Source: Zygnema circumcarinatum SAG 698-1b
Lineage: Eukaryota; Plantae; Zygnematophyceae
Length of the DNA stretch: 64,000 nucleotides
Assembly (NCBI GenBank): GCA_037447605.1
Contig: CM074815.1
Span: 2,232,001 to 2,296,000 of the forward strand
Reading direction: 5' to 3'
Shown here: in pieces, positions 1-64,000 of the stretch
How positions within the stretch are numbered: the first letter of the stretch is position 1
Layout: each line of letters opens with the position of its first letter
Notes under the pieces: model-generated
Databases searched by the model: none
What the model was told of the DNA's origin: nothing
The model's input: the letters and a program-made list of their open reading frames with translations, nothing else
Translations under genes and position numbers: made by a program

Positions 1-2897
1 CACGCGGCGGCGCACGATTGGAAAACTCAGGCATAGTTCTAGGGAATTTTTTTCAGGGGGTATGTTTTGGGGAACTACGCCTGTACCTCCACGTCGGTCC
101 TAGTCGGCGCCACGACGGCGCCACATCATCCTCCAAAACAACGCCTGTACCTCCACGTCGGCGAAAAATCGCTGATGGACCCCCACCCTTCGAATCTTCC
201 GTACCAAAGTAGGACCCTCTATTACGCCGGATCAATAACAGGTCGCCACGTGTTCAGATTGGCTGACATGGCGATCCGTGATTGACCAGATTTCGACCAA
301 TGAGGGGCCGACACTGTGCGGTGAATCGGCCCATAGACATAAGGGAGGGCGCCGGATTTTGTCCCGACGTGAAAGATTTCATCGGCGACCGTTGATTGAG
401 GTAAGTGACATTGTACCGACATTTATCGTACCACTCGTACGGTACCAGTAATTTGGGAGACACGTGGTTGTACCGTACGGTAAAACTCTAGAACCTCTAC
501 AGTACAGTACTGTACTAGAGGCTACCGTACGGTTTTGGTATAAAACCAAGTTTTGGGGAAAACTTGGTTTCTACTTCCGGGAAGTTTCGAACGCGAGAAA
601 GCGCATCCAATCAGCGCTTGCGCTTGCCACGTGGTCACAGTGGCACGTGGCAGCACGATGGATCCTGATGGGCCAGGTGGCAGATTTCGATAGGAAGAAT
701 ACAATCATGAATAGCCACGTATATGCCACGTAGGCAGCGCTTGCCTTGATGGAACCCTCAAAGCCCTCGCTGTGTTCCAATCCCGCCCGCAACTGGATGC
801 CCGCCGTTCCATGCTCGAATTCCCCACATTTTGACGCTAACTGCACACATGGAGCCGACAGGAGGGCTTGTCCATCTCTTGAAAAGTCGACGTGACGGTT
901 TGGCCTAGTGCGTTGGTTCGAATGTTGATAGCACTCTTGTGACATTGTTGGGAACAATTCCAAGTGAGTGAACTATACTTTGCCCTATTGCTCTAGCGAG
1001 TGAGGGCTTATATATGACCAAGTGTGTGTCTCTCTCTCTCTCTCCCCCTCTTTCTCTCGCTATCCCTCTCTGCCCTCTCTCTCTTTCTCTATGTGAAGGA
1101 GAAGATTGCCATTGGTCTCGCGCATGGAGATGGCATGAATGGAACATGTTCAACAACAAAAACATGGGGAACCACGAGGAATCAAACCGCTCGTGAAGGA
1201 CTTGACGAAAGGGACGAGCCATGCGCGTAAATTTGCTTCTAGACCCAATTGGAAAGTGTTGGAAAAGTACCCCCTTGCGGACGCCCATGGGACATGTCCA
1301 CGGACGCCGGACCCTGTACCAATTCGTCACCCGCGGCCGCTGGCGATGTTACGGACGCGCAATTTCTGACTCGTTCCGTGTTCTTAGTTTCGGTCTCGCA
1401 ACACAGAACCCAACCCAGTTTGGTGAATCTTGATTGTTTGCAGTTTTGCCAACGTGGCAGGTCGGACGGTTGAGATTGCTTGAAATCCCAGATGTCCAGT
1501 TCGGCTGGAAGGGCTTCAAGCGGCGGTCCGTACTCTTTGCCTTCCCTGCTTCGCTTCGGAGAATTTCGCGGATTGGGGGTTGGATGCCGAGAAATCGCTG
1601 GTCGCCAATTTGAGGAGAAAATGTAGAAAACAATTGCTAAAAATTAAATTGCAAAAAAAAAAAATGTTTTTGTAGCTGCAACGCTGTAGAAAGAAATGGA
1701 AGAGATGGGACTTGTGGTGTGCTTCAAACGTTTGTAAGTGACGCATATTGGAGAGCGTGACATGCGTAACGTGCGGCGGAAGGCTGTTACAGAAGGGTAG
1801 AGTGAAGGAGGGAATGAAAAGAAAAAAAAATGGGGAACGGGGACATTCAATATGGGGGGCAGTTTGAGTGAGGAACAACTGGTGAGAAAGTGGGACGATA
1901 GCAGGGGTCTGTCTGTGTGTGTGAGAGAGCGCGAGAGAGGGGGGGAGACAGGGAGAGAAAGGATCGGACGTGAGACAGAGAGAAGAGTGAAGAGAGGGAG
2001 AGAGAGAGTGGAAGATGAAAGAGGGAGAGTGGGAGAGGGGAAGAGAGGAGGTGAGGGAAAAGGGGAAGGAGATGGCGAGAGAGGGAGAAGGAGAGATATA
2101 GCAAACGTGCACGCCGGCACTGTCTCCATTCATACTCTCACAGTTACAAAAGCTACAAGGAAAAATCACGACTCTTTTTTACAGCAGAATGAAGGTACCA
2201 CACATTCTGTGATACATGGAACCAAAATGATCGACCTTCTACTTGAGCTCACATGCAGTCAGTCCCTCTAAATGGCCCGCCTGCAGGAGGGGAAGTCTAC
2301 CGCTCTCCTGCACTTATTGACAGTGTTTAGGGTCGTTCACTGAACTGAACTGCCTTATTTTCCTCCGCTGGGACGGAGGGAGGGAGGGAGGGAGGCCGAG
2401 ACGTTTTCTTTCTTCACCTTTCTCCCTAAAGCAGCACGGTTTAATGTATATTTCTATGTCCGTTATGTTCGGTTATTTGCACTCGTTTTCAGTTTCCATT
2501 CTAAAAACTATGTCTGTCTGAACTCCCCGAATTCTAATTTCATATTATGCAAACTATGGTACAGATTCGAACACGTTAAACCGTCAGTCTAAGGAAAAAC
2601 CTGAGTGCGGTTTTCAGCCAGAAACCGGCACACATCCTATCGACATATCACACTACTCAAGTAATTATTGCAAAGTTGGTTTCGATTTAAACTACGTAAT
2701 TTAAAAAACTGAAGGAAAAAAAACCCGCAAACTCATGTACCCCTTAAATTAAGCTGTCAAATTCCGAAAAACACTTTAATCCAAATCTCGAGAACCACGA
2801 ACACTCCCGTTCCGGGATCAAGCCTCCTCCAGCCTCCTCCAGATTCCACCCATACTCGATCCCCACTTGATCCTGATTCCACTTCCGAGATCAACTC

Positions 2898-3338
2898 TTA
2901 ACCCTCCGCCGCGATCAACTCCCCCTCCGTCGCCTTCCGCGCATGGTCATACTCCGCCATCACCGCCTCCTCCCGCCGCGCCGACAAATGCTCCATGTAG
3001 CAAATTTCCCGCACGTCCGCCATAGAAAACGGGAGCCCCTCCGCCCTAAAATTTACCACCGGGTTATCGTACCACGTGTAATGCCCTGATTGGTACTCCG
3101 GACACTCGGCCTTCACGAAAATGTTTCGCGCGCTGACCCGAATGTAGCCCTCGGGCGGCAGCCGGCACGAGAACCAGCCGTGACGTGACATGATCGCGAC
3201 GCGTTCACACTTGAAACGCATCCACTTTTCGTCCGAGCGCGGTCCGACCACGACCGGGGCCGCGTCGAAGGCCGCGATGACGCTATTGGCCACCGACACG
3301 ACCACGCGCGACTCGGACCGGTTCTCGACCACGACCAT
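2898..3338 (-). CDS. Orphan small protein (146 aa, MVVVENRSESRVVVSVANS...ELIAAEG*); extra exons on either side possible
   Basis: Complex-sequence, GC-rich open frame from ATG 3338 to TAA 2898, bounded upstream by intron-like CAGGGTT and GA repeats. The rest of ORF 2898..4049 is low-complexity read-through. No family recognised with confidence. Confidence 0.55.
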   Translation of the reverse strand: MVVVENRSESRVVVSVANSVIAAFDAAPVVVGPRSDEKWMRFKCERVAIMSRHGWFSCRLPPEGYIRVSARNIFVKAECPEYQSGHYTWYDNPVVNFRAEGLPFSMADVREICYMEHLSARREEAVMAEYDHARKATEGELIAAEG

Positions 3339-5718
3339 GGCGCAGGGTTCAGGGTTCAGGGCTGGGGGTTGGGGGTTCAGGGTTGGGGTCTGGGGGTTGG
3401 GGGGTTTAAGGTTCGAGGTGTAGGGGTTGAGGTGGGAGGTTGAAGGTTTGTGGTGGGGGGAGAGGGTGTGGGAGAGGAAGGGAGAGCGAGAGGGAGGGAG
3501 GAGAGAGGGAGGGGGAAGGGGGGGCGAGGGGGAGGGGGAGGGGGAGAAGGGGAAGGGGGATGGAAGAGAGAGGGCGAGGGAGAGGGAGAGGGAGAGGGAG
3601 AGGAGAGGGAGAGGGAGAGGGCGAGGGAGAGGGCGAGGGAGAGGGCGAGGGAGAGAGCGAGGGAGAGGGAGAGGGAGAGGGAGATGGAGAGGGAGAGCGA
3701 GAGGGAGAGGGAGAGGGAGAGAGGGATCGAGAGAGGGAGAGAGGGATCGAGAGTTGGAGGGAGGGAGGGATGGAGGGACGAGAGAGAGAGTGGGAGAGAG
3801 GGAGGGGGGGCGTGCGAGAGCGAGAAGCGCGCCGGAAATTGAGGGCGAGTCGGCCTTAAGGGGCGGCGCCTGCCAGGTGTCGCACGCTGTGTGGCCGCGC
3901 GGCGGCGGTTGACTCCCAGCGGCCGGGCCAGCGGGGCGCCACGCTGGCACCCACAAAACGACAAAGTGGCCCATCCGGGGACAAGATCGACGGCTCCGCG
4001 CAATTTCGCCGGCGTGGTCGGCAAGTCCGTACGGAGGATATTTCGACATTGCTGAGCTGGAAATATTTTGTTCTATGTATCCGAAATTGTGGAGAACGTG
4101 GCATCATGTGATTGATTAAACGAATGTTTTTGGGTTTGGGATTTGTTTTGGGGCTGACCGGTTGTATGAGTGACGGTGGTTTTTTGGCCGGCCGGCGGAA
4201 AGTTGCCGGCCGGCGGTCGCTGGGGTCTTTGCCGGTCCGTTTGGGACAGCGGTTCGGAGGTTGGCGTCTGCCAGACTTCCGAATCCCCGGACAGGCAGAT
4301 TTGCCAATGGAAGTCCTCCACGTGGTTAGAATTGCCTACGTGGCAAATTTTCATTGGCTGACGCTGATAAGAGGTTTGTAACAGAAATAGCTCCAAAGGA
4401 AATCTCAACTGCAGGATTCGGTGATGCCAACGGGACAGATTTCGTGGACAAAAGGATACGGAATGTTGGCTCACACCGACCTATGTTTGACCTGTGATTG
4501 GCTGTTTGCATTCCACCGACCTATTCACGATTCTTTTTTGTCGTATTTATGGCTTGTCAATCTTGGAAAATTGGCAGAGATTTTACATAGCCAGTTTCAC
4601 AGAATACGTACTTTGAGTTCCGCTCTTAGGGCTTATCTTGCGGTAACGTGTTACTAATTGTGGTTGTTTCTTTCCCTATTTCAACATTTTCCTATTTTCT
4701 TATTGGTGGAACTGAATCTCCAAGTTCTCACGTGTTTCGAGAGCTTCGAGGTCACCGACACAAAACGACAAATATTAAGTACGGACCGTCATTCTCGAAG
4801 GAGCGCCATGATTTTGGAGCGACCAATTGCCCTGCGGCGATGAACAGTACACTGTACAAATGAAGTGGATCCTCGGGCTGTTAGTGGATCCAGATCCAAA
4901 CGACCCCAATTGATCCAGTGATGAACATGACCAGATTCAAGGTCTTAGGCAACTGTTGAATTTGAGCGCAGGTTCAATCGCTGCCAGCTCCCTCGTGGTC
5001 TTCCTGAAAGCCCGGTCCGCCGCACCGACGCTAGCCGACAAAAGCGGTCAAATTCGTTTGCTGGTCAAATCAAGCCGTTGCGAAAAATCCAAAATTTGGC
5101 GGCTCGTGTACCGTATTGTGGGGAGTGTGTCGGTGGAGTGCGGCTTTGGTCAATGCGTACGGACGAACTACACGGACGAACCGTTTGTGTTAGATGACTG
5201 GCTGAACAGGAACATAAACATGGGGTTTCGGATCTTAAGGTTCAGGGTTTAGGGTTAGGGTTTTAGGGTTTTTATGAAGGGGTATACAGGCTGGATAACA
5301 GGCACGGTTTCCATGCGCAGTTTCAAGGTACCAGTTGAGAAATTTCTGAACTGGAATTTACAGTACGGCACTCAGTTGAAGAACAGTTCCAATTGAACTG
5401 GAAATGGATTCTCGATCATGGAAATGTAAACAAACAGGCAACCACTGATGAAGAAGTCATCTGATTAATGAGAGTTGATTTTTACGGAACAGGATCAACG
5501 CTACCCCCCTACGCCATATACATTTAACTTCTTCCTTTTCTTGTGATCAATTGGTCAACTGAAGAACTGGATCCCGGATCAACTCACCTGCACAGATTAT
5601 CACATCATCAAGAAAAAAGGGAGGCTAGCTATACTTCACTTAAAAATCACAAAAAAAACCCAAAAAAAGAAGGAGAAAGGGTGGGACACTAAACTCATAG
5701 AACCACTTTGAATTTACA

Positions 5719-10425
<4,707 letters not shown>

Positions 10426-11467
10426 GGCGCCACGTGGCAGCCCCGCCGTAAAAGCCGCGCGGGTCAGCTCAGTTTAGGGTTCCAGATTTCCAGTTTGCAC
10501 TTTTGTACCCAGAACTGCCGCTTTTTTCCGTACTGGAAACCACGAAATCCTCCAAAAACCTTTGGGATTTCATCCAAGTAGGTTGAGAACAAATGAAGTT
10601 ACAGATTTAGGCTGTTCAAAAAAAATAAAAATCTTTCAACACTTTCAAATAAAGACTGTCCTTGGTTTTTAGTTCCTTTTTTGGTTTTTGAGAAACCAGT
10701 TTTTGTTGAACACGAAACTTATTTGAACATGGAACAATGAACTATCTGTCGAGTCCATTTGGCGTTTCCATTGCATCCACGGACGGATCAACATTCCACA
10801 AATCTCACCGCGCGTGGACCGCGCGTGGACCTCGCGTGGACTCGCGTTCAACTTTTTGCCCGCTCTGGCGACTCTGCCCCTTTTCCCGTCCGTACCGTCC
10901 GAGATCTACTGTACTGTACAGTGGGGGGTCCTCGTATTTACCACCCCAAGGAGTGCGTCCTCAATATTTTCGCCCTAATTTTGCCGAAACCACTTTTTTG
11001 TACGGTAACATGTGTTAGCCGTACTGTCCGTACTATTCGTACTGTCCGTATTGTCCGTACTGTCTGTACTAGCCGTTACGGGCTTACGCAAAACGCACCT
11101 ACTCTCCCCGCTCGTGCCGCCGTAAGAGGCGCTCGCTCTTCTCCCCGTCTTCTTGAATTCGGTACGATACGGTACGATACGATACGGTAAATACGATACG
11201 GTAAATACGGATACGGTACTATCCGTACTAGCCGTACGAGCTGTAGTAGCCGTTACGGGCTCGCATTTAAACTCTCCGACAGTATATGCGTCACGATATG
11301 TTGCGATACGATACGATGCTAAATCATACAATACGATACGGTACGATATGGTACGGTACGATACGTACGAATCAACATGAACTCTAACAGAATACCGCCC
11401 GTCTATTCGTAACACGAACCTTATAGATGCAAATTTAATATTTTCGCCTCATTTTGCCCGGAACCAG

Positions 11468-12472
11468 TGTAGCACAAGATAAGTGGGGTTAAGGGAAGAC
11501 TGCTGAGCTAGTTGCAGGTGCTGTACGGCCACTCGCGCGTCCGTGCTGAAACTAATGAAGGGTTGGGTTGGTGCTGTGGGTCTGCCTGCAGCATAGAGCC
11601 AGGATCCGGGGGATTCAGAAGTGCGGCGCGGCGAAGGCGTAGGGATTACGGCGTTCCCACCACGGCGGCTAGACTTGATGCGCAGAGCCCTTCGCCCGGG
11701 GACTCTCTTCCCTGTCCTCTCTCGGCTAGTCTCTTAGCTGGGCTTACAGTTATCATCGGTCATTGGGAAGAGTGTAAGGCAGGATAGAACAGGATAGTGG
11801 CTTGGCATAGAGACAGCAAAGGGAAAACAGGTCACAACTTAGATAAAGGTGGCATTTTGGAAACTCACCCCAGCGGTTGGGTACAGGGCTGTCATTACAA
11901 TGAAATTGTCTTCTCACTGAGAGAATCTTTGTCTAACGGGGTGAATGGGACGTCTAAATGCCAGCAAGAAGACTCATTCTCTCTCTCTCTCTCTCTCTCC
12001 CATCTATGGCATGGAACTCTCTCTCTCTCTCTCTCTCACTTAGCATCTGTTCTTTGTCCTTTGTGAAGGGAAGGAAAAGAAGAAGAAAAACGAGAGAACA
12101 AACCACCACGGCAAATACAAATACTAAGCCCGGTATTTAAAGACAAAAAGCATCAGTAACGTCCACGTCTACTTAACAACGTGATAGATCTTGAGTCTTA
12201 GCGGTGTGATCTCTGATTGGCCCAGCTGCGGAGCCTGGCCCGACTCGTGGAGCCTTGGATGGAGTCTTGAATGACTGTCTAAGCCTGCGGCGGTGTTCTA
12301 GAGTCGCCTTCTTTGGATGGTGTCTTTGTTGAGTAGGCCATAGCGTAGGCGCCTTCTCTCGATCTCTTGGCTGACTCACGGATTAGATTGTCAGGTGACC
12401 GCGGAAGAGGCATATGTCAGAGTACAATTGAGCCGGGCGGATCCGTCGAGGCAGCGGCTCCGTTCACGCTCA
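11468..12472 (-). repeat. 3' LTR of the Gypsy element (~1 kb)
   Basis: Starts TGTAGC; its right end (...gctccgttcacgctca) matches the element's right terminus (...gctccgttacgctaca). Confidence 0.7.
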
Positions 12473-13199
12473 TCATGCTTGCTTGTCTTAGAGGGGAAAA
12501 ACAAAGCGCGCCCTAGCGAGCGCAGGGAAAACGAGGGGCAGGGAGGGACCATGATGGCGTGGGGCCGGGGGCAGCGGTCGGCGGCCGTCTGGAGAAGCTT
12601 CCGCGTACATTCGGAAATGGGGAGTATCGGCGGGATCGGAGGTGGAGGAGGGAGTAAGACAAATTCGAAATCGAAAGTTACGGCCGACAGGCGCAATGTG
12701 GGCGAAACGGCAAAAAGTGGCGGGAATTAGATATGGACCAATGAGAATTAGATCATGGCGTGCAGGAGGAGGCAGCGGTATGCGTGCATGGCAGCTCAGC
12801 CATCGCGGGGGAGGAAGCTGGCGGCGTGGCGGGGCGAATGTCGATCAGTGTGAATGCGGTCTTAGAGGCGTTTCCACTAGAGTCGAGGCCTTAGAAATGA
12901 TGGCCCCAATAGGGGGATCTCGACGGACGAGCGCACTTAAATGAGAATTTGACGAAAAGCCCGTTAGTGGGGCGGCAAGATTCACGAGCCAAATGGTGAT
13001 GTGGCGCTACCTGATTGGGCGGGGAGGCGGCACGTCGGCGCCTCGAAATCGGTGAGTTGTGCGTCTGTCGCGGCTGGATTCCCCGAGGTGGTGGGAGGCC
13101 CGTGGAATCTAGGAGTTTGGAAGCGGAAGGAGGGCCCAGGAGCTGAAGCTGGGCGGCGATCGAGGCCGTCATAAATGAAAGAGAGGGAGCTCGGCGAGA

Positions 13200-13750
13200 G
13201 GAGGTCAAGAATCGCGGGGCTTCATTATAGAGGCTTCGTAGGGAGAAGCGTGGAGGTGGGCGGTGTTATGCGTGGCGAAGACCCGGGGAGGGATGACCTG
13301 TAATCCGCCCCTCCGGCTCAGCGCGGCAGCGGGCCATGCGCATCGCCGACGTCCCGAGATAGTGCCTGCAAAGCCCATTCTGCCGGGGGTAAGAATTTTG
13401 GAACGTGGTGAATGATGCGGAAAACACGCGAGCTTGGCAAATGCCCACTGTATTAGATGCGGGTTATTCGAGTGGGCCAGTAGGGTAGAGAGTGAGTGAA
13501 TGATGGCCGTCGGGGCTGAGCAGAGTGGGCGGAATCTTGGGTGCATGGCGTGAACCTCTACCAGCAATTGTATCTACGTCACGGCTTCCAAGGCTTCGAA
13601 TGTAGCCGGAGGGGTCTTGTTTGGGGATAGAAAAGGTGTCAATGTTCCAATCTTCGGCGACGCCGCGTATTGGGATCTCACCCATCTCGAGGGGTTGGCG
13701 GTGGGGGCCGAGGCCCGGCTGCGTTAGCGTGAGTCGCGAGGGTTTGATGT
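13200..13750 (-). pseudogene. Degenerate Gypsy integrase core
   Basis: GEIPIRGVAEDWNIDTFSIPKQDPSGYIRSL..RDVDT resembles PIP...F..w.iD...plP....G..yil..vD; IPPRVFATHNTAHLHASPYE resembles lp..lfayNta.h..sPye. Many frameshifts. Confidence 0.6.
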
Positions 13751-14388
13751 AGCGGCTGCGCGCTCATGGAGGCGGGCCAATGGTAAGCTCACCTGGCCCA
13801 GGCCACCATCTTCTTGTCCCGGGGTGGAAGCACAGGGTTAGGCGTCGTGGGGCGGCGACCAGGGATTTCCAGGCATTGCAGGGAATGGACGGGAAGGCGG
13901 AAGGAATGTAGAAATAAATAGATCATCATCGGCGAGAGAAGTTCAGCCTTGGCGGAAGCGGCCGGAGCCTACCGAGTATCTCGAAGTGACGAAAAGAGAG
14001 GCGGCGTCGCGGGTCATAGCATGTAGCCTTGAAGGGAGAATGCGAATGGGCGTCGTGGCTGAAATGGGGAGGAAATGGGGAAGCGTCGCCGTCGTCATCC
14101 ATGAGGATTTCCCACGGATCCGCGTAAGGGGTAGCGTGGGTGAAGTCGGGGTCCTCGGCGATGGAGGGTAGTGGCGGTGGCGGAATATCGATCAGCCCAT
14201 ACGAATAGGACATCATGCGAGGCAGCGGCGATAAAATCTCAATGGGGAAGGTACCGGGGTTGAAGGTGGGTGGAGGATAGGTTCGAGGCAACCGGGATGA
14301 TGCGTGACGAGAGGAGGAGCGAAGGATTCGCGGCGAAGTGATGTCCGGCGTGCGTGACTACGGCGGGCGATGGGTGACCTTAAGCACA

Positions 14389-15600
14389 TTATCTCCTCCA
14401 AACTGCATCGCCCGTCGTGCAAACTTGGAGTCGTGGGGTAGCCATGATGTCGCGGCCAAGTGAGGGCATGTAATTGATTCGGATGATGCCGCGGGCTGAT
14501 AGGCGTGAAGAGCGAACCTCGAGTGCGGAAGGATAGCGCGGCCTCTCCTCCGGTAAGTATACTTGGTCTCGGTTTACGAGCGACCGCTGCGCCAAAGCCG
14601 ACCCGGGTGTTCCCCACGTCGAGAATGCTTGAAACATTTTGCCCCAAAGCACAATGACTCGATGCGGCGTCCCGATAATGAAGGTAGGAAGGGTGGGGTC
14701 AAATTGATGCAGGCAAGGAGCCTGAAGGAGGGCACTCTTGAGCGCGTGGAAGGCCAAATCCTGCGCTCGGCTCCATTCGTATTGGACTCCGTGCTTCTCC
14801 AAGGCATGTAGGGGACGTGCGATAAGGGCATAGCCCTTGATGAACCGGCGATAGAATGAGGTGAGCCCCAAGAAGGACTTGAGTTGAGTGAGGGTCTGTG
14901 GAATCGGCATAAGGGCAATCTCTTCAATCTTGTCGAGTGATGGTTTCAGGCCATTGATGCCGAGGCGGTGCCCGAGATGAGTGATCTCTTGATGGCCCCA
15001 TTTGCACTTCTTGGGTGCAATCTTCAACTTAGCCTTGCTTGATGAGGCGATCACGGGACTTGGTCGATGTGTTGCGGTGGGAGGACCCGATCCTTCTTTG
15101 TGGATCGGCATCATCCAGTAAGGCTACATGAGGCAGCAGGGGCCGAACACACAGTTGGCTTGGCCGGTGATGAGAATCATTTGGAATGTGAGCTTTCGAA
15201 TGGAAGCAGCATCCCTTGCACAAAGCCGTGTTTGTCTGGCTCCTAATCTTCTGTGATAGAGCTGCCATGAGGATCTGCGAAGGATTTACATGTCAGTCAG
15301 AACGCAGTCCTCCCGAGTGCCGTGGAGAATCAGGTCCACATCCGGTAATGTGTAGGGATCCCACTTCGTTATTGCATTCAGTTTTCGGTAGTCCCCACAG
15401 AAGCGGAGTGTGCCATCCGGCTTTGGGGGCAGAACGGCCGGGCTGGCCCACGGCCCTTCTCCAGGTTCCATCAATCCGGCAGCCACGTTCTCGTCGATCT
15501 GTCGTTCGACATCGGCCTGCTGCGCGGCGGAAAAGCGGTAGGGAGTTAGGGTCATCACGGGAGGCGCATCCCCCGTATCGATGTGGTGCTCAATCAAGTG
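14389..15600 (-). pseudogene. Gypsy reverse transcriptase, connection domain and start of RNase H (broken frames)
   Basis: IEHHIDTGDAPPV..PYR, SPAVLPPKPDGTLRFCGDYRKLNAIT, KCKWGHQEITHLGH, LKSFLGLTSFYRRFIKGYALIARPL. Confidence 0.9.
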
Positions 15601-15722
15601 AGTCTTGCGGAGTAATGGTAGATAATAGATGAAAAGCAGGTGATTTTAAGCGCGGCACCGTAGTTGAGGTACTTGTCCCGAGATTACGAGAGGGCTAGCG
15701 GGCCCTAATACGCATCTGCCCC

Positions 15723-18397
15723 TCATTTCCAACCACTCCCATCTTCGATGGTCTCATATGAAAATTTGGTCGCGAGAGTATCCTTGTAACGGTTCTTAGT
15801 CGGCGCACGAGTGAGTCGAGGAGGAGGCGGGGAGGTCTCGTCATCGGTGCTCGAAGGTGGCGATCCGCCAAGAAGAATGGGGGCTGCCGACCCGAATGGT
15901 ACATAGGTGATCTCAGGGTGCAGAACTGCTTGGCAGAGTGGCGTGGCGCTTGAGAGGCCCGGTGGTAAGGGACTTCGAGGATGATGGGGAAGGAAGCGGT
16001 CTGTCCCGCCCGGCGAGATAAAGTCACCGATTGACATGTGGCAAAGTCGATTTGTGCTCCGTAGCGATGAGCCATCCCGAGCTGGCCCGGGGATAGAATA
16101 GTGTTGGCGTGATGACGCATTCGCAGTGGCTCCCATCTCGCCAAGACTGATGACCACTTGGGCGCTGCCCAATCCTTCATGTAAGCTCCCTTCAACTCCC
16201 ACATATCGGGGGATGGGCTCAAGTGTCTTGTCCAACTTAACCCCTGCCGCCTTCATCACAGGCTTGGACAGAACTGTGCGCATAGCCCCCGTGTCGATCA
16301 TGGCTTTGCTGGGATGACCGTTGAGCCATACGTTGACAATGATCCGCACGTTGGGCGTTGGGATGAGAGGGAGGATCTGAATCTGTCGAGGAGGATGGCG
16401 AGGGGAGCGGACTGGGTCCGGCGGAGGCGCCGTAGCCATGTGGTGGATATCGGCCGGCGAGGGGACGTCTGGAGGAGGGGCCATAGGAATCGTGGGAGGC
16501 CGTAGGGTGGCCTCTGCGCTGTCGGCCAGCTTTCGAACTACGGCGGCAGCACCTGGTACAAGCTGCATCAACTGTGACAAGGTAATGCCGATCTTAGCCT
16601 TGTCTCCCATGAGTTGATGAACCATGCGTTCAATCAGGGATAGGCCGTCTGTCGGGGGGGGTGGTCGACGATCGGCTGCTTGGGGGTAGAAACGGGCTGC
16701 CCGAGGACGATGTGGAGGGTTGACGTGCATCTCTTCGGTCGCCGGTGGCGTCGGCTCTGGCTGCGCCGCTGTCGGCTCCTCTTCATTGAGATCTTCAATT
16801 TCCTCCTGGCGGGGATCGAGGATGACCGTGTGAAGGGAGGGATGGCCGAAATTCTTGGGACGAGGGTGTGGCCGTGGTCGCGGGTGCAGGAACTGGCGCG
16901 TTGACATTGGCGAGGAGGAATGGCGAGGATGAGAATGAGGATGCAGCCGGTTGGCCGAGGCCTGCGAAGAGGCGGTTGCGATCACCGGCGATCGGGCTTG
17001 GCGTAAAGCGAGAGTGATGGGGATTGGACAGGCGGTTGAAATGCAGCGGCAACCTCGGCGTGCGTGATCGAGGCGGCGAGGATGGGCTTTCGGCACCCAG
17101 CTCGTTTGTGAGGGAGGGGAATCCATGGGGTGCGAGATGGATAGGTGGTGGATTCCTAGCGGGATGGTGTAAGCGGGTGAAGGAGGTGGAGGCGGGCGAA
17201 AGGGAGCCGGTGTTCTCGGTGGTGTGGGAGCAGCCGGGAGCATATCCATGAAGGTGATCTCTGCAGGTGAGTTCCCTGCTGCTGCCTCTTTCCCCTTCCG
17301 GGCCTTCTCACTTGAGAGTCTCCGCATGCACACACGGGCATCATGTCCGTGTCGGCCGAAGGTGCAGAGTCCATGGTCGCAGCGCGGCAGCGAATTATGA
17401 TTCAGGCCGCGGGCAGGCGGGAACGCCCTCGAAACCCCGCCCTCTGTCATCGGCGGCATGAATGTCGGCCACTGGCGACTTCTCTCTCTTGGTATGCGAT
17501 GCGGAATAAAGGCCGATATCCTGGATGAAACATCCGGTATGTGAGGATTCACCGCCGGCTCAATGGGATGCGCCGGATTATGAGGGTATGGGGAAAGGGG
17601 AAGGGGCTTGGTTGTGCTGGCTATGGCCAGAGGCTGCACCACAGGGGCTGTCCGGACGTCCTGAGCAGTGACGCCGGAGAAGGAAGGCTTGTTCCGAGTA
17701 GATGTAGCGTAGGGATCGAACAACTGTTGATTCTGCGTCTTCAAGTACTGCTGGTAGAGTCGATCCTGTCGTGGATCTGTAGCGTTCATGTAATGTGGTC
17801 GTACATGTCGGTTGCCTCTCTCTTGATCATACAGACCGGCTCACGCCTGTCTAACAATGCACAGGCATCTGGCGGTGGGTTGTCTCGACTCCGCGATCCA
17901 GGTGGAAGTCCTTCGTGATGGCGCTAGCGAGGAACCCTTTAGACGCCGGAAGAAGTCAGGCAAGTTCACCGATCGTATTTGCCATGCATTTTCGCTCGGT
18001 GAATTCCAGCGGCAGCTCATCAACTGTGGCATTCTGTAGCGAAGTCGGTCTAGCACAGTGATCGGATCTGAAATCCAACGTTGTCTGAAAGCTTGCTTGA
18101 ATGTGTCCCTTGTCAGGGTGGCGACGACATCTGCTTTGTGCCAGTTTCGGGACAGCTTCCAGTTGACTGCCTCGCCTTCCAGCGCTCCAAGGGCAAGCTT
18201 GATCCACTGGTCCTCCTTCAGGTCTGCTTGCGCTGCCTTCTCCTCAAGGTGTCTCAGCCAAGCCTCTGCATCTTCCTGCTTGCCGGTGAAGCCTCTAGTG
18301 ATGATGCCCGTGGTATCCCTCACCTCACTCTTTTCAGGAATCAAGGCTATCAGTTTTGTCATCATCTCTTCCATCTTGCTGGGGAACTCAGATCTGA
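15723..18397 (-). pseudogene. Gypsy gag (capsid, degenerate zinc knuckle) and aspartic protease
   Basis: FTGKQEDAEAWLRHLEE...W..LALGALEGEAVNW...FKQAFRQRW; GRHGHDARVC; KAMIDTGAMRTVLS (DTGA motif). Confidence 0.85.
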
Positions 18398-18407
18398 NNN
18401 NNNNNNN

Positions 18408-18610
18408 GATAATCGGCGGCCTCTGGCGGTGTTCCCGAGTGCGCCTTGCTGGATGGTGTGCTGTTCCGTGGGCCGCCAACGCATGGCGCCGCCTTCTCTC
18501 AATCTCCGTTGGCAGCTCCTGGATTCCGTTGATCCGTGACACGGAAGAGGCATATGTCAAGTACAATTGAACGGACGCGGATCCGTCGAACGCAGCTCCG
18601 TTACGCTACA
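18408..18610 (-). repeat. Partial 5' LTR; the remainder and the PBS are probably lost in the N gap at 18398-18407
   Basis: Indel-rich alignment to ~12285-12472. Confidence 0.65.
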
Positions 18611-18641
18611 CCAGGGTGGAAAATATGAGGACCCCCTACTG

Positions 18642-18668
18642 TACTGTACTGTACTGTACTGTACTGTA
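18642..18668. other. TA(CTGTA)5 run between elements X and Y: stacked Tc1/mariner-type excision footprints, or slippage of one
   Basis: Exact TA-CTG-TA periodicity abutting both TIRs; CTG is the terminal trinucleotide of these elements. Confidence 0.6.
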
Positions 18669-21398
18669 CAGTAGACCCCCCCAATATTTTCGCCATGGTT
18701 TCGGCAAATATTGGGCGAAAATATTGGGTAGCGAAAATATTGGGTAGCGAAAATATAAGGGGCGTTATTCTTCATTTCGCAGACGTTTGGCCGTATTTTT
18801 TGGCCCGGCGCAGATCCTTATAGCTGTACGGAAGGCGTTAAGGAACTGCCTGGTTGCAATAACCATAGTTATGCTCGATTTCGCAGCTCGCGAAGAACCG
18901 TCGATGAAATGGGCGGACACGATGCCGCCAGGAAGGCATTCGCATGGAGTGCATTCGCCGTTGCGTGAAAAGCAACGCAACGGCTAAGCCGCCGCTTGGA
19001 GAGGGAGTGGTCCTGGTGGTTTTGAAGGCAGCTTAGCCGCCGCGTACGCGTAGTACGCAATCCCTTGCGCGTTCAGTTCGCGCATGTGAAGGCGCGNNNN
19101 NNNNNNTGTAGGATTATAGCCCGCCGAATGGCATTGGTACGTTTACAAAGCATTACCTTTGTGCGCGTGGGAATGACGGAGGGATGGAGGGAGTGTGCGA
19201 TTGAGTTGAGTTGCGCGTTTTTGTGTCTGTAAGTGTTTTCGAGCATTTTTGTGTGTGGTTATAGTGCTGTTCCCAATGGAACTCGCACTCCAAAAGCCTA
19301 GCAAGATTATCTTATCGACATATGTTTTGGCCTAGTTTACAAATTCTCGGTTAAAAAGCTTTCGATGTTGAAAGTGCTGCAGGCTGGTGGCATGGTTCAC
19401 AGTCTCTTGGTAAATGCCATCGTTCGCCATCAAACCTGCTACATTGCACTGAATTACTGTCCCAAGCATTGGAAATTCTGTAAACAGGTCCAAGTAAAAC
19501 ACCAGCGCTGCAGTGCAAATGGCGAGGCATGTCCACCCAGCCACCCCCTCTCTCGCGTCGGCTCCTCCCTCCCTCCCTCCCTCCACTCCCACTCCCCCCC
19601 TCCCAGCGTGTCAGCATCGACAGGCTCAGACATCCTGTTCTCATTGCACGGACTGTCAGGCGCGTCGGGGCGACGCGGCTTCTCCGACTGTACAAATGGC
19701 AAGATGCGCTGTTTGAGAAGATCAACGGGCGTCCTGTGTGTGACCGCGAGGTTGTTGGAGTCTTGACGCACAGGTGGATTGATTACTCACAAGATGAGCT
19801 CAGACTAATGGGAAACGCGCGCGTGATCGCATCCGTGATTGACAACGCGGCCAGTGGTTCAATTCAGCAGCTCGAGGCACAATTTATTCAGCAGCCACTT
19901 GATACGATGTCGAGGCATTATCCACGCGATGCCAATGCAGGCGGACCGGAGAGGCAAGGCACGAATGACACGAGGCAGTTNNNNNNNNNNNNNNNNNNNN
20001 NNNNNNNNNNNNNNNNNNNNNNNNNNNNNNNNNNNNNNNNNNNNNNNNNNTCCCTCCTTCCCTCCTTCCCTCCCTCCCTCTCTAGCGGCCACTCTCGCGG
20101 CCACCGCCTCTCTTGCGTCGGCTCTCTCCCTCCCTCCCTCCTCCCCTCCCTCCCTCCCTCCTCTCCAAAAGGGTGGAGAAGGCATACAGAAGGCAGGCAG
20201 GCAGGCAGGCAGGCAGGGAGGACCCTTGCTCGGGCTATGGCGGACGGCGAGGAGGGAGGGCGTTTAGGGGAAGAGCAGAAAGAAACCACGAAGACGCATC
20301 CCTTATGGGCGGAGAGACAGTCCGTATTGTCAAAGGCGCAAATATCGTATCGTATTTTTACGTTTCCATGGCCGCCGCCCCCCGTCCGCTGTTGCGTTAC
20401 GAGAAACGCAACGGCGATATCGCCGCTTGGAGAGGGAGTGGTATTCGTGGTTTTGCAAACTTAGCCGCGAGTAGGCGGCGGGCGGCGGTGCCTGGACTCT
20501 GTCTCTGTGTAGCGGGGTCGCCGCGGTAGAATTTAGAAAAGAAAATATAAAAGAAAGGAAAAATAATCAAAAAAAAAGAAATTAAAGCGCAGAAAAAAAG
20601 GGTTCAAAAATAAAAAACACCAAAAAACAAAAAACACCCCCTGCCAGGGTGATTCAACGTCCGTACCACCTAGGCCTCCGGAGCTGCGCCGACCCGGCGG
20701 CGGGCCTCGCGGAGTCGCGGGGCTGCGGAGCGTACGGCAGGCGGGGGCGTAAGGGACTGTGGCTCCGCGATCGCGGGAGATCGACGGTCGTTCGCGCCCG
20801 CGCGGGGCTGCGAGCGGTTATCATAAGGAAAATACTATTCTCACACCTTTTTTGTCTACACACAGACCTTTTTTCGTCGGGCAGATTTGAAATAGACAAA
20901 AAAGAAATTGATACACACCTTTTTCGTCGGGCAGATTTTACCCCTTACCTCTTTTTTTTCAGAGAAAAAAAATTTGCCTGCCCGAATCCTCTCGGAGCGG
21001 AAGATCCGTCCTCCACGAGTTCGTTCGCGGGTGGCCGTCTTTTACACGTGTAATGAAATTCTGCCGTCGATTAAAGCGAAGATCGCACCACGGCAGATCA
21101 CNNNNNNNNNNTGATTCAACGTCCGTACCACCCAGGCCTCCGGAGCTGCGCCGACCCGGCGGCGGGGCCTCGCGGGGCTGCGGAGCGTACGGCAGGCGGG
21201 GGCGTAAGGGACTGCGGCTCCGCGATCGCGGGAGATCGACGGTCGCTTGCGCCCGCTCGGGGCTGCGAGCGGTTTACATAAGGGTGCGTGTTAACAATAG
21301 GCGGGCAGTATTATATTAAAAAGTGGTTTTGGCAAATTCAGGGCGAAAATATTGGGGAGCGAAAATAAGAGGGGCGAAAATATTGGGGGGGTCTACTG
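18669..21398. mobile_element. pogo/Tigger-like TIR element 'Y' (~2.7 kb including three N gaps) with unidentified internal cargo; no transposase seen
   Basis: Perfect 26-bp TIR CAGTAGACCCCCCCAATATTTTCGCC (18669-18694; reverse complement at 21373-21398). TA flanks at 18667-68 and 21399-400. Repeated subterminal GCGAAAATATTGGG motifs at both ends. Confidence 0.88.
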
Positions 21399-21970
21399 TA
21401 CTGTATCACCAAAAAAAGGACAGTTCGTACATTCATACGGTGTCTCTCGAGTGCACACTTTGTCGTTTTCTGCGACCGGGCGCACATGGCCGCCTTGCCG
21501 GCCTGGACCCCACTTTACAAACTGTACAAACATGTACGGCCATGTACAAAACTAGGGTTTTTAGAGGATCTGTACAGCAGGGATTGGCCAATCGGAGGCC
21601 GTTCCGTTGCGCCGAACTGTACGAACCGTACATTTCGTACTTATCATACGGTATGTACGGAAGTAGAATCTAGCGTGCCTGTAAGCCTGTCAGTTTCGTC
21701 CCTTCTCTGAGTTCTCTCCCTCTCTCTCGCTCCCGCTCCCTCGTTCCCACTCTCTTACTTCCTCAGGCTTTTGCACCTATATTTAGCCCTTGAACCCCGG
21801 AATCCCTCACACTCTGACCCTCGGAATCCCTGAACCTCTGACTTTTTTGAACTTTTGAACTCTTTAGTCCCTGAAACCTAATCCCTGCAACCCCCGAAAC
21901 CCTAAAATCCTCAAACCTCCCCCACCCTGAACCCCTCCTCCTCCGTTCCCTCCCTTCTCCTCCCTCCGCC

Positions 21971-24900
21971 ATGGAAACCTCCCCTCCCCCTCCCTCCTCC
22001 TCCCTGAAGCGCCAGCTGGCCGAAAACCCTAACAATGGGCGCGAGAAGCGGGTGGCGGCCTCGGAGGAGGGTTCAGCCCCCCCCACCGTCTCTCTCACTA
22101 GGGAGACCATATTCCGCCTGCTCTGCCCGGGCGGCAAGACGGGCTCCGTCATAGGGAAGGGCGGGTCCATAATAAAAGCCATAAGGGAAGAGACGGGGGC
22201 GAGAATCAAAGTTGCGGATGCGGTGCCTGGAACGGATGAGAGGGTGATCGTGATTTCTGCCAATGAGAGGGTGGAGGAGGATTGGTCTCCCGCGCAGGAG
22301 GGGCTGCTGAGGGTGCATGGGAGGATAGTGGAGGAGGGGGAGGGAGGGAGAGAGAGAGGAGGGGGGAGAGCGGGGGGGGGAGAAGGAGGTGGGGGGGAGG
22401 GAGGGGAGGGAGGGAAAGAGGGAGGGAGTGTGGTAGGGAGGATGCTTGTGGCGAGCAATCAGATCGGTTGTTTGTTGGGGAAGGGGGGCTCGATTATATC
22501 GCAGATGCGGAAGGAGACAGGGGCTCAGATTAGGGTTCTGCAGAAGGAGCAGCTGCCGGGGTGCGCCCTACCGTCGGACGAGCTTGTGCAGGTGGGCTGT
22601 GCTGAATTAGGGTTAGGGTTGAGATTAGGCTTGAAAGTAGAGTTTGGAATGAGGCTGGTGTAGAGTTGGGGAGGGGGGAAAGGTCAGGGAGAGAAGGGAG
22701 GGAGAGGAAGGGGTGATGGGGACAGGGGGACAGGACTCTTTTGCATCCACCTCTCCTTTTGAAAGCACCAATTCCTTAGGGGACAAGCCATCATTTCCCT
22801 CTTCTACTTTCACTCCCGCTCCCTATCTCTTTCTCCCCTCCTCTCTCGCCTACTGCTCCCAGATCTCTGGCTATTTCCCTCCTATCCTTTGTTCTCATCG
22901 CTCTCACTCTCTCTTCCCCCCCGTCCCCCCCACTCTGTCTCTCTTTCTAACCTCGTCCCCTCCCCCTGCCTCTCCTTCTCTCTCCCTTCCTCCCGCTCTC
23001 GCTCTCTGATCAAGTCTCCCCCCTCCATCCCCCTCTCCCCCTCGCCCGCTCTCTCTCTCTCTCTTTGATCCCCTCACTCCGCCTCCATCTCCCTCTCCCC
23101 CTCGCCCCCTGTTTCTCTTTGACCCCTTCCCCACTCCCCCTCCCTCTCCCTCTCCCTCTCCCTCTCCCTCTCTCTTTTGCCCCCCGCCCCCCCCCTCTCT
23201 CTCTCTGACCTCCCCCACTTCTTCTCCCTCTCTCCTCCCCGCCCCGCCCGCGCCCACTCCCTCTCTCTCTCTGACCTCCCTCTACCCCCCCTCCCTCTCC
23301 CTCTCTGACAGGTCACTGGCGAGCTGGACGCCGTGGTGCTCGCCCTAAAGGCCATCACCTCCCGCCTCCGCATGAACCCCCCCCGCCATGCCCCCTCCAT
23401 GGATGTCTCCCATGGCGGCATGCCCCATCTCCCCATGACCCATCACCATGCCCATATGGTCGGGCCCATCTTCCAGAGCCTTCCAGGAGGCGCCACGTCA
23501 GCCGTGGCCTCCTGGCAACCTATGCCAGGGCAGCACGTGGCACACTTGGGGCTCTCTTCGATGTCTGCGGTTTCTGGGAACTCCTACGAAGTGGTGTTCC
23601 GTATTTTGTGTAATGGAGCAAAGATCGGGAGTCTGATAGGAAAGGGGGGGTCGATTATTAAGCAGCTGCGGGAGGAGACCGGGTCAAGGATCAAAATTGC
23701 AGACGCTGTGCCGGACGTAGAGGAGCGTGTGGTTATACTTTCGGGAACTGAGGTGAGGGAGGGGGGAGGGAGAGAGCGGGGAAGGAGGGAAGGGGGAGGG
23801 AAAGAGGGAAGGGAGGGAGACGGGAAGCTGGGGAGGGCAGGGGATGGGGGGAGAGAGAGAGGGGAAGGGGGGGAAGGGGGGGAAGGGGAAGGGAGGGAGG
23901 GGGAGGTGAAGGTGGGGAGGGGGGGGGGGNNNNNNNNNNGCTCTGCCCGGGCGGCAAGACGGGCTCCGTCATAGGGAAGGGCGGGTCCATAATAAAAGCC
24001 ATAAGGGAAGAGACGGGGGCGAGAATCAAAGTTGCGGATGCGGTGCCTGGAACGGATGAGAGGGTGATCGTGATTTCTGCCAATGAGAGGGTGGAGGAGG
24101 ATTGGTCTCCCGCGCAGGAGGGGCTGCTGAGGGTGCATGGGAGGATAGTGGAGGAGGGGGAGGGAGGGAGAGAGAGAGGAGGGGGGAGAGCGGGGGGGGG
24201 AGAAGGAGGTGGGGGGGAGGGAGGGGAGGGAGGGAAAGAGGGAGGGAGTGTGGTAGGGAGGATGCTTGTGGCGAGCAATCAGATCGGTTGTTTGTTGGGG
24301 AAGGGGGGCTCGATTATATCGCAGATGCGGAAGGAGACAGGGGCTCAGATTAGGGTTCTGCAGAAGGAGCAGCTGCCGGGGTGCGCCCTACCGTCGGACG
24401 AGCTTGTGCAGGTGGGCTGTGCTGAATTAGGGTTAGGGTTGAGATTAGGCTTGAAAGTAGAGTTTGGAATGAGGCTGGTGTAGAGTTGGGGAGGGGGGAA
24501 AGGTCAGGGAGAGAAGGGAGGGAGAGGAAGGGGTGATGGGGACAGGGGGACAGGACTCTTTTGCATCCACCTCTCCTTTTGAAAGCACCAATTCCTTAGG
24601 GGACAAGCCATCATTTCCCTCTTCTACTTTCACTCCCGCTCCCTATCTCTTTCTCCCCTCCTCTCTCGCCTACTGCTCCCAGATCTCTGGCTATTTCCCT
24701 CCTATCCTTTGTTCTCATCGCTCTCACTCTCTCTTCCCCCCCGTCCCCCCCACTCTGTCTCTCTTTCTAACCTCGTCCCCTCCCCCTGCCTCTCCTTCTC
24801 TCTCCCTTCCTCCCGCTCTCGCTCTCTGATCAAGTCTCCCCCCTCCATCCCCCTCTCCCCCTCGCCCGCTCTCTCTCTCTCTCTTTGATCCCCTCACTCC

Positions 24901-26796
24901 GCCTCCATCTCCCTCTCCCCCTCGCCCCCTGTTTCTCTTTGACCCCTTCCCCACTCCCCCTCCCTCTCCCTCTCCCTCTCCCTCTCCCTCTCTCTTTTGC
25001 CCCCCGCCCCCCCCCTCTCTCTCTCTGACCTCCCCCACTTCTTCTCCCTCTCTCCTCCCCGCCCCGCCCGCGCCCACTCCCTCTCTCTCTCTGACCTCCC
25101 TCTACCCCCCCTCCCTCTCCCTCTCTGACAGGTCACTGGCGAGCTGGACGCCGTGGTGCTCGCCCTAAAGGCCATCACCTCCCGCCTCCGCATGAACCCC
25201 CCCCGCCATGCCCCCTCCATGGATGTCTCCCATGGCGGCATGCCCCATCTCCCCATGACCCATCACCATGCCCATATGGTCGGGCCCATCTTCCAGAGCC
25301 TTCCAGGAGGCGCCACGTCAGCCGTGGCCTCCTGGCAACCTATGCCAGGGCAGCACGTGGCACACTTGGGGCTCTCTTCGATGTCTGCGGTTTCTGGGAA
25401 CTCCTACGAAGTGGTGTTCCGTATTTTGTGTAATGGAGCAAAGATCGGGAGTCTGATAGGAAAGGGTCGATTATTAAGCAGCTGCGGGAGGAGACCGGGT
25501 CAAGGATCAAAATTGCAGACGCTGTGCCGGACGTAGAGGAGCGTGTGGTTATACTTTCGGGAACTGAGGTGAGGGAGGGGAGAAGAAAGAGCGAGGAAGG
25601 AGGAAGGGAGGAAAAAAAAGGAAGGGAGGAGGGAGACAGGAAGCTGGGGGAGGGCGAGGATGGGGGGAGAAGAGAGGAGGGGAAGGGGAAGGGGGAAGGG
25701 GAAGGGAGGGAGGGGAGGTGAGGTGGGGAGGGGGGAGGGGGAATGAAGGAAGTGGATGGAATGGAAGAAAAGAGGGAGAAAAGGGCAGAGGGTGGGCGGG
25801 AGGAGACGAGAGCGGGGACGAGGGAGGCAGTGATGATTGCTAATGCATGCCGGAAACTCAAAGTTTCATTCTTTCGAATGCATCCAGTAACCCAGCTGTC
25901 TTGTTTTTTGTTTCCTCTCTCGCACTCTTATCTCTCCCCCCTCTCTCTTACTCTCTCTCCCCTCCTCTCCTCCCTCCCAGATTCCGGGGTCCCAATTCTC
26001 CTCTGCCCAAGAAGCCCTCTACCGCATCCAAGCCATCCTCCTTGAACAGGAAGGCTTAGATGAGAATGGTCTCGCTACCACTCGCCTTCTCGTTCCGTCC
26101 AACCAAATCGGATGTCTTCTTGGAAAGGGAGGCTCCATTATCTCAGAAATGAGAAGAACTTCTCGCGCAAATATCCGCATTCTCCCCAAAGAACAATTGC
26201 CAGGATGTGCCCTAGAAAGTGATGAACTTGTGCAGCTCATGGGAGACCCTAATGCTGTAAGAATTGCCCTGCAGCAAGTCTCAAAAAGACTGCGAGCGAA
26301 CCCTCCGAGAGAGGGACCCAAAGAAGCAGGAGTGGGAGGGAGTCAGAATGCAGTGGTAGTGGGAGGAGGAGGAGGAGGAGAGAGCTACTTTTCGACTCCG
26401 AATTTTCCACAGGCTGGTAGTACGGTATATGGGCAGGTGGGAGGGGGAGGGAATTGGCATCATACTGAGAGTGCGGGAGGGCCCCCTCCCACTGCCCAGG
26501 GTCTCCTACTCCCTACCGCCGGTCTAAGGGGTCTTTCTACTATCAATGTTCAGGTCCCGGTAGCTTCAGTGGGTTCAATCATAGGAAAGGCGGGAGCAAA
26601 TATCGCACAAATTCGGAACATTTCGGGGGCGAGAGTGAAGCTCCATGAGGTGCAGGACGGTTCAGTTGAACGGACGGTTGAAATTTGCGGAACGGCGGAT
26701 CAGTTACAGGCAGCACAGAGCCTGCTGCAGGCATTCATCATAAGTGGGACTTCCGCAAGAGAGGGAGGAGGTGGCAGTGGAGGAGCGCCGTACTGA
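21971..26796 (+). CDS. Five-KH-domain RNA-binding protein (HEN4/RCF3-like plant family)
   Basis: Exons 21971-22591, 23312-23752 and 25981-26796. Five KH GxxG loops (GSVIGKGG, GCLLGKGG, GSLIGKGG, GCLLGKGG, GSIIGKAG). The first two exons are duplicated at 23940-25572. Confidence 0.9.
23940..25740 (+). other. Near-identical duplicate of 22120-23929 after a 10-N gap (probable assembly or haplotype duplication)
   Basis: Offset 1820 bp; starts exactly at the gap; G-run difference near 25463 breaks the frame. Confidence 0.8.
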
Positions 26797-29700
26797 AGGA
26801 GAGAGGGAGAGAGAGAGAGACAGGGAGAGAGATCTGAAAGAGGTAAGGGAGGTCATTGTTGCGTTTTTTTTTTTTTGTTTCCTCTCCCCCCCCATTTTTC
26901 CGATTCCCTTTTCCTTTTCTTCTTTCCTTATTTTTGACGCTGGTATGTGTGTGACTTTAAGAGGGCTCTATTGGAAATTATTTTGGGCACTTAAATTATT
27001 TAATTTTGGTCCACTTTTGTGATCCCAAATTAGCTATCGTTAACTGAAGTACTGCGGCTGACAGCATAGAAAGCCACTGCCCTTTTTTTTTTTCCGTAGG
27101 GGGGAGGAGAGGGAGATCGATTGCTGCCCGAAAAATTATAGACAGATTTTGACTCAGATAATTAGGCACATGGACTCTTAGGTCGTTATTGTCTTATATT
27201 TCGGTTTTTCCTGTAGGAAAATTTTACCAATCCGGAACCTTTATACACATAGAAACACAAGGCTTGAGACCCAAACATGAAGCCCAAAACTGAACAAACC
27301 TTTCCTTTCCTTTCTTTTCTACTTTTTACTTACTTTTCTTGGACATTCCGACCTAAAACTATGAACTTTTTGCATCGAAACATCTCCACATGCATATATT
27401 CAATCACGTTTTTTGCCTTCCGTACGCAATTGACTCATCAAACCGTGGTTGCCCTGCCCTTTCCCTCCCTCGCTCTCCCTTTCGCTTCCTCTCCCTCTCC
27501 CTCTCCCTCTCCCTCTCCCTCCCCCGCTCCCTCTCCCTCTCCCTCTCCCTCTCCCTCACCCTCTCCCTCTCCCTCGCCCTCTCCCTCTCCCNNNNNNNNN
27601 NCCCCCCCCCCCCCCCCCCCTTTCTTGGGGTTCTACCTTTTAAGTTTAGGGTTTGAGCTTTTTAGGGTTTCAAAGTTTAGGGTTTTGAGGGAGGTTATAG
27701 GGTTCAGGAGGGCGAGGTTTCAGACCTGTCCCCTTTTCCCCTCCCCTGCATTATGAAGCAGACCTTAGGTTAATGCAGGGTTCAGGTTCAGCGTTTAGAA
27801 TTTAGGGTTTCACGTTTAAGAGTTCTCTTGAAGGTAGGGGATGGCTTAAAATTTCTCATGTTTTGACTCAGGGAGTGACCAGGAGCCCCCAACCTTACCT
27901 TCTCTAATTCGGCAATAAAAAAAAGGAGAAAAAAAACTTGTTTTTTTCTTCAACTTCTAAAATGCCGCAGATTTGAGGAAACAATCGGAGGACGAAGGAA
28001 AAAACTAAAAAAGGGAATTTAAGATAAAATTAAGTGGTCAGGTGACCTATTCTGTGCTGAATTTTGACGGTGTTTTGCAGAAAACTCTACGTTGAGTTCT
28101 CTTCTATAGTGTCTTTGGTACCCTTTTTTTTTTTTTCGGAATATCTGCAGTTTGTTGTTTGAAGCATTTCTTTCAATTCTGTCTTCTTCCCTCCCTGGTC
28201 GCACGGACGCTGTTCTATGCACCTCGTTTCGTGTTATAACTGTTACTGGGTTTTGCTCAATTTCAGTGTGTTGCTGTTAGACGGTCTCTCTCTCTCACCC
28301 TCTCGCTCTCTTTCTGCCGCCCTCGTCTCTGTCCTGTTACTCTCACTCATAGCTAACAATGGCAATGCTTCATGCTCGATGTGAAATGACGAGAGGGACG
28401 GAGAGGGAGGGGAGGAGGGAGGAGGGGAGGGAGGAGGGAGGGAGGGAGGAGAGAGGAGGGAAGAGGGAGGAGAGAGGAGGGAGGAGGGAGGAGGGAGGAG
28501 GGAGGAGAGGAGGGAAGGGGGGAGGGAGGGGGGGAGGGNNNNNNNNNNAGGAGGGAGGAGAGGAGGGAAGGGGGGAGGGAGGGGGGGAGGGAGGGAAGGA
28601 GCATGGAGGGAGGAGGCAGAAGGGAGGAAGGGAAGGATGACGAAACAGGAAGGAAGGTTGTAGGAAGGAGGGAGGAGAAAGGAGGAAGGGAGGAGGGAGG
28701 AAGGGAGGAGGGAGAGGGCAGCAGGGAGCGGGGAGGAAAAAAGGGAGGTAAAGCTCATAGTTTTTGATATTTTTTCCGATTTTTTTTAGAAATTTCCATG
28801 TTTAGTGCTTGAGCAAGATCCGTTGAAATATTCGTCATTGGGGGCGGCCGACAAATAGACCTTTTTTTTCAATTTTCATCTTTTTCTGCTTAGGAAATAG
28901 CCTTAACCAAGTTATGGAGGGAAGATTGGGTGAGAGTGCGAAGTAAATTTCTTAACAAGCTTTTATTTCAGTTCATGTGCATATAGTATTTATACCTATT
29001 TTGCTTAGATTCCAGAGGAACTTTTTATTAGGGTTAGGTGTTGGCCCAGGGCAATTTGGAGAAAGCTAATACTTGTTCTATGTGTGGCTGACAGTTAGGG
29101 TTTCAGTTATCGTCTGATGACGGAAACTTGAACTTTTGTAACATTTTTTGTTCCTTTTTTTGTGCCCATTTTCTTGGTCTGAACTGAACTCAACTGAACT
29201 GAACTGAACTTGAAATGAATGGTGAAGGATGGGATGGGGGTTTGGACGAGGGCAAAAGCCCTAACCCCCCCCACTTATTTGGTATTTTATTTCACTTTGA
29301 AAATGTGCGCTCTTGATGTTGTGTGGATGCTTCCTAAAACTCCGGAAACCCTAAAAACCCTAAAACCCTAAATGACCTAAAAACCCTTAAAACCCTAAAA
29401 CCCTGAATGACCTAAAAACCCTAAATGCCCTAAAAGCCTAAAACCCTCAATGACCTAGAAACCCTAATTTCTCTAAAAACCCTCATTTTACCGAACTTCT
29501 CGGTGTAGATCATGGCGGGGCATCGAATTGCCGTTCGTTTAATTCGCAATACAAAATCAAAATCAGAGTGTGGCCTTCGGTTTCCATTAACGAGCACCAT
29601 TGTGACTTTATCACGCAGTTTCTTTCTACAAATTAACTTTACCGAGGTGGTAGTGCCAAAAAAACAGAATGCGGCCCAACAACGAGCTCGCGCGTGCACA

Positions 29701-30233
29701 TGCCAACCGTGACGTGACGTGACGTGACCGGCCGACGATTTTGTTCCTATGGCTGTTGCGTTTTTTTGTTTTTTGTTTTTTTTTTGCCCGTTTGGATGCC
29801 TTCCATACACACAGTTCTTTAGCATTAGCGGGTTCAAAAACAAGGTCAATAGGCCCTCCCTCCCTCGCGAGTGCGTGCGTGCGCCCATCGCTCGACGACC
29901 GACTCAACCGATTCTGGCAATTTCCGAACGGTTGTTGGACAGCGTACAACCAAATATGACGTCACATGACATGGCTTTTGAACAGTCGACCGGAACTGCC
30001 GCCGTCGAAAGGAACCGTTGCGTGCTCCGTGGAGAGGAAGCTTCCTCGAACCTGCCGCATTTCCTCCCACTCTCCCTCCCTGTCCCTCTCTCGCTCTCTC
30101 TCACACTCTCTCTCTCTCTTTCTCTCGCTCGCCCCAACCCAGGCGCAATGCAGCATTGCAGCGACAAGGAAAACTGTTTCCATGCACAGAAATCGAAAGA
30201 GATTTTTAGTTAGGCCTCCGTAGAACGGCCCAC

Positions 30234-31307
30234 ATGGAACTCAGGACTCTCCAGAGCCTCATTTTCTCGGCCTCATTTGTTGTGCTGTGGACCGCTGCGC
30301 AGGCGCAGCGCTACTCCCCATTTCAGGTCTTTTTTTTTTTTTCTTTCTATGCTGATTAGCATATTCGTTGAATTAAAAATTTATGGTTATCGAGATTCTC
30401 TTTTTTCTGCAAATGAATTTTGAAGTAAAAACAAATTATCGAATGAACATTGAACATGATCACTCTTAACCCTAATTTATTAATTTACGAATACGCCTTA
30501 AATCTAAAGAAACTCAACTGACTAATCGCACTCGGATGTGATTATGTTGACGAAATTTTTATTGAATTCAAACCCAATTCGTTCCTCTCCCCACTCTCTC
30601 GTCCTCTCCTCTCGCTATCTCCGTCCCTCTCCCACTACCCCCCGGCTTTCCCCCTCCTCTTTCTCTCTCCCTCTCCCTCTCCCTATTCCCCCCTCTCTCT
30701 CCCCCCCTCTCCCTCTCTCTCCCTCTTCCTCCCCCCCTCTCTGTCCCTCCCTTCTCCCTCTCTTTCTCTTCCTCTCCCCAATCTTTGTGCCCCCCTCTCC
30801 CTCTCTCTCTCCCTCTCCTTCTCTCTCCCTCTCCCTCTCCCGCCCTCTCTGTCCGCCCTCCCACTCTCTCCCTCTCCCCCCCTCCCTGTCTCCCCCTCTC
30901 CCTCTCCCTCTTCCTCTCCTTCTCCCTCCCTCTCCCTCTCTCGCTCTCCCTCTTCCCCCCTCTCTGCCTCCCCTCTCTATCCCTCTCTCTCCCTCTCCCG
31001 CCTCTCTGCCCCCCCGCTCTCTCCTCCTCTCCCTCTCCCCCTCTCTCTGTCCCCCCCTCTCTCTCTCCCCCCTCTCTCCCTCTCCCCCTCTCTCTGTCCC
31101 CCCGCTCTCGCTGTCCCCCCCTCCCTCTCCCCCCTCTCTCTCTCTCCCTCTCTCACCCCTCTCTCTCCCTCTCCAATTCAGGGGCAATTCAACACGTACA
31201 ACCCTGCAGACACACCCCACGTGGTTCTGACTGGCACTGGCCAGACCGCAACTGTGAACGTAACGGTGGTGCATGTGAAGGTCTATTTGGAGAAGCTGCG
31301 AGGCATC

Positions 31308-31389
<82 letters not shown>

Positions 31390-31765
31390 AAGATGGAACT
31401 TGATGCTTTGGAGCGCCTGGGTTCAAGATTTTTTCAATTTTAGGATTTTTCGGGGTTTAAGGCTTTTCTGATCCTTCAAGGTTGTGAGTTTTTTCGAGTT
31501 GCCGGGTTTTCAGGGTTGTGGGAATTTTAGGGTTTCTGTTTTTTGGGTTTTCCGGGACTTTCGGGATCTGTTTGAGTGCATGTGATGGATGGCCAATGGA
31601 ATTTAAAAAAAAAAAAAAATTCTTGAGAACTGCTAACCACATGGAGACGGAATTGTAATATCTTTGCAATCGCAGAACATTTGTACAATTTTGAGGCCAT
31701 TCTCTTCGTCACTTTCAGCTGGCGCGATCCTGCAGGTGAGTCATAATCTCAAGTCTCCATCCTTT

Positions 31766-31808
<43 letters not shown>

Positions 31809-32847
31809 GCCGTCTCCGTCCTCTCTCTCTCCCCTCTCACACTCTCTCCCCTCTCACACTCTCTCCCTCCCCCTCTCTTTCTCCCTCTCCCTCTCTCCCG
31901 CTCTCCTCCACTTTCCCTCTCTCTCTCCCTCTCTCTCTCCCTCTCTCATCTCCCTCTCCCCCTTTGCCCTTACCCGCTCTCCCTCTCCCCCTCTCTCCCT
32001 CTCTCCATCTCCCCCTTTTGCGGGCTCTTTTTCTCTCTCTCTCTCTCTCGTCGCTTTCGGTCTCAACCCTCACACACACACACACATCCCCTTAAACCCT
32101 AAACCCTGACAGCTTGACCTCCTTTGACTTTCCTTCAACTTCGCAGCATGGAACATCGTCAAGGATCGAAGCGCCGCAGTTTGGAATCCCAACGGAACTG
32201 AGAGCGTTGGCGCGAACGGAAACACGGACGCATGTAAACGGCGCTGCTCGCCGGCGGCCTTTCTGTGCTGCGACGCGATATGGCTCCCAACGACCGATCT
32301 CTTCAATGCAGAACGAGTACCTCAGAGCACATTCGAAGAGGGTATGTGAAAGTACCGATTTCGAACTCAACTTCAATTTGGATCTCTCCCAAAGGACTCC
32401 CTTTCTCTCTCTTTCTCTCTTCTCTCTCTCTTCTCTCCCTCGTTTTTTTTTTTTGAGTTTTTGAGTTAAGTGATTGTCTAGTTTTACATGCTAGGTAAGA
32501 TTGGATATATATATTTTTTCGCTTGTCTTATTCAGCGTCGGCGCCTAATTGGGTATAAATGGGGTAGTTCTCTGAATGCAGAATCGATTGTCTTTTGGAA
32601 CGGCTCTGTGGCCTGGGAGAGACGCATTCAGGGTACAACTGGAAAAATTTAACAACTTCCAAATCTCTGGAAACCTTAAAAACCAAAGAATTTGTAGTCC
32701 TCCCCCTCTCTCTTTCGCTCGCTCTCTCGATCTGTCCCTGCATCCCCTTCGTCTCTCTCACTTCCTCTCTCTCTCATTTACCCCGTCCTTCACTCCTGCC
32801 TCTCTTGCCTCTCTCTCCCTCTCTCTCGCTCGTCTCCCGTCCCCTGC

Positions 32848-32882
<35 letters not shown>

Positions 32883-35800
32883 GGCTTCCTCTCCCACTCC
32901 TTACCTCCCGCTTCTATGCAGTTATCCCTCCGTTTGTCTCCCTCCGTCAGGGCGTAACGCATCCTCCAGTTTTTACGGAAACTGTAACATTGTCCCACAT
33001 GTGACTGCCCTGTGCAGCCATCTTCTACACGCCGATGTCGTTTGTCAGTTTTCCGTTTGACAAACAGGTACTCATGTGAAAGCCTGCCCCTTCTCTCTCT
33101 CTCTCTCTCTCTCTTCCCCTCTCTCTTCTCCTCTCTTCTCTCCCCCACTCCTCATCCTCTCCCCTCCCTCTCTCGTTCTCTCCCACTACTTCTCTCGTTC
33201 CTCTCTCGCCCCGCATCCTCGCCCTCTCCTCTCTCTCCTCTCTCCCACTCTCCCTCACTCCCTCCTCTCTCTCCTTCCCCCTCCTCCGTTGACACACCTC
33301 CCCAAATAAAACCAATTCCAAAAAGCCTACGTGCAAACATCCCCTCTCAAATCCTTCCAATCTTCCTGACTAATTTCTGACTAATTTCTGACTAACATCA
33401 AACTAAGTGTGGCTAAACCTGAGCAGGTCCTGCAAATAGAGATGGGCAGCACGCAAGGCCGTACGATGTGGATCTACGTCCCGAGCAGAACTTCGGCGGA
33501 GATCAACTTTGCAGATACGGACAACGGCGAGATGCTGTCGGGATGGCGAGTCACTGGAATCGAGATCAAGTCGGGGCTGATCAACTACACACGTGTGGTG
33601 GACTCGGCGTCCTACTCGGATCCAAGTGAGTGGATCCTGGCGGCTTCAGAATCAACCACGATCGCTGGTATTGATCAAAGGCAGTGGGCCAGGGTTCAGA
33701 TTAGGGTTGGAGTTAGGGTTCAGATTAGGGTTTGGAGTTAGGGTTCAGATTAGGGTTGGAGTTAGGGTGCAGATTAGGGTTGGAGTTAGGGTTCAGATTA
33801 GGGTTGGAGTTAGGGTGCAGATTAGGGTTGGAGTTAGGGTTCAGATTAGGGTTTGGAGTTAGGGTTCAGATTAGGGTTCAAAATTAGTCTTTCTTTACGG
33901 TTTCAAAATCATGCTCTCCGCTTAATGTGTCTCATTTCTTCGATATTTTTGTTCTCTCCCTTCATACTGATCTGTCCGTTCTTTCTGACTTCTGCTCCGT
34001 TTCTATGTCCTGCGACTTCCGTTGCAGACGACCCTCTTCCGTTTAACGGAGATCCTTCCGTACGGAGGGCAGGGTGGGCCGAGGATTGGCCGTGGTCTCT
34101 GGATATTTCGGAGACAGTTTTTTTTGTTAATATTTACGTCAGCCGGCTTTCGTCATTCTATGTTTACAACGTAAAATTTTTAAAACCATTTTCTATTTTA
34201 AAACCCCCCTTGCTTTTTTTTTTCAATTTTGGCACCGATTTTGACGGTTTTTTTTCGTGATGAATCCGTCCTTTTAATGCTGAATCTGGACGTGATTTCG
34301 GACCAAATGCAGGCGATCATTCCGATGATGCTGACGGTCTCCCTGTCGTGGATCACCTTTTTGGTGGATCCGGAGAATCTTGATACACGTGTCACCACCA
34401 CAGTGGGTCTCTTCCTCGCCCTCACCGCTCTGCAACTCTTCATAAACAGCAAGGTACATTTTTCCTTTTTTTTTTTTGTTTTTTTTTTCCTTTTGATAAC
34501 CTCATTTTTTCCAGTTTTTTTTATTGATTTTTTTATTTTTTCAACAAAGAGAGGTTGCAGTTATTTATTTTTTCTATATTTATTTATTTATTTATTTCCT
34601 CTTGCAGCTCCCCTCCTCCTCCTACAGCACTCGCCTGCACAAGCTCGTGCTTTTGTCCTACGTGGCACTTGTAGTGGCCACGTGGGAGAGCCTCTTCGTG
34701 CACTACCTCTCCCGCAAGGTAGAGCTCTCTCCTTCTTCTCTCTCTCCCTCTCTCTCTCTCCCACTCTTTCTCCCTCTCTCCCTCTCTTTCTCCCATTCTC
34801 TCTCCCTCTGGCTCTCTCCCCCCTCTCTCTCTCCCTCTGCCTCTCTCTCCCCCCCTCGCTCTCTCACACCTGAAACTTTTGCCGTTTTCTCTCCCACTTC
34901 CCTTACTTCCCTCCTCTCTCCTCTCCCTCCTCCCTCTCCTTTCCCTGCTCCCTCCCCTCCCTCGCCCGTCCCTAATCTCCCTCCCTCCCTCCCTCCCTCC
35001 CACTCCACTCCCTCCCTCCCACTCCCTCCCTCCCACTCCCTCCCTCCCACTCCCTCCCTCCCACTCCCTCCCTCTCACCCCTCCCTCTCACTCCCTCCCT
35101 CCTCACTCCTCCCCTCTCCCTCCATACATTTCTCTCTCCCCCTCTCTCTCCCTCTCTCTCATCGCAGGATGTTCGTCGATTTGAGAAAAAATCCACAGAA
35201 CTAAAACTTGCCGCAGCAGCGAAACGGAACGAGTACATGGCATCTCTCGTGGATGAAGCATTAAATGCAGGCCGTACAACTCATCATTACCCCTCAGAAC
35301 AGTCCGAAAACGGGTCCTACTTTAAACGGAAATCCGTTTCTATGCTACGGAAAGCGTCTGCTTCCCTGAGATTTTTTTTCTCAGAAAAAGAAAAAAATTC
35401 CGAAATCGAGGAAGAAGGAGGCGAGCTTTTTCATTTGAAGACTGAAAAAAAAAAAGACGACGAGAAAGAAAAAATTCGAGAACGAAATTTTGATGATGTC
35501 GAGAGCGGTTCTATGATAAAGAAATCGACGAGATCGATTCTTAAACTGAAACTGAACGGAGAGGAGCATAGAAACACGGAAATTTCGAGCTCGTTACGTT
35601 TCCGTCCTTTGTCTCAAAGCTCTCGAATGTCGTCTCTTTCTTCGACTTCGTCCCCCCGGGCAGCCGATGAAAGTTTTACCTCCGACATGTGGGGGTCCAA
35701 AAAAGTAGAAAAAAGTGCTCAATATTATCTCGAAGATGTGATCGAATTTAAGCTTCACCCGTCGCATTTTCCTTTAGCCGAAAGGCCGAGGAGGTACGGA

Positions 35801-37982
35801 GAGTGGTTAGGGTTAAGCACGGCTGCTTATCTTTGGTCTTTTTTCTATAAGAAATCGATTAAAGTGCTGGGAAAATTTCAGTATGTGAGATTACCTAATG
35901 AATTGGAGGAACTTTATCGCAGAGCAGTTGGGTATAATAAGGGAAAAAGCGAGATCGAGTGGGGGGGAGAGAGAGAGGGAGAGGGAGAGGGAGAGGGAGT
36001 CGGAGTGGGAGAGGGAGAGGGAGTGGGAGAGGGAGAGGGAGAGGAGAGGGAGGGAGAGGGAGAGGGAGAGGGAGAGGGAGAGGGAGAGGGAGGAGTGAGA
36101 GGGGGGGTTGAAGGGAAAGTGAAGAAGGGAAGAATTCAGAAGAAGACAATTCAGGGGTTTGTGTTAGTGGAATGTGGGGGACCAGAAAGTGAAAAGTTTG
36201 AAAAGAAAAAAGATTTTGTGAATGTGTGGGAGTGGAAGCTGATGAGCAAATTCTGGGAACGGAGGAGGAAAGAGAGGGAGAGGAAAATTGAGGAGGAAAA
36301 AAAGGGTATGCGAAAAAGGGATTTGGAGAGGAAGCTGACCGCTATGAAGGACTGGAAAAGTGAAAAAAAGAGAAGGGAAAAAGAGTATAAAAGAATGGTG
36401 CAGGAAATACGGAAAAAAAAGAGAGAAGATTGGTTCAAAATGGTGACTTTGCGGAGGAAAAAAGGGAGAGAAGGGGACCAGATTAGTAATAAAAATTTAG
36501 GATTGAATTCAAGGGAGAATGAGGCCTTAGATTTAGGGTTGGGTGGAGGAGAGGTAGGAGAGGGAGAGGGAGAGGGAGAGGGAGAGGGAGAGGTGGGAGA
36601 GGAAGAGAGTGGGAGACGTGTGGGAGTGGATGGAGGCAGGGGCGTGAGAGAAAATGGTGGGAGAGGAAGGAGAGAAGAAAGGGGTGAGGGAGTAGAGGAT
36701 GGTGGAGGGAGAGGAAGGAGAGGGGAGGATGGTGGGAGAGGAGGGAGAGAGGGCGCAGAGGAAGACAGTGGGAGGAGTGGGCTGACAAGTTTCGATGTGA
36801 TGGAAGTTTCCAACGATTTCATTGACGAGGTTAAGCCCGAACCCGCTGCCCTCCCCTACTTCATTCCTTCAGCCATTCTGCCTTCTGCGCGCTTTCTCTT
36901 CCTCTCTCTCTTTCTCTCTCTCTCTCCCTCCCACTTCCTCCATTCCCCTCTCCCCACTCCCCCTCTCCCTCTCTCCCTCTCCCCTCTCCCCCCTCCCCCT
37001 CTCCCCTCTCCCCTCTCCCCCCTCCCCCTCTCCCCTCTCCCCTCTCCCCTCTCCCCTCTCCCCTCTCCCCTCTCCCCTCTCCCCTCTCCCCTCTCCCCTC
37101 TCCCCTCTCCCCTCTCCCCTCTCCCCCTCTCCCCTCTCCCCTCTCCCCTCTCCCCTCTCCCCTCTCCCCTCTCCCCTCTCCCCTCTCTCCCTCTCTCCCC
37201 TCTCCCCTCTCCCCCTCTCCCCTCTCCCCTCTCCCCTCTCCCCTCTCCCCTCTCCCCCTCCCTCTCCCCTCTCCCCTCTCCCCTCTCCCCTCTCCCCTCT
37301 CCCCTCTCCCCTCTCCCCCTCCCCTCCCCCTCTCCCCTCTCCCCCTCTCCTCCCCCTCTCCCCTCTCCCCTCTCCCCTCTCCCCCTCTCCCCCTCTCCTC
37401 TCCCTCTCCCCTCTCCCCTCTCCCCTCTCCCCCTCTCCTCTCCCTCTCCCCCTCCCCCTCTCCCCCTCTCCTCTCCCCTCTCCCCTCTCCCCTCTCCTCC
37501 CTCCCTCCCTCCCTCCACCCCCAATGGAATCTCATTGCCCCCTCTCCTCCCTCCATCGCTCCCCCCCCTTCCCGCCCTCTTGCAGGTTAACCTCTCCCCC
37601 TCCCTCTCCCCCCCTCTCTCCCTTCCTCCCCCCCCCCCCCGCCACTAAATCTCAACCTCCCTTCCCCTCCCCTCCCCTCCCCTCCCTCTTGCAGGCCAAC
37701 CTCTCCCTCTCCCTCTCCCTCTCCCTCCCCCCCCCTCCCTCCCCTCCCTCCCCCCCTCCCGCGGTCCCTTCCCGAAGCCTCCGCGCTGTGGAGCGCAAGG
37801 CCCGGCGGTGGCACGCTTCGCACGTGCGGCGAGTCGCCCGGCAAATGCGGCGACTCGAGGCGGAGATGCGGCGGATGGAGGACCCCGCGCGCGTGTCACG
37901 TCACACCCGAACGGTGGATCTATGCAGCCTCGTTCTGTTCCCAGTTGCGTACATCGCGCTCGCGCTCTGGATGCTCATGTAG
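30234..37982 (+). CDS. Cys-less (Pro-loop) pentameric ligand-gated ion channel subunit, ~1000 aa
   Basis: Phase-consistent GT-AG exons: 30234-30326 (signal peptide), 31182-31311, 31676-31735, 32147-32341, 32582-32632, 33018-33067, 33427-33625, 34028-34170, 34313-34453, 34608-34718, 35168-36829, and a last exon ending 37982. Motifs [38 protein letters not shown]; M1 [17 protein letters not shown]; M2 [19 protein letters not shown]; M3 [18 protein letters not shown]; M4 [20 protein letters not shown]. Confidence 0.9.
33690..33880. repeat. Intronic 24-bp telomere-derived tandem repeat (GGAGTTAGGGTTCAGATTAGGGTT)n
   Basis: About 7 copies visible in the pLGIC intron. Confidence 0.85.
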
Positions 37983-38777
37983 CGGGGGGGGGGCGGTTCC
38001 GTGGGAGGGGACGGAACGGAACGGAACGCGAGACGGAACGGGGATTGGGAAAAGGTATGTAAGAATAACGGACGGGTGGTGTAGGTTTAGGGTTTAGGGC
38101 TTGGGGTTTAGGATGAAGGGTTTGGGGTTCAGGGTTTTAGGGTTTGGGATTTAGGGTTTGGGGTTTAGGGTTTAGGGTTTGGGGTTCAGGGTTTAGGGTT
38201 CAGGGTTTAGAGTTGGGGGGATTTGAGGGTTGAAAAAGTTTTAGCATGGAGGGAGGGCCCTGTGCCTATAGCTCGTCTGGAGGACATATATTTATTGCTT
38301 GACTATATGTACTATTGAGGATTGAAGTGTACATATATGTATTTCTATTTCTAGGGATTAAATTTTTCACTTTTGTGATTGGCTACCGCGTAGGGTTTTG
38401 GAGATTTGAGGTTTTCGGGGTTCACGAGAATAGGATTTACTATTTGCTCACCAAAAATATGTACCAAGAAGATTTTTTTTTTTGGGTGAAATAAACTGTT
38501 TGCAATGTCGACATCTGATTTGAAGTACATAAATTGCACTTCTGTCAAGAATCTATGCCCCTCTCGTGTGCGCCCCCAAAACCCTTCTCACAAACCCTAA
38601 AAACCTTTAATTACCCTATTTTTCTCAAATCCTAAACCCAGGAAATAAACAATCTTTGCATTTTTTGAAACCTCGACCGCGACTAAAAATTAGGCTCAAT
38701 TGAACCCAAAATATAAAAAAAGAAAGCACTCCACAGAAACTAAAAAAATCCACATTTTTCCCCATCCAATTTCTCCG

Positions 38778-40469
38778 TTACTCGGCCGCATAGTGAGGGA
38801 GCGCCCGCAGCTCTCCGGTCTGCAGCGCAAATCCGCGATGCCTCGCGAGGGCCTCCGAGAGAGGAGGGTTCAGGGAGGGGTTCAGGGCGAAGAGAGAGGA
38901 GGGAGAGGGAGAGGGAGAGGGAGAGGGTGAGGGAGAGGGCGCGCAGGGGATGAGGCCCGCCCCGCAAAGGGTGGCCTGGAGGATCTGGAGGGTGTCGCCA
39001 TGGCTCACAAACAGGATGGCGTGCCTGCAGCCAGGGGGAGAGTCAATGGGGGTCAATGGAGGTCAATGGGGGTCAATGGGGGTCAATGGAGGTCAATGGG
39101 GGTCAATGGGGGTCAATGGAGGTCAATGGGGGTCAATGGAGGTCAATGGGGGTCAATGGAGGTCAATGGGGGTCAATGGAGGTCAATGGGGGTCAATGGG
39201 GGTCAATGGAGGTCAATGGGGGTCAATGGAGGTCAATGGGGGTCAATGGAGGTCAATGGGGGTCAATGGGGGTCAATGGAGGTCAATGGGGGTCAATGGA
39301 GGTCAATGGGGGTCAATGGGGGTCAATGGGGGTCAATGGGGGTCAATGGAGGTCAATGGGGGTCAATGGAGGTCAAGGTCAATGGGGGTCAATGGAGGTC
39401 AATGGGGGTCAATGGAGGTCAATGGGGGTCAATGGAGGTCAATGGGGGTCAATGGAGGTCAATGGGGGTTAATGGAGGTCAATGGAGGTCAATGGGGGTC
39501 AATGGAGGTCAATGGGGGTCAATGGGGGTCAATGGAGGTCAATGGGGGTCAATGGAGGTCAATGGGGGTCAATGGAGGTCAATGGGGGTCAATGGGGGGT
39601 GGGGATCAATGGAGGTCAATTGGGAGGGTCGATGGAGGTCAATGGGGGGGGGGGTCAATGGAGGTCAACGGGAGGGGATCAATGGAGGTCAATGATGGGG
39701 TCAATAGAGGTCAATGGGGGTCAATGGGGGGTCAATAGAGGTCAATTTGGGGGGGGGTCAATGGAGGTTGGGTCAATGGAGGTAAACGGGGGGATCAATG
39801 GAGGTCAATGGGGGTCAATGCCGGGCGGGCAATGGAGGTCAATGGTCAATGAAGGTCAATTGGGGGTCAATGAGACCCAACGAGGGTCAATGGGAGTCGA
39901 GAGGGTTTGATGATGTTCAAAAGGGGTCAATGGGGGTCAAGTGGAAAACGATTCAAACGATTCAGATTGGATCCATCAAACGTCCGGTAGAAGTGAGGAT
40001 GTATTTCCAAGGTGGATTATAGATCGCGATTCCACTCACTTGTCATACTGCGATTCCACCTTTTGAACCAAGGAGGTGACTCTCCTGGACACGTCTACCA
40101 CACTCTCTCCCCCTGCGGGAGGGACCGTTGGATCACACAGATCTGACATCCAAATACTGCTGTACTGCACGCCCAGAAAACATGGCTTGATGGACATGGT
40201 TTGATTTCTAGGGCTGAGTCAAGTTTCTAGAGAGTGAAAGAGAGGGAGGGGAGGGGGAGACGGAAAGAGAGGAGAAGAGGGAGGAGAGGAAAAGAGAACG
40301 AGAGAGACGAAGGGGCGCGAGAATGGCAGAAGAGAGGGAAGGCGGAAAGAGGGAGTGAGTAGGAAAAGGCGTGACGAGTAGAGAGAGTGAGATAAAATTG
40401 ATGGAGGGGAAAGGGTTGAGTAAGAGGGAGAGGGGAGAGAGAGAGCGAGAGCGAGAGAGAGAGAGAAAA

Positions 40470-40500
<31 letters not shown>

Positions 40501-42732
40501 AAGAGAGAGTCTTTTGGCAAGACGCTGTGCACCTGGTCATGTGAACCGAGTTCGAGGTCGGGGCCAAAGTATCGCTCTTGGAGCTCATTCACAGTCTGCA
40601 ATCATTACAGCCATTATTGCTTGTTGATTTTGACGTTGACTTTGACTTTGACTTCAGTAAATGGACAATCACGATGACGATGGCCATGATCTGCAAGGCC
40701 GGATGACCGCTCACTTTCCCCCTCTGTCTCCCTCTCCCTCCCACTCCCACTCTCTCTCCCCCTCCCGCTCTCTCCCACTCTCCCTGCTTCTCTCCCTCTC
40801 TCTCTTTCCCACACTCCCTATCTTCACTTCCTATCTCCCCTCCAACTCACACAGAAAGCAAGGTCCCATATACACGTGACTTCAAAAGGCTTAAATTACA
40901 TAGTTTGTAATTAAATTCGACAAACCCATAGTTGCCATCCGGACTATGTTGTTAATATTTTCCATTTACCATCCTTAACTCACACATTTTATCTTTTCTC
41001 AAAATTAGAGCTCCCATACCAGCAAGCGCTCGTCCTCAAGTGGCCAATCGAGCGCATCTGCAACGGCTCGAGCAGTCATTTGCGTACGACTGAACGGAGA
41101 AGCATAGATCCGCACACGGCTCAAGGGAATGCCTTCAGCTTCTAAAGCCTGCAGGATATGCATGCAGGGTTCAGGGTTCAGGGTTCAGGGTTTAGGGTTT
41201 AGGGTTCAGGGTTCAGGGTTCAGGGTTCAGGGTTTAGGGTTTAGGGTTCAGGGTTCAGGGTTCAGGCTTTAGGGTTTAGGGTTCAGGGTTCAGGGTTCAG
41301 GGTTCAGGGTTCAGGGTTTAGGGTTTAGGGTTCAGGGTTCAGGGTTCAGGGTTTAGGGTTTAGGGTTTAGGGTTGGTTCAGGGTTCAGGGTTCAGGGTTT
41401 AGGGTTTAGGGTTCAGGGTTCAGGGTTCAGGGTTCAGGGTTCAGGGTTCAGGGTTTAGGGTTTAGGGTTTAGGGTTTAGGGTTTAGGGTTTAGGGTTCAG
41501 AGGTTAGGTTAGGGTTTAAGGTTCAGGGTTTAGGGTTGAGGGTTTAGGGTTCAAGATTTAGGAGGATTGAGGGTTTAGGATTGAGGGTTTAGGGTTCAAG
41601 GTTCAGGTTCAGGATTCAAGGTTCAAGAAACAAGGTTCAGGATTCAGGGCCCTGAGTTTGAAGTTCAGGATTCAGGGATTCAACGTCTTGAGTTCAATAT
41701 TTACGGTTCAGGGTTTAAGATTCACTGTTTAGGGTTCAGAACTTATGAAGAATTTGAGCTTCAGGGTTCAGAAAATAGGGCCTGTGTTAGTTTCTAACAG
41801 AAACCTCAGGGTTTATTGTTCAAGAGTTAAGGTAAAGAAAAAAAAAGGGGTTTAGGGTTCAGGGAAGCCCCCTGACCTCCCTGAACTTGAGGCCTGCCGC
41901 CGCCGCCTGCTCGAGCCCTAAAGGCGCCAGTCCGTACTCTGCCAGCTGGCCGTTCGCCTGCAAAGCACTGGCCGCCCCCTCAATTTGCTTAAAATGAAAT
42001 ATTTACACAAAATAAGGGACTAGCTTGAAGCCCTGACGAGGCGAGCAGGGCAAATTTTTAGGGTTTCCCTGTACTTAGGGTTCACAGTTTTCGAGGCAGT
42101 AGGGTTTCTAGGGTTTGCCAACATTAGGGTTTCGGGTTCAAATGCGTCAACATTAGAGTTTAGGGTTTTAGTATAACAAAACTGGGTTTAAGGTTTTTAG
42201 CTAGACAGCTTTAGGGTTTAGGGTTTTAGTGCGGAAAAATTAGGGTTTAGGGTTTGAGCTTTACAGAATCAGGGTTCAGGGTTTTAGTGCGGCAAAATTA
42301 GAGTTTTGAGTTTGAGTTTGACAAAATCAGGGTTTAGGGTTTTAGCCTCTCTACCAGCGAGCTGACGATGCGGTTGGCCTCATTGGCGCGGCTCCGGCCG
42401 TGCCGCAGCAGCCAGTAGCGGTTGGACAGCTGGCCCCCGCCCGGGCCCCCCAGCGCGCTGAACCCTAAACCCTCCGCCACGTCAGCAGCCTGCGCGGGCC
42501 GCCCAGCGAGCAGCCCCGCCATGGCCGCGATCAGGGCGCGGCGCGAGAAGGGAGGCGCGCTGTCGTCGTTTTGCGGGTCCGGCTGCAACCGGCAAGTGAC
42601 ACGTGGCAAAGTGCCACGTGGCGGACGAGGAGTGGGGAGGGGGGGTAAGGGTGGGAGAAAGGGAGAGGCGCTGCCGCCACGTGTCAGCAGGAGGGGAGAG
42701 GAGAGGAGGTTGCCACGTGGTAGGGCAGCCAT
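38778..42732 (-). CDS. Histidine phosphatase / phosphoglycerate-mutase-like protein with a predicted bipartite plastid/Tat presequence
   Basis: Spliced motifs NRYWLLRHGRSRANE, ENGQLPQYGLAPLGLEQA, YASPFSRTQMTA, LQERYFGPDLEL, GGESVVDVSRRV, HAILFVSHGDTLQILQ; stop at 38778. Confidence 0.88.
39041..39940. repeat. 10-bp minisatellite (GGTCAATGGR)n in the last intron of the PGM-like gene
   Basis: Regular to ~39600, then progressively degenerate. Confidence 0.95.
41168..41560. repeat. Intronic mixed (TTCAGGG/TTTAGGG)n telomere-like array
   Basis: Directly visible 7-mer tandem repeats. Confidence 0.92.
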
Positions 42733-43024
42733 GGAGGAGAGGGAGAATACTTAGTAATGTTACATGTCTACTTACTAATGTTACATGTCTTTATCGAGGG
42801 AGGAATAATGTGACCCCGCCCGGTTGTAGCCTTGCCCGATAGTCGACAAGCAATATATTGTGACACCTTTATCAATACGATACGATATACCGTACAATGT
42901 CGCCTATACCGGCACGGCAGTCCCGAAAACGGCCCCCCCTCGGGGCCCCGACGGCCGCCGGCAAAATAATTGACGGCCTCTCTGCCGGCCGTTCAGCCGG
43001 CCGGTTTGGTTTCGCCGGCAGCAA

Positions 43025-43820
43025 ATGACGTCCCGCCGCGTGGCGCTTCTAGCTTCGCGGGGACCAATGGCGGCCCGCCGCGTGGCGGTTTTGGCGTATT
43101 TGGGTGGTGTGAACGTGGCGGGCGCCGGCGCGTTCTGGTACGACAAGAAGTGCGCGGAGGCCGGCACGTGGCGGGTCAGCGAGGACACGCTCTGCGCCAC
43201 GGCGCTGCTGGGGGGATGGCTGGGCGGCATGTACGGACGGACGGCCCTGAACCCTGAACGGGTCTGGGGTTAGGGTTTAGAGGTTTAAGGTTTGGGGTTA
43301 TGGTTTAGGGTTTAAAGTTAGGGTTTAGGGTTTAGAGCCTAAGGTTTGGGGTTTAGAGTTTAGGGTTAGAGTTTAAGGTTTAGGGTTTAAAGTGGAGGGT
43401 TTGGGTTATAGGGTTAAGGGTCAGGGTCAGGGTTTTAGACCCCCATTAATCCTTCAAATGATTTTGAAGAGTTCGATTCAAAAACCAAATCAAACCATTC
43501 TAACATGTAAATTTTATTTTATTCAATTTGCAGGTGGGCGATGCAGCAGTTTCGGCACAAGACTAAAAAAAAAAGCTTTCAAGAGGTGTGTTTACATTCT
43601 GAGACTGCACCCTTTTACTTTTATGTCTTTCGCTGAAATATGTCTAGATTTGGAAATTATATATAATATATTTTGAAATCAATTCTTGGGTTTTGGGATT
43701 TTCCAGAAATATTACGCTGCGGTCGGATTGAACGTGGCAGCATTCGGAGGGGGACTCGCCTCTACTTCCTACGGAAAACAAATAATTACCAAACTGGCCC
43801 GAGGAAAGCTTCGACTGTAA
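43025..43820 (+). CDS. DUF1294 (YsdA-like) small membrane protein
   Basis: Three exons: ...NVAGAGAFWYDKKCAEAGTWRVSEDTLCATALLGGWLGGM | WAMQQFRHKTKKKSFQE | KYYAAVGLNVAAFGGGLAS...KLRL*. Start could be 43025 or 43067. Head-to-head with the PGM-like gene (~290 bp). Confidence 0.85.
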
Positions 43821-44226
43821 CTAAATTTATTGCTCTCTTGGACATTCTTTTGTTTAGGAGGAGACTTTTGCCACGAATTCTCGTTAGAAAAAATTAAATT
43901 TGATCGAAAACTCGAAAAATTCTAAAGGCTCGATGGACCGAAAAAGAAGCTGTGGGGAGCTCTATGTGGCGTAATGCAGTAAATTTCTCGTCCTTGGTAC
44001 GGGTTTCCATGTAGCCGTTAGCGTCGTACAGAACGAAACAGTCCCTTCTTGGTGTTTTATGTGTCTTTTGTCGCGTTGCCGACCACAGACATTCCATGGG
44101 ATGTTCTGTTTCAGTTTTGAGTCATTTGAGTCATACTGTTTACAGTTGGGGGGTGCACGGAACCTCGAGAGAGTCATCACTTGCATGGATGTGATGTTTA
44201 CAATGTCTGTGTTTATTGCAAAGAGG

Positions 44227-44263
<37 letters not shown>

Positions 44264-44749
44264 CGTGTCAGTCAATCATTCGTTCCTTGTGGCACTCTTA
44301 CAAAAGTAGCCAAGGGCTATGTCTAGTGGTGCTGTTGTTGTGAGAGTGTCATGGGTGGACCCAGGCATGAAGGACGGTTGGGCAACTTGGGTGTGTTTGG
44401 GAGTGCTAGGAACACGCTCAAGGCCAACTTTTCATGTTTGTTCACTTCTTCAACTATGTTGCACTATGTACCAACATGGTTCACATTTGGCTCTTCCTTT
44501 TCGATTCCCAACAATAGGACTCATCAATCTTAGAAATAAAATGTTGGGGGTTCGCCTGAGGAGTTCTTTCAAAAGTAGTACTCTTTTGCTCCTCTTTTGT
44601 GAGTACAAAGTAACATGAGACACGTAGTAGTTTCTAAGTATACTTTTCCTTACTTCCCTATTTCCCTTCCCAAGATTGGCAAGTAGTAGCCCACAAGTCG
44701 TATGTTTTTGTTTTTTACGCCTTGTTTGTCGAAAAAGTACATTCCCACG

Positions 44750-46845
44750 CTAAACTGAGGGTCCTAGAACCCCTGTCCCTCTTGTTAGTTTCCCCAACAT
44801 ATTTGCAGCCTCAGCATGGGATTGGTCTGCCGCCTTTGTGAGCATTTTCACCGCTCGTTCCATGTCCTTTTGAATGATTCCGTTCCCGTTAGCAAAAATC
44901 ACGCCCAACTGAAACTGTGCGTGTGCATATCCTTGATCCGCCGCCTTTTGAAGCAACTCTACAGCGCGATTCATGTCTTGTGTAACACCATCACCGGTCA
45001 TGTACAGTATCCCTAAATTGAACTGAGCCAAAGGATAGCCATTCTCTGCAGCGTGCATAAAAAGCTGAACGGCCCGTTCTATGTCCTTGGGGACTCCATC
45101 TCCCATAGCGTAGCTCGCACCTAAATTGATCTGGGCATCAAAATCGCCATTTTCTGTAGCGCACATATATAGTCGAACGGCCCGTTCCATGTCCTTGGGG
45201 ACTCCATTTCCGTTAGCGTAGCACCAACCTAAATAGGACTGCGCATCACTGTCTCCCTGATCCACTGCCTTTTGAAGCAACTCTACACCGCGATTCATGT
45301 CTTGTGTAACACCACTACCGGTCATGTACATTCGCCCTAAACTGCACTGGGCCATAGGATGGTCATTCTCTGCAGCGCGCATGAAAAGCTGAGCGGCTCG
45401 TTTTATGTCCTTGGGGACTTCATATCCGTTAGCGTAGCACACACCTAAATTGAACTGGGCTGCAAAATTGCCATTCTTTGCAGCGCGCATATAAAAGTGA
45501 ACGGCCCGTTTCATGTCTTGGAGGACTACATCTCCGTTCTCGTAGCACACACCTAAATTGAACTGAGCCTCATGACAGCCATTCTCTGCAGCACGCATAA
45601 AAAGCAGAACGGCCCGTTCCATGTCCTTGGGGACTCCATCTCCGATAGCGTAGCACACACCTAAGAGGAACTGCGCATCACTGTCTCCCTGCTCCGCCTT
45701 AATCCTGTATTCACGCACCATCTTCGGCTCGGACGGCAACTCTTCTTCTTCTTTTTTTCCACTCCCCCAAAATTCCCAGAACTTTTTTGTTCCTTCTTTT
45801 TCGGGTGCAGGCGTTTGTGCTGATCCTATTGACTCCGGTTGCTTTCCCTTCTTTGCATCCTTTGCTGCTTTTTCCAACCGAGGCAGCACATCGCTCTCAA
45901 GACTTGGGCGAAGAGACCTCTCCTCCTCCACGCACTGCAGTGCCACGTGGAGAGCTGCCTTCGTTGACTCCCGCCCCCACTCCCCTGCCTGCGGGTCCAA
46001 CTTTACCATGAAGATAGCTGCTGCCTTCTTCAAATCGAGCTTTGAATGAGCTGGCCCGCACTTCTCAAGGAGTCCATGAACGTTCTGAATATTAGGGTCG
46101 CCCGTGAGCAGCTGCAAAATGATGAGGCCGAGGGCGTACACGTCGGCAGTGGCTGTGAGCAGTCCCTTTCGTGCATGCTCTGGTGCGATGTACCTATCAG
46201 CAGGCAGAAAGCGGGGGAATTCGGGGAGATGAATAAATCCCGTCATTGTAAGAAAGCAGAGGATGACGTTAAGGAACAAGAAATAGATTGGAACATGATG
46301 TACCCGAAAGTGCCTGCCTTATTGCGTGTTTGGATTGTGCCGTCGAACATTCGAGCCAGGCCCATGTCCGCCAGCTTGGAGGTGAGGTTTCCGTCCAATA
46401 GCACGTTCTCCGGCTTCAAATCGCGGTGTATGATTCCTTTCTTATGCATAAACAAGAGAGCGGATGCCATTTCGGCAGATATTCGGATGCGGTCCGCCCA
46501 ACCAAGGGGGGGAAACTTGGCAGCAGGGCCGCTCAGGCGGTCCTGGAGGCTTCCTCCGCTCATGAGCTCGCTCACAATGCAGCGCGCTTTGGGGCACCAT
46601 CCCATGAACTGTAAAATGTGGGGATGGCGCAGCCTGCTTAAAGCCGCCACCTCCTTCTCAAGTCCCGTCATAGACTTGCCCTCCTGCAGTCTCTTTACCG
46701 CCACAGGGGTGCCGTGCAGCTTGCCTTTGTAGACCGATCCAAAGCCTCCTTCTCCGAGCAGGTTTGTCTTGGAGAAGCGGTCGGTGATCTCCGCAATAAG
46801 GCTTTCCGAGAAGGTGTCAGCAGAGACATTGTGGGCCGTGTCCAT
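44750..46845 (-). CDS. RLK/Pelle-type cytoplasmic Ser/Thr kinase fused to ~8 Sel1-like repeats
   Basis: Exons 46845-46304 and 46193-44750. GEGGFG, VAVK, HRDLKPEN, DMG, GTFG|YIAPE, DVYALG, then 36-aa AQFxLGxxYxxGxGVxxDxxRA repeats. Confidence 0.92.
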
Positions 46846-47349
46846 CAGAGGGAGGGAGAGAGGGAGGGAGGAAGGGAGGGAGAGCGATACAGAGAGAGAG
46901 GGGGAGAGACAAAGGGAGAGAGAGGGGAGAGGGGAGAGGGAGAGAGAGGGGTGAGAGGGTGAGAGGGTGAGAGGGAGAGGGAGAGAACTGGAGAGCGAAA
47001 GAGAGCGAGGGAGTGGGAGGGCGAGGGAGCGAGAGAGCGAGAGAGGGAGAGGGAGGGAGAGGAGGAGAGAAGGGATGAAACGATGACAGGGTTACGGGCA
47101 CGGTCGATGCTTCCTCCATACAGACCGTACAATAAGTACAGTACTGTACAGTACCAGATGTACGATTCGATTCGTACAGATCGGTGCAACGGAACGGTAT
47201 CCGATTACGGCGGAGCGTGTTCTATGTCGTGTCATTTACGATTTAACAAACCGACTGTTCTATGAAAATGTTTACGAAATTCGCAACAGGTGACCATGTG
47301 ACTGCTTCTCTCTCTCTCTCTCTCTCCCTCTCTCGCTCTCTGTCTCTCC

Positions 47350-48408
47350 ATGGAGGAGGCAGCGGAGGAACATTCTCATGAAGAGAGTGACGATGTCGCA
47401 GGCGGATTTGCCGACAGCAGAGGTCCGCGCCATGCAAAAAACGATTTATAAAGAAAAATTAACGAAGAAGTAAACGAGGAATTTAAGATAAGAGCACGAG
47501 GAGCTGAAGGAAAACGAATGTCGACCTTTCTGACGGAAATAAATAAATAAATGTCAAGCATTGGCGCTCGCCTTTGGAAACAATTTTTTTCCCTCAATCG
47601 CCCCCCCTCCACCTCCCTCCTTTTTATTTTTAATTTCAACTTTTTTAGGGTTTCCAGGACGCGGCAAAAAGTCGTTGACTTCTCATCCGCGGCGGCACAT
47701 CGCGCTGCAAATCATGTACCTCGGAGGGAGGTACTCTTTCTGAATTCTCCCCCTTTTTTGGTCATCTTGTGCCCCAAAAACCCTAAGTCTGAATCCTAAA
47801 CCCTAAACCCAAAACACTAAACCCCAAACCCTAAATCTTAACCTTTAACCCTGAAATTTAGGCCCTAAACCCTAACCCTAAATCCTACACCCTAAATCCT
47901 AAACCGTTCCTTGATACACCACCGTTCCATGTGCTGCATTCTAGATACTTTGGGTTCGCATCGCAAGAGGGGTCAAAGCCGACAGTCGAGGTGAAAGCCC
48001 TCTCCCTCCTCCTCTCCCTCTCTCCCACTCCCTAACCCACACCTCATTCATCCTCCCTCTTCCCACCCCCCTCCCCTTCCTCCCTCCTCCCTCCTCCCCT
48101 CTCCCCTCTCTCGCTTCCACCCTTCCACATCTTTGTTCCCTCCCCTCCTCCCTCTCTCCCTTCTCTTCCCCTCCTCCTTCCTCTCTCCACTCTCCCTTCC
48201 CCTCTCCTCCCCTCTCCTCTTTCTCCCTCCCCACCTCTTCCCCCTCCTCCCTCCCCCTCTCTCACGCAGCCTCCTCGCCTCTCCCGCAGAGGGAGCTGTT
48301 TGCAGCTTTGGAGCGAACAAAGCTTCTGATTGGCAGCCGGCCGGAGGCGAACTATTCGCGATGTGGCCGCACTGACAAAGGGGTCAGCGCGCACTGCCAG
48401 GTAGAAGG

Positions 48409-48444
<36 letters not shown>

Positions 48445-50397
48445 GAGGCAGGGAGTGGGAGGGAGAGGGATCGAGTGAGAGAAAATGAGGGGGGAAAGTA
48501 GAATGCCCTTTTCATTGAAAGTTTCATTACATTTTCCCTCCCCCCAAACTCTAACCTTGCTTTCACTCCGCCCCCCTTCTCTCCACCCCTCCCTCTCCCC
48601 TCTCTCCCTCTCCCTCCCTCTCCTCTCCCTCCCTCTCCCTCCCTCGCCCCCTCTCCCTCTCCCTCTCCCTCCCTCTCCCCTCCCTCCCCCTTCCCTGCAG
48701 GTCGTAGCTCTCTACCTCCGCTCCGCTCTCCCTCAATATCGTCCCTCAGAGGAGGTGCGCTCACGACATCATTCGCCGCCTGCGCATCATCTTATGTACG
48801 GCAGAGGGCCCGCCCTCCAGGAGGTGATGTCGCCGATGTATGATGTCGCCGATGTGTGATGTCGCCGATGTGTGATGTTGGGCCGCGCATCATCAGGGAC
48901 CTCTTCAGGCGGAGGGAGTCGAACTTGGGGCTACGGAAAGTGGAATTTTGAGGAATGGGGTCGGAAAATGGGGTATAAGGGGGGAGGGAGAGGAGGAGGA
49001 CAGACTGGAGGCTGCGAGAGCCTGCAGGGAGGAGGAGGCACACGTGGNNNNNNNNNNAGAGAAGGGATGAAACGATGACAGGGTTACGGGCACGGTCGAT
49101 GCTTCCTCCATACAGACCGTACAATAAGTACAGTACTGTACAGTACCAGATGTACGATTCGATTCGTACAGATCGGTGCAACGGAACGGTATCCGATTAC
49201 GGCGGAGCGTGTTCTATGTCGTGTCATTTACGATTTAACAAACCGACTGTTCTATGAAAATGTTTACGAAATTCGCAACAGGTGACCATGTGACTGCTTC
49301 TCTCTCTCTCTCTCTCTCCCTCTCTCGCTCTCTGTCTCTCCATGGAGGAGGCAGCGGAGGAACATTCTCATGAAGAGAGTGACGATGTCGCAGGCGGATT
49401 TGCCGACAGCAGAGGTCCGCGCCATGCAAAAAACGATTTATAAAGAAAAATTAACGAAGAAGTAAACGAGGAATTTAAGATAAGAGCACGAGGAGCTGAA
49501 GGAAAACGAATGTCGACCTTTCTGACGGAAATAAATAAATAAATGTCAAGCATTGGCGCTCGCCTTTGGAAACAATTTTTTTCCCTCAATCGCCCCCCCT
49601 CCACCTCCCTCCTTTTTATTTTTAATTTCAACTTTTTTAGGGTTTCCAGGACGCGGCAAAAAGTCGTTGACTTCTCATCCGCGGCGGCACATCGCGCTGC
49701 AAATCATGTACCTCGGAGGGAGGTACTCTTTCTGAATTCTCCCCCTTTTTTGGTCATCTTGTGCCCCAAAAACCCTAAGTCTGAATCCTAAACCCTAAAC
49801 CCAAAACACTAAACCCCAAACCCTAAATCTTAACCTTTAACCCTGAAATTTAGGCCCTAAACCCTAACCCTAAATCCTACACCCTAAATCCTAAACCGTT
49901 CCTTGATACACCACCGTTCCATGTGCTGCATTCTAGATACTTTGGGTTCGCATCGCAAGAGGGGTCAAAGCCGACAGTCGAGGTGAAAGCCCTCTCCCTC
50001 CTCCTCTCCCTCTCTCCCACTCCCTAACCCACACCTCATTCATCCTCCCTCTTCCCACCCCCCTCCCCTTCCTCCCTCCTCCCTCCTCCCCTCTCCCCTC
50101 TCTCGCTTCCACCCTTCCACATCTTTGTTCCCTCCCCTCCTCCCTCTCTCCCTTCTCTTCCCCTCCTCCTTCCTCTCTCCACTCTCCCTTCCCCTCTCCT
50201 CCCCTCTCCTCTTTCTCCCTCCCCACCTCTTCCCCCTCCTCCCTCCCCCTCTCTCACGCAGCCTCCTCGCCTCTCCCGCAGAGGGAGCTGTTTGCAGCTT
50301 TGGAGCGAACAAAGCTTCTGATTGGCAGCCGGCCGGAGGCGAACTATTCGCGATGTGGCCGCACTGACAAAGGGGTCAGCGCGCACTGCCAGGTAGA

Positions 50398-50434
<37 letters not shown>

Positions 50435-52911
50435 GAGGCAGGGAGTGGGAGGGAGAGGGATCGAGTGAGAGAAAATGAGGGGGGAAAGTAGAATGCCCTT
50501 TTCATTGAAAGTTTCATTACATTTTCCCTCCCCCCAAACTCTAACCTTGCTTTCACTCCGCCCCCCTTCTCTCCACCCCTCCCTCTCCCCTCTCTCCCTC
50601 TCCCTCCCTCTCCTCTCCCTCCCTCTCCCTCCCTCGCCCCCTCTCCCTCTCCCTCTCCCTCCCTCTCCCCTCCCTCCCCCTTCCCTGCAGGTCGTAGCTC
50701 TCTACCTCCGCTCCGCTCTCCCTCAATATCGTCCCTCAGAGGAGGTGCGCTCACGACATCATTCGCCGCCTGCGCATCATCTTATGTACGGCAGAGGGCC
50801 CGCCCTCCAGGAGGTGATGTCGCCGATGTATGATGTCGCCGATGTGTGATGTCGCCGATGTGTGATGTTGGGCCGCGCATCATCAGGGACCTCTTCAGGC
50901 GGAGGGAGTCGAACTTGGGGCTACGGAAAGTGGAATTTTGAGGAATGGGGTCGGAAAATGGGGTATAAGGGGGGAGGGAGAGGAGGAGGACAGACTGGAG
51001 GCTGCGAGAGCCTGCAGGGAGGAGGAGGCACACGTGGCAGCTTCCTCCGGTAGTGGCTCAAAAACCCTAATTTTCTGAAACTCCTTAAAACCCTAAAATC
51101 TGTAATTATCTCGATTATGATTGGTTCGATTGCTTGGATTATAATTTTTCAATTTAAAATTTTCAATTTTAAAATTTTTAATTTAAATGGGGTTCAGATA
51201 AGGGAGAAATTGATTACGTGGCGGCTTTAAATCGAGCACTTCCGGAAGATATTCGAATTCTTGGGTGGTGTCCTGTTCCGAAAAAATTCAGTGCAAGGTT
51301 AAATTTTCTTTTCATTCTAAAAGTCATTCCCCATTTTATGGAACCCTTTTTTTTTTTCCTCAAATTGGTTTTGGTGTAACATGGCAGGTTTCTTTTTGTA
51401 CATTTTTTGGGTTGTTTAGGGCTGTATTTTAGGTCCCTTTTTTAGGGTTTCAAAAGTTTTTTTTTCCATCTTGTGAAGTGCAGGTTCAGCTGCCTGCATC
51501 GAGAATACCTATATTTTTTTCTAAAGGGGGAGTTAAATATAGAGGTCTGTATTTCTGAACAAGGAGTGGGAGAAGGAGAGGCAGAGGGAGAGGGAGAGGA
51601 AGAGGGTGAGGGAAAGGAAAAGGGGGGATGGGAAGGGGGCGGGGGAGGGCGAGGGCGAGGGAGAGGGAGGAGAGGGGGAGAGGGAAGGGGAGGGAGAGGG
51701 AGAGGGAGAGGAGAGGGAAGGGGAGGGGGGGAGAGAGAGGGAGAGTGGGGGAGAGGGAGAGGAGAGGGAGAGAGAGAGAGTGAGCTATGCTTTTTTTCCA
51801 TGAACTTTTTCTTGTATTTTAATAGCAGACATGGTCTGACAGCGCAGGAAATGAGAAAGGCCGCAAATTGCTTTTTGGGAGAGCACGATTTTCGGAATTT
51901 CTGTAAAATGGATGCCGCAAATGTTTCAAATTTCCGACGGAGAATCGAACTTTTTGAAATCGAACCGGCAGAAGGAAACTTGGAGTGCGCTCAAAAACCG
52001 TAAACCGGAAACTGCAAACTTGAAAGTTTGAGTTTGTAGCTGTGTGGGATGCTTGGACGATAAGAACAGAGGAGAGAGTGGGAGTCAAAAAATTAGGGTT
52101 AGTGAGTAGGGCCTTGAATATGTGGGTTCTTTCACTAAAGGAGAGAGGGAGGGAGGGAGGGAGGGAGGGAGAGTAGGTGGGAGGGCCGGCACGTGTGGAC
52201 CATGCGAGTGAGAGGGACGGCCTTCCTTTGGCATCAAGTGCGCTGCATGGCAGCAGTGCTGTTCTGCGTTGGGAGAGGGAGGGAGAGAGCGGAGGTGAGT
52301 AAGGGGAGGGAGGGAGGAAGGAGGGAGGGAGAGAGCAATGGAGGGAGGGGAGGGAGGGGAAGGAGGGAGGGGAGGGACGGGGCAATGGAGGGAGGTTGGG
52401 GAGGGAGGGTAAGAGGAAGGGAGGAAGTGAAGGAGGGGGGGGAGGGAGGTGGCAATGGAGGAATGGAGGGAGGGAGGCCAGGAAAGAGGGAGGCATTGGA
52501 GGGAGGGAGGTGGCAATGGAGGGAGGGAGGGAGGAAGGGAAGGAGGGATGGAGAGAGGTAGAGAAGGAGGGAGGGAGGGAGGGAGGGAGGGAGGGAGGGA
52601 GGGAGAGGGCGTAGAACTCTAGCTCCTTCTGATGTCGTCAGTGAACATAAACCTCGAGCGGATTCCATTCGTTTACTCCCTGGGAAACTAAAACTGAGAC
52701 TGAGACCGAAACGAGAGCAGAGAACCGGTTACCATAGTGTCGAACTGATACTGAAACTGAAACTGAAACTGAAGCCGGCGTTCCATGCAGATCGTACGGC
52801 AGCTCCTTGACTTGGAGCAGTTTCCGCGAAAGCCGCAGTTTCGGATGGCGGAGGAGGCCCCTCTTGTGCTGCACGGAGCCGCCTTTCAGGGGCTCTCCTT
52901 CAGGCGCTCCC

Positions 52912-52950
<39 letters not shown>

Positions 52951-54190
52951 AAGCAGAGCCTGCAGGGAGTGGGAGAGGAGAGGGAGAGAGAGGGAGGGGG
53001 AGAGAGGAAGGGAGGGAGGGAGGGGGAGAGCGGCAGGGAGAGTGAGAGAGTGAGGTGGGGACGATGTGGGAGGAAAGGGGGAGATAGAAACGAGAGAAAG
53101 GGGACAGAGAGGGGGGGAGAAAGCGAGAGAAAGGGGGAAGGAGAGACGGAGAGCGAGAGAGAGAGTGAGAGAGAGAGAGAGAGAGGGGGAGTGGGAGAGA
53201 GTGAAATGACGACGGCGATGGTGTCTGTGCAGGAGCTGCCGCGCAAGTAGAGCGCCATTTGCAGGCCCTTTTGGATGCTGCTCTCCTTCAGACCGCCATT
53301 CTGCACTCCGGCCTCGCGCTGGTGAAGGCGGGGGAGGGAGACCGAGGAGGTGCTCTCTCTCTCTCTCTCTCTCTCGCTCTCGCTCTCGCTCTCGCTCTCG
53401 CTCTCGCTCTCGCTCTCGCTCTCGCCTCTCGCCTCTCGCCTCTCTCCTCTCTCCTCCCTCCCCTCTCCTCTCTCCTCTCTCGTCTCTCGTCTGTCCTCTT
53501 GTCTCTCCTCTCTCCTCTCTCCTCTTTCCTCTCTCCTCTCTCCTCTCTCCTCTCTCCTCTTTCCTCTCTCCTCTCTCCTCTCTCCTCTCTCCTCTCTCCT
53601 CTCTCCTCTCTCTCCTCTCTCCTCTCTCGTCTCTCGTCTCTCGTCTCTCGTCTCTCGTCTCTCGTCTCTCCTCTCTCCTCTCTCCCCTTTCCTCTCTCCT
53701 TTCTCCTCTCTCCTCTCTTTTCTCTCCTCTCTCCTCTCTCCCCTCTCCCCTCTCCTCTCGCCTCTCTCCTCTCTTCTCTCTCCTCTCTCCTCTCACCTCT
53801 CTCTCTGCCCCCCTCTCGTCTCCCCCGTCTCGCACCCCCCCCTTCCCAATCTTCCTCCCCTCTCCCCCCTCCCTCCCACCCTTTGACAATTGTACGGACG
53901 AGCGGGTGCAGGGCCGGCTTCTCAATCGCAGACGGAGAACCACGTGCCGTTCCATGAACGTCCTACGGAACGTAAGAACTGAAAAACTGTCACTGCATGT
54001 GTCCTGTGCTTTCACCTCAATGATTGGCCTCATGTTGAAGTCTACTTTTTGACCTTTTTATCATTTTAATTTTCGTCTTAAGTTTGTTTTATTTCTCTGT
54101 AATGTAACAGCCAAGTTTGAGGAGCGGCGTACAGTACTGAACGGCAAGGCACAGACCACATGCAAAAAATCTGGAAAATCCCTTCCGTAA
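47350..54190 (+). CDS. PUS3: tRNA pseudouridine(38/39) synthase, TruA family (PUS3/DEG1-like)
   Basis: Spliced motifs RHIALQIMYLGGR, YSRCGRTDKGVSA, LNRALPEDIRILGW, FSARFSCLHREYLYFF, GEHDFRNFCKMD, GTAFLWHQVRCMAAVLF, RKPQFRMA; TAA at 54188-54190. The 5' part is duplicated in the assembly (alternative start 49342). Confidence 0.9.
49059..51039 (+). other. Near-identical duplicate of ~47067-49047 after a 10-N gap (probable assembly artefact)
   Basis: Offset ~1992 bp; begins at the gap. Confidence 0.85.
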
Positions 54191-54723
54191 ACTTTTCAAG
54201 CAGGTAGTTGACCTTGTGTTTAGAGGGCCAAAAAGTAGTGCGAAAAAATCAATCAATAATGTGTGCAATTTGACAAAATATAGTCAAGTTCAAAATTGGA
54301 GCATGTTCCTCGATTGCAATCTTGGCTCAATACCGTACAGTTTCCCAACCCTCTCCCTCCAGTGTGGGGTCACAACCTGAACCCTAAACCCTAAGTCCCT
54401 ATTGCTTGGTCCCCCTATCGACCGTTCTTTACAGAGTCAAAAAAAGTCATATTATTTTTGGGCATCGCAACATCTCAAAAGAAAAAAAAAAAAAAAAAAC
54501 AGTCTTGCTCATTGCCACTCCATGATGATGATGTTGATGATGTTACAAAGTACATGATGTTACATATGATGATGATGTTGACCGGCGCAAGCTCTAAACA
54601 GCATCTTTTTCTCCCTCCATGAGATTCTCTCACATATCCTACAAACCTCTATTTGCACCCCAAAGTCCAAAAGGGCAAAATCCAATCTCCAATTTGTCTC
54701 TGAGTCGAAACTTTTCGACTCAC

Positions 54724-55009
54724 TCAAAGTTTTGATTTCGACTCGGGGGCGCCATCGCTTGCCACGTGGACGATCACCTGAACACGAACACACGGATCCG
54801 TTAAAAATCCGTAAAATTCAACGCTACAGAAACCCTGGTTCTATGGTTCCATGGTGCAGGAAACAGAACCCTTCCCTGATGGACGACATAGAACCGTAAT
54901 GATATACAGATTCCGGGTAAAACTGCAAAGCAACATGGAACCTTCTTTGGAATCTCTTTTACCCTCTTTGGAATATCCAATTACTGTGTATATCCGGAGA
55001 AACAGAAAG

Positions 55010-55043
<34 letters not shown>

Positions 55044-58000
55044 ATTTTTGTTTTCCCCTTTTTGGCATTTCTGCCCGCCCACCTTCCCCATGCTCTGCCC
55101 CGAGTGCAGGTACTCCACAGCGTCCGGAATCGCCTCCAGCCCCACAAAACGACGAGAGTCAACTGCCACCTGGCGCCTCCTCATTGGCCCAAAAATCAGT
55201 CAGTTCACATGGAGACGGACGGTTGTGCACTCATCTAAAGTGTGCTAAACATGAGAGAGAGTGGGAAGGAGGGAGAGAGGGGGAGAGAGAGGAAGGGAGG
55301 GAAGAAGGGAGGGAGGGAGGGAGGGAGAGAGGGGAAGAGGGGAAGAGGGAGGGAGGGAGGGAGGGCGAGAAAGAGAGGGGGAGGGAGGGAGGGAGGGAGG
55401 GAGGGAGGGAAAGAGGGAGGGAATGAGGGGGTAGAGAGTGGTAGTCAAACCTGCAGAAGGCCCTTTTTGTGCAGCGAATGAAGCTTCGCCAGGTGTCGTT
55501 TCCAGTGGCTCGCGTAGTGAGGGAGGAAGAACCCCGTCTGCTCTCAATCAGGAAAATTCAATTAATAAAACGTGGCAGTGAATTTAGCGATAAAGCTTTC
55601 AGGGAAAGTTAGGAGAGGTAGATACAGTAGGGCTAGTCGGCTTTAGGGCATAGGGTTAGGGCTTAGAGGTCAGGGGTTCGGGTTTAAGGTTTAGGATCAA
55701 GGGTCTAGGGTTTAGGGTTTAGGGTTTAGAGTTAGGGTTTAGGGTTTAGAGTTAGGGTTTAGGGTTTGGAGTTAGGGTTTAGGGTTTAGAGTTAGGGTTT
55801 AGGGTTTAGAGTTAGGGCTTAGGGTTTGGAGTTAGGGTTTAGGGTTTAGAGTTAGGGTTTAGGGTTTAGAGTTAGGGCTTAGGGTTTAGAGTTAGGGTTT
55901 AGGGTTTAGGGTTTAGAGTTAGGGTTTAGGGTTTAGAGTTAGGGTTTAGGGTTTAGAGTTAGGGTTTAGGGTTTAGAGTTAGGGTTTAGGGTTTAGAGTT
56001 AGGGCTTAGGGTTTGGAGTTAGGGTTTAGGGTTTAGAGTTAGGGTTTAGGGTTTAGAGTTAGGGCTTAGGGTTTAGAGTTAGGGTTTAGGGTTTAGAGTT
56101 AGGGCTTAGGGTTTGAGAGTTAGGGTTTAGGGTTTAGAGTTAGGGTTTAGGGTTTAGAGTTAGGGTTTAGGGTTTAGAGTTAGGGTTTAGGGTTTAGAGT
56201 TAGGGCTTAGGGTTTGGAGTTAGGGTTTAGGGTTTAGAGTTAGGGTTTAGGGTTTAGAGTTAGGGTTTAGGGTTTAGAGTTAGGGTTTAGNNNNNNNNNN
56301 NNNNNNNNNNNNNNNNNNNNNNNNNNNNNNNNNNNNNNNNNNNNNNNNNNNNNNNNNNNNNNNNNNNNNNNNNNNNNNNNNNNNNNNNNNTTATAAAATT
56401 ATATATACATAATATAATTATATATACATTATATACACATTATATATACATTATATATACAGACGGACCTGCGCCATCATCCCGATGATGACGCAGCGGC
56501 CGAAGCGTGCGAGCGCGTTCAGACACGTGTCGAACAGAGCGCCGCCCACGGACTCGTACAGGAGGTCAACGCCCTGAGGGAACTCGGCCTTCAGCACCTG
56601 CGGGAGGGAGAGGGAGGGAGAGGGAGAGGGAGGGAGGGAGGGGGAGAGGGAGGGGGGGGGGAGGGAGGGAGGGAGGGAGGGGGCGAGGGAGAGAGAGACA
56701 CAGGGAGGGCGAGAGGGGACGGAGAGAGAGAGAGAGAGAATCCCAACTGTCCTTGAGAGGAAACTCCGGTACTGTTCAGGACATCAGTAACTTGACCTAG
56801 TTCCTCCCCCCCCTCCTTCCTTTCTACTCCTTCCCTCTCTCTCCCTCTCCCTCTCCCTCCCACTCCCTCTCCCTCTCCTCTCCCTCTCCCTCTCCCTCTC
56901 CCTCCCTCCCTCCCTCCCTCCCTCCCTCCCTCCCTCCCCTCCCTCCCTCCCTCCCTCCCTCCCCTCCCTTCCTCCCTCCCCTCCCCTCCCTCTCTCCCTC
57001 CCCTCCCACCTTGGCCACATCCTCCCTCCTGTAGTCCACCGCCCTGTCCACCCCCATCCGTACAAGCAGTGTCCTTTTGTCCTCTCCGCCACACGTCGCC
57101 ACCACGCGGTTGCCTGCCAGCTTTGCGAGCTGCCACAAAACGACAAAAAAATAAAAAATAAAGAAGTAAATAAGTTAAAGGGGGGGGGGGGGGGGCCGGG
57201 GGGCGAAGGGGAAGTTTGATTTTAGACACAAATAAGATACATATTGGAGGAGGTTAGTCCAAGCCCTTAGAAGCTTCTAGTCTCCCAAATCTCTCTCTCC
57301 CACTCTCTCTCTATCTCTCTGTCTCACTCTTTCTCTCTTTCTCTCCGTCCATCCCTCCTTCCCCAACACTCTTCCTTTCCCATTCTTCCCCCCCCCCACC
57401 CTTCTCCACCCCTCCTCCCCCCTCCTCGCCCCTCCCTCCGCCTCCCCTTTCCCTCTCCCTCTCCCTCTCCCTCTCCCTCTCCCTCTCCCTCTCTCGCAGT
57501 CTCTCCCCCTCTTTCTCTTTCGCCCTCTCTCTCGCTCTCTCTCCCTCTCCCCCCCTCTCTCTCCGCCTCTCTCCCTCTCTCGCTCTCCCTCCCTCTCCCT
57601 CTCTCCCTCTCCCCCTCTCTCTCTCCCTCTCTCGCTCTCTCTCCGTCTCCCCTTCTCTCTCCCTCTCCCTCCCACTCCCTCTCCCTCTCTCTCTCTCTCA
57701 CCTGCACCGCGAACTGTCCCGTCCCTCCCGCAGCCGCCGTCACGAGCACGGTCTCTCCGCTTCCCATCCGCCCGCCCTGAACCCTCCGCCGCATGCGTCC
57801 AAAATAGATAGGGGTTTAGGGTTTAGGGTTTACCTTTGCGCTCTTAAAATGCAGGTTTTCTGTTGTTTTTTTTTTTTTTTTTCTAGACCCTAAACCCATT
57901 TCAAAACTGAAAAATCCATGAAGAAAATGCACGTCTGAATTAAAAAGAAAATAAAATAAAGGAGAGGAGAGATATATAAGATATATATTTAAAAGGCAGA

Positions 58001-59038
58001 AAAATGGGGAGCTTACCTGCTCCAACCCTATGGATGCCGTCAGACCTGACGTCAGCATTGCCACCATTTCCGGAGTAGCTTCTGGAACAGGGATTGCTGA
58101 CGTGGCGTCCACCTGTTCCATGCCACGGAATCCGTAAAGAAAATCCGTTAAACAGGGTGTAACCGCTCAGCTTAAGTCAGAAGTTCGAGAATCGCAGAGG
58201 TCTGAACGGAGAGGGAGGGAGGAGGTGGAGGAGGGAAGCAGTAAGAGGGAGTGAAAGGGGAGAGGGAGAGAGAGAGGGAGAGAGAGAGAGAGAGTGAGGG
58301 GGGAGAGATGGAAATAGAGAAAGAGCAAGAAAAGAAAAGCAAGTGGGAGGAGGTGAGAAGCGCTCTCGAGAGAGAAAGGAACACAGCGAGAGAGGGAGAG
58401 AGGGGGAGAGAGGGAGGGAGAGAGAGAGAGAGAAGGGGAACAGAGGAAGAGCAAGAGGGATAGGGAGGTGAGAAGCGTTCCCGAGAGAGAAGGAAACACA
58501 TAGAGTGTGCGGGGAGAGGGGGGGAGAGGGGAAGACAGGGAGGGAGTGAGAGGGAGAGAGAGAGGGACCTCGTTATAGTCAGAGAAAGCGCCATATGACA
58601 TAGTCGCAACCGGACTCCCAACTTTCAACTTTACACCTTCGCCGACGTCAGCGACCACTCCCACTCCCTACCACACGACAAAAAAAATAAAAAAATAAAT
58701 AGATTAATTAAATTAGGGCACATTAAACAGTATGGTCCTCAAACCCTGATGTTACTACAAGTGATATTTGAAAACGGTGCGTGAAAAAGTAAAAATATTT
58801 AAATTTAAAATGTTTACACAAATTAGGGAAAGGGAGTAGCACCTCAAATCCGGCATCGAAAGGAAGCTGCTTGGAAGCTGCCTGAGGGGAGCCGAAGTAT
58901 CTGCCGGCACTGAAGTTGACCTGCAAAGAACATTTTTTTTCTGAAAATAGTTTGATGTGGAAAAATAAATGTACGAGCAAGATAGAGAAGTGAGATAGGG
59001 AGGGAGGGGGGGAGGGAGAGAGAGAGAGAGAGAGAGAG

Positions 59039-59091
<53 letters not shown>

Positions 59092-62000
59092 GAGAGAGAG
59101 AGGGAGCGAGAAGGAGAAAGAGAAAACGAGGGAGAGAGAGGGAGAGTAAGAAAGAGAGGGAGAAGCGACAGATAACGAGAGAGAGAGAGAGGGAGAGGGC
59201 GAGAGAAGCCTCACATCGCTCGCGTTAATTCCGACATAAAGATATTTCACGAGAACCCTGCCCTTCTTTAAGGGCAGCTTTACGGGCTGCCGAACAATTT
59301 TTGTAGCTGCCCGAAAGTTTGTGCTCAGCTTGTGCACAATCCTGCCCCCACGAATCCCACACATAGCAAAAAAATAAACATAAAACACAGAAAAATGGGT
59401 CCACAAAGTAGGGATAGCAATTCCTGGAGTCAGAACCTACCATCAAAACCATTAACCACAAAAAAAACTGCTTATTTCTAAGACTCTTAAAGAGAAAAAA
59501 GAGGAATATATATATATATATACATTTTTCGTCTCTCTCTCTCCCTTTTCGGTTTCCCTGCGGGGGGGTCCACTCCCTGCACGAGATAGCGCTCCTTTTC
59601 TTCCTCCGTTGGCCAAAACTGTTTGCCCCAACGGTTGGTAATCCACAGACACTCTCCGCTCAGGGCCTCGTTCTCGACCAACTCCACCACGCCTGGTTTA
59701 GGGTTAGGGTTTAGGGTTTAAGAGTTAGGGTTTAGGGGGTAGGAGTTGCAGTTTAAGGGGTAGGGGGGTAGGGGGGTAGGGGGGTAGGGAGGTAGGGGGG
59801 TATTCAAGCTCTGAAGCCCTCGGAACTCTGAACCCCTGACACCCTAAAACCTTAAACTGTTCATCTTGAACCCCTGAACCCTACACCCTACCCCCCTATC
59901 CCCCTACCCCCCTACCCCCCTACCCCCCTACCCCCCTACCCCTCTACCCCCCTGTAGTGGTGTCTATGTGTTGTAGGTTTCTACACTTTTAGGGTTTTAG
60001 ATTTTTAAGTTCAGAGGAAGGTTTTGAATGAAGAGAGTTGAAAAATCAAAGGGCAAATGAGGGTAGAGATTGCAAGGTTAGATAGGGATTGACTTTATCG
60101 AGGGTACCTTCAATAATAGTTTCCATTGGAATGTATCCTCCCAAAGCCTTCACAACTTTCGGCAAATGTTTTGCGGCCTGCCCGGTGACTTGGGCAACGA
60201 GAGGAGTGTCGACGTACTGCCCGGAAAAAAAAAGGGAAAGGCCCGATTAAATATGAGGGGAAATGCATAGAAATGTTTTTTAGAGAATGAGACTTCGGTT
60301 GTTTGTTTTTGGAAACGAGTGAGGGAGGGAATCAGAGGGATAGGAGAAAGGAACGAAGGGCAATATTTGAGGGGAAAGAGAGAGAGAGAGTGAGAGAGAG
60401 AGGGAGAAGAGAGAGAGAGAGAGAGAGAGAGCGGGAGAACAGAGACAGAGAGAGAGAGAGGACGGAGTCTGAGAAGAGTTGAGGGGAGAGGGGGACAGCT
60501 TGCAAAGGGAAAGAGTGAACTTTAGGGAAAAACAGGAGGAGAGGGAGGAGAGAGAAAGAGAGAGAGGTGAGGGAGGGAGAGAGAGTGAGGGAGAGAGGGA
60601 AAGGGAGGGAGATAGAGAGGGTGAGGGAGAGAGGGAAAGGGAGGGAGAGAGGGAAAGGGAGGGGGAGAGAGAGGGTGAGGGAGAGAGGGAAAGGGAGGGG
60701 GAGAGAGAGGGTGAGGGAGAGGGAAAGGGAGGGAGAGAGAGAGGGTGAGGGAGAGAGGGAAAGGGAGGGAGAGTGAGAGGGTGAGGGAGAGCGGAAAAGG
60801 GAAGGAGAGAGAGAGTGTGAGGGAGAGAGGGAGAGGGAGGGAGAGAGAGGGTGAGGAAGAGAGGGAAAGGGAGGGAGAGTGAGAGGGTGAGGGAGAGCGG
60901 AAAAGGGAAGGAGAGAGAGAGTGTGAGGGAGAGAGGGAGAGGGAGGGAGAGAGAGAGGGTGAGGAAGAGAGGGAAAGGGAGGGAGAGTGAGAGGGTGTGG
61001 GAGAGCGGAAAAGGGAAGGAGAGAGAGAGGGTGAGGGAGAGTGGGAGAGGGAGGGAGACAGAGAGAGAGAGCACCTCCGGGCAGAGCGCATTAACACGGA
61101 TTCCATTTTTGCTCAAGTGGGCGAGCGAGCGAGTGAACAGCACAACACCCCCTTTGTACCCCATCCGCGCCCCGCCAAAAAAGGAAGAATTGAAGCTTAA
61201 AATCTCGCTGTAAATAGGTTATTTAAACGGGTTAAGCGTTTTAAAACACCAGAAAAATTTGGAGATTTCACCAAACTTCAGACTTCTGGGGGGAGGGAGG
61301 GGTTTAGGGTCGACCTGGCTACCTCGATAAAGTTAATTCACGAGAAGGCTAGTTCAATAACCACATTTAGGAACTAAATCAATTTATTTTATTTCTAGTA
61401 TGTGGTATAAATGCACGTAAAAAAAGTACCTTTTGATGCCGAATAGACGGGTCCGTTCGGAGAGGGATAAAGGCCCGCCGCGGAGGCAATGTTGATCACT
61501 ACTCCGGGCCGCTTCTGCTCCTGAAAGGCCCTGATCTGAAAAAAAAAAAAAAAAAAAAGGGGAAAGATATAAAAGTAAAGTGAAGATAGAAACAAAAACA
61601 CGAAAACAAATGCAAGAAAAAAAAAAAAAAATTAGCTTAAGCAGTCAATAATTAGGGTTCAAAAAACAGCACCACCACCACCACAGCATGCCTAACCACA
61701 CCCTCTTGACAATCCTTACTGTACGGAGCGCTGTACGGAAGTGTACGGATACGTACGGCGAGGCGTGTCCCGTCGATGACGGCCGTGAGGTTGACCTCCA
61801 GTACTCGCCGCCACCGTCCGCCGCCGTCCGCGGAGGCGTCCTCCGCGAACCACTGAGCGTCCCCCACGCCCGCGCCATTCACGCACACGTCCAGGCGCTG
61901 CCACGTGGCGAGATGGGCCGCGAAGGCCTGCGGGAGCCGCGCTGGAAAGGGGGAGGGGGGGGGAAGGAGGGGGGGGGGGGTTTAGGGTTTATGGTTGAGG

Positions 62001-63118
62001 GTTTGGGGGTTTAGGGTTTAGGGTTTAGGGTTTAGGGTTTAGGGGTTAGGGTTTGGGGTTGAGGAGTTAGGCTTTAGAGTTAGGGTTTAGGGTTTAAGGT
62101 TTAAGGTTTAGGGTTTAGGGTTTAGCGGTTAGGGGTTAGGGGTTAGGGGTTAGGGGTTAGAGGTTAGAGTTTAGGGTTTAGGGTTTCGGGTTCAGGGTTT
62201 AGGGTTTCGGGTTCAGGGTTTAGGGTTTAAGGTTTAGAGTTAAAGGTTTAGGGGTCAGGGTCTCAGGTTTAGGGTTTAGGGCCTAAAATTTAGGGTTGAA
62301 GGGTCAGGGTTCAAAGTGGAGGACATTAGAGATAAAGTAGTTTAGGGGCTAAATGACAACTAAGTGCGCTTCGGTGCCATTAATTCATTACCAATTTTAC
62401 GGATTTCTGTGTTTTAGCAAGTTTAGAGATTTGACTGGTTTCGAAAGATTATAAAATAATAAAGCATTCCGATATGAAAGGATGGATTAATCGAACAAAT
62501 TCATAAATCCTCCACCCAGTCCAACATATGAATTAACATTAGTCAACTTAGTTAACTAAGCCAGTCAGTTTAGACATTCGTCAGTTCCAGTTACGTTTAA
62601 AATAGAAAAAAATAAATAAAAACTAATTATGCATCATCATTTTACCATTGCCAGAGGACCAACTGAAAATTTTCTCATCAAAAAAAAAAAAATCATCCCG
62701 TGCTTACTTGCATCTGAGACGTCGCATTTAAAAAATTTTGCCTTGAGCTGCCCGGGCCCTCCCCCTCTCTCTCTCTGCTCTTCAAGGAGTCGCAGAGTCT
62801 CCGTTCCGTTCTGTTCCGAAAAGTCAACGAGAGTCAACGCAGCGCCGCACTTTGCAAAATGGAGAGCAAGCGCTCGTCCTGCACAAAAAAATGTGGTCCG
62901 AAAAAAATACCCAAAAAACAAAAAAGGGGGGTTGGGATTAAAGGTCGTTAAAGCAGAATTGAAAGGAAGATTGAAGACGTGAAATAGACGAAGATTTAAT
63001 TTAAGTTTGAGGAATTTCAAAGGAAAAAATCATTGAAGTGATTTTTCTTCATATAAAAACCAACTGCCTGCAACGCGCGTACCGATTCCGGACCCCGCGC
63101 CTGTTATGAGCACGGCGC
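54724..63118 (-). CDS. Bifunctional SDR + MDR (zinc-independent quinone-oxidoreductase type) protein, like Arabidopsis ARP/NQR; C-terminal PTS1 (SKL)
   Basis: Exons: AVLITGAGSGIG (63083-63118, 5' end cut by gap), FFKCDVSDA, LDVCVNGAG, VINIASAAG..YSASK, GIRVNALCPE, YVGINASD, LPFDAGFE, LTSGLTASIGLE, VLVTAAAGGTGQFAVQ, YESVGG, AVEYLHSGQSMGK, VIVHVASDGAPESKSKL*. One exon is probably in the 100-N gap at ~56291-56390. Confidence 0.9.
55640..56290. repeat. Intronic higher-order telomere-like repeat, 20-bp unit TTAGGG-TTTAGGG-TTTAGAG
   Basis: Roughly 30 units running into a 100-N gap. Confidence 0.9.
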
Positions 63119-63128
63119 NNNNNNNNNN

Positions 63129-64000
63129 GGGGGGGGGGGGTTTAGGGTTTATGGTTGAGGGTTTGGGGGTTTAGGGTTTAGGGTTTAGGGTTTAGGGTTT
63201 AGGGGTTAGGGTTTGGGGTTGAGGAGTTAGGCTTTAGAGTTAGGGTTTAGGGTTTAAGGTTTAAGGTTTAGGGTTTAGGGTTTAGCGGTTAGGGGTTAGG
63301 GGTTAGGGGTTAGGGGTTAGAGGTTAGAGTTTAGGGTTTAGGGTTTCGGGTTCAGGGTTTAGGGTTTCGGGTTCAGGGTTTAGGGTTTAAGGTTTAGAGT
63401 TAAAGGTTTAGGGGTCAGGGTCTCAGGTTTAGGGTTTAGGGCCTAAAATTTAGGGTTGAAGGGTCAGGGTTCAAAGTGGAGGACATTAGAGATAAAGTAG
63501 TTTAGGGGCTAAATGACAACTAAGTGCGCTTCGGTGCCATTAATTCATTACCAATTTTACGGATTTCTGTGTTTTAGCAAGTTTAGAGATTTGACTGGTT
63601 TCGAAAGATTATAAAATAATAAAGCATTCCGATATGAAAGGATGGATTAATCGAACAAATTCATAAATCCTCCACCCAGTCCAACATATGAATTAACATT
63701 AGTCAACTTAGTTAACTAAGCCAGTCAGTTTAGACATTCGTCAGTTCCAGTTACGTTTAAAATAGAAAAAAATAAATAAAAACTAATTATGCATCATCAT
63801 TTTACCATTGCCAGAGGACCAACTGAAAATTTTCTCATCAAAAAAAAAAAAATCATCCCGTGCTTACTTGCATCTGAGACGTCGCATTTAAAAAATTTTG
63901 CCTTGAGCTGCCCGGGCCCTCCCCCTCTCTCTCTCTGCTCTTCAAGGAGTCGCAGAGTCTCCGTTCCGTTCTGTTCCGAAAAGTCAACGAGAGTCAACGC
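63129..64000. other. Duplicate of ~61969-62840 after a 10-N gap (probable assembly artefact)
   Basis: Offset 1160 bp; identical exon (..CDVSDA) and telomere-like intron. Confidence 0.85.

Follow-up and report, generated by a model that had tools for sequence, protein, structure and literature searches.

A Pentamer Tract of Footprint-like Units Holding Two Tc1/mariner-type Elements in Zygnema circumcarinatum

The block at positions 10907–21405 of a 64,000-nucleotide stretch of Zygnema circumcarinatum SAG 698-1b (hereafter the window; contig CM074815.1, positions 2,232,001 to 2,296,000) holds two transposon-like elements, X and Y, flanked and separated by repeated TA-CTG-TA units, and raises the question of whether these units record earlier visits of the same family to one site. 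A sequence-only reading of the window had proposed that they do, each unit being the scar of a Tc1/mariner-type excision with a 3-nt stagger. The pentamer is indeed identical to the footprint of Tc1-like elements with such a stagger, TACAGTA or TACTGTA, of the canonical Sleeping Beauty type (PMC6943129).

Junctions and tract

Read from the letters of the window, the exact block order is gagatc-TA-CTG-TA-CTG-TA-[X 10919–18641]-TA-(CTGTA)x5-[Y 18669–21398]-TA-CTG-TA-tcacc, and all three junction strings match exactly those of the earlier reading. The left flank run (10907–10918, plus strand) comprises two footprint-like units, with TA at 10907–8, CTG at 10909–11, TA at 10912–3, CTG at 10914–6 and TA at 10917–8. 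The inter-element run (18642–18668, plus strand) consists of TA at 18642–3 and (CTGTA)x5 at 18644–18668, and continues the phase of the TACTG tip at the right end of X, giving (TACTG)x6 and then TA. A single unit forms the right flank run (21399–21405, plus strand), with TA at 21399–400, CTG at 21401–3 and TA at 21404–5 immediately before tcacc. The junctions therefore carry 2, 5 and 1 identical units, with microsatellite on both flanks and a pure interval between the two neighbors, which is the arrangement of a microsatellite-targeting MITE cluster. Taking out X and Y together with their duplicated TAs, as scaffolded, leaves TA(CTGTA)x8.

The association of X and Y with this tract is non-random and belongs, with the junction strings, the inverted ends and the family relationship, to what the analysis establishes. 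CTGTACTGTA is present in 8 copies in the window as compared with 0.05 expected from shuffles, and the location of both elements in one 42-bp tract with nine TAs has a probability of ∼1.5e-5 per window if sites are chosen at random among 2314 TAs. All pure runs in the window that are at least two units long adjoin inverted-repeat ends, at three of the four such ends, and the right end of Y has a single footprint unit outside its tip.

Because each element has CTG units to its left as well as to its right, leaving the flanks without mirror symmetry, the runs were ruled out as part of the inverted ends. A target duplication of 5 or 12 bp instead of TA would need asymmetric element ends and was likewise rejected, as was a third element ending at 10911 (minus-strand flank CAGTAGA), for which no partner end was found within 12 kb. 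The two units to the left of X read CTG beside a CAG tip; they are therefore not a slipped copy of that tip and are either older than X or independent of it. To the right of the tract, positions 21406–21970 (plus strand) are promoter-like, containing CCAAT motifs and a cluster of GTAC, and lie upstream of an ORF with a KH domain, which begins at 21971. The window also contains a kinase/Sel1 ORF, which matched only distant Sel1 proteins in a protein search, and ten ORFs of the window had no entry in an exact-protein collection.

Elements X and Y

Within the 64 kb, no inverted-repeat pairs of the form TA-CAG...CTG-TA occur other than X and Y. X opens with CAGT (first base 10919) and closes with ACTG (last base 18641), its inverted ends matching at 24 of 27 positions; Y likewise opens with CAGT (first base 18669) and closes with ACTG (last base 21398), its inverted ends matching at 26 of 26. 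The starts, the ends and the outer TAs described earlier were thus confirmed at all four tips. A TA directly outside every tip is the target-site duplication of TA-targeting elements, and inverted repeats starting 5′-CAGT are tips of the Tc1/pogo type; CAGT tips are common to Tc1, pogo and Sleeping Beauty-like elements.

The two elements are also alike further in. The left subterminal region of X and the right one of Y are 90% alike over 41 nt, and the 12-mer AATATTTTCGC occurs in seven copies in the 64 kb, all in the end regions of X and Y or in the interior of X: four at the left end of Y, two exact at its right end, one at the left end of X and one at 11437. Judged on these features, the common subterminal motif shows X and Y to be non-autonomous members of one Tc1/mariner-type family, and the repeated 12-mer probably serves as the transposase binding site. 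No transposase domain was found by Pfam in the X and Y ORFs tested within the window, and the 3-nt stagger of the family is for this reason assumed from the tips and the repeat unit.

Y (18669–21398, plus strand) measures 2730 bp in the scaffold. Its inverted ends, perfect over 26 nt, start CAGTAGAC, and copies of the 12-mer are present in both ends. A 24-nt query of its inverted end had no match in metagenome contigs. Three gaps lie inside Y, at 19097–19106, 19981–20050 and 21102–21111, and the segment 20650–20828 is repeated at 91% to the right of the last of these, beginning exactly at the gap edge.

X has a more complicated structure. Its left end (10919–11010, plus strand) is comprised of an outer inverted repeat beginning CAGTG and an inner subterminal block, which contains the 12-mer and is 90% complementary to the right subterminal region of Y. 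GTAC-rich subterminal arrays follow at 11019–11370 (plus strand), with CCGTACTGT repeated about six times at 11019–11076 and TACGA/TACGG pentamers at 11163–11370. The right end (18408–18641, plus strand) is without an inner copy of the 12-mer, and its tip, ending in CCCCCTACTG, is complementary to the left tip at the same 24 of 27 positions. A direct paralogue of the right subterminal region, with 74% identity and without an inverted-repeat tip, is found at 12283–12470 (plus strand), and a degenerate retroelement-like fragment occupies 14389–17789 (minus strand). The fragment includes an intact 688-amino acid ORF (15723–17789, minus strand) with a DTGA aspartyl-protease motif scoring 25.9 bits against a cut-off of 24.3, and a weak, sub-threshold RNase H match at 14389–15114. 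Two protein searches returned no homologues of the ORF, and repeat comparison and Pfam detected no LTR pair, reverse transcriptase or integrase, so that by the criteria for an LTR retrotransposon this is at best a degenerate fragment. As X contains its own right subterminal region twice and a retroelement fragment inside, it is probably, to judge from its letters, a composite of two diverged family copies.

Origin of the tract

Two further stacks of the unit are found in the window at sites without an element, TA-CAG-TA-CAG-TA-CTG-TA at 498–514 and TA-CAG-TA-CTG-TA-CAG-TA at 47137–47153 (both plus strand and of mixed orientation); a copy of the latter at 49129–49145, in a 99.9% duplicate across a gap, was counted with it as one. 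Both stacks are perfect and differ only at the middle base W (CAG/CTG), whereas changes at this base account for ∼9% of the single-base variants in ordinary (TACWG)n arrays from metagenomes. Together with the units around X and Y, they match the prediction of TA, three terminal nucleotides and TA, with W as the sole variable base. The occurrence of two independent mixed stacks in the window argues that footprints do stack in this genome.

The proposed tally of up to eight cycles does not follow from this. A strict reading, in which one ancestral TA underwent eight separate cycles of insertion and excision, each leaving one CTGTA, and also received the two resident insertions, draws on the identity of the unit with the canonical footprint, on the addition of one TA by every footprint and on the mixed stacks elsewhere in the window. 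However, all eight units read CTG, which has a probability of 0.0078 under independent 50:50 repair, a pentamer run of five to six units is prone to slippage in a microsatellite-rich window, and several templated units could arise from a single repair, making this reading decidedly unlikely. A systematic repair bias is an alternative source of units that are all CTG. A plain (TACTG)n microsatellite could have come first, with no transposon history and no earlier excision, its TAs then being favored by the X/Y family. Pure (TACTG)n runs abound in metagenomic DNA from other organisms, making up 180 of 210 runs and reaching 19 units, the MITEs of pineapple form clusters in (TA)n in which the intervals are pure microsatellite (PMC8449440), and the run at the X/Y locus is homogeneous. 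None of the metagenome arrays, searched for with four stacked units, adjoins a real inverted-repeat element, and they serve therefore as a microsatellite baseline only. Against a plain repeat, the pure runs of at least two units within the window all stand beside inverted-repeat ends, the element-free stacks differ from decaying arrays in being short and perfect with W mixed, and a unit made of TA and the 3-nt tip of the family itself would have to be coincidental; we consider this account quite unlikely. Slippage in place after insertion, with no earlier element, is conceivable because the right tips of both X and Y read TACTG and then TA. It would fit six of the eight units (five after the right end of X and one after that of Y), which share phase and orientation with the adjoining right tip, and has been proposed after MITE insertion for GA/TC flanks in pineapple (PMC8449440). 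The two CTG units to the left of X cannot derive from the adjoining CAG tip, though, the seed would be just 1.4 units long and the element-free mixed stacks would be left unexplained, so that slippage of the tips by itself appears most improbable.

The continuity of the block also has to be weighed, since the collapse of 10.5 kb to one ancestral TA depends on scaffolding over four gaps. The three junctions are located on three contigs (up to 18397, 18408–19096 and 21112 onward) with N-gaps between, the first at 18398–18407, separating the body of X from the contig with its right end. No overlap was found between the ends flanking any gap, and nothing in the sequence spans any of them, including the one between the body of X and its right end; words are shared across a gap only at 21102–21111, where they stem from the internal 91% repeat and do not bridge it. 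Comparison of the DNA to the left of gap 18398–18407 with that preceding the X-right paralogue (12283–12470) showed no homology. Near-identical duplicates flank 10-N gaps exactly elsewhere in this assembly, and the joins consequently call for caution. The junctions could thus be real and yet belong to two or three separate loci at which a repeated family is present, with no collapse to one TA, as the separate contig for each junction, the middle one being 689 bp between two gaps, the lack of bridging sequence, the duplicated blocks at gaps and the second right-subterminal copy inside X would all allow. The tips nevertheless pair across the scaffold, X-left with X-right and Y-left with Y-right, and a run stands beside every inverted-repeat end even if the contigs are mis-joined, which makes such an artifact very unlikely. 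Of the block as first described, the junction strings and inverted ends hold, whereas 10.5 kb as one continuous locus and X as one element are weakened by the gaps and the paralogue.

A tract seeded by footprints, lengthened and later targeted by X and Y is, with moderate confidence, the best explanation as a whole. At least one, and perhaps a few, real footprints of the X/Y family most likely seeded it, after which replication slippage, templated end-joining or both would have added units. Growth by slippage is favored by the single orientation of all eight units and by the many microsatellites of 5–14 units in the window. X and Y would then have inserted at two TAs of the tract, in the promoter region of the KH-domain gene, the tract serving as a favored target, perhaps owing to the tip-like, flexible CTG-TA-CTG context of its TAs. 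We infer the origin from footprints, the growth by slippage and the preference for the tract alike. The locus suggests reuse of the site, and the number of earlier cycles lies between one and eight and is not readable from the run. What stands of the original interpretation is the footprint unit, the non-random clustering and the stacking, and what is not supported is the event count and the single ancestral TA.

A more far-reaching proposal, that the transposase prefers TAs within its own excision scars, that every cycle thereby supplies one further preferred TA and that stacks grow throughout the genome into self-made, promoter-near landing pads, their CAG/CTG order recording individual transposition events, we regard as unlikely. 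Should the scars of a TA-targeting transposon indeed turn into favored targets of the family that left them, insertions would gather at a small number of self-renewing sites, in the present case within promoter-like DNA, with less damage to genes, pentanucleotide microsatellites would arise by a defined route, and a natural record would exist of site reuse otherwise visible through phylogeny only. As it stands, the X/Y locus is a clear case of elements clustered in a microsatellite of their own footprint unit, and it gives no usable event count.

Comparison with known systems

A full-text literature search for doubled footprint strings returned only unrelated primer sequences, and a search by phrase for footprints in stacks or in tandem gave unrelated papers only. 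The closest counterpart of the unit itself is the Sleeping Beauty/Tc1-like footprint TAC(A/T)GTA (PMC6943129), which shares the TA flanks, the CAG tips, the 5-bp increment C(A/T)GTA and a variable middle base, as in the stacks at 498 and 47137. The published footprints are single, whereas here they are one to five deep beside elements and three deep at empty sites. At Tc1 excision breaks in Caenorhabditis elegans, polymerase theta produces templated inserts from adjacent sequence (PMC4490562), and by analogy several tip-derived units in either orientation are conceivable from one event. The products in C. elegans usually carry small deletions and heterogeneous inserts, in contrast to the perfectly periodic stacks with intact TA spacers found here (PMC4490562).

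Reuse of a site has a precedent in intron 4 of the Triticeae β-amylase gene, where Stowaway re-inserted at a TA beside an older footprint and elements were inferred to have been gained and lost repeatedly at one site (PMC1925063). There too a TA-targeting, non-autonomous Tc1/mariner-type element is present at an already footprinted site, although the evidence is phylogenetic across species with one footprint per sequence, as compared with a multi-unit tract and two residents in one genome. The Ac-mMITEs of pineapple (PMC8449440) resemble X and Y in having microsatellite on both sides and neighboring, non-nested insertions with pure microsatellite between, and post-insertion slippage is invoked for some of their flanks. 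The repeats in pineapple are (TA)n, (GA)n or (TC)n, whereas the pentamer here is TA and the element's own 3-nt tip; the target at the X/Y locus could therefore have been made by the family itself.

Junction strings and ends of the two elements

Direct reading and a regular-expression scan both matched exactly, at all three junctions, the string that the sequence-only reading had claimed. The left flank run (10907-10918) reads TA-CTG-TA-CTG-TA directly after gagatc, the inter-element run (18642-18668) consists of a TA and then five CTGTA units, and the right flank run (21399-21405) reads TA-CTG-TA before tcacc, with one unit lying beyond the TACTG tip of the adjoining right end. Elements X (10919-18641, as scaffolded) and Y (18669-21398), which these runs flank, each begin with CAGT and finish with ACTG. 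The decamer CTGTACTGTA is present in eight copies in the window, as compared with 0.05 expected from shuffles. The ends are inverted, with 24 of 27 positions matching in X and 26 of 26 in Y, and a scan of all TA-CAG ... CTG-TA pairs up to 12 kb apart returned only X and Y within the 64 kb.

Because all four ends can be aligned, X-left and Y-right have an inner block in common (90% alike over 41 nt) and the 11-mer AATATTTTCGC is confined to X and Y (seven copies in the window, each located in an end region or else at 11437, within X), the two are assigned to one family as diverged, non-autonomous members; their repeated subterminal motifs probably serve as transposase binding sites. The TA flanks and CAGT tips place both, on structural grounds only, in the Tc1/mariner superfamily; no ORF of X or Y matched a transposase. 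The left subterminal region of X also carries about six copies of CCGTACTGT (11019-11076), resembling the element tip ACAGTA on the opposite strand, and decayed TACGA/TACGG pentamer arrays (11163-11370); these may be additional transposase binding sites or old stacks of the unit.

Make-up of X and continuity of the scaffold

From 11 nt in, the contig carrying the right end of X is 74% identical over 190 bp to 12283-12470 inside X. Since this paralogue at 12283 lacks a tip, and the DNA upstream of it has no homology to that left of the gap at 18398-18407, X is not established as a single 7.7-kb element. Its make-up resembles three pieces in series: a left-end copy cut short near 12480, a degenerate retroelement-like fragment and a right end belonging to another, diverged copy. 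Within the fragment is an intact, proline-rich ORF of 688 aa (15723-17789, minus strand), which has a DTGA protease motif of retroviral type; a weak RNase H match follows downstream on the same strand. No LTRs, reverse transcriptase or integrase were found in the fragment. No homologue of the ORF was detected in a set of 1.84 billion representative proteins or in a word-based search.

Each junction has a contig of its own, the first ending at 18397, the second spanning 18408-19096 (only 689 bp) and the third starting at 21112, and no end overlap was found between the flanks of any gap. Only the gap at 21102-21111 has 12-mers common to both flanks; their source is an internal repeat, a 91% copy of 20650-20828 that begins at the right gap edge, and the gap is not bridged. 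Elsewhere in the assembly, near-identical blocks exactly flank 10-N gaps (47066-49047/49058-51037, 99.9%; 22120-23929/23940-25741, 98.2%), so a join at a gap of this kind cannot simply be taken on trust. The paired blocks appear to reflect a redundant assembly, not biology, and any feature inside them would be overcounted. The correct pairing of tips across the scaffold counts in its favour. With the junctions on three contigs, the proposed collapse of the block to one ancestral TA was overstated.

Proposed footprints and slippage, and probable reuse of the site

Footprint-like in form, the unit matches exactly the canonical TACAGTA/TACTGTA scar of an element with a 3-nt stagger (PMC6943129). 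Pure runs of at least two units adjoin three of the four inverted-repeat ends in the window, and two independent random TA insertions would strike one 9-TA tract, among 2314 TAs, with p ~1.5e-5. Two element-free stacks are also present, at 498-514 (CAG, CAG, CTG) and 47137-47153 (CAG, CTG, CAG); the stack at 49129, a duplicate of assembly type, was not counted as independent. All three-unit stacks in the window are perfect, varying solely at the middle base, and no near-miss arrays were found there. Among the 445 single-base variants seen in ordinary metagenomic (TACWG)n arrays (W = A or T), only 39 (~9%) change the middle base, and variation there in both element-free stacks is thus unlikely to reflect decay (~0.008). 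From this comparison, scar stacking is probably real in the Zygnema circumcarinatum genome.

Several observations speak against reading the X/Y tract itself as a tally of events. All eight of its units are CTG, a single orientation with p = 0.0078 if the A:A mismatch in annealed CAG overhangs is resolved at random, and six of the eight are in phase with an adjoining TACTG right tip, as expected from slippage. The window is full of microsatellites of 5-14 units each. (TACWG)n arrays are widespread in metagenomic contigs (loci L001-L120; 86% of runs pure), and pure (TACTG)n arrays are common in other organisms, both reaching 19 units; no inverted-repeat element was found beside the metagenomic (TACTG)n arrays. 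The two units left of X, being CTG beside a CAG tip, cannot derive from X, and are older than X or come from another event. Moreover, a single excision can add several units, since, after polymerase-theta repair of Tc1 breaks, 24% of deletion products carry templated inserts (PMC4490562). Consequently, of the claim that one site was reused in up to eight insertion and excision cycles, reuse of a footprint-like site is probably correct, but the tally is overstated: no number of events is supported within a range of 1-8 cycles.

Removal of X, Y and one TA apiece leaves TA(CTGTA)8. The tract would have started from one or more genuine scars of the X/Y family and then been lengthened through slippage or templated repair, with X and Y afterwards inserting at two of its TAs. 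It is plausible that these TAs are preferred for insertion: the CTG-TA-CTG context would resemble a tip/target junction and be rich in flexible pyrimidine-purine steps. Tip-like 9-mer arrays are also present in X-left.

Genomic setting and comparison with known systems

An ORF with a KH domain (21971-22663, plus strand; KH_1, E=7e-28) starts ~570 bp downstream of the transposon block. As it follows immediately, the block lies in its presumed promoter; the surrounding DNA is promoter-like, rich in GTAC, with CCAAT present. Across the window GTAC is 1.57x over-represented and strongly clustered, with dense GTAC-core motifs (TGTACGG and CGTACA types) in promoter-like intergenic DNA at 400-560, 21406-21660, 47120-47180 and 61710-61760; every footprint-like stack lies within or adjoins such a cluster. 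The window also holds interstitial telomere-like arrays (9994-10187, 41165-41450 and 62007-63300; ~32 TAACCC copies, with the heptamers AAACCCT and AACCCTG as well), a very long (GA)n array (7898-8586, ~344 copies), whose long mechanical ORFs on both strands are probably low-complexity artefacts, and an ORF at 44750-46279 (minus strand) encoding the end of a protein kinase domain and eight Sel1 repeats, with its nearest database proteins only ~47% identical.

The junction observation is real and its interpretation right in part. A full-text search of a literature library turned up no paper on transposons that prints a doubled footprint string. In Triticeae, a Stowaway element was inferred to have re-inserted at a TA next to an earlier footprint, and elements to have been gained and lost repeatedly at a single site (PMC1925063). 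In pineapple, MITEs form clusters through insertions next to one another, the neighbours being separated by pure (TA)n; for some flanks, slippage after insertion is proposed (PMC8449440). In contrast to both cases, the microsatellite unit at this locus is the X/Y family's own scar, and the target of this family may therefore be self-made.

Follow-up and report, generated by a model that had tools for sequence, protein, structure and literature searches.

The window, a stretch of 64,000 nucleotides from the zygnematophycean alga Zygnema circumcarinatum SAG 698-1b, carries on its forward strand a gene of 12 exons at positions 30234-37982 (Table 1). All 11 introns have GT..AG boundaries, and the spliced exons amount to 3123 nt with 1040 codons for a protein of 1040 amino acids, running from the ATG at 30234 to a single, terminal stop codon at 37980-37982. 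Judged from its sequence, the gene is real and apparently intact. Its product is a subunit of the pentameric ligand-gated ion channels, to which the neurotransmitter receptors of animals belong, and its host is a green alga on the lineage of land plants. We put at about 0.85 the probability that it is a nuclear, intron-rich gene for one Cys-less subunit of the Pro-loop, prokaryote-like type, and that its subfamily is green-algal as far as seen, with the gene inside the group that holds streptophytes.

Table 1. Exons of the channel gene and other features of the surrounding DNA, in window coordinates.
Feature	Positions	Strand	Content
Sequence gap	27592..27601		10 N, between the channel gene and the KH-domain gene
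Sequence gap	28539..28548		10 N, between the channel gene and the KH-domain gene
Exon 1	30234..30326	+	Start codon and signal peptide, residues 1-31; GT donor
Exon 2	31182..31311	+	N-terminal outer-domain strand(s); 17-residue insert relative to homologues
Exon 3	31676..31735	+	Conserved Y.FEA...SW.D block; Y78, F80, S89, W90 and D92 retained
Exon 4	32147..32341	+	Four-cysteine motif C124, C128, C135, C136, then loop A (IWLP...DLFNA, 139-149)
Exon 5	32582..32632	+	Outer-domain strand preceding the Pro-loop
Exon 6	33018..33067	+	Pro-loop [15 protein letters not shown], aligned with its counterpart in ELIC; carries Thr181
Exon 7	33427..33625	+	Outer domain, second half (LSGW block); carries Leu195
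Exon 8	34028..34170	+	End of outer domain, conserved pre-M1 Arg299, start of M1
Exon 9	34313..34453	+	M1 and M2 (LDTR at -3' to 0', Leu342 at 9')
Exon 10	34608..34718	+	M2-M3 linker (LPSSSY) and M3
Exon 11	35168..36829	+	554 codons, bulk of the M3-M4 intracellular span
Repeat	37025..37126
Exon 12	37695..37982	+	Ser/Pro-rich linker, pre-M4 amphipathic helix rich in Arg, M4 and stop codon

Gene model and conserved channel features

A complete model with signal peptide, loop A, Pro-loop and M1-M4 had been proposed in a sequence-only reading of this DNA, and every one of these features was found in its place. The protein is collinear with members of the family from the signal-peptide cleavage site to M4, and 10 of the 11 exon junctions are backed by gap-free alignment to relatives. 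At the junction of exons 1 and 2, the PFQ/GQ motif that follows the predicted cleavage site lines up with relatives, and the codon split between exons 7 and 8 specifies the Asn of the family's N/A-DP motif. The acceptor used for exon 12 is the sole one that keeps the frame; an alternative at 37586 reads into a stop. Residues 1-25 form a predicted signal peptide with an h-region, and its AQ cleavage context is aligned to the same position in relatives.

The FPFD motif of the Pro-loop occupies residues 188-191. Counting from it against the nicotinic receptor loop, we take Thr181 and Leu195 to stand at the places of the two Cys-loop cysteines, in agreement with the earlier description of a Pro-loop without flanking cysteines; the pair of cysteines 13 residues apart that defines the strict metazoan Cys-loop is absent from the protein. 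A polar/hydrophobic pair at these positions is the pattern of prokaryote-type Cys-less channels, and the aromatic-Pro-aromatic-Asp motif of the Pro-loop, together with a pre-M1 Arg that pairs with its Asp, is a feature of the family (PMC4795631). F188, P189 and R299 (in an SRLSS segment) fall in family-invariant columns; D191, within FPFD, does not. The term "Cys-less" holds for the Cys-loop but not for the protein as a whole, which has four cysteines just upstream of loop A. Three of the four are in columns invariant among nine full-length relatives, and C128 is invariant in the first alignment of eight sequences only.

Four hydrophobic segments were found (residues 307-327, 333-352, 366-386 and 1017-1040), with M1-M3 contiguous and M4 following the cytoplasmic loop. 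M2 opens with LDTR (residues 330-333), and an ungapped alignment of M1-M2 to GluCl places Leu342 at 9', the position of the gate, so that the conserved 9' Leu read earlier from the sequence stands. The coupling core is kept throughout (the Pro and Asp of the Pro-loop, the pre-M1 Arg, the M1 Pro and the Leu-Pro of the M2-M3 linker).

Among the 42 columns that are invariant in the nine full-length relatives, 37 are kept. The sole departure in M2 is at 6', where Gly339 replaces a Thr that is invariant in the family. Five such alterations, and the frequent loss of the family described for unicellular lineages (PMC4795631), are what might be expected of a recently silenced paralogue that survives as an unexpressed relic with no present function. 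We regard this explanation as very unlikely, since the frame is intact across all exons, every splice site is canonical, the residues of the coupling core are among those retained, and the GC3 of the core exons, 0.68, resembles selected codon use. Sequencing runs X7-X14, whose type was judged by size and is probably RNA, contain 42-49% of the sampled words of the gene's stretch, a share that fits the fraction made up by exons (40%).

Membership in the channel family

To score the spliced protein we used a family profile built from eight green-algal relatives. The match covers residues 48-421 with 332 bits (E 4e-103), whereas the maximum among 200 shuffled versions of the protein was 5.5 bits; the match is far beyond chance. 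Pfam was run on single exons. Exon 9 matched positions 2-46 of Neur_chan_memb (E 5.7e-4) and exon 12 matched positions 173-232 of the same domain (E 0.14); exon 12 also matched the M4 end of the family profile (E 1e-05). The outer-domain exons, searched singly against Pfam, gave no match, and assignment of the outer domain to Neur_chan_LBD is therefore indirect, through the relatives' profile. Of the two domains suggested earlier for a profile search, Neur_chan_memb was thus detected on the exons themselves and Neur_chan_LBD only by way of the relatives. Neur_chan_memb matched eight of the nine relatives scanned, above the cut-off in five, and Neur_chan_LBD matched five of the nine, three of them above its cut-off of 26 (P0001, 31.1; P0003, 29.7; P0014, 34.9).

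Searches of structure and protein libraries pointed the same way. All 14 PDB matches of exon 9 are pentameric channels, aligned in the M1-M2 register. A whole-library protein search with the same exon returned 14 proteins, of which every named one is green-algal, and no self match, so the channel's own protein is absent from these libraries. The family profile matched 246 PDB sequences, and the 60 listed are all pentameric channels; ELIC, GLIC, GABA-A and glycine receptors are matched, with a best E of 8e-22. The predicted model of a Chlorokybus relative matched at least 500 chains in the PDB with an E value no higher than 0.001, and all 50 of the matches listed are pentameric-channel chains, at about E 1e-12; the model is of low confidence (mean pLDDT 54.8, TM about 0.4), and its support for the fold is therefore qualitative only. 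The window had no match in Rfam.

Among solved structures, the subfamily profile is matched best by ELIC of Erwinia/Dickeya and the proton-gated GLIC of Gloeobacter, which likewise have no Cys-loop cysteines. The best match, to ELIC, comprises two stretches, from loop A to the Pro-loop and from pre-M1 to M3. Unlike the Zygnema gene, both bacterial channels, at about 320 residues, have no intracellular domain, no signal-peptide or intron context and no four-cysteine motif. At the pore entrance ELIC has Glu at -1', whereas in the channel described here Asp at -2' is followed by Thr at -1'; in GLIC the residue at -2' is Glu. A hand alignment indicates that the aromatic residue of ELIC loop B is not conserved, and Thr occupies what we take, from ELIC numbering, to be the position of the amine-contacting Phe. 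A classical amine agonist is therefore not to be assumed. The animal Cys-loop receptors (nicotinic, 5-HT3, GABA-A, glycine and GluCl) have the same fold, topology and M2 register with its 9' Leu, and, as in the Zygnema protein, their intracellular M3-M4 domain ends in an amphipathic helix before M4. Their sequence identity to it is below 20%, and it differs from them in having neither the Cys-loop disulfide nor a Gly-Glu-Lys/Arg or Pro-Ala-Arg selectivity motif.

The nearest named relatives are predicted channel proteins of Chlorokybus atmophyticus (649 and 652 aa, from a pair of neighbouring genes) and of Spirogloea muscicola (518 and 529 aa), a member of the Zygnematophyceae. They are 35-38% identical to the channel over the outer domain and M1-M3, and for one Chlorokybus protein the identity is 35% across residues 61-389 (E 1e-57). 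They have in common with it the four-cysteine motif, the FYTPMSF..FPFDKQ Pro-loop, a nearly identical M2, the LP.SSY linker and the Asp of M4 (D1020). They differ in an intracellular span of 145-269 residues, in Thr at M2 6' and, for Spirogloea, in a pore entrance of Ala-Ala-Arg in place of Asp-Thr-Arg. A phylogenetic tree grouped the gene with the Chlorokybus and Spirogloea sequences with support of 91/92. The gene is either an old paralogue or a distant orthologue of those proteins rather than a close copy.

Chlorophyte Cys-less Pro-loop receptors, among them a Chloropicon primus "ligand-gated ion-channel protein" and sequences of Botryococcus and Chlorella variabilis, are 29-33% identical to the channel and carry the same Pro-loop and M2 signature, and they lie outside the group that it forms with the streptophytes. 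Such receptors have been reported from Chlamydomonas and Chlorella (Jaiteh et al. 2016, PMC4795631). Together, the proteins of Chlorokybus, Spirogloea, Chloropicon, Botryococcus and Chlorella constitute a green-algal Cys-less subfamily, which is recognized by the four cysteines, the FYTPMSF..FPFDKQ loop and an M2 core of [12 protein letters not shown] ahead of LP.SSY, and the Zygnema protein has all of these, with Gly339 as the one difference in M2. M2 is nearly identical across the subfamily, and most members have Asp at -2'. Low-complexity words swamped a word search made with the family alignment, which for this reason yielded no more than five proteins and does not serve as a survey of distribution.

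By analogy with the family, five subunits would assemble into a channel in the plasma membrane, and an extracellular small ligand or ion would bind at the subunit interfaces in the beta-sandwich domain. The signal would then pass through the Pro-loop and the M2-M3 interface to open a pore lined by M2. Cation permeation is the likelier guess, because the subfamily has a conserved Asp at -2' and the channel has no Pro-Ala-Arg motif. The hint of cation selectivity that had been drawn from LDTR is weak: the Asp of most members favors it, and both the Ala-Ala-Arg of Spirogloea and the family survey's statement that in protist channels the motif is no guide to selectivity (PMC4795631) count against it.

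The M3-M4 intracellular span

The span between M3 and M4 is 638 residues long, compared with 63-269 in relatives, and thus exceeds that of every relative seen by a factor of at least 2.4. Most of it is predicted to be disordered. It includes Gly/Glu repeats, a long charged helix, K/E/R-rich and predicted at residues 741-834, and the Arg-rich helix that precedes M4. Confidence was low over most of the structure predicted for exon 11; a single helix reached pLDDT 83-96. This span would most likely serve in regulation or anchoring rather than in gating.

Exon 11, which supplies the bulk of the span, has no relatives in Pfam or in the family profile and no usable match among Atlas look-alikes; a word search made with the intracellular loop also found nothing, because low-complexity words overwhelmed it. 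Its GC3 of 0.46 is lower than the 0.68 of the rest of the gene, and its codon use is atypical. Because of this codon use and the missing homologue, the true product may differ at exon 11.

An alternative accepts the channel but takes exon 11 to be non-constitutive, either a cassette exon or one holding unrecognised introns, so that at least some of the product would have a short M3-M4 loop. The exon is symmetric, with phase 0-0, and skipping it would preserve the frame and leave a loop of about 75 residues, which is within the range of the relatives. Its departure from the codon use of exons 1-10 and the lack of any match are in keeping with this, as is the correspondence between its Gly/Glu repeats and the opposite strand of the CT-rich repeats in the introns. 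However, its 554 codons are free of stops in frame, compared with 32 and 28 stops in the other two frames, and none of 5000 shuffled sequences was stop-free. Its first residues also continue the basic motif that follows M3 in Chlorokybus. The word share of runs X7-X14 is suggestive only, but it is closer to the share of the stretch that exons make up with exon 11 included than to the 19% without it. The pattern expected at the junction of exons 10 and 11 was absent from metagenome contigs. We consider a non-constitutive exon 11 unlikely.

Host lineage and the loss of the family

That the gene belongs to the green lineage, on which its evolutionary meaning depends, is supported by its grouping with streptophytes and by a KH-domain gene nearby on the scaffold, whose best matches are in land plants and Mesostigma. 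The TTTAGGG repeats, Gly/Glu runs and introns rich in CT might have suggested a coccidian or chromerid host, a reading that we rejected because the closest relatives proved to be green-algal and the KH-domain gene matched land plants. The contig might instead be a contaminant, or the gene a recent horizontal acquisition, and in either case it would be uninformative on the plant lineage. The distribution of the family is patchy and transfers have been proposed (PMC4795631), gaps of 10 N lie between the channel gene and the plant-type KH gene, and the closest solved relative by sequence is the bacterial ELIC. Against this, eleven spliceosomal introns interrupt the gene, and they are full of the CT-rich and TTTAGGG-type repeats that are found across the whole window; a single tandem repeat spans the gap at 28539. 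The relatives nearest to the gene come from streptophyte and chlorophyte algae rather than from bacteria, and DNA runs of the same organism from three studies contain the stretch, with 74-85% of its words. A foreign origin therefore seems to us highly improbable.

As the sequence-only reading had stated, members of the family occur in chlorophytes, and multicellular plants lack them (PMC4795631, PMC11085791). Streptophyte algae were outside the survey in which multicellular plants yielded no members (PMC4795631), and reviews of plant ion channels, which describe land plants as lacking the family, place its loss vaguely "in the streptophyte lineage". In the literature searched we found no papers on Cys-loop channels in Klebsormidium or other streptophyte algae.

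A late loss of the family on the way to land plants, which had been suggested from this gene, is supported by the streptophyte grouping and the plant-type KH neighbour. The conclusion does not depend on this gene alone, nor is it new in the raw data: late loss is already visible in public proteomes, where the Chlorokybus and Spirogloea members have gone unremarked. Taken with these relatives, the gene places the loss more narrowly, on the branch that leads to land plants; it refines the timing and does not represent a new kind of channel. Because the relatives are already public the advance is incremental, and consists of a well-supported gene model, a definition of the subfamily and an unusual intracellular insert.

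A more specific scenario can be offered tentatively, although as a whole we think it somewhat unlikely. Streptophyte algae would have kept a distinct Cys-less channel clade, marked by the four cysteines and a conserved Asp-Thr-Arg entrance, as far as the lineage sister to land plants, so that the loss would coincide with the origin of embryophytes. The Zygnema paralogue would have acquired an intracellular module specific to its lineage, about 550 residues long and including a charged helix of about 94 residues, that links the channel with partners in the cytoplasm and makes its intracellular domain more than twice as long as in any relative seen. The algal genes form a clonable set of channels from which the ligand, the ions and the behaviour of a "neurotransmitter receptor" in a plant relative could be learned. 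Atlas look-alikes of a further neighbouring gene, of the Sel1-kinase type, provided weak leads only.

The channel gene and its predicted splicing

The region 30000-38200 was read by translating its three forward frames and joining the coding blocks at canonical sites. It holds short conserved coding blocks with CT-rich low-complexity stretches between them. The joined frame of 3123 nt encodes 1040 amino acids, its sole stop is terminal, and introns are bounded by GT..AG in 11 of 11 cases. The complete 12-exon model of the sequence-only reading was recovered with the same start and end and a clean frame.

Exons of the channel gene (joined coding model), TTTAGGG arrays and direct duplications in the window
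Feature	Position	Strand
Exon 1	30234-30326	+
Exon 2	31182-31311	+
Exon 3	31676-31735	+
Exon 4	32147-32341	+
Exon 5	32582-32632	+
Exon 6	33018-33067	+
Exon 7	33427-33625	+
Exon 8	34028-34170	+
Exon 9	34313-34453	+
Exon 10	34608-34718	+
Exon 11	35168-36829	+
Exon 12	37695-37982	+
TTTAGGG arrays	38086-38192, 41191-42463, 55642-56266, 61981-62341 and others	
Direct duplication	22120-23929 vs 23940-25741	
Direct duplication	47066-49047 vs 49058-51037	
Direct duplication	61969-62840 vs 63129-64000	

Aligned to twelve relatives, the protein stays collinear with them between the cleavage context of the signal peptide (AQ..PF.GQ) and M4, and 10 of the 11 exon junctions are free of gaps. The codon split between exons 7 and 8 encodes the Asn in the N/A-DP motif of the family, and DVRRFEKK at the start of exon 11 continues the post-M3 basic motif found in Chlorokybus. 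The exon 11/12 junction is the one that collinearity with relatives does not support; here an in-frame passage into M4 is possible only from the acceptor at 37695, as the one at 37586 meets a stop. In six DNA runs from one organism and three studies, 74-85% of sampled words were present, and in eight runs of unrecorded kind with transcriptome-like contig totals the figure was 42-49%; exons make up 40% of the sampled stretch with exon 11 and 19% without it. A pattern spanning the exon 10/11 junction was found in none of the metagenome contigs.

The span from the M3 Glu to the M4 Asp is 638 residues in this protein, compared with 63-269 in full-length relatives. Over its 554 codons exon 11 has no in-frame stop, the two alternative frames have 32 and 28, and every one of 5000 shuffles contained a stop; its frame is certainly maintained. 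Its codon use departs sharply from that of exons 1-10 in third-position C (0.11 vs 0.36), GC3 (0.46 vs 0.68) and the Lys AAA:AAG ratio (42:17 vs 2:7), and its Gly/Glu runs read as the reverse strand of the CT-rich intron repeats. Searches with exon 11 returned no Pfam match, no relative and no Atlas look-alike. A single-sequence fold was mostly of low confidence, the exception being a K/E/R-rich helix of about 94 residues (protein 741-834). The exon is of phase 0-0, so a form without it would remain an in-frame channel. The main question of the model is exon 11 itself, which may always be spliced in, may be used as a cassette or may be mis-modelled in part.

Membership of the pentameric channel superfamily

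Pfam matches to single exons are weak because the exons are short. Exon 9 alone matches Neur_chan_memb at positions 2-46 (E 5.7e-4), exon 12 alone matches the M4 end of the same family (positions 173-232, E 0.14), and the outer-domain exons searched singly in Pfam had no match. Compared with the PDB, all 14 matches of exon 9 were pentameric channels (GluCl, GABA-A gamma-2, glycine alpha-1) in the M1-M2 register, at E 0.12-1. Relatives were gathered with exon 9 as query in a whole-library phmmer search of 1.84 billion representatives (E <= 0.001), which returned 14 proteins with identities of up to 56%. Neur_chan_memb was matched by eight of the nine relatives scanned, five above the curated cut-off, and Neur_chan_LBD by five, three above the cut-off. 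The Chlorokybus relative P0001 scored 48.3 bits for the former (cut-off 28.1) and 31.1 bits for the latter (cut-off 26); the ninth relative, P0002, matched neither.

The spliced protein is 35% identical to P0001 over residues 61-389 (E 1e-57). It scores 332 bits against a profile of eight relatives (E 4e-103), compared with at most 5.5 bits in 200 shuffles, and its M4 end makes a separate weak match to the profile (E 1e-05). The earlier assignment to this family is borne out by these profile and Pfam matches. Among columns invariant in nine full-length relatives, 37 of 42 are kept, among them Phe-Pro of the Pro-loop, Arg before M1, Pro in M1, the core of M2, Leu-Pro of the M2-M3 linker and Asp in M4. 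Five columns differ: P to A54, R to K69, V to I73, R to T156 and T to G339. The relatives' profile matched 246 distinct PDB sequences, the best 60 of which were all pentameric channels, with ELIC at the top (E 8e-22) in two stretches, from loop A to the Pro-loop and from pre-M1 to M3. A predicted model of a Chlorokybus relative has strands and helices in the expected order at low confidence (mean pLDDT 54.8). Foldseek paired it with 500 or more PDB chains at E <= 0.001; the best 50 all belong to pentameric channels, with E near 1e-12 and a TM of only about 0.4. Together, the Pfam, PDB, profile, invariant-column and fold evidence makes the predicted membership of the Cys-less branch of the pentameric ligand-gated superfamily firm.

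Motifs, pore and proposed working

Hydropathy places four membrane segments at residues 307-327, 333-352, 366-386 and 1017-1040. The motifs described in the sequence-only reading were located in the protein: loop A (IWLP..DLFNA) at 139-149, the LDTR of the M2 start at 330-333, and a Pro-loop, FPFD, at 188-191 that lacks flanking cysteines. At the loop-B site of the amine-contacting Phe of ELIC the protein presumably has Thr, by hand alignment to ELIC. The cysteine sites of the Cys-loop, counted against the nicotinic receptor loop, are taken to be occupied by Thr181 and Leu195. A polar/hydrophobic pair at these sites has been described for Cys-less channels (PMC4795631). Four cysteines, C124, C128, C135 and C136, lie in exon 4 directly before loop A and are conserved among the green-algal relatives (alignments A1 and A2). 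This green-algal "Cys-less" subfamily has the pattern C..RC then CC, with the vicinal pair directly before D.IWLP, and disulfides among the four residues may take over from the Cys-loop bridge in stabilising the outer domain.

Aligned without gaps to the M2 of GluCl, exon 9 has Arg333 at 0', and so Asp331 at -2', Thr332 at -1', Gly339 at 6', Leu342 as the expected 9' Leu and Ser353 at 20'. Asp at -2' is common to most members of the green-algal subfamily. GLIC has Glu at -2', which favours cations, and by analogy Asp at this position would favour cation permeation, as had been hinted. In protist channels the pore-entrance motif was without predictive value for selectivity (PMC4795631). Both Spirogloea relatives (P0006, P0016) have Ala-Ala-Arg at -2' to 0', whereas this protein has Asp-Thr-Arg and nearly all other members Asp-Thr/Ser-Arg. 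Judging from sequence, ion selectivity may have switched within the streptophyte members of the subfamily. By homology, five subunits would form one channel, the outer domain would bind ligand where subunits meet, and coupling of this binding to an M2 gate at Leu 9' would run through the Pro-loop and the M2-M3 interface.

Relatives, loss of the family and surroundings

The named relatives are green algae only, and an apicomplexan or chromerid host, which had been considered, is rejected. Chlorokybus atmophyticus has two channel genes with consecutive ids on one scaffold (P0001 and P0017; ids 1688 and 1687, Chrsp127; mutual identity 60-66%), and Spirogloea muscicola (Zygnematophyceae) has two copies; the other named relatives are from Chloropicon primus, Botryococcus braunii and Chlorella variabilis, and the remainder come from metagenome or Logan contigs. 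In a maximum-likelihood tree of 13 rows, all kept, the protein groups with Chlorokybus, Spirogloea and two sequences without a named source (ultrafast bootstrap 91, SH-aLRT 92; branching inside the group is unsettled), and the chlorophyte sequences fall outside. The green-lineage setting of the gene also agrees with its neighbour, a KH-domain exon at 25891-26793 whose best named matches are in ferns, Selaginella and seed plants (RCF3, HEN4, At4g18375-like), with a Mesostigma match at 44% identity; a self match was absent from the protein search. Between the genes are two 10-N gaps that fall within tandem repeats; at 28539 one and the same repeat is found on either side of the gap.

The main survey recovered Cys-less channels from Chlorophyta but from no multicellular plant (PMC4795631), and a 2024 review places the loss somewhere in the streptophyte lineage, land plants being without the family (PMC11085791). 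Our search of the papers available found none that mentions the family in streptophyte algae. Land-plant proteins were absent from the 14 whole-library matches of exon 9, at a sensitivity of about 45% identity or more in M1-M2, which supports the absence of this subfamily from annotated land-plant proteomes. The annotated Chlorokybus and Spirogloea proteomes already hold members. The sequence-only interpretation is supported in part: a channel gene in a plant-lineage setting is upheld, and so is the late loss that had been proposed, a reading not peculiar to this gene. Public data are already enough to infer that the loss postdates the split of the Zygnematophyceae, and the gene strengthens this placement.

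CT-rich and TTTAGGG-type repeats occur throughout the window. The interstitial arrays of plant-type, telomere-like TTTAGGG are dense (126 forward and 34 reverse copies), and intron 7 of the channel gene holds degenerate 24-nt derivatives at 33690-33880. Direct duplications of 0.9-2 kb occur three times, at 98-100% identity, and in each the copies meet at a 10-N gap. They have the look of contig overlaps that the assembly left unmerged, not of true tandem duplications; in one, an exon of the KH-domain gene is present twice. Retroelement remnants on the minus strand at 14392-17840 comprise 705 residues without a stop that include a gag-type aspartyl protease, then an RT-RNase H piece. One long exon at 44753-46318, also on the minus strand, encodes the C-lobe of a protein kinase and, after it, eight Sel1 repeats (Pfam Sel1, E 2e-78). 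This pairing of a kinase with Sel1/TPR repeats is unusual, and the exon shares a gap-free contig with the channel gene.
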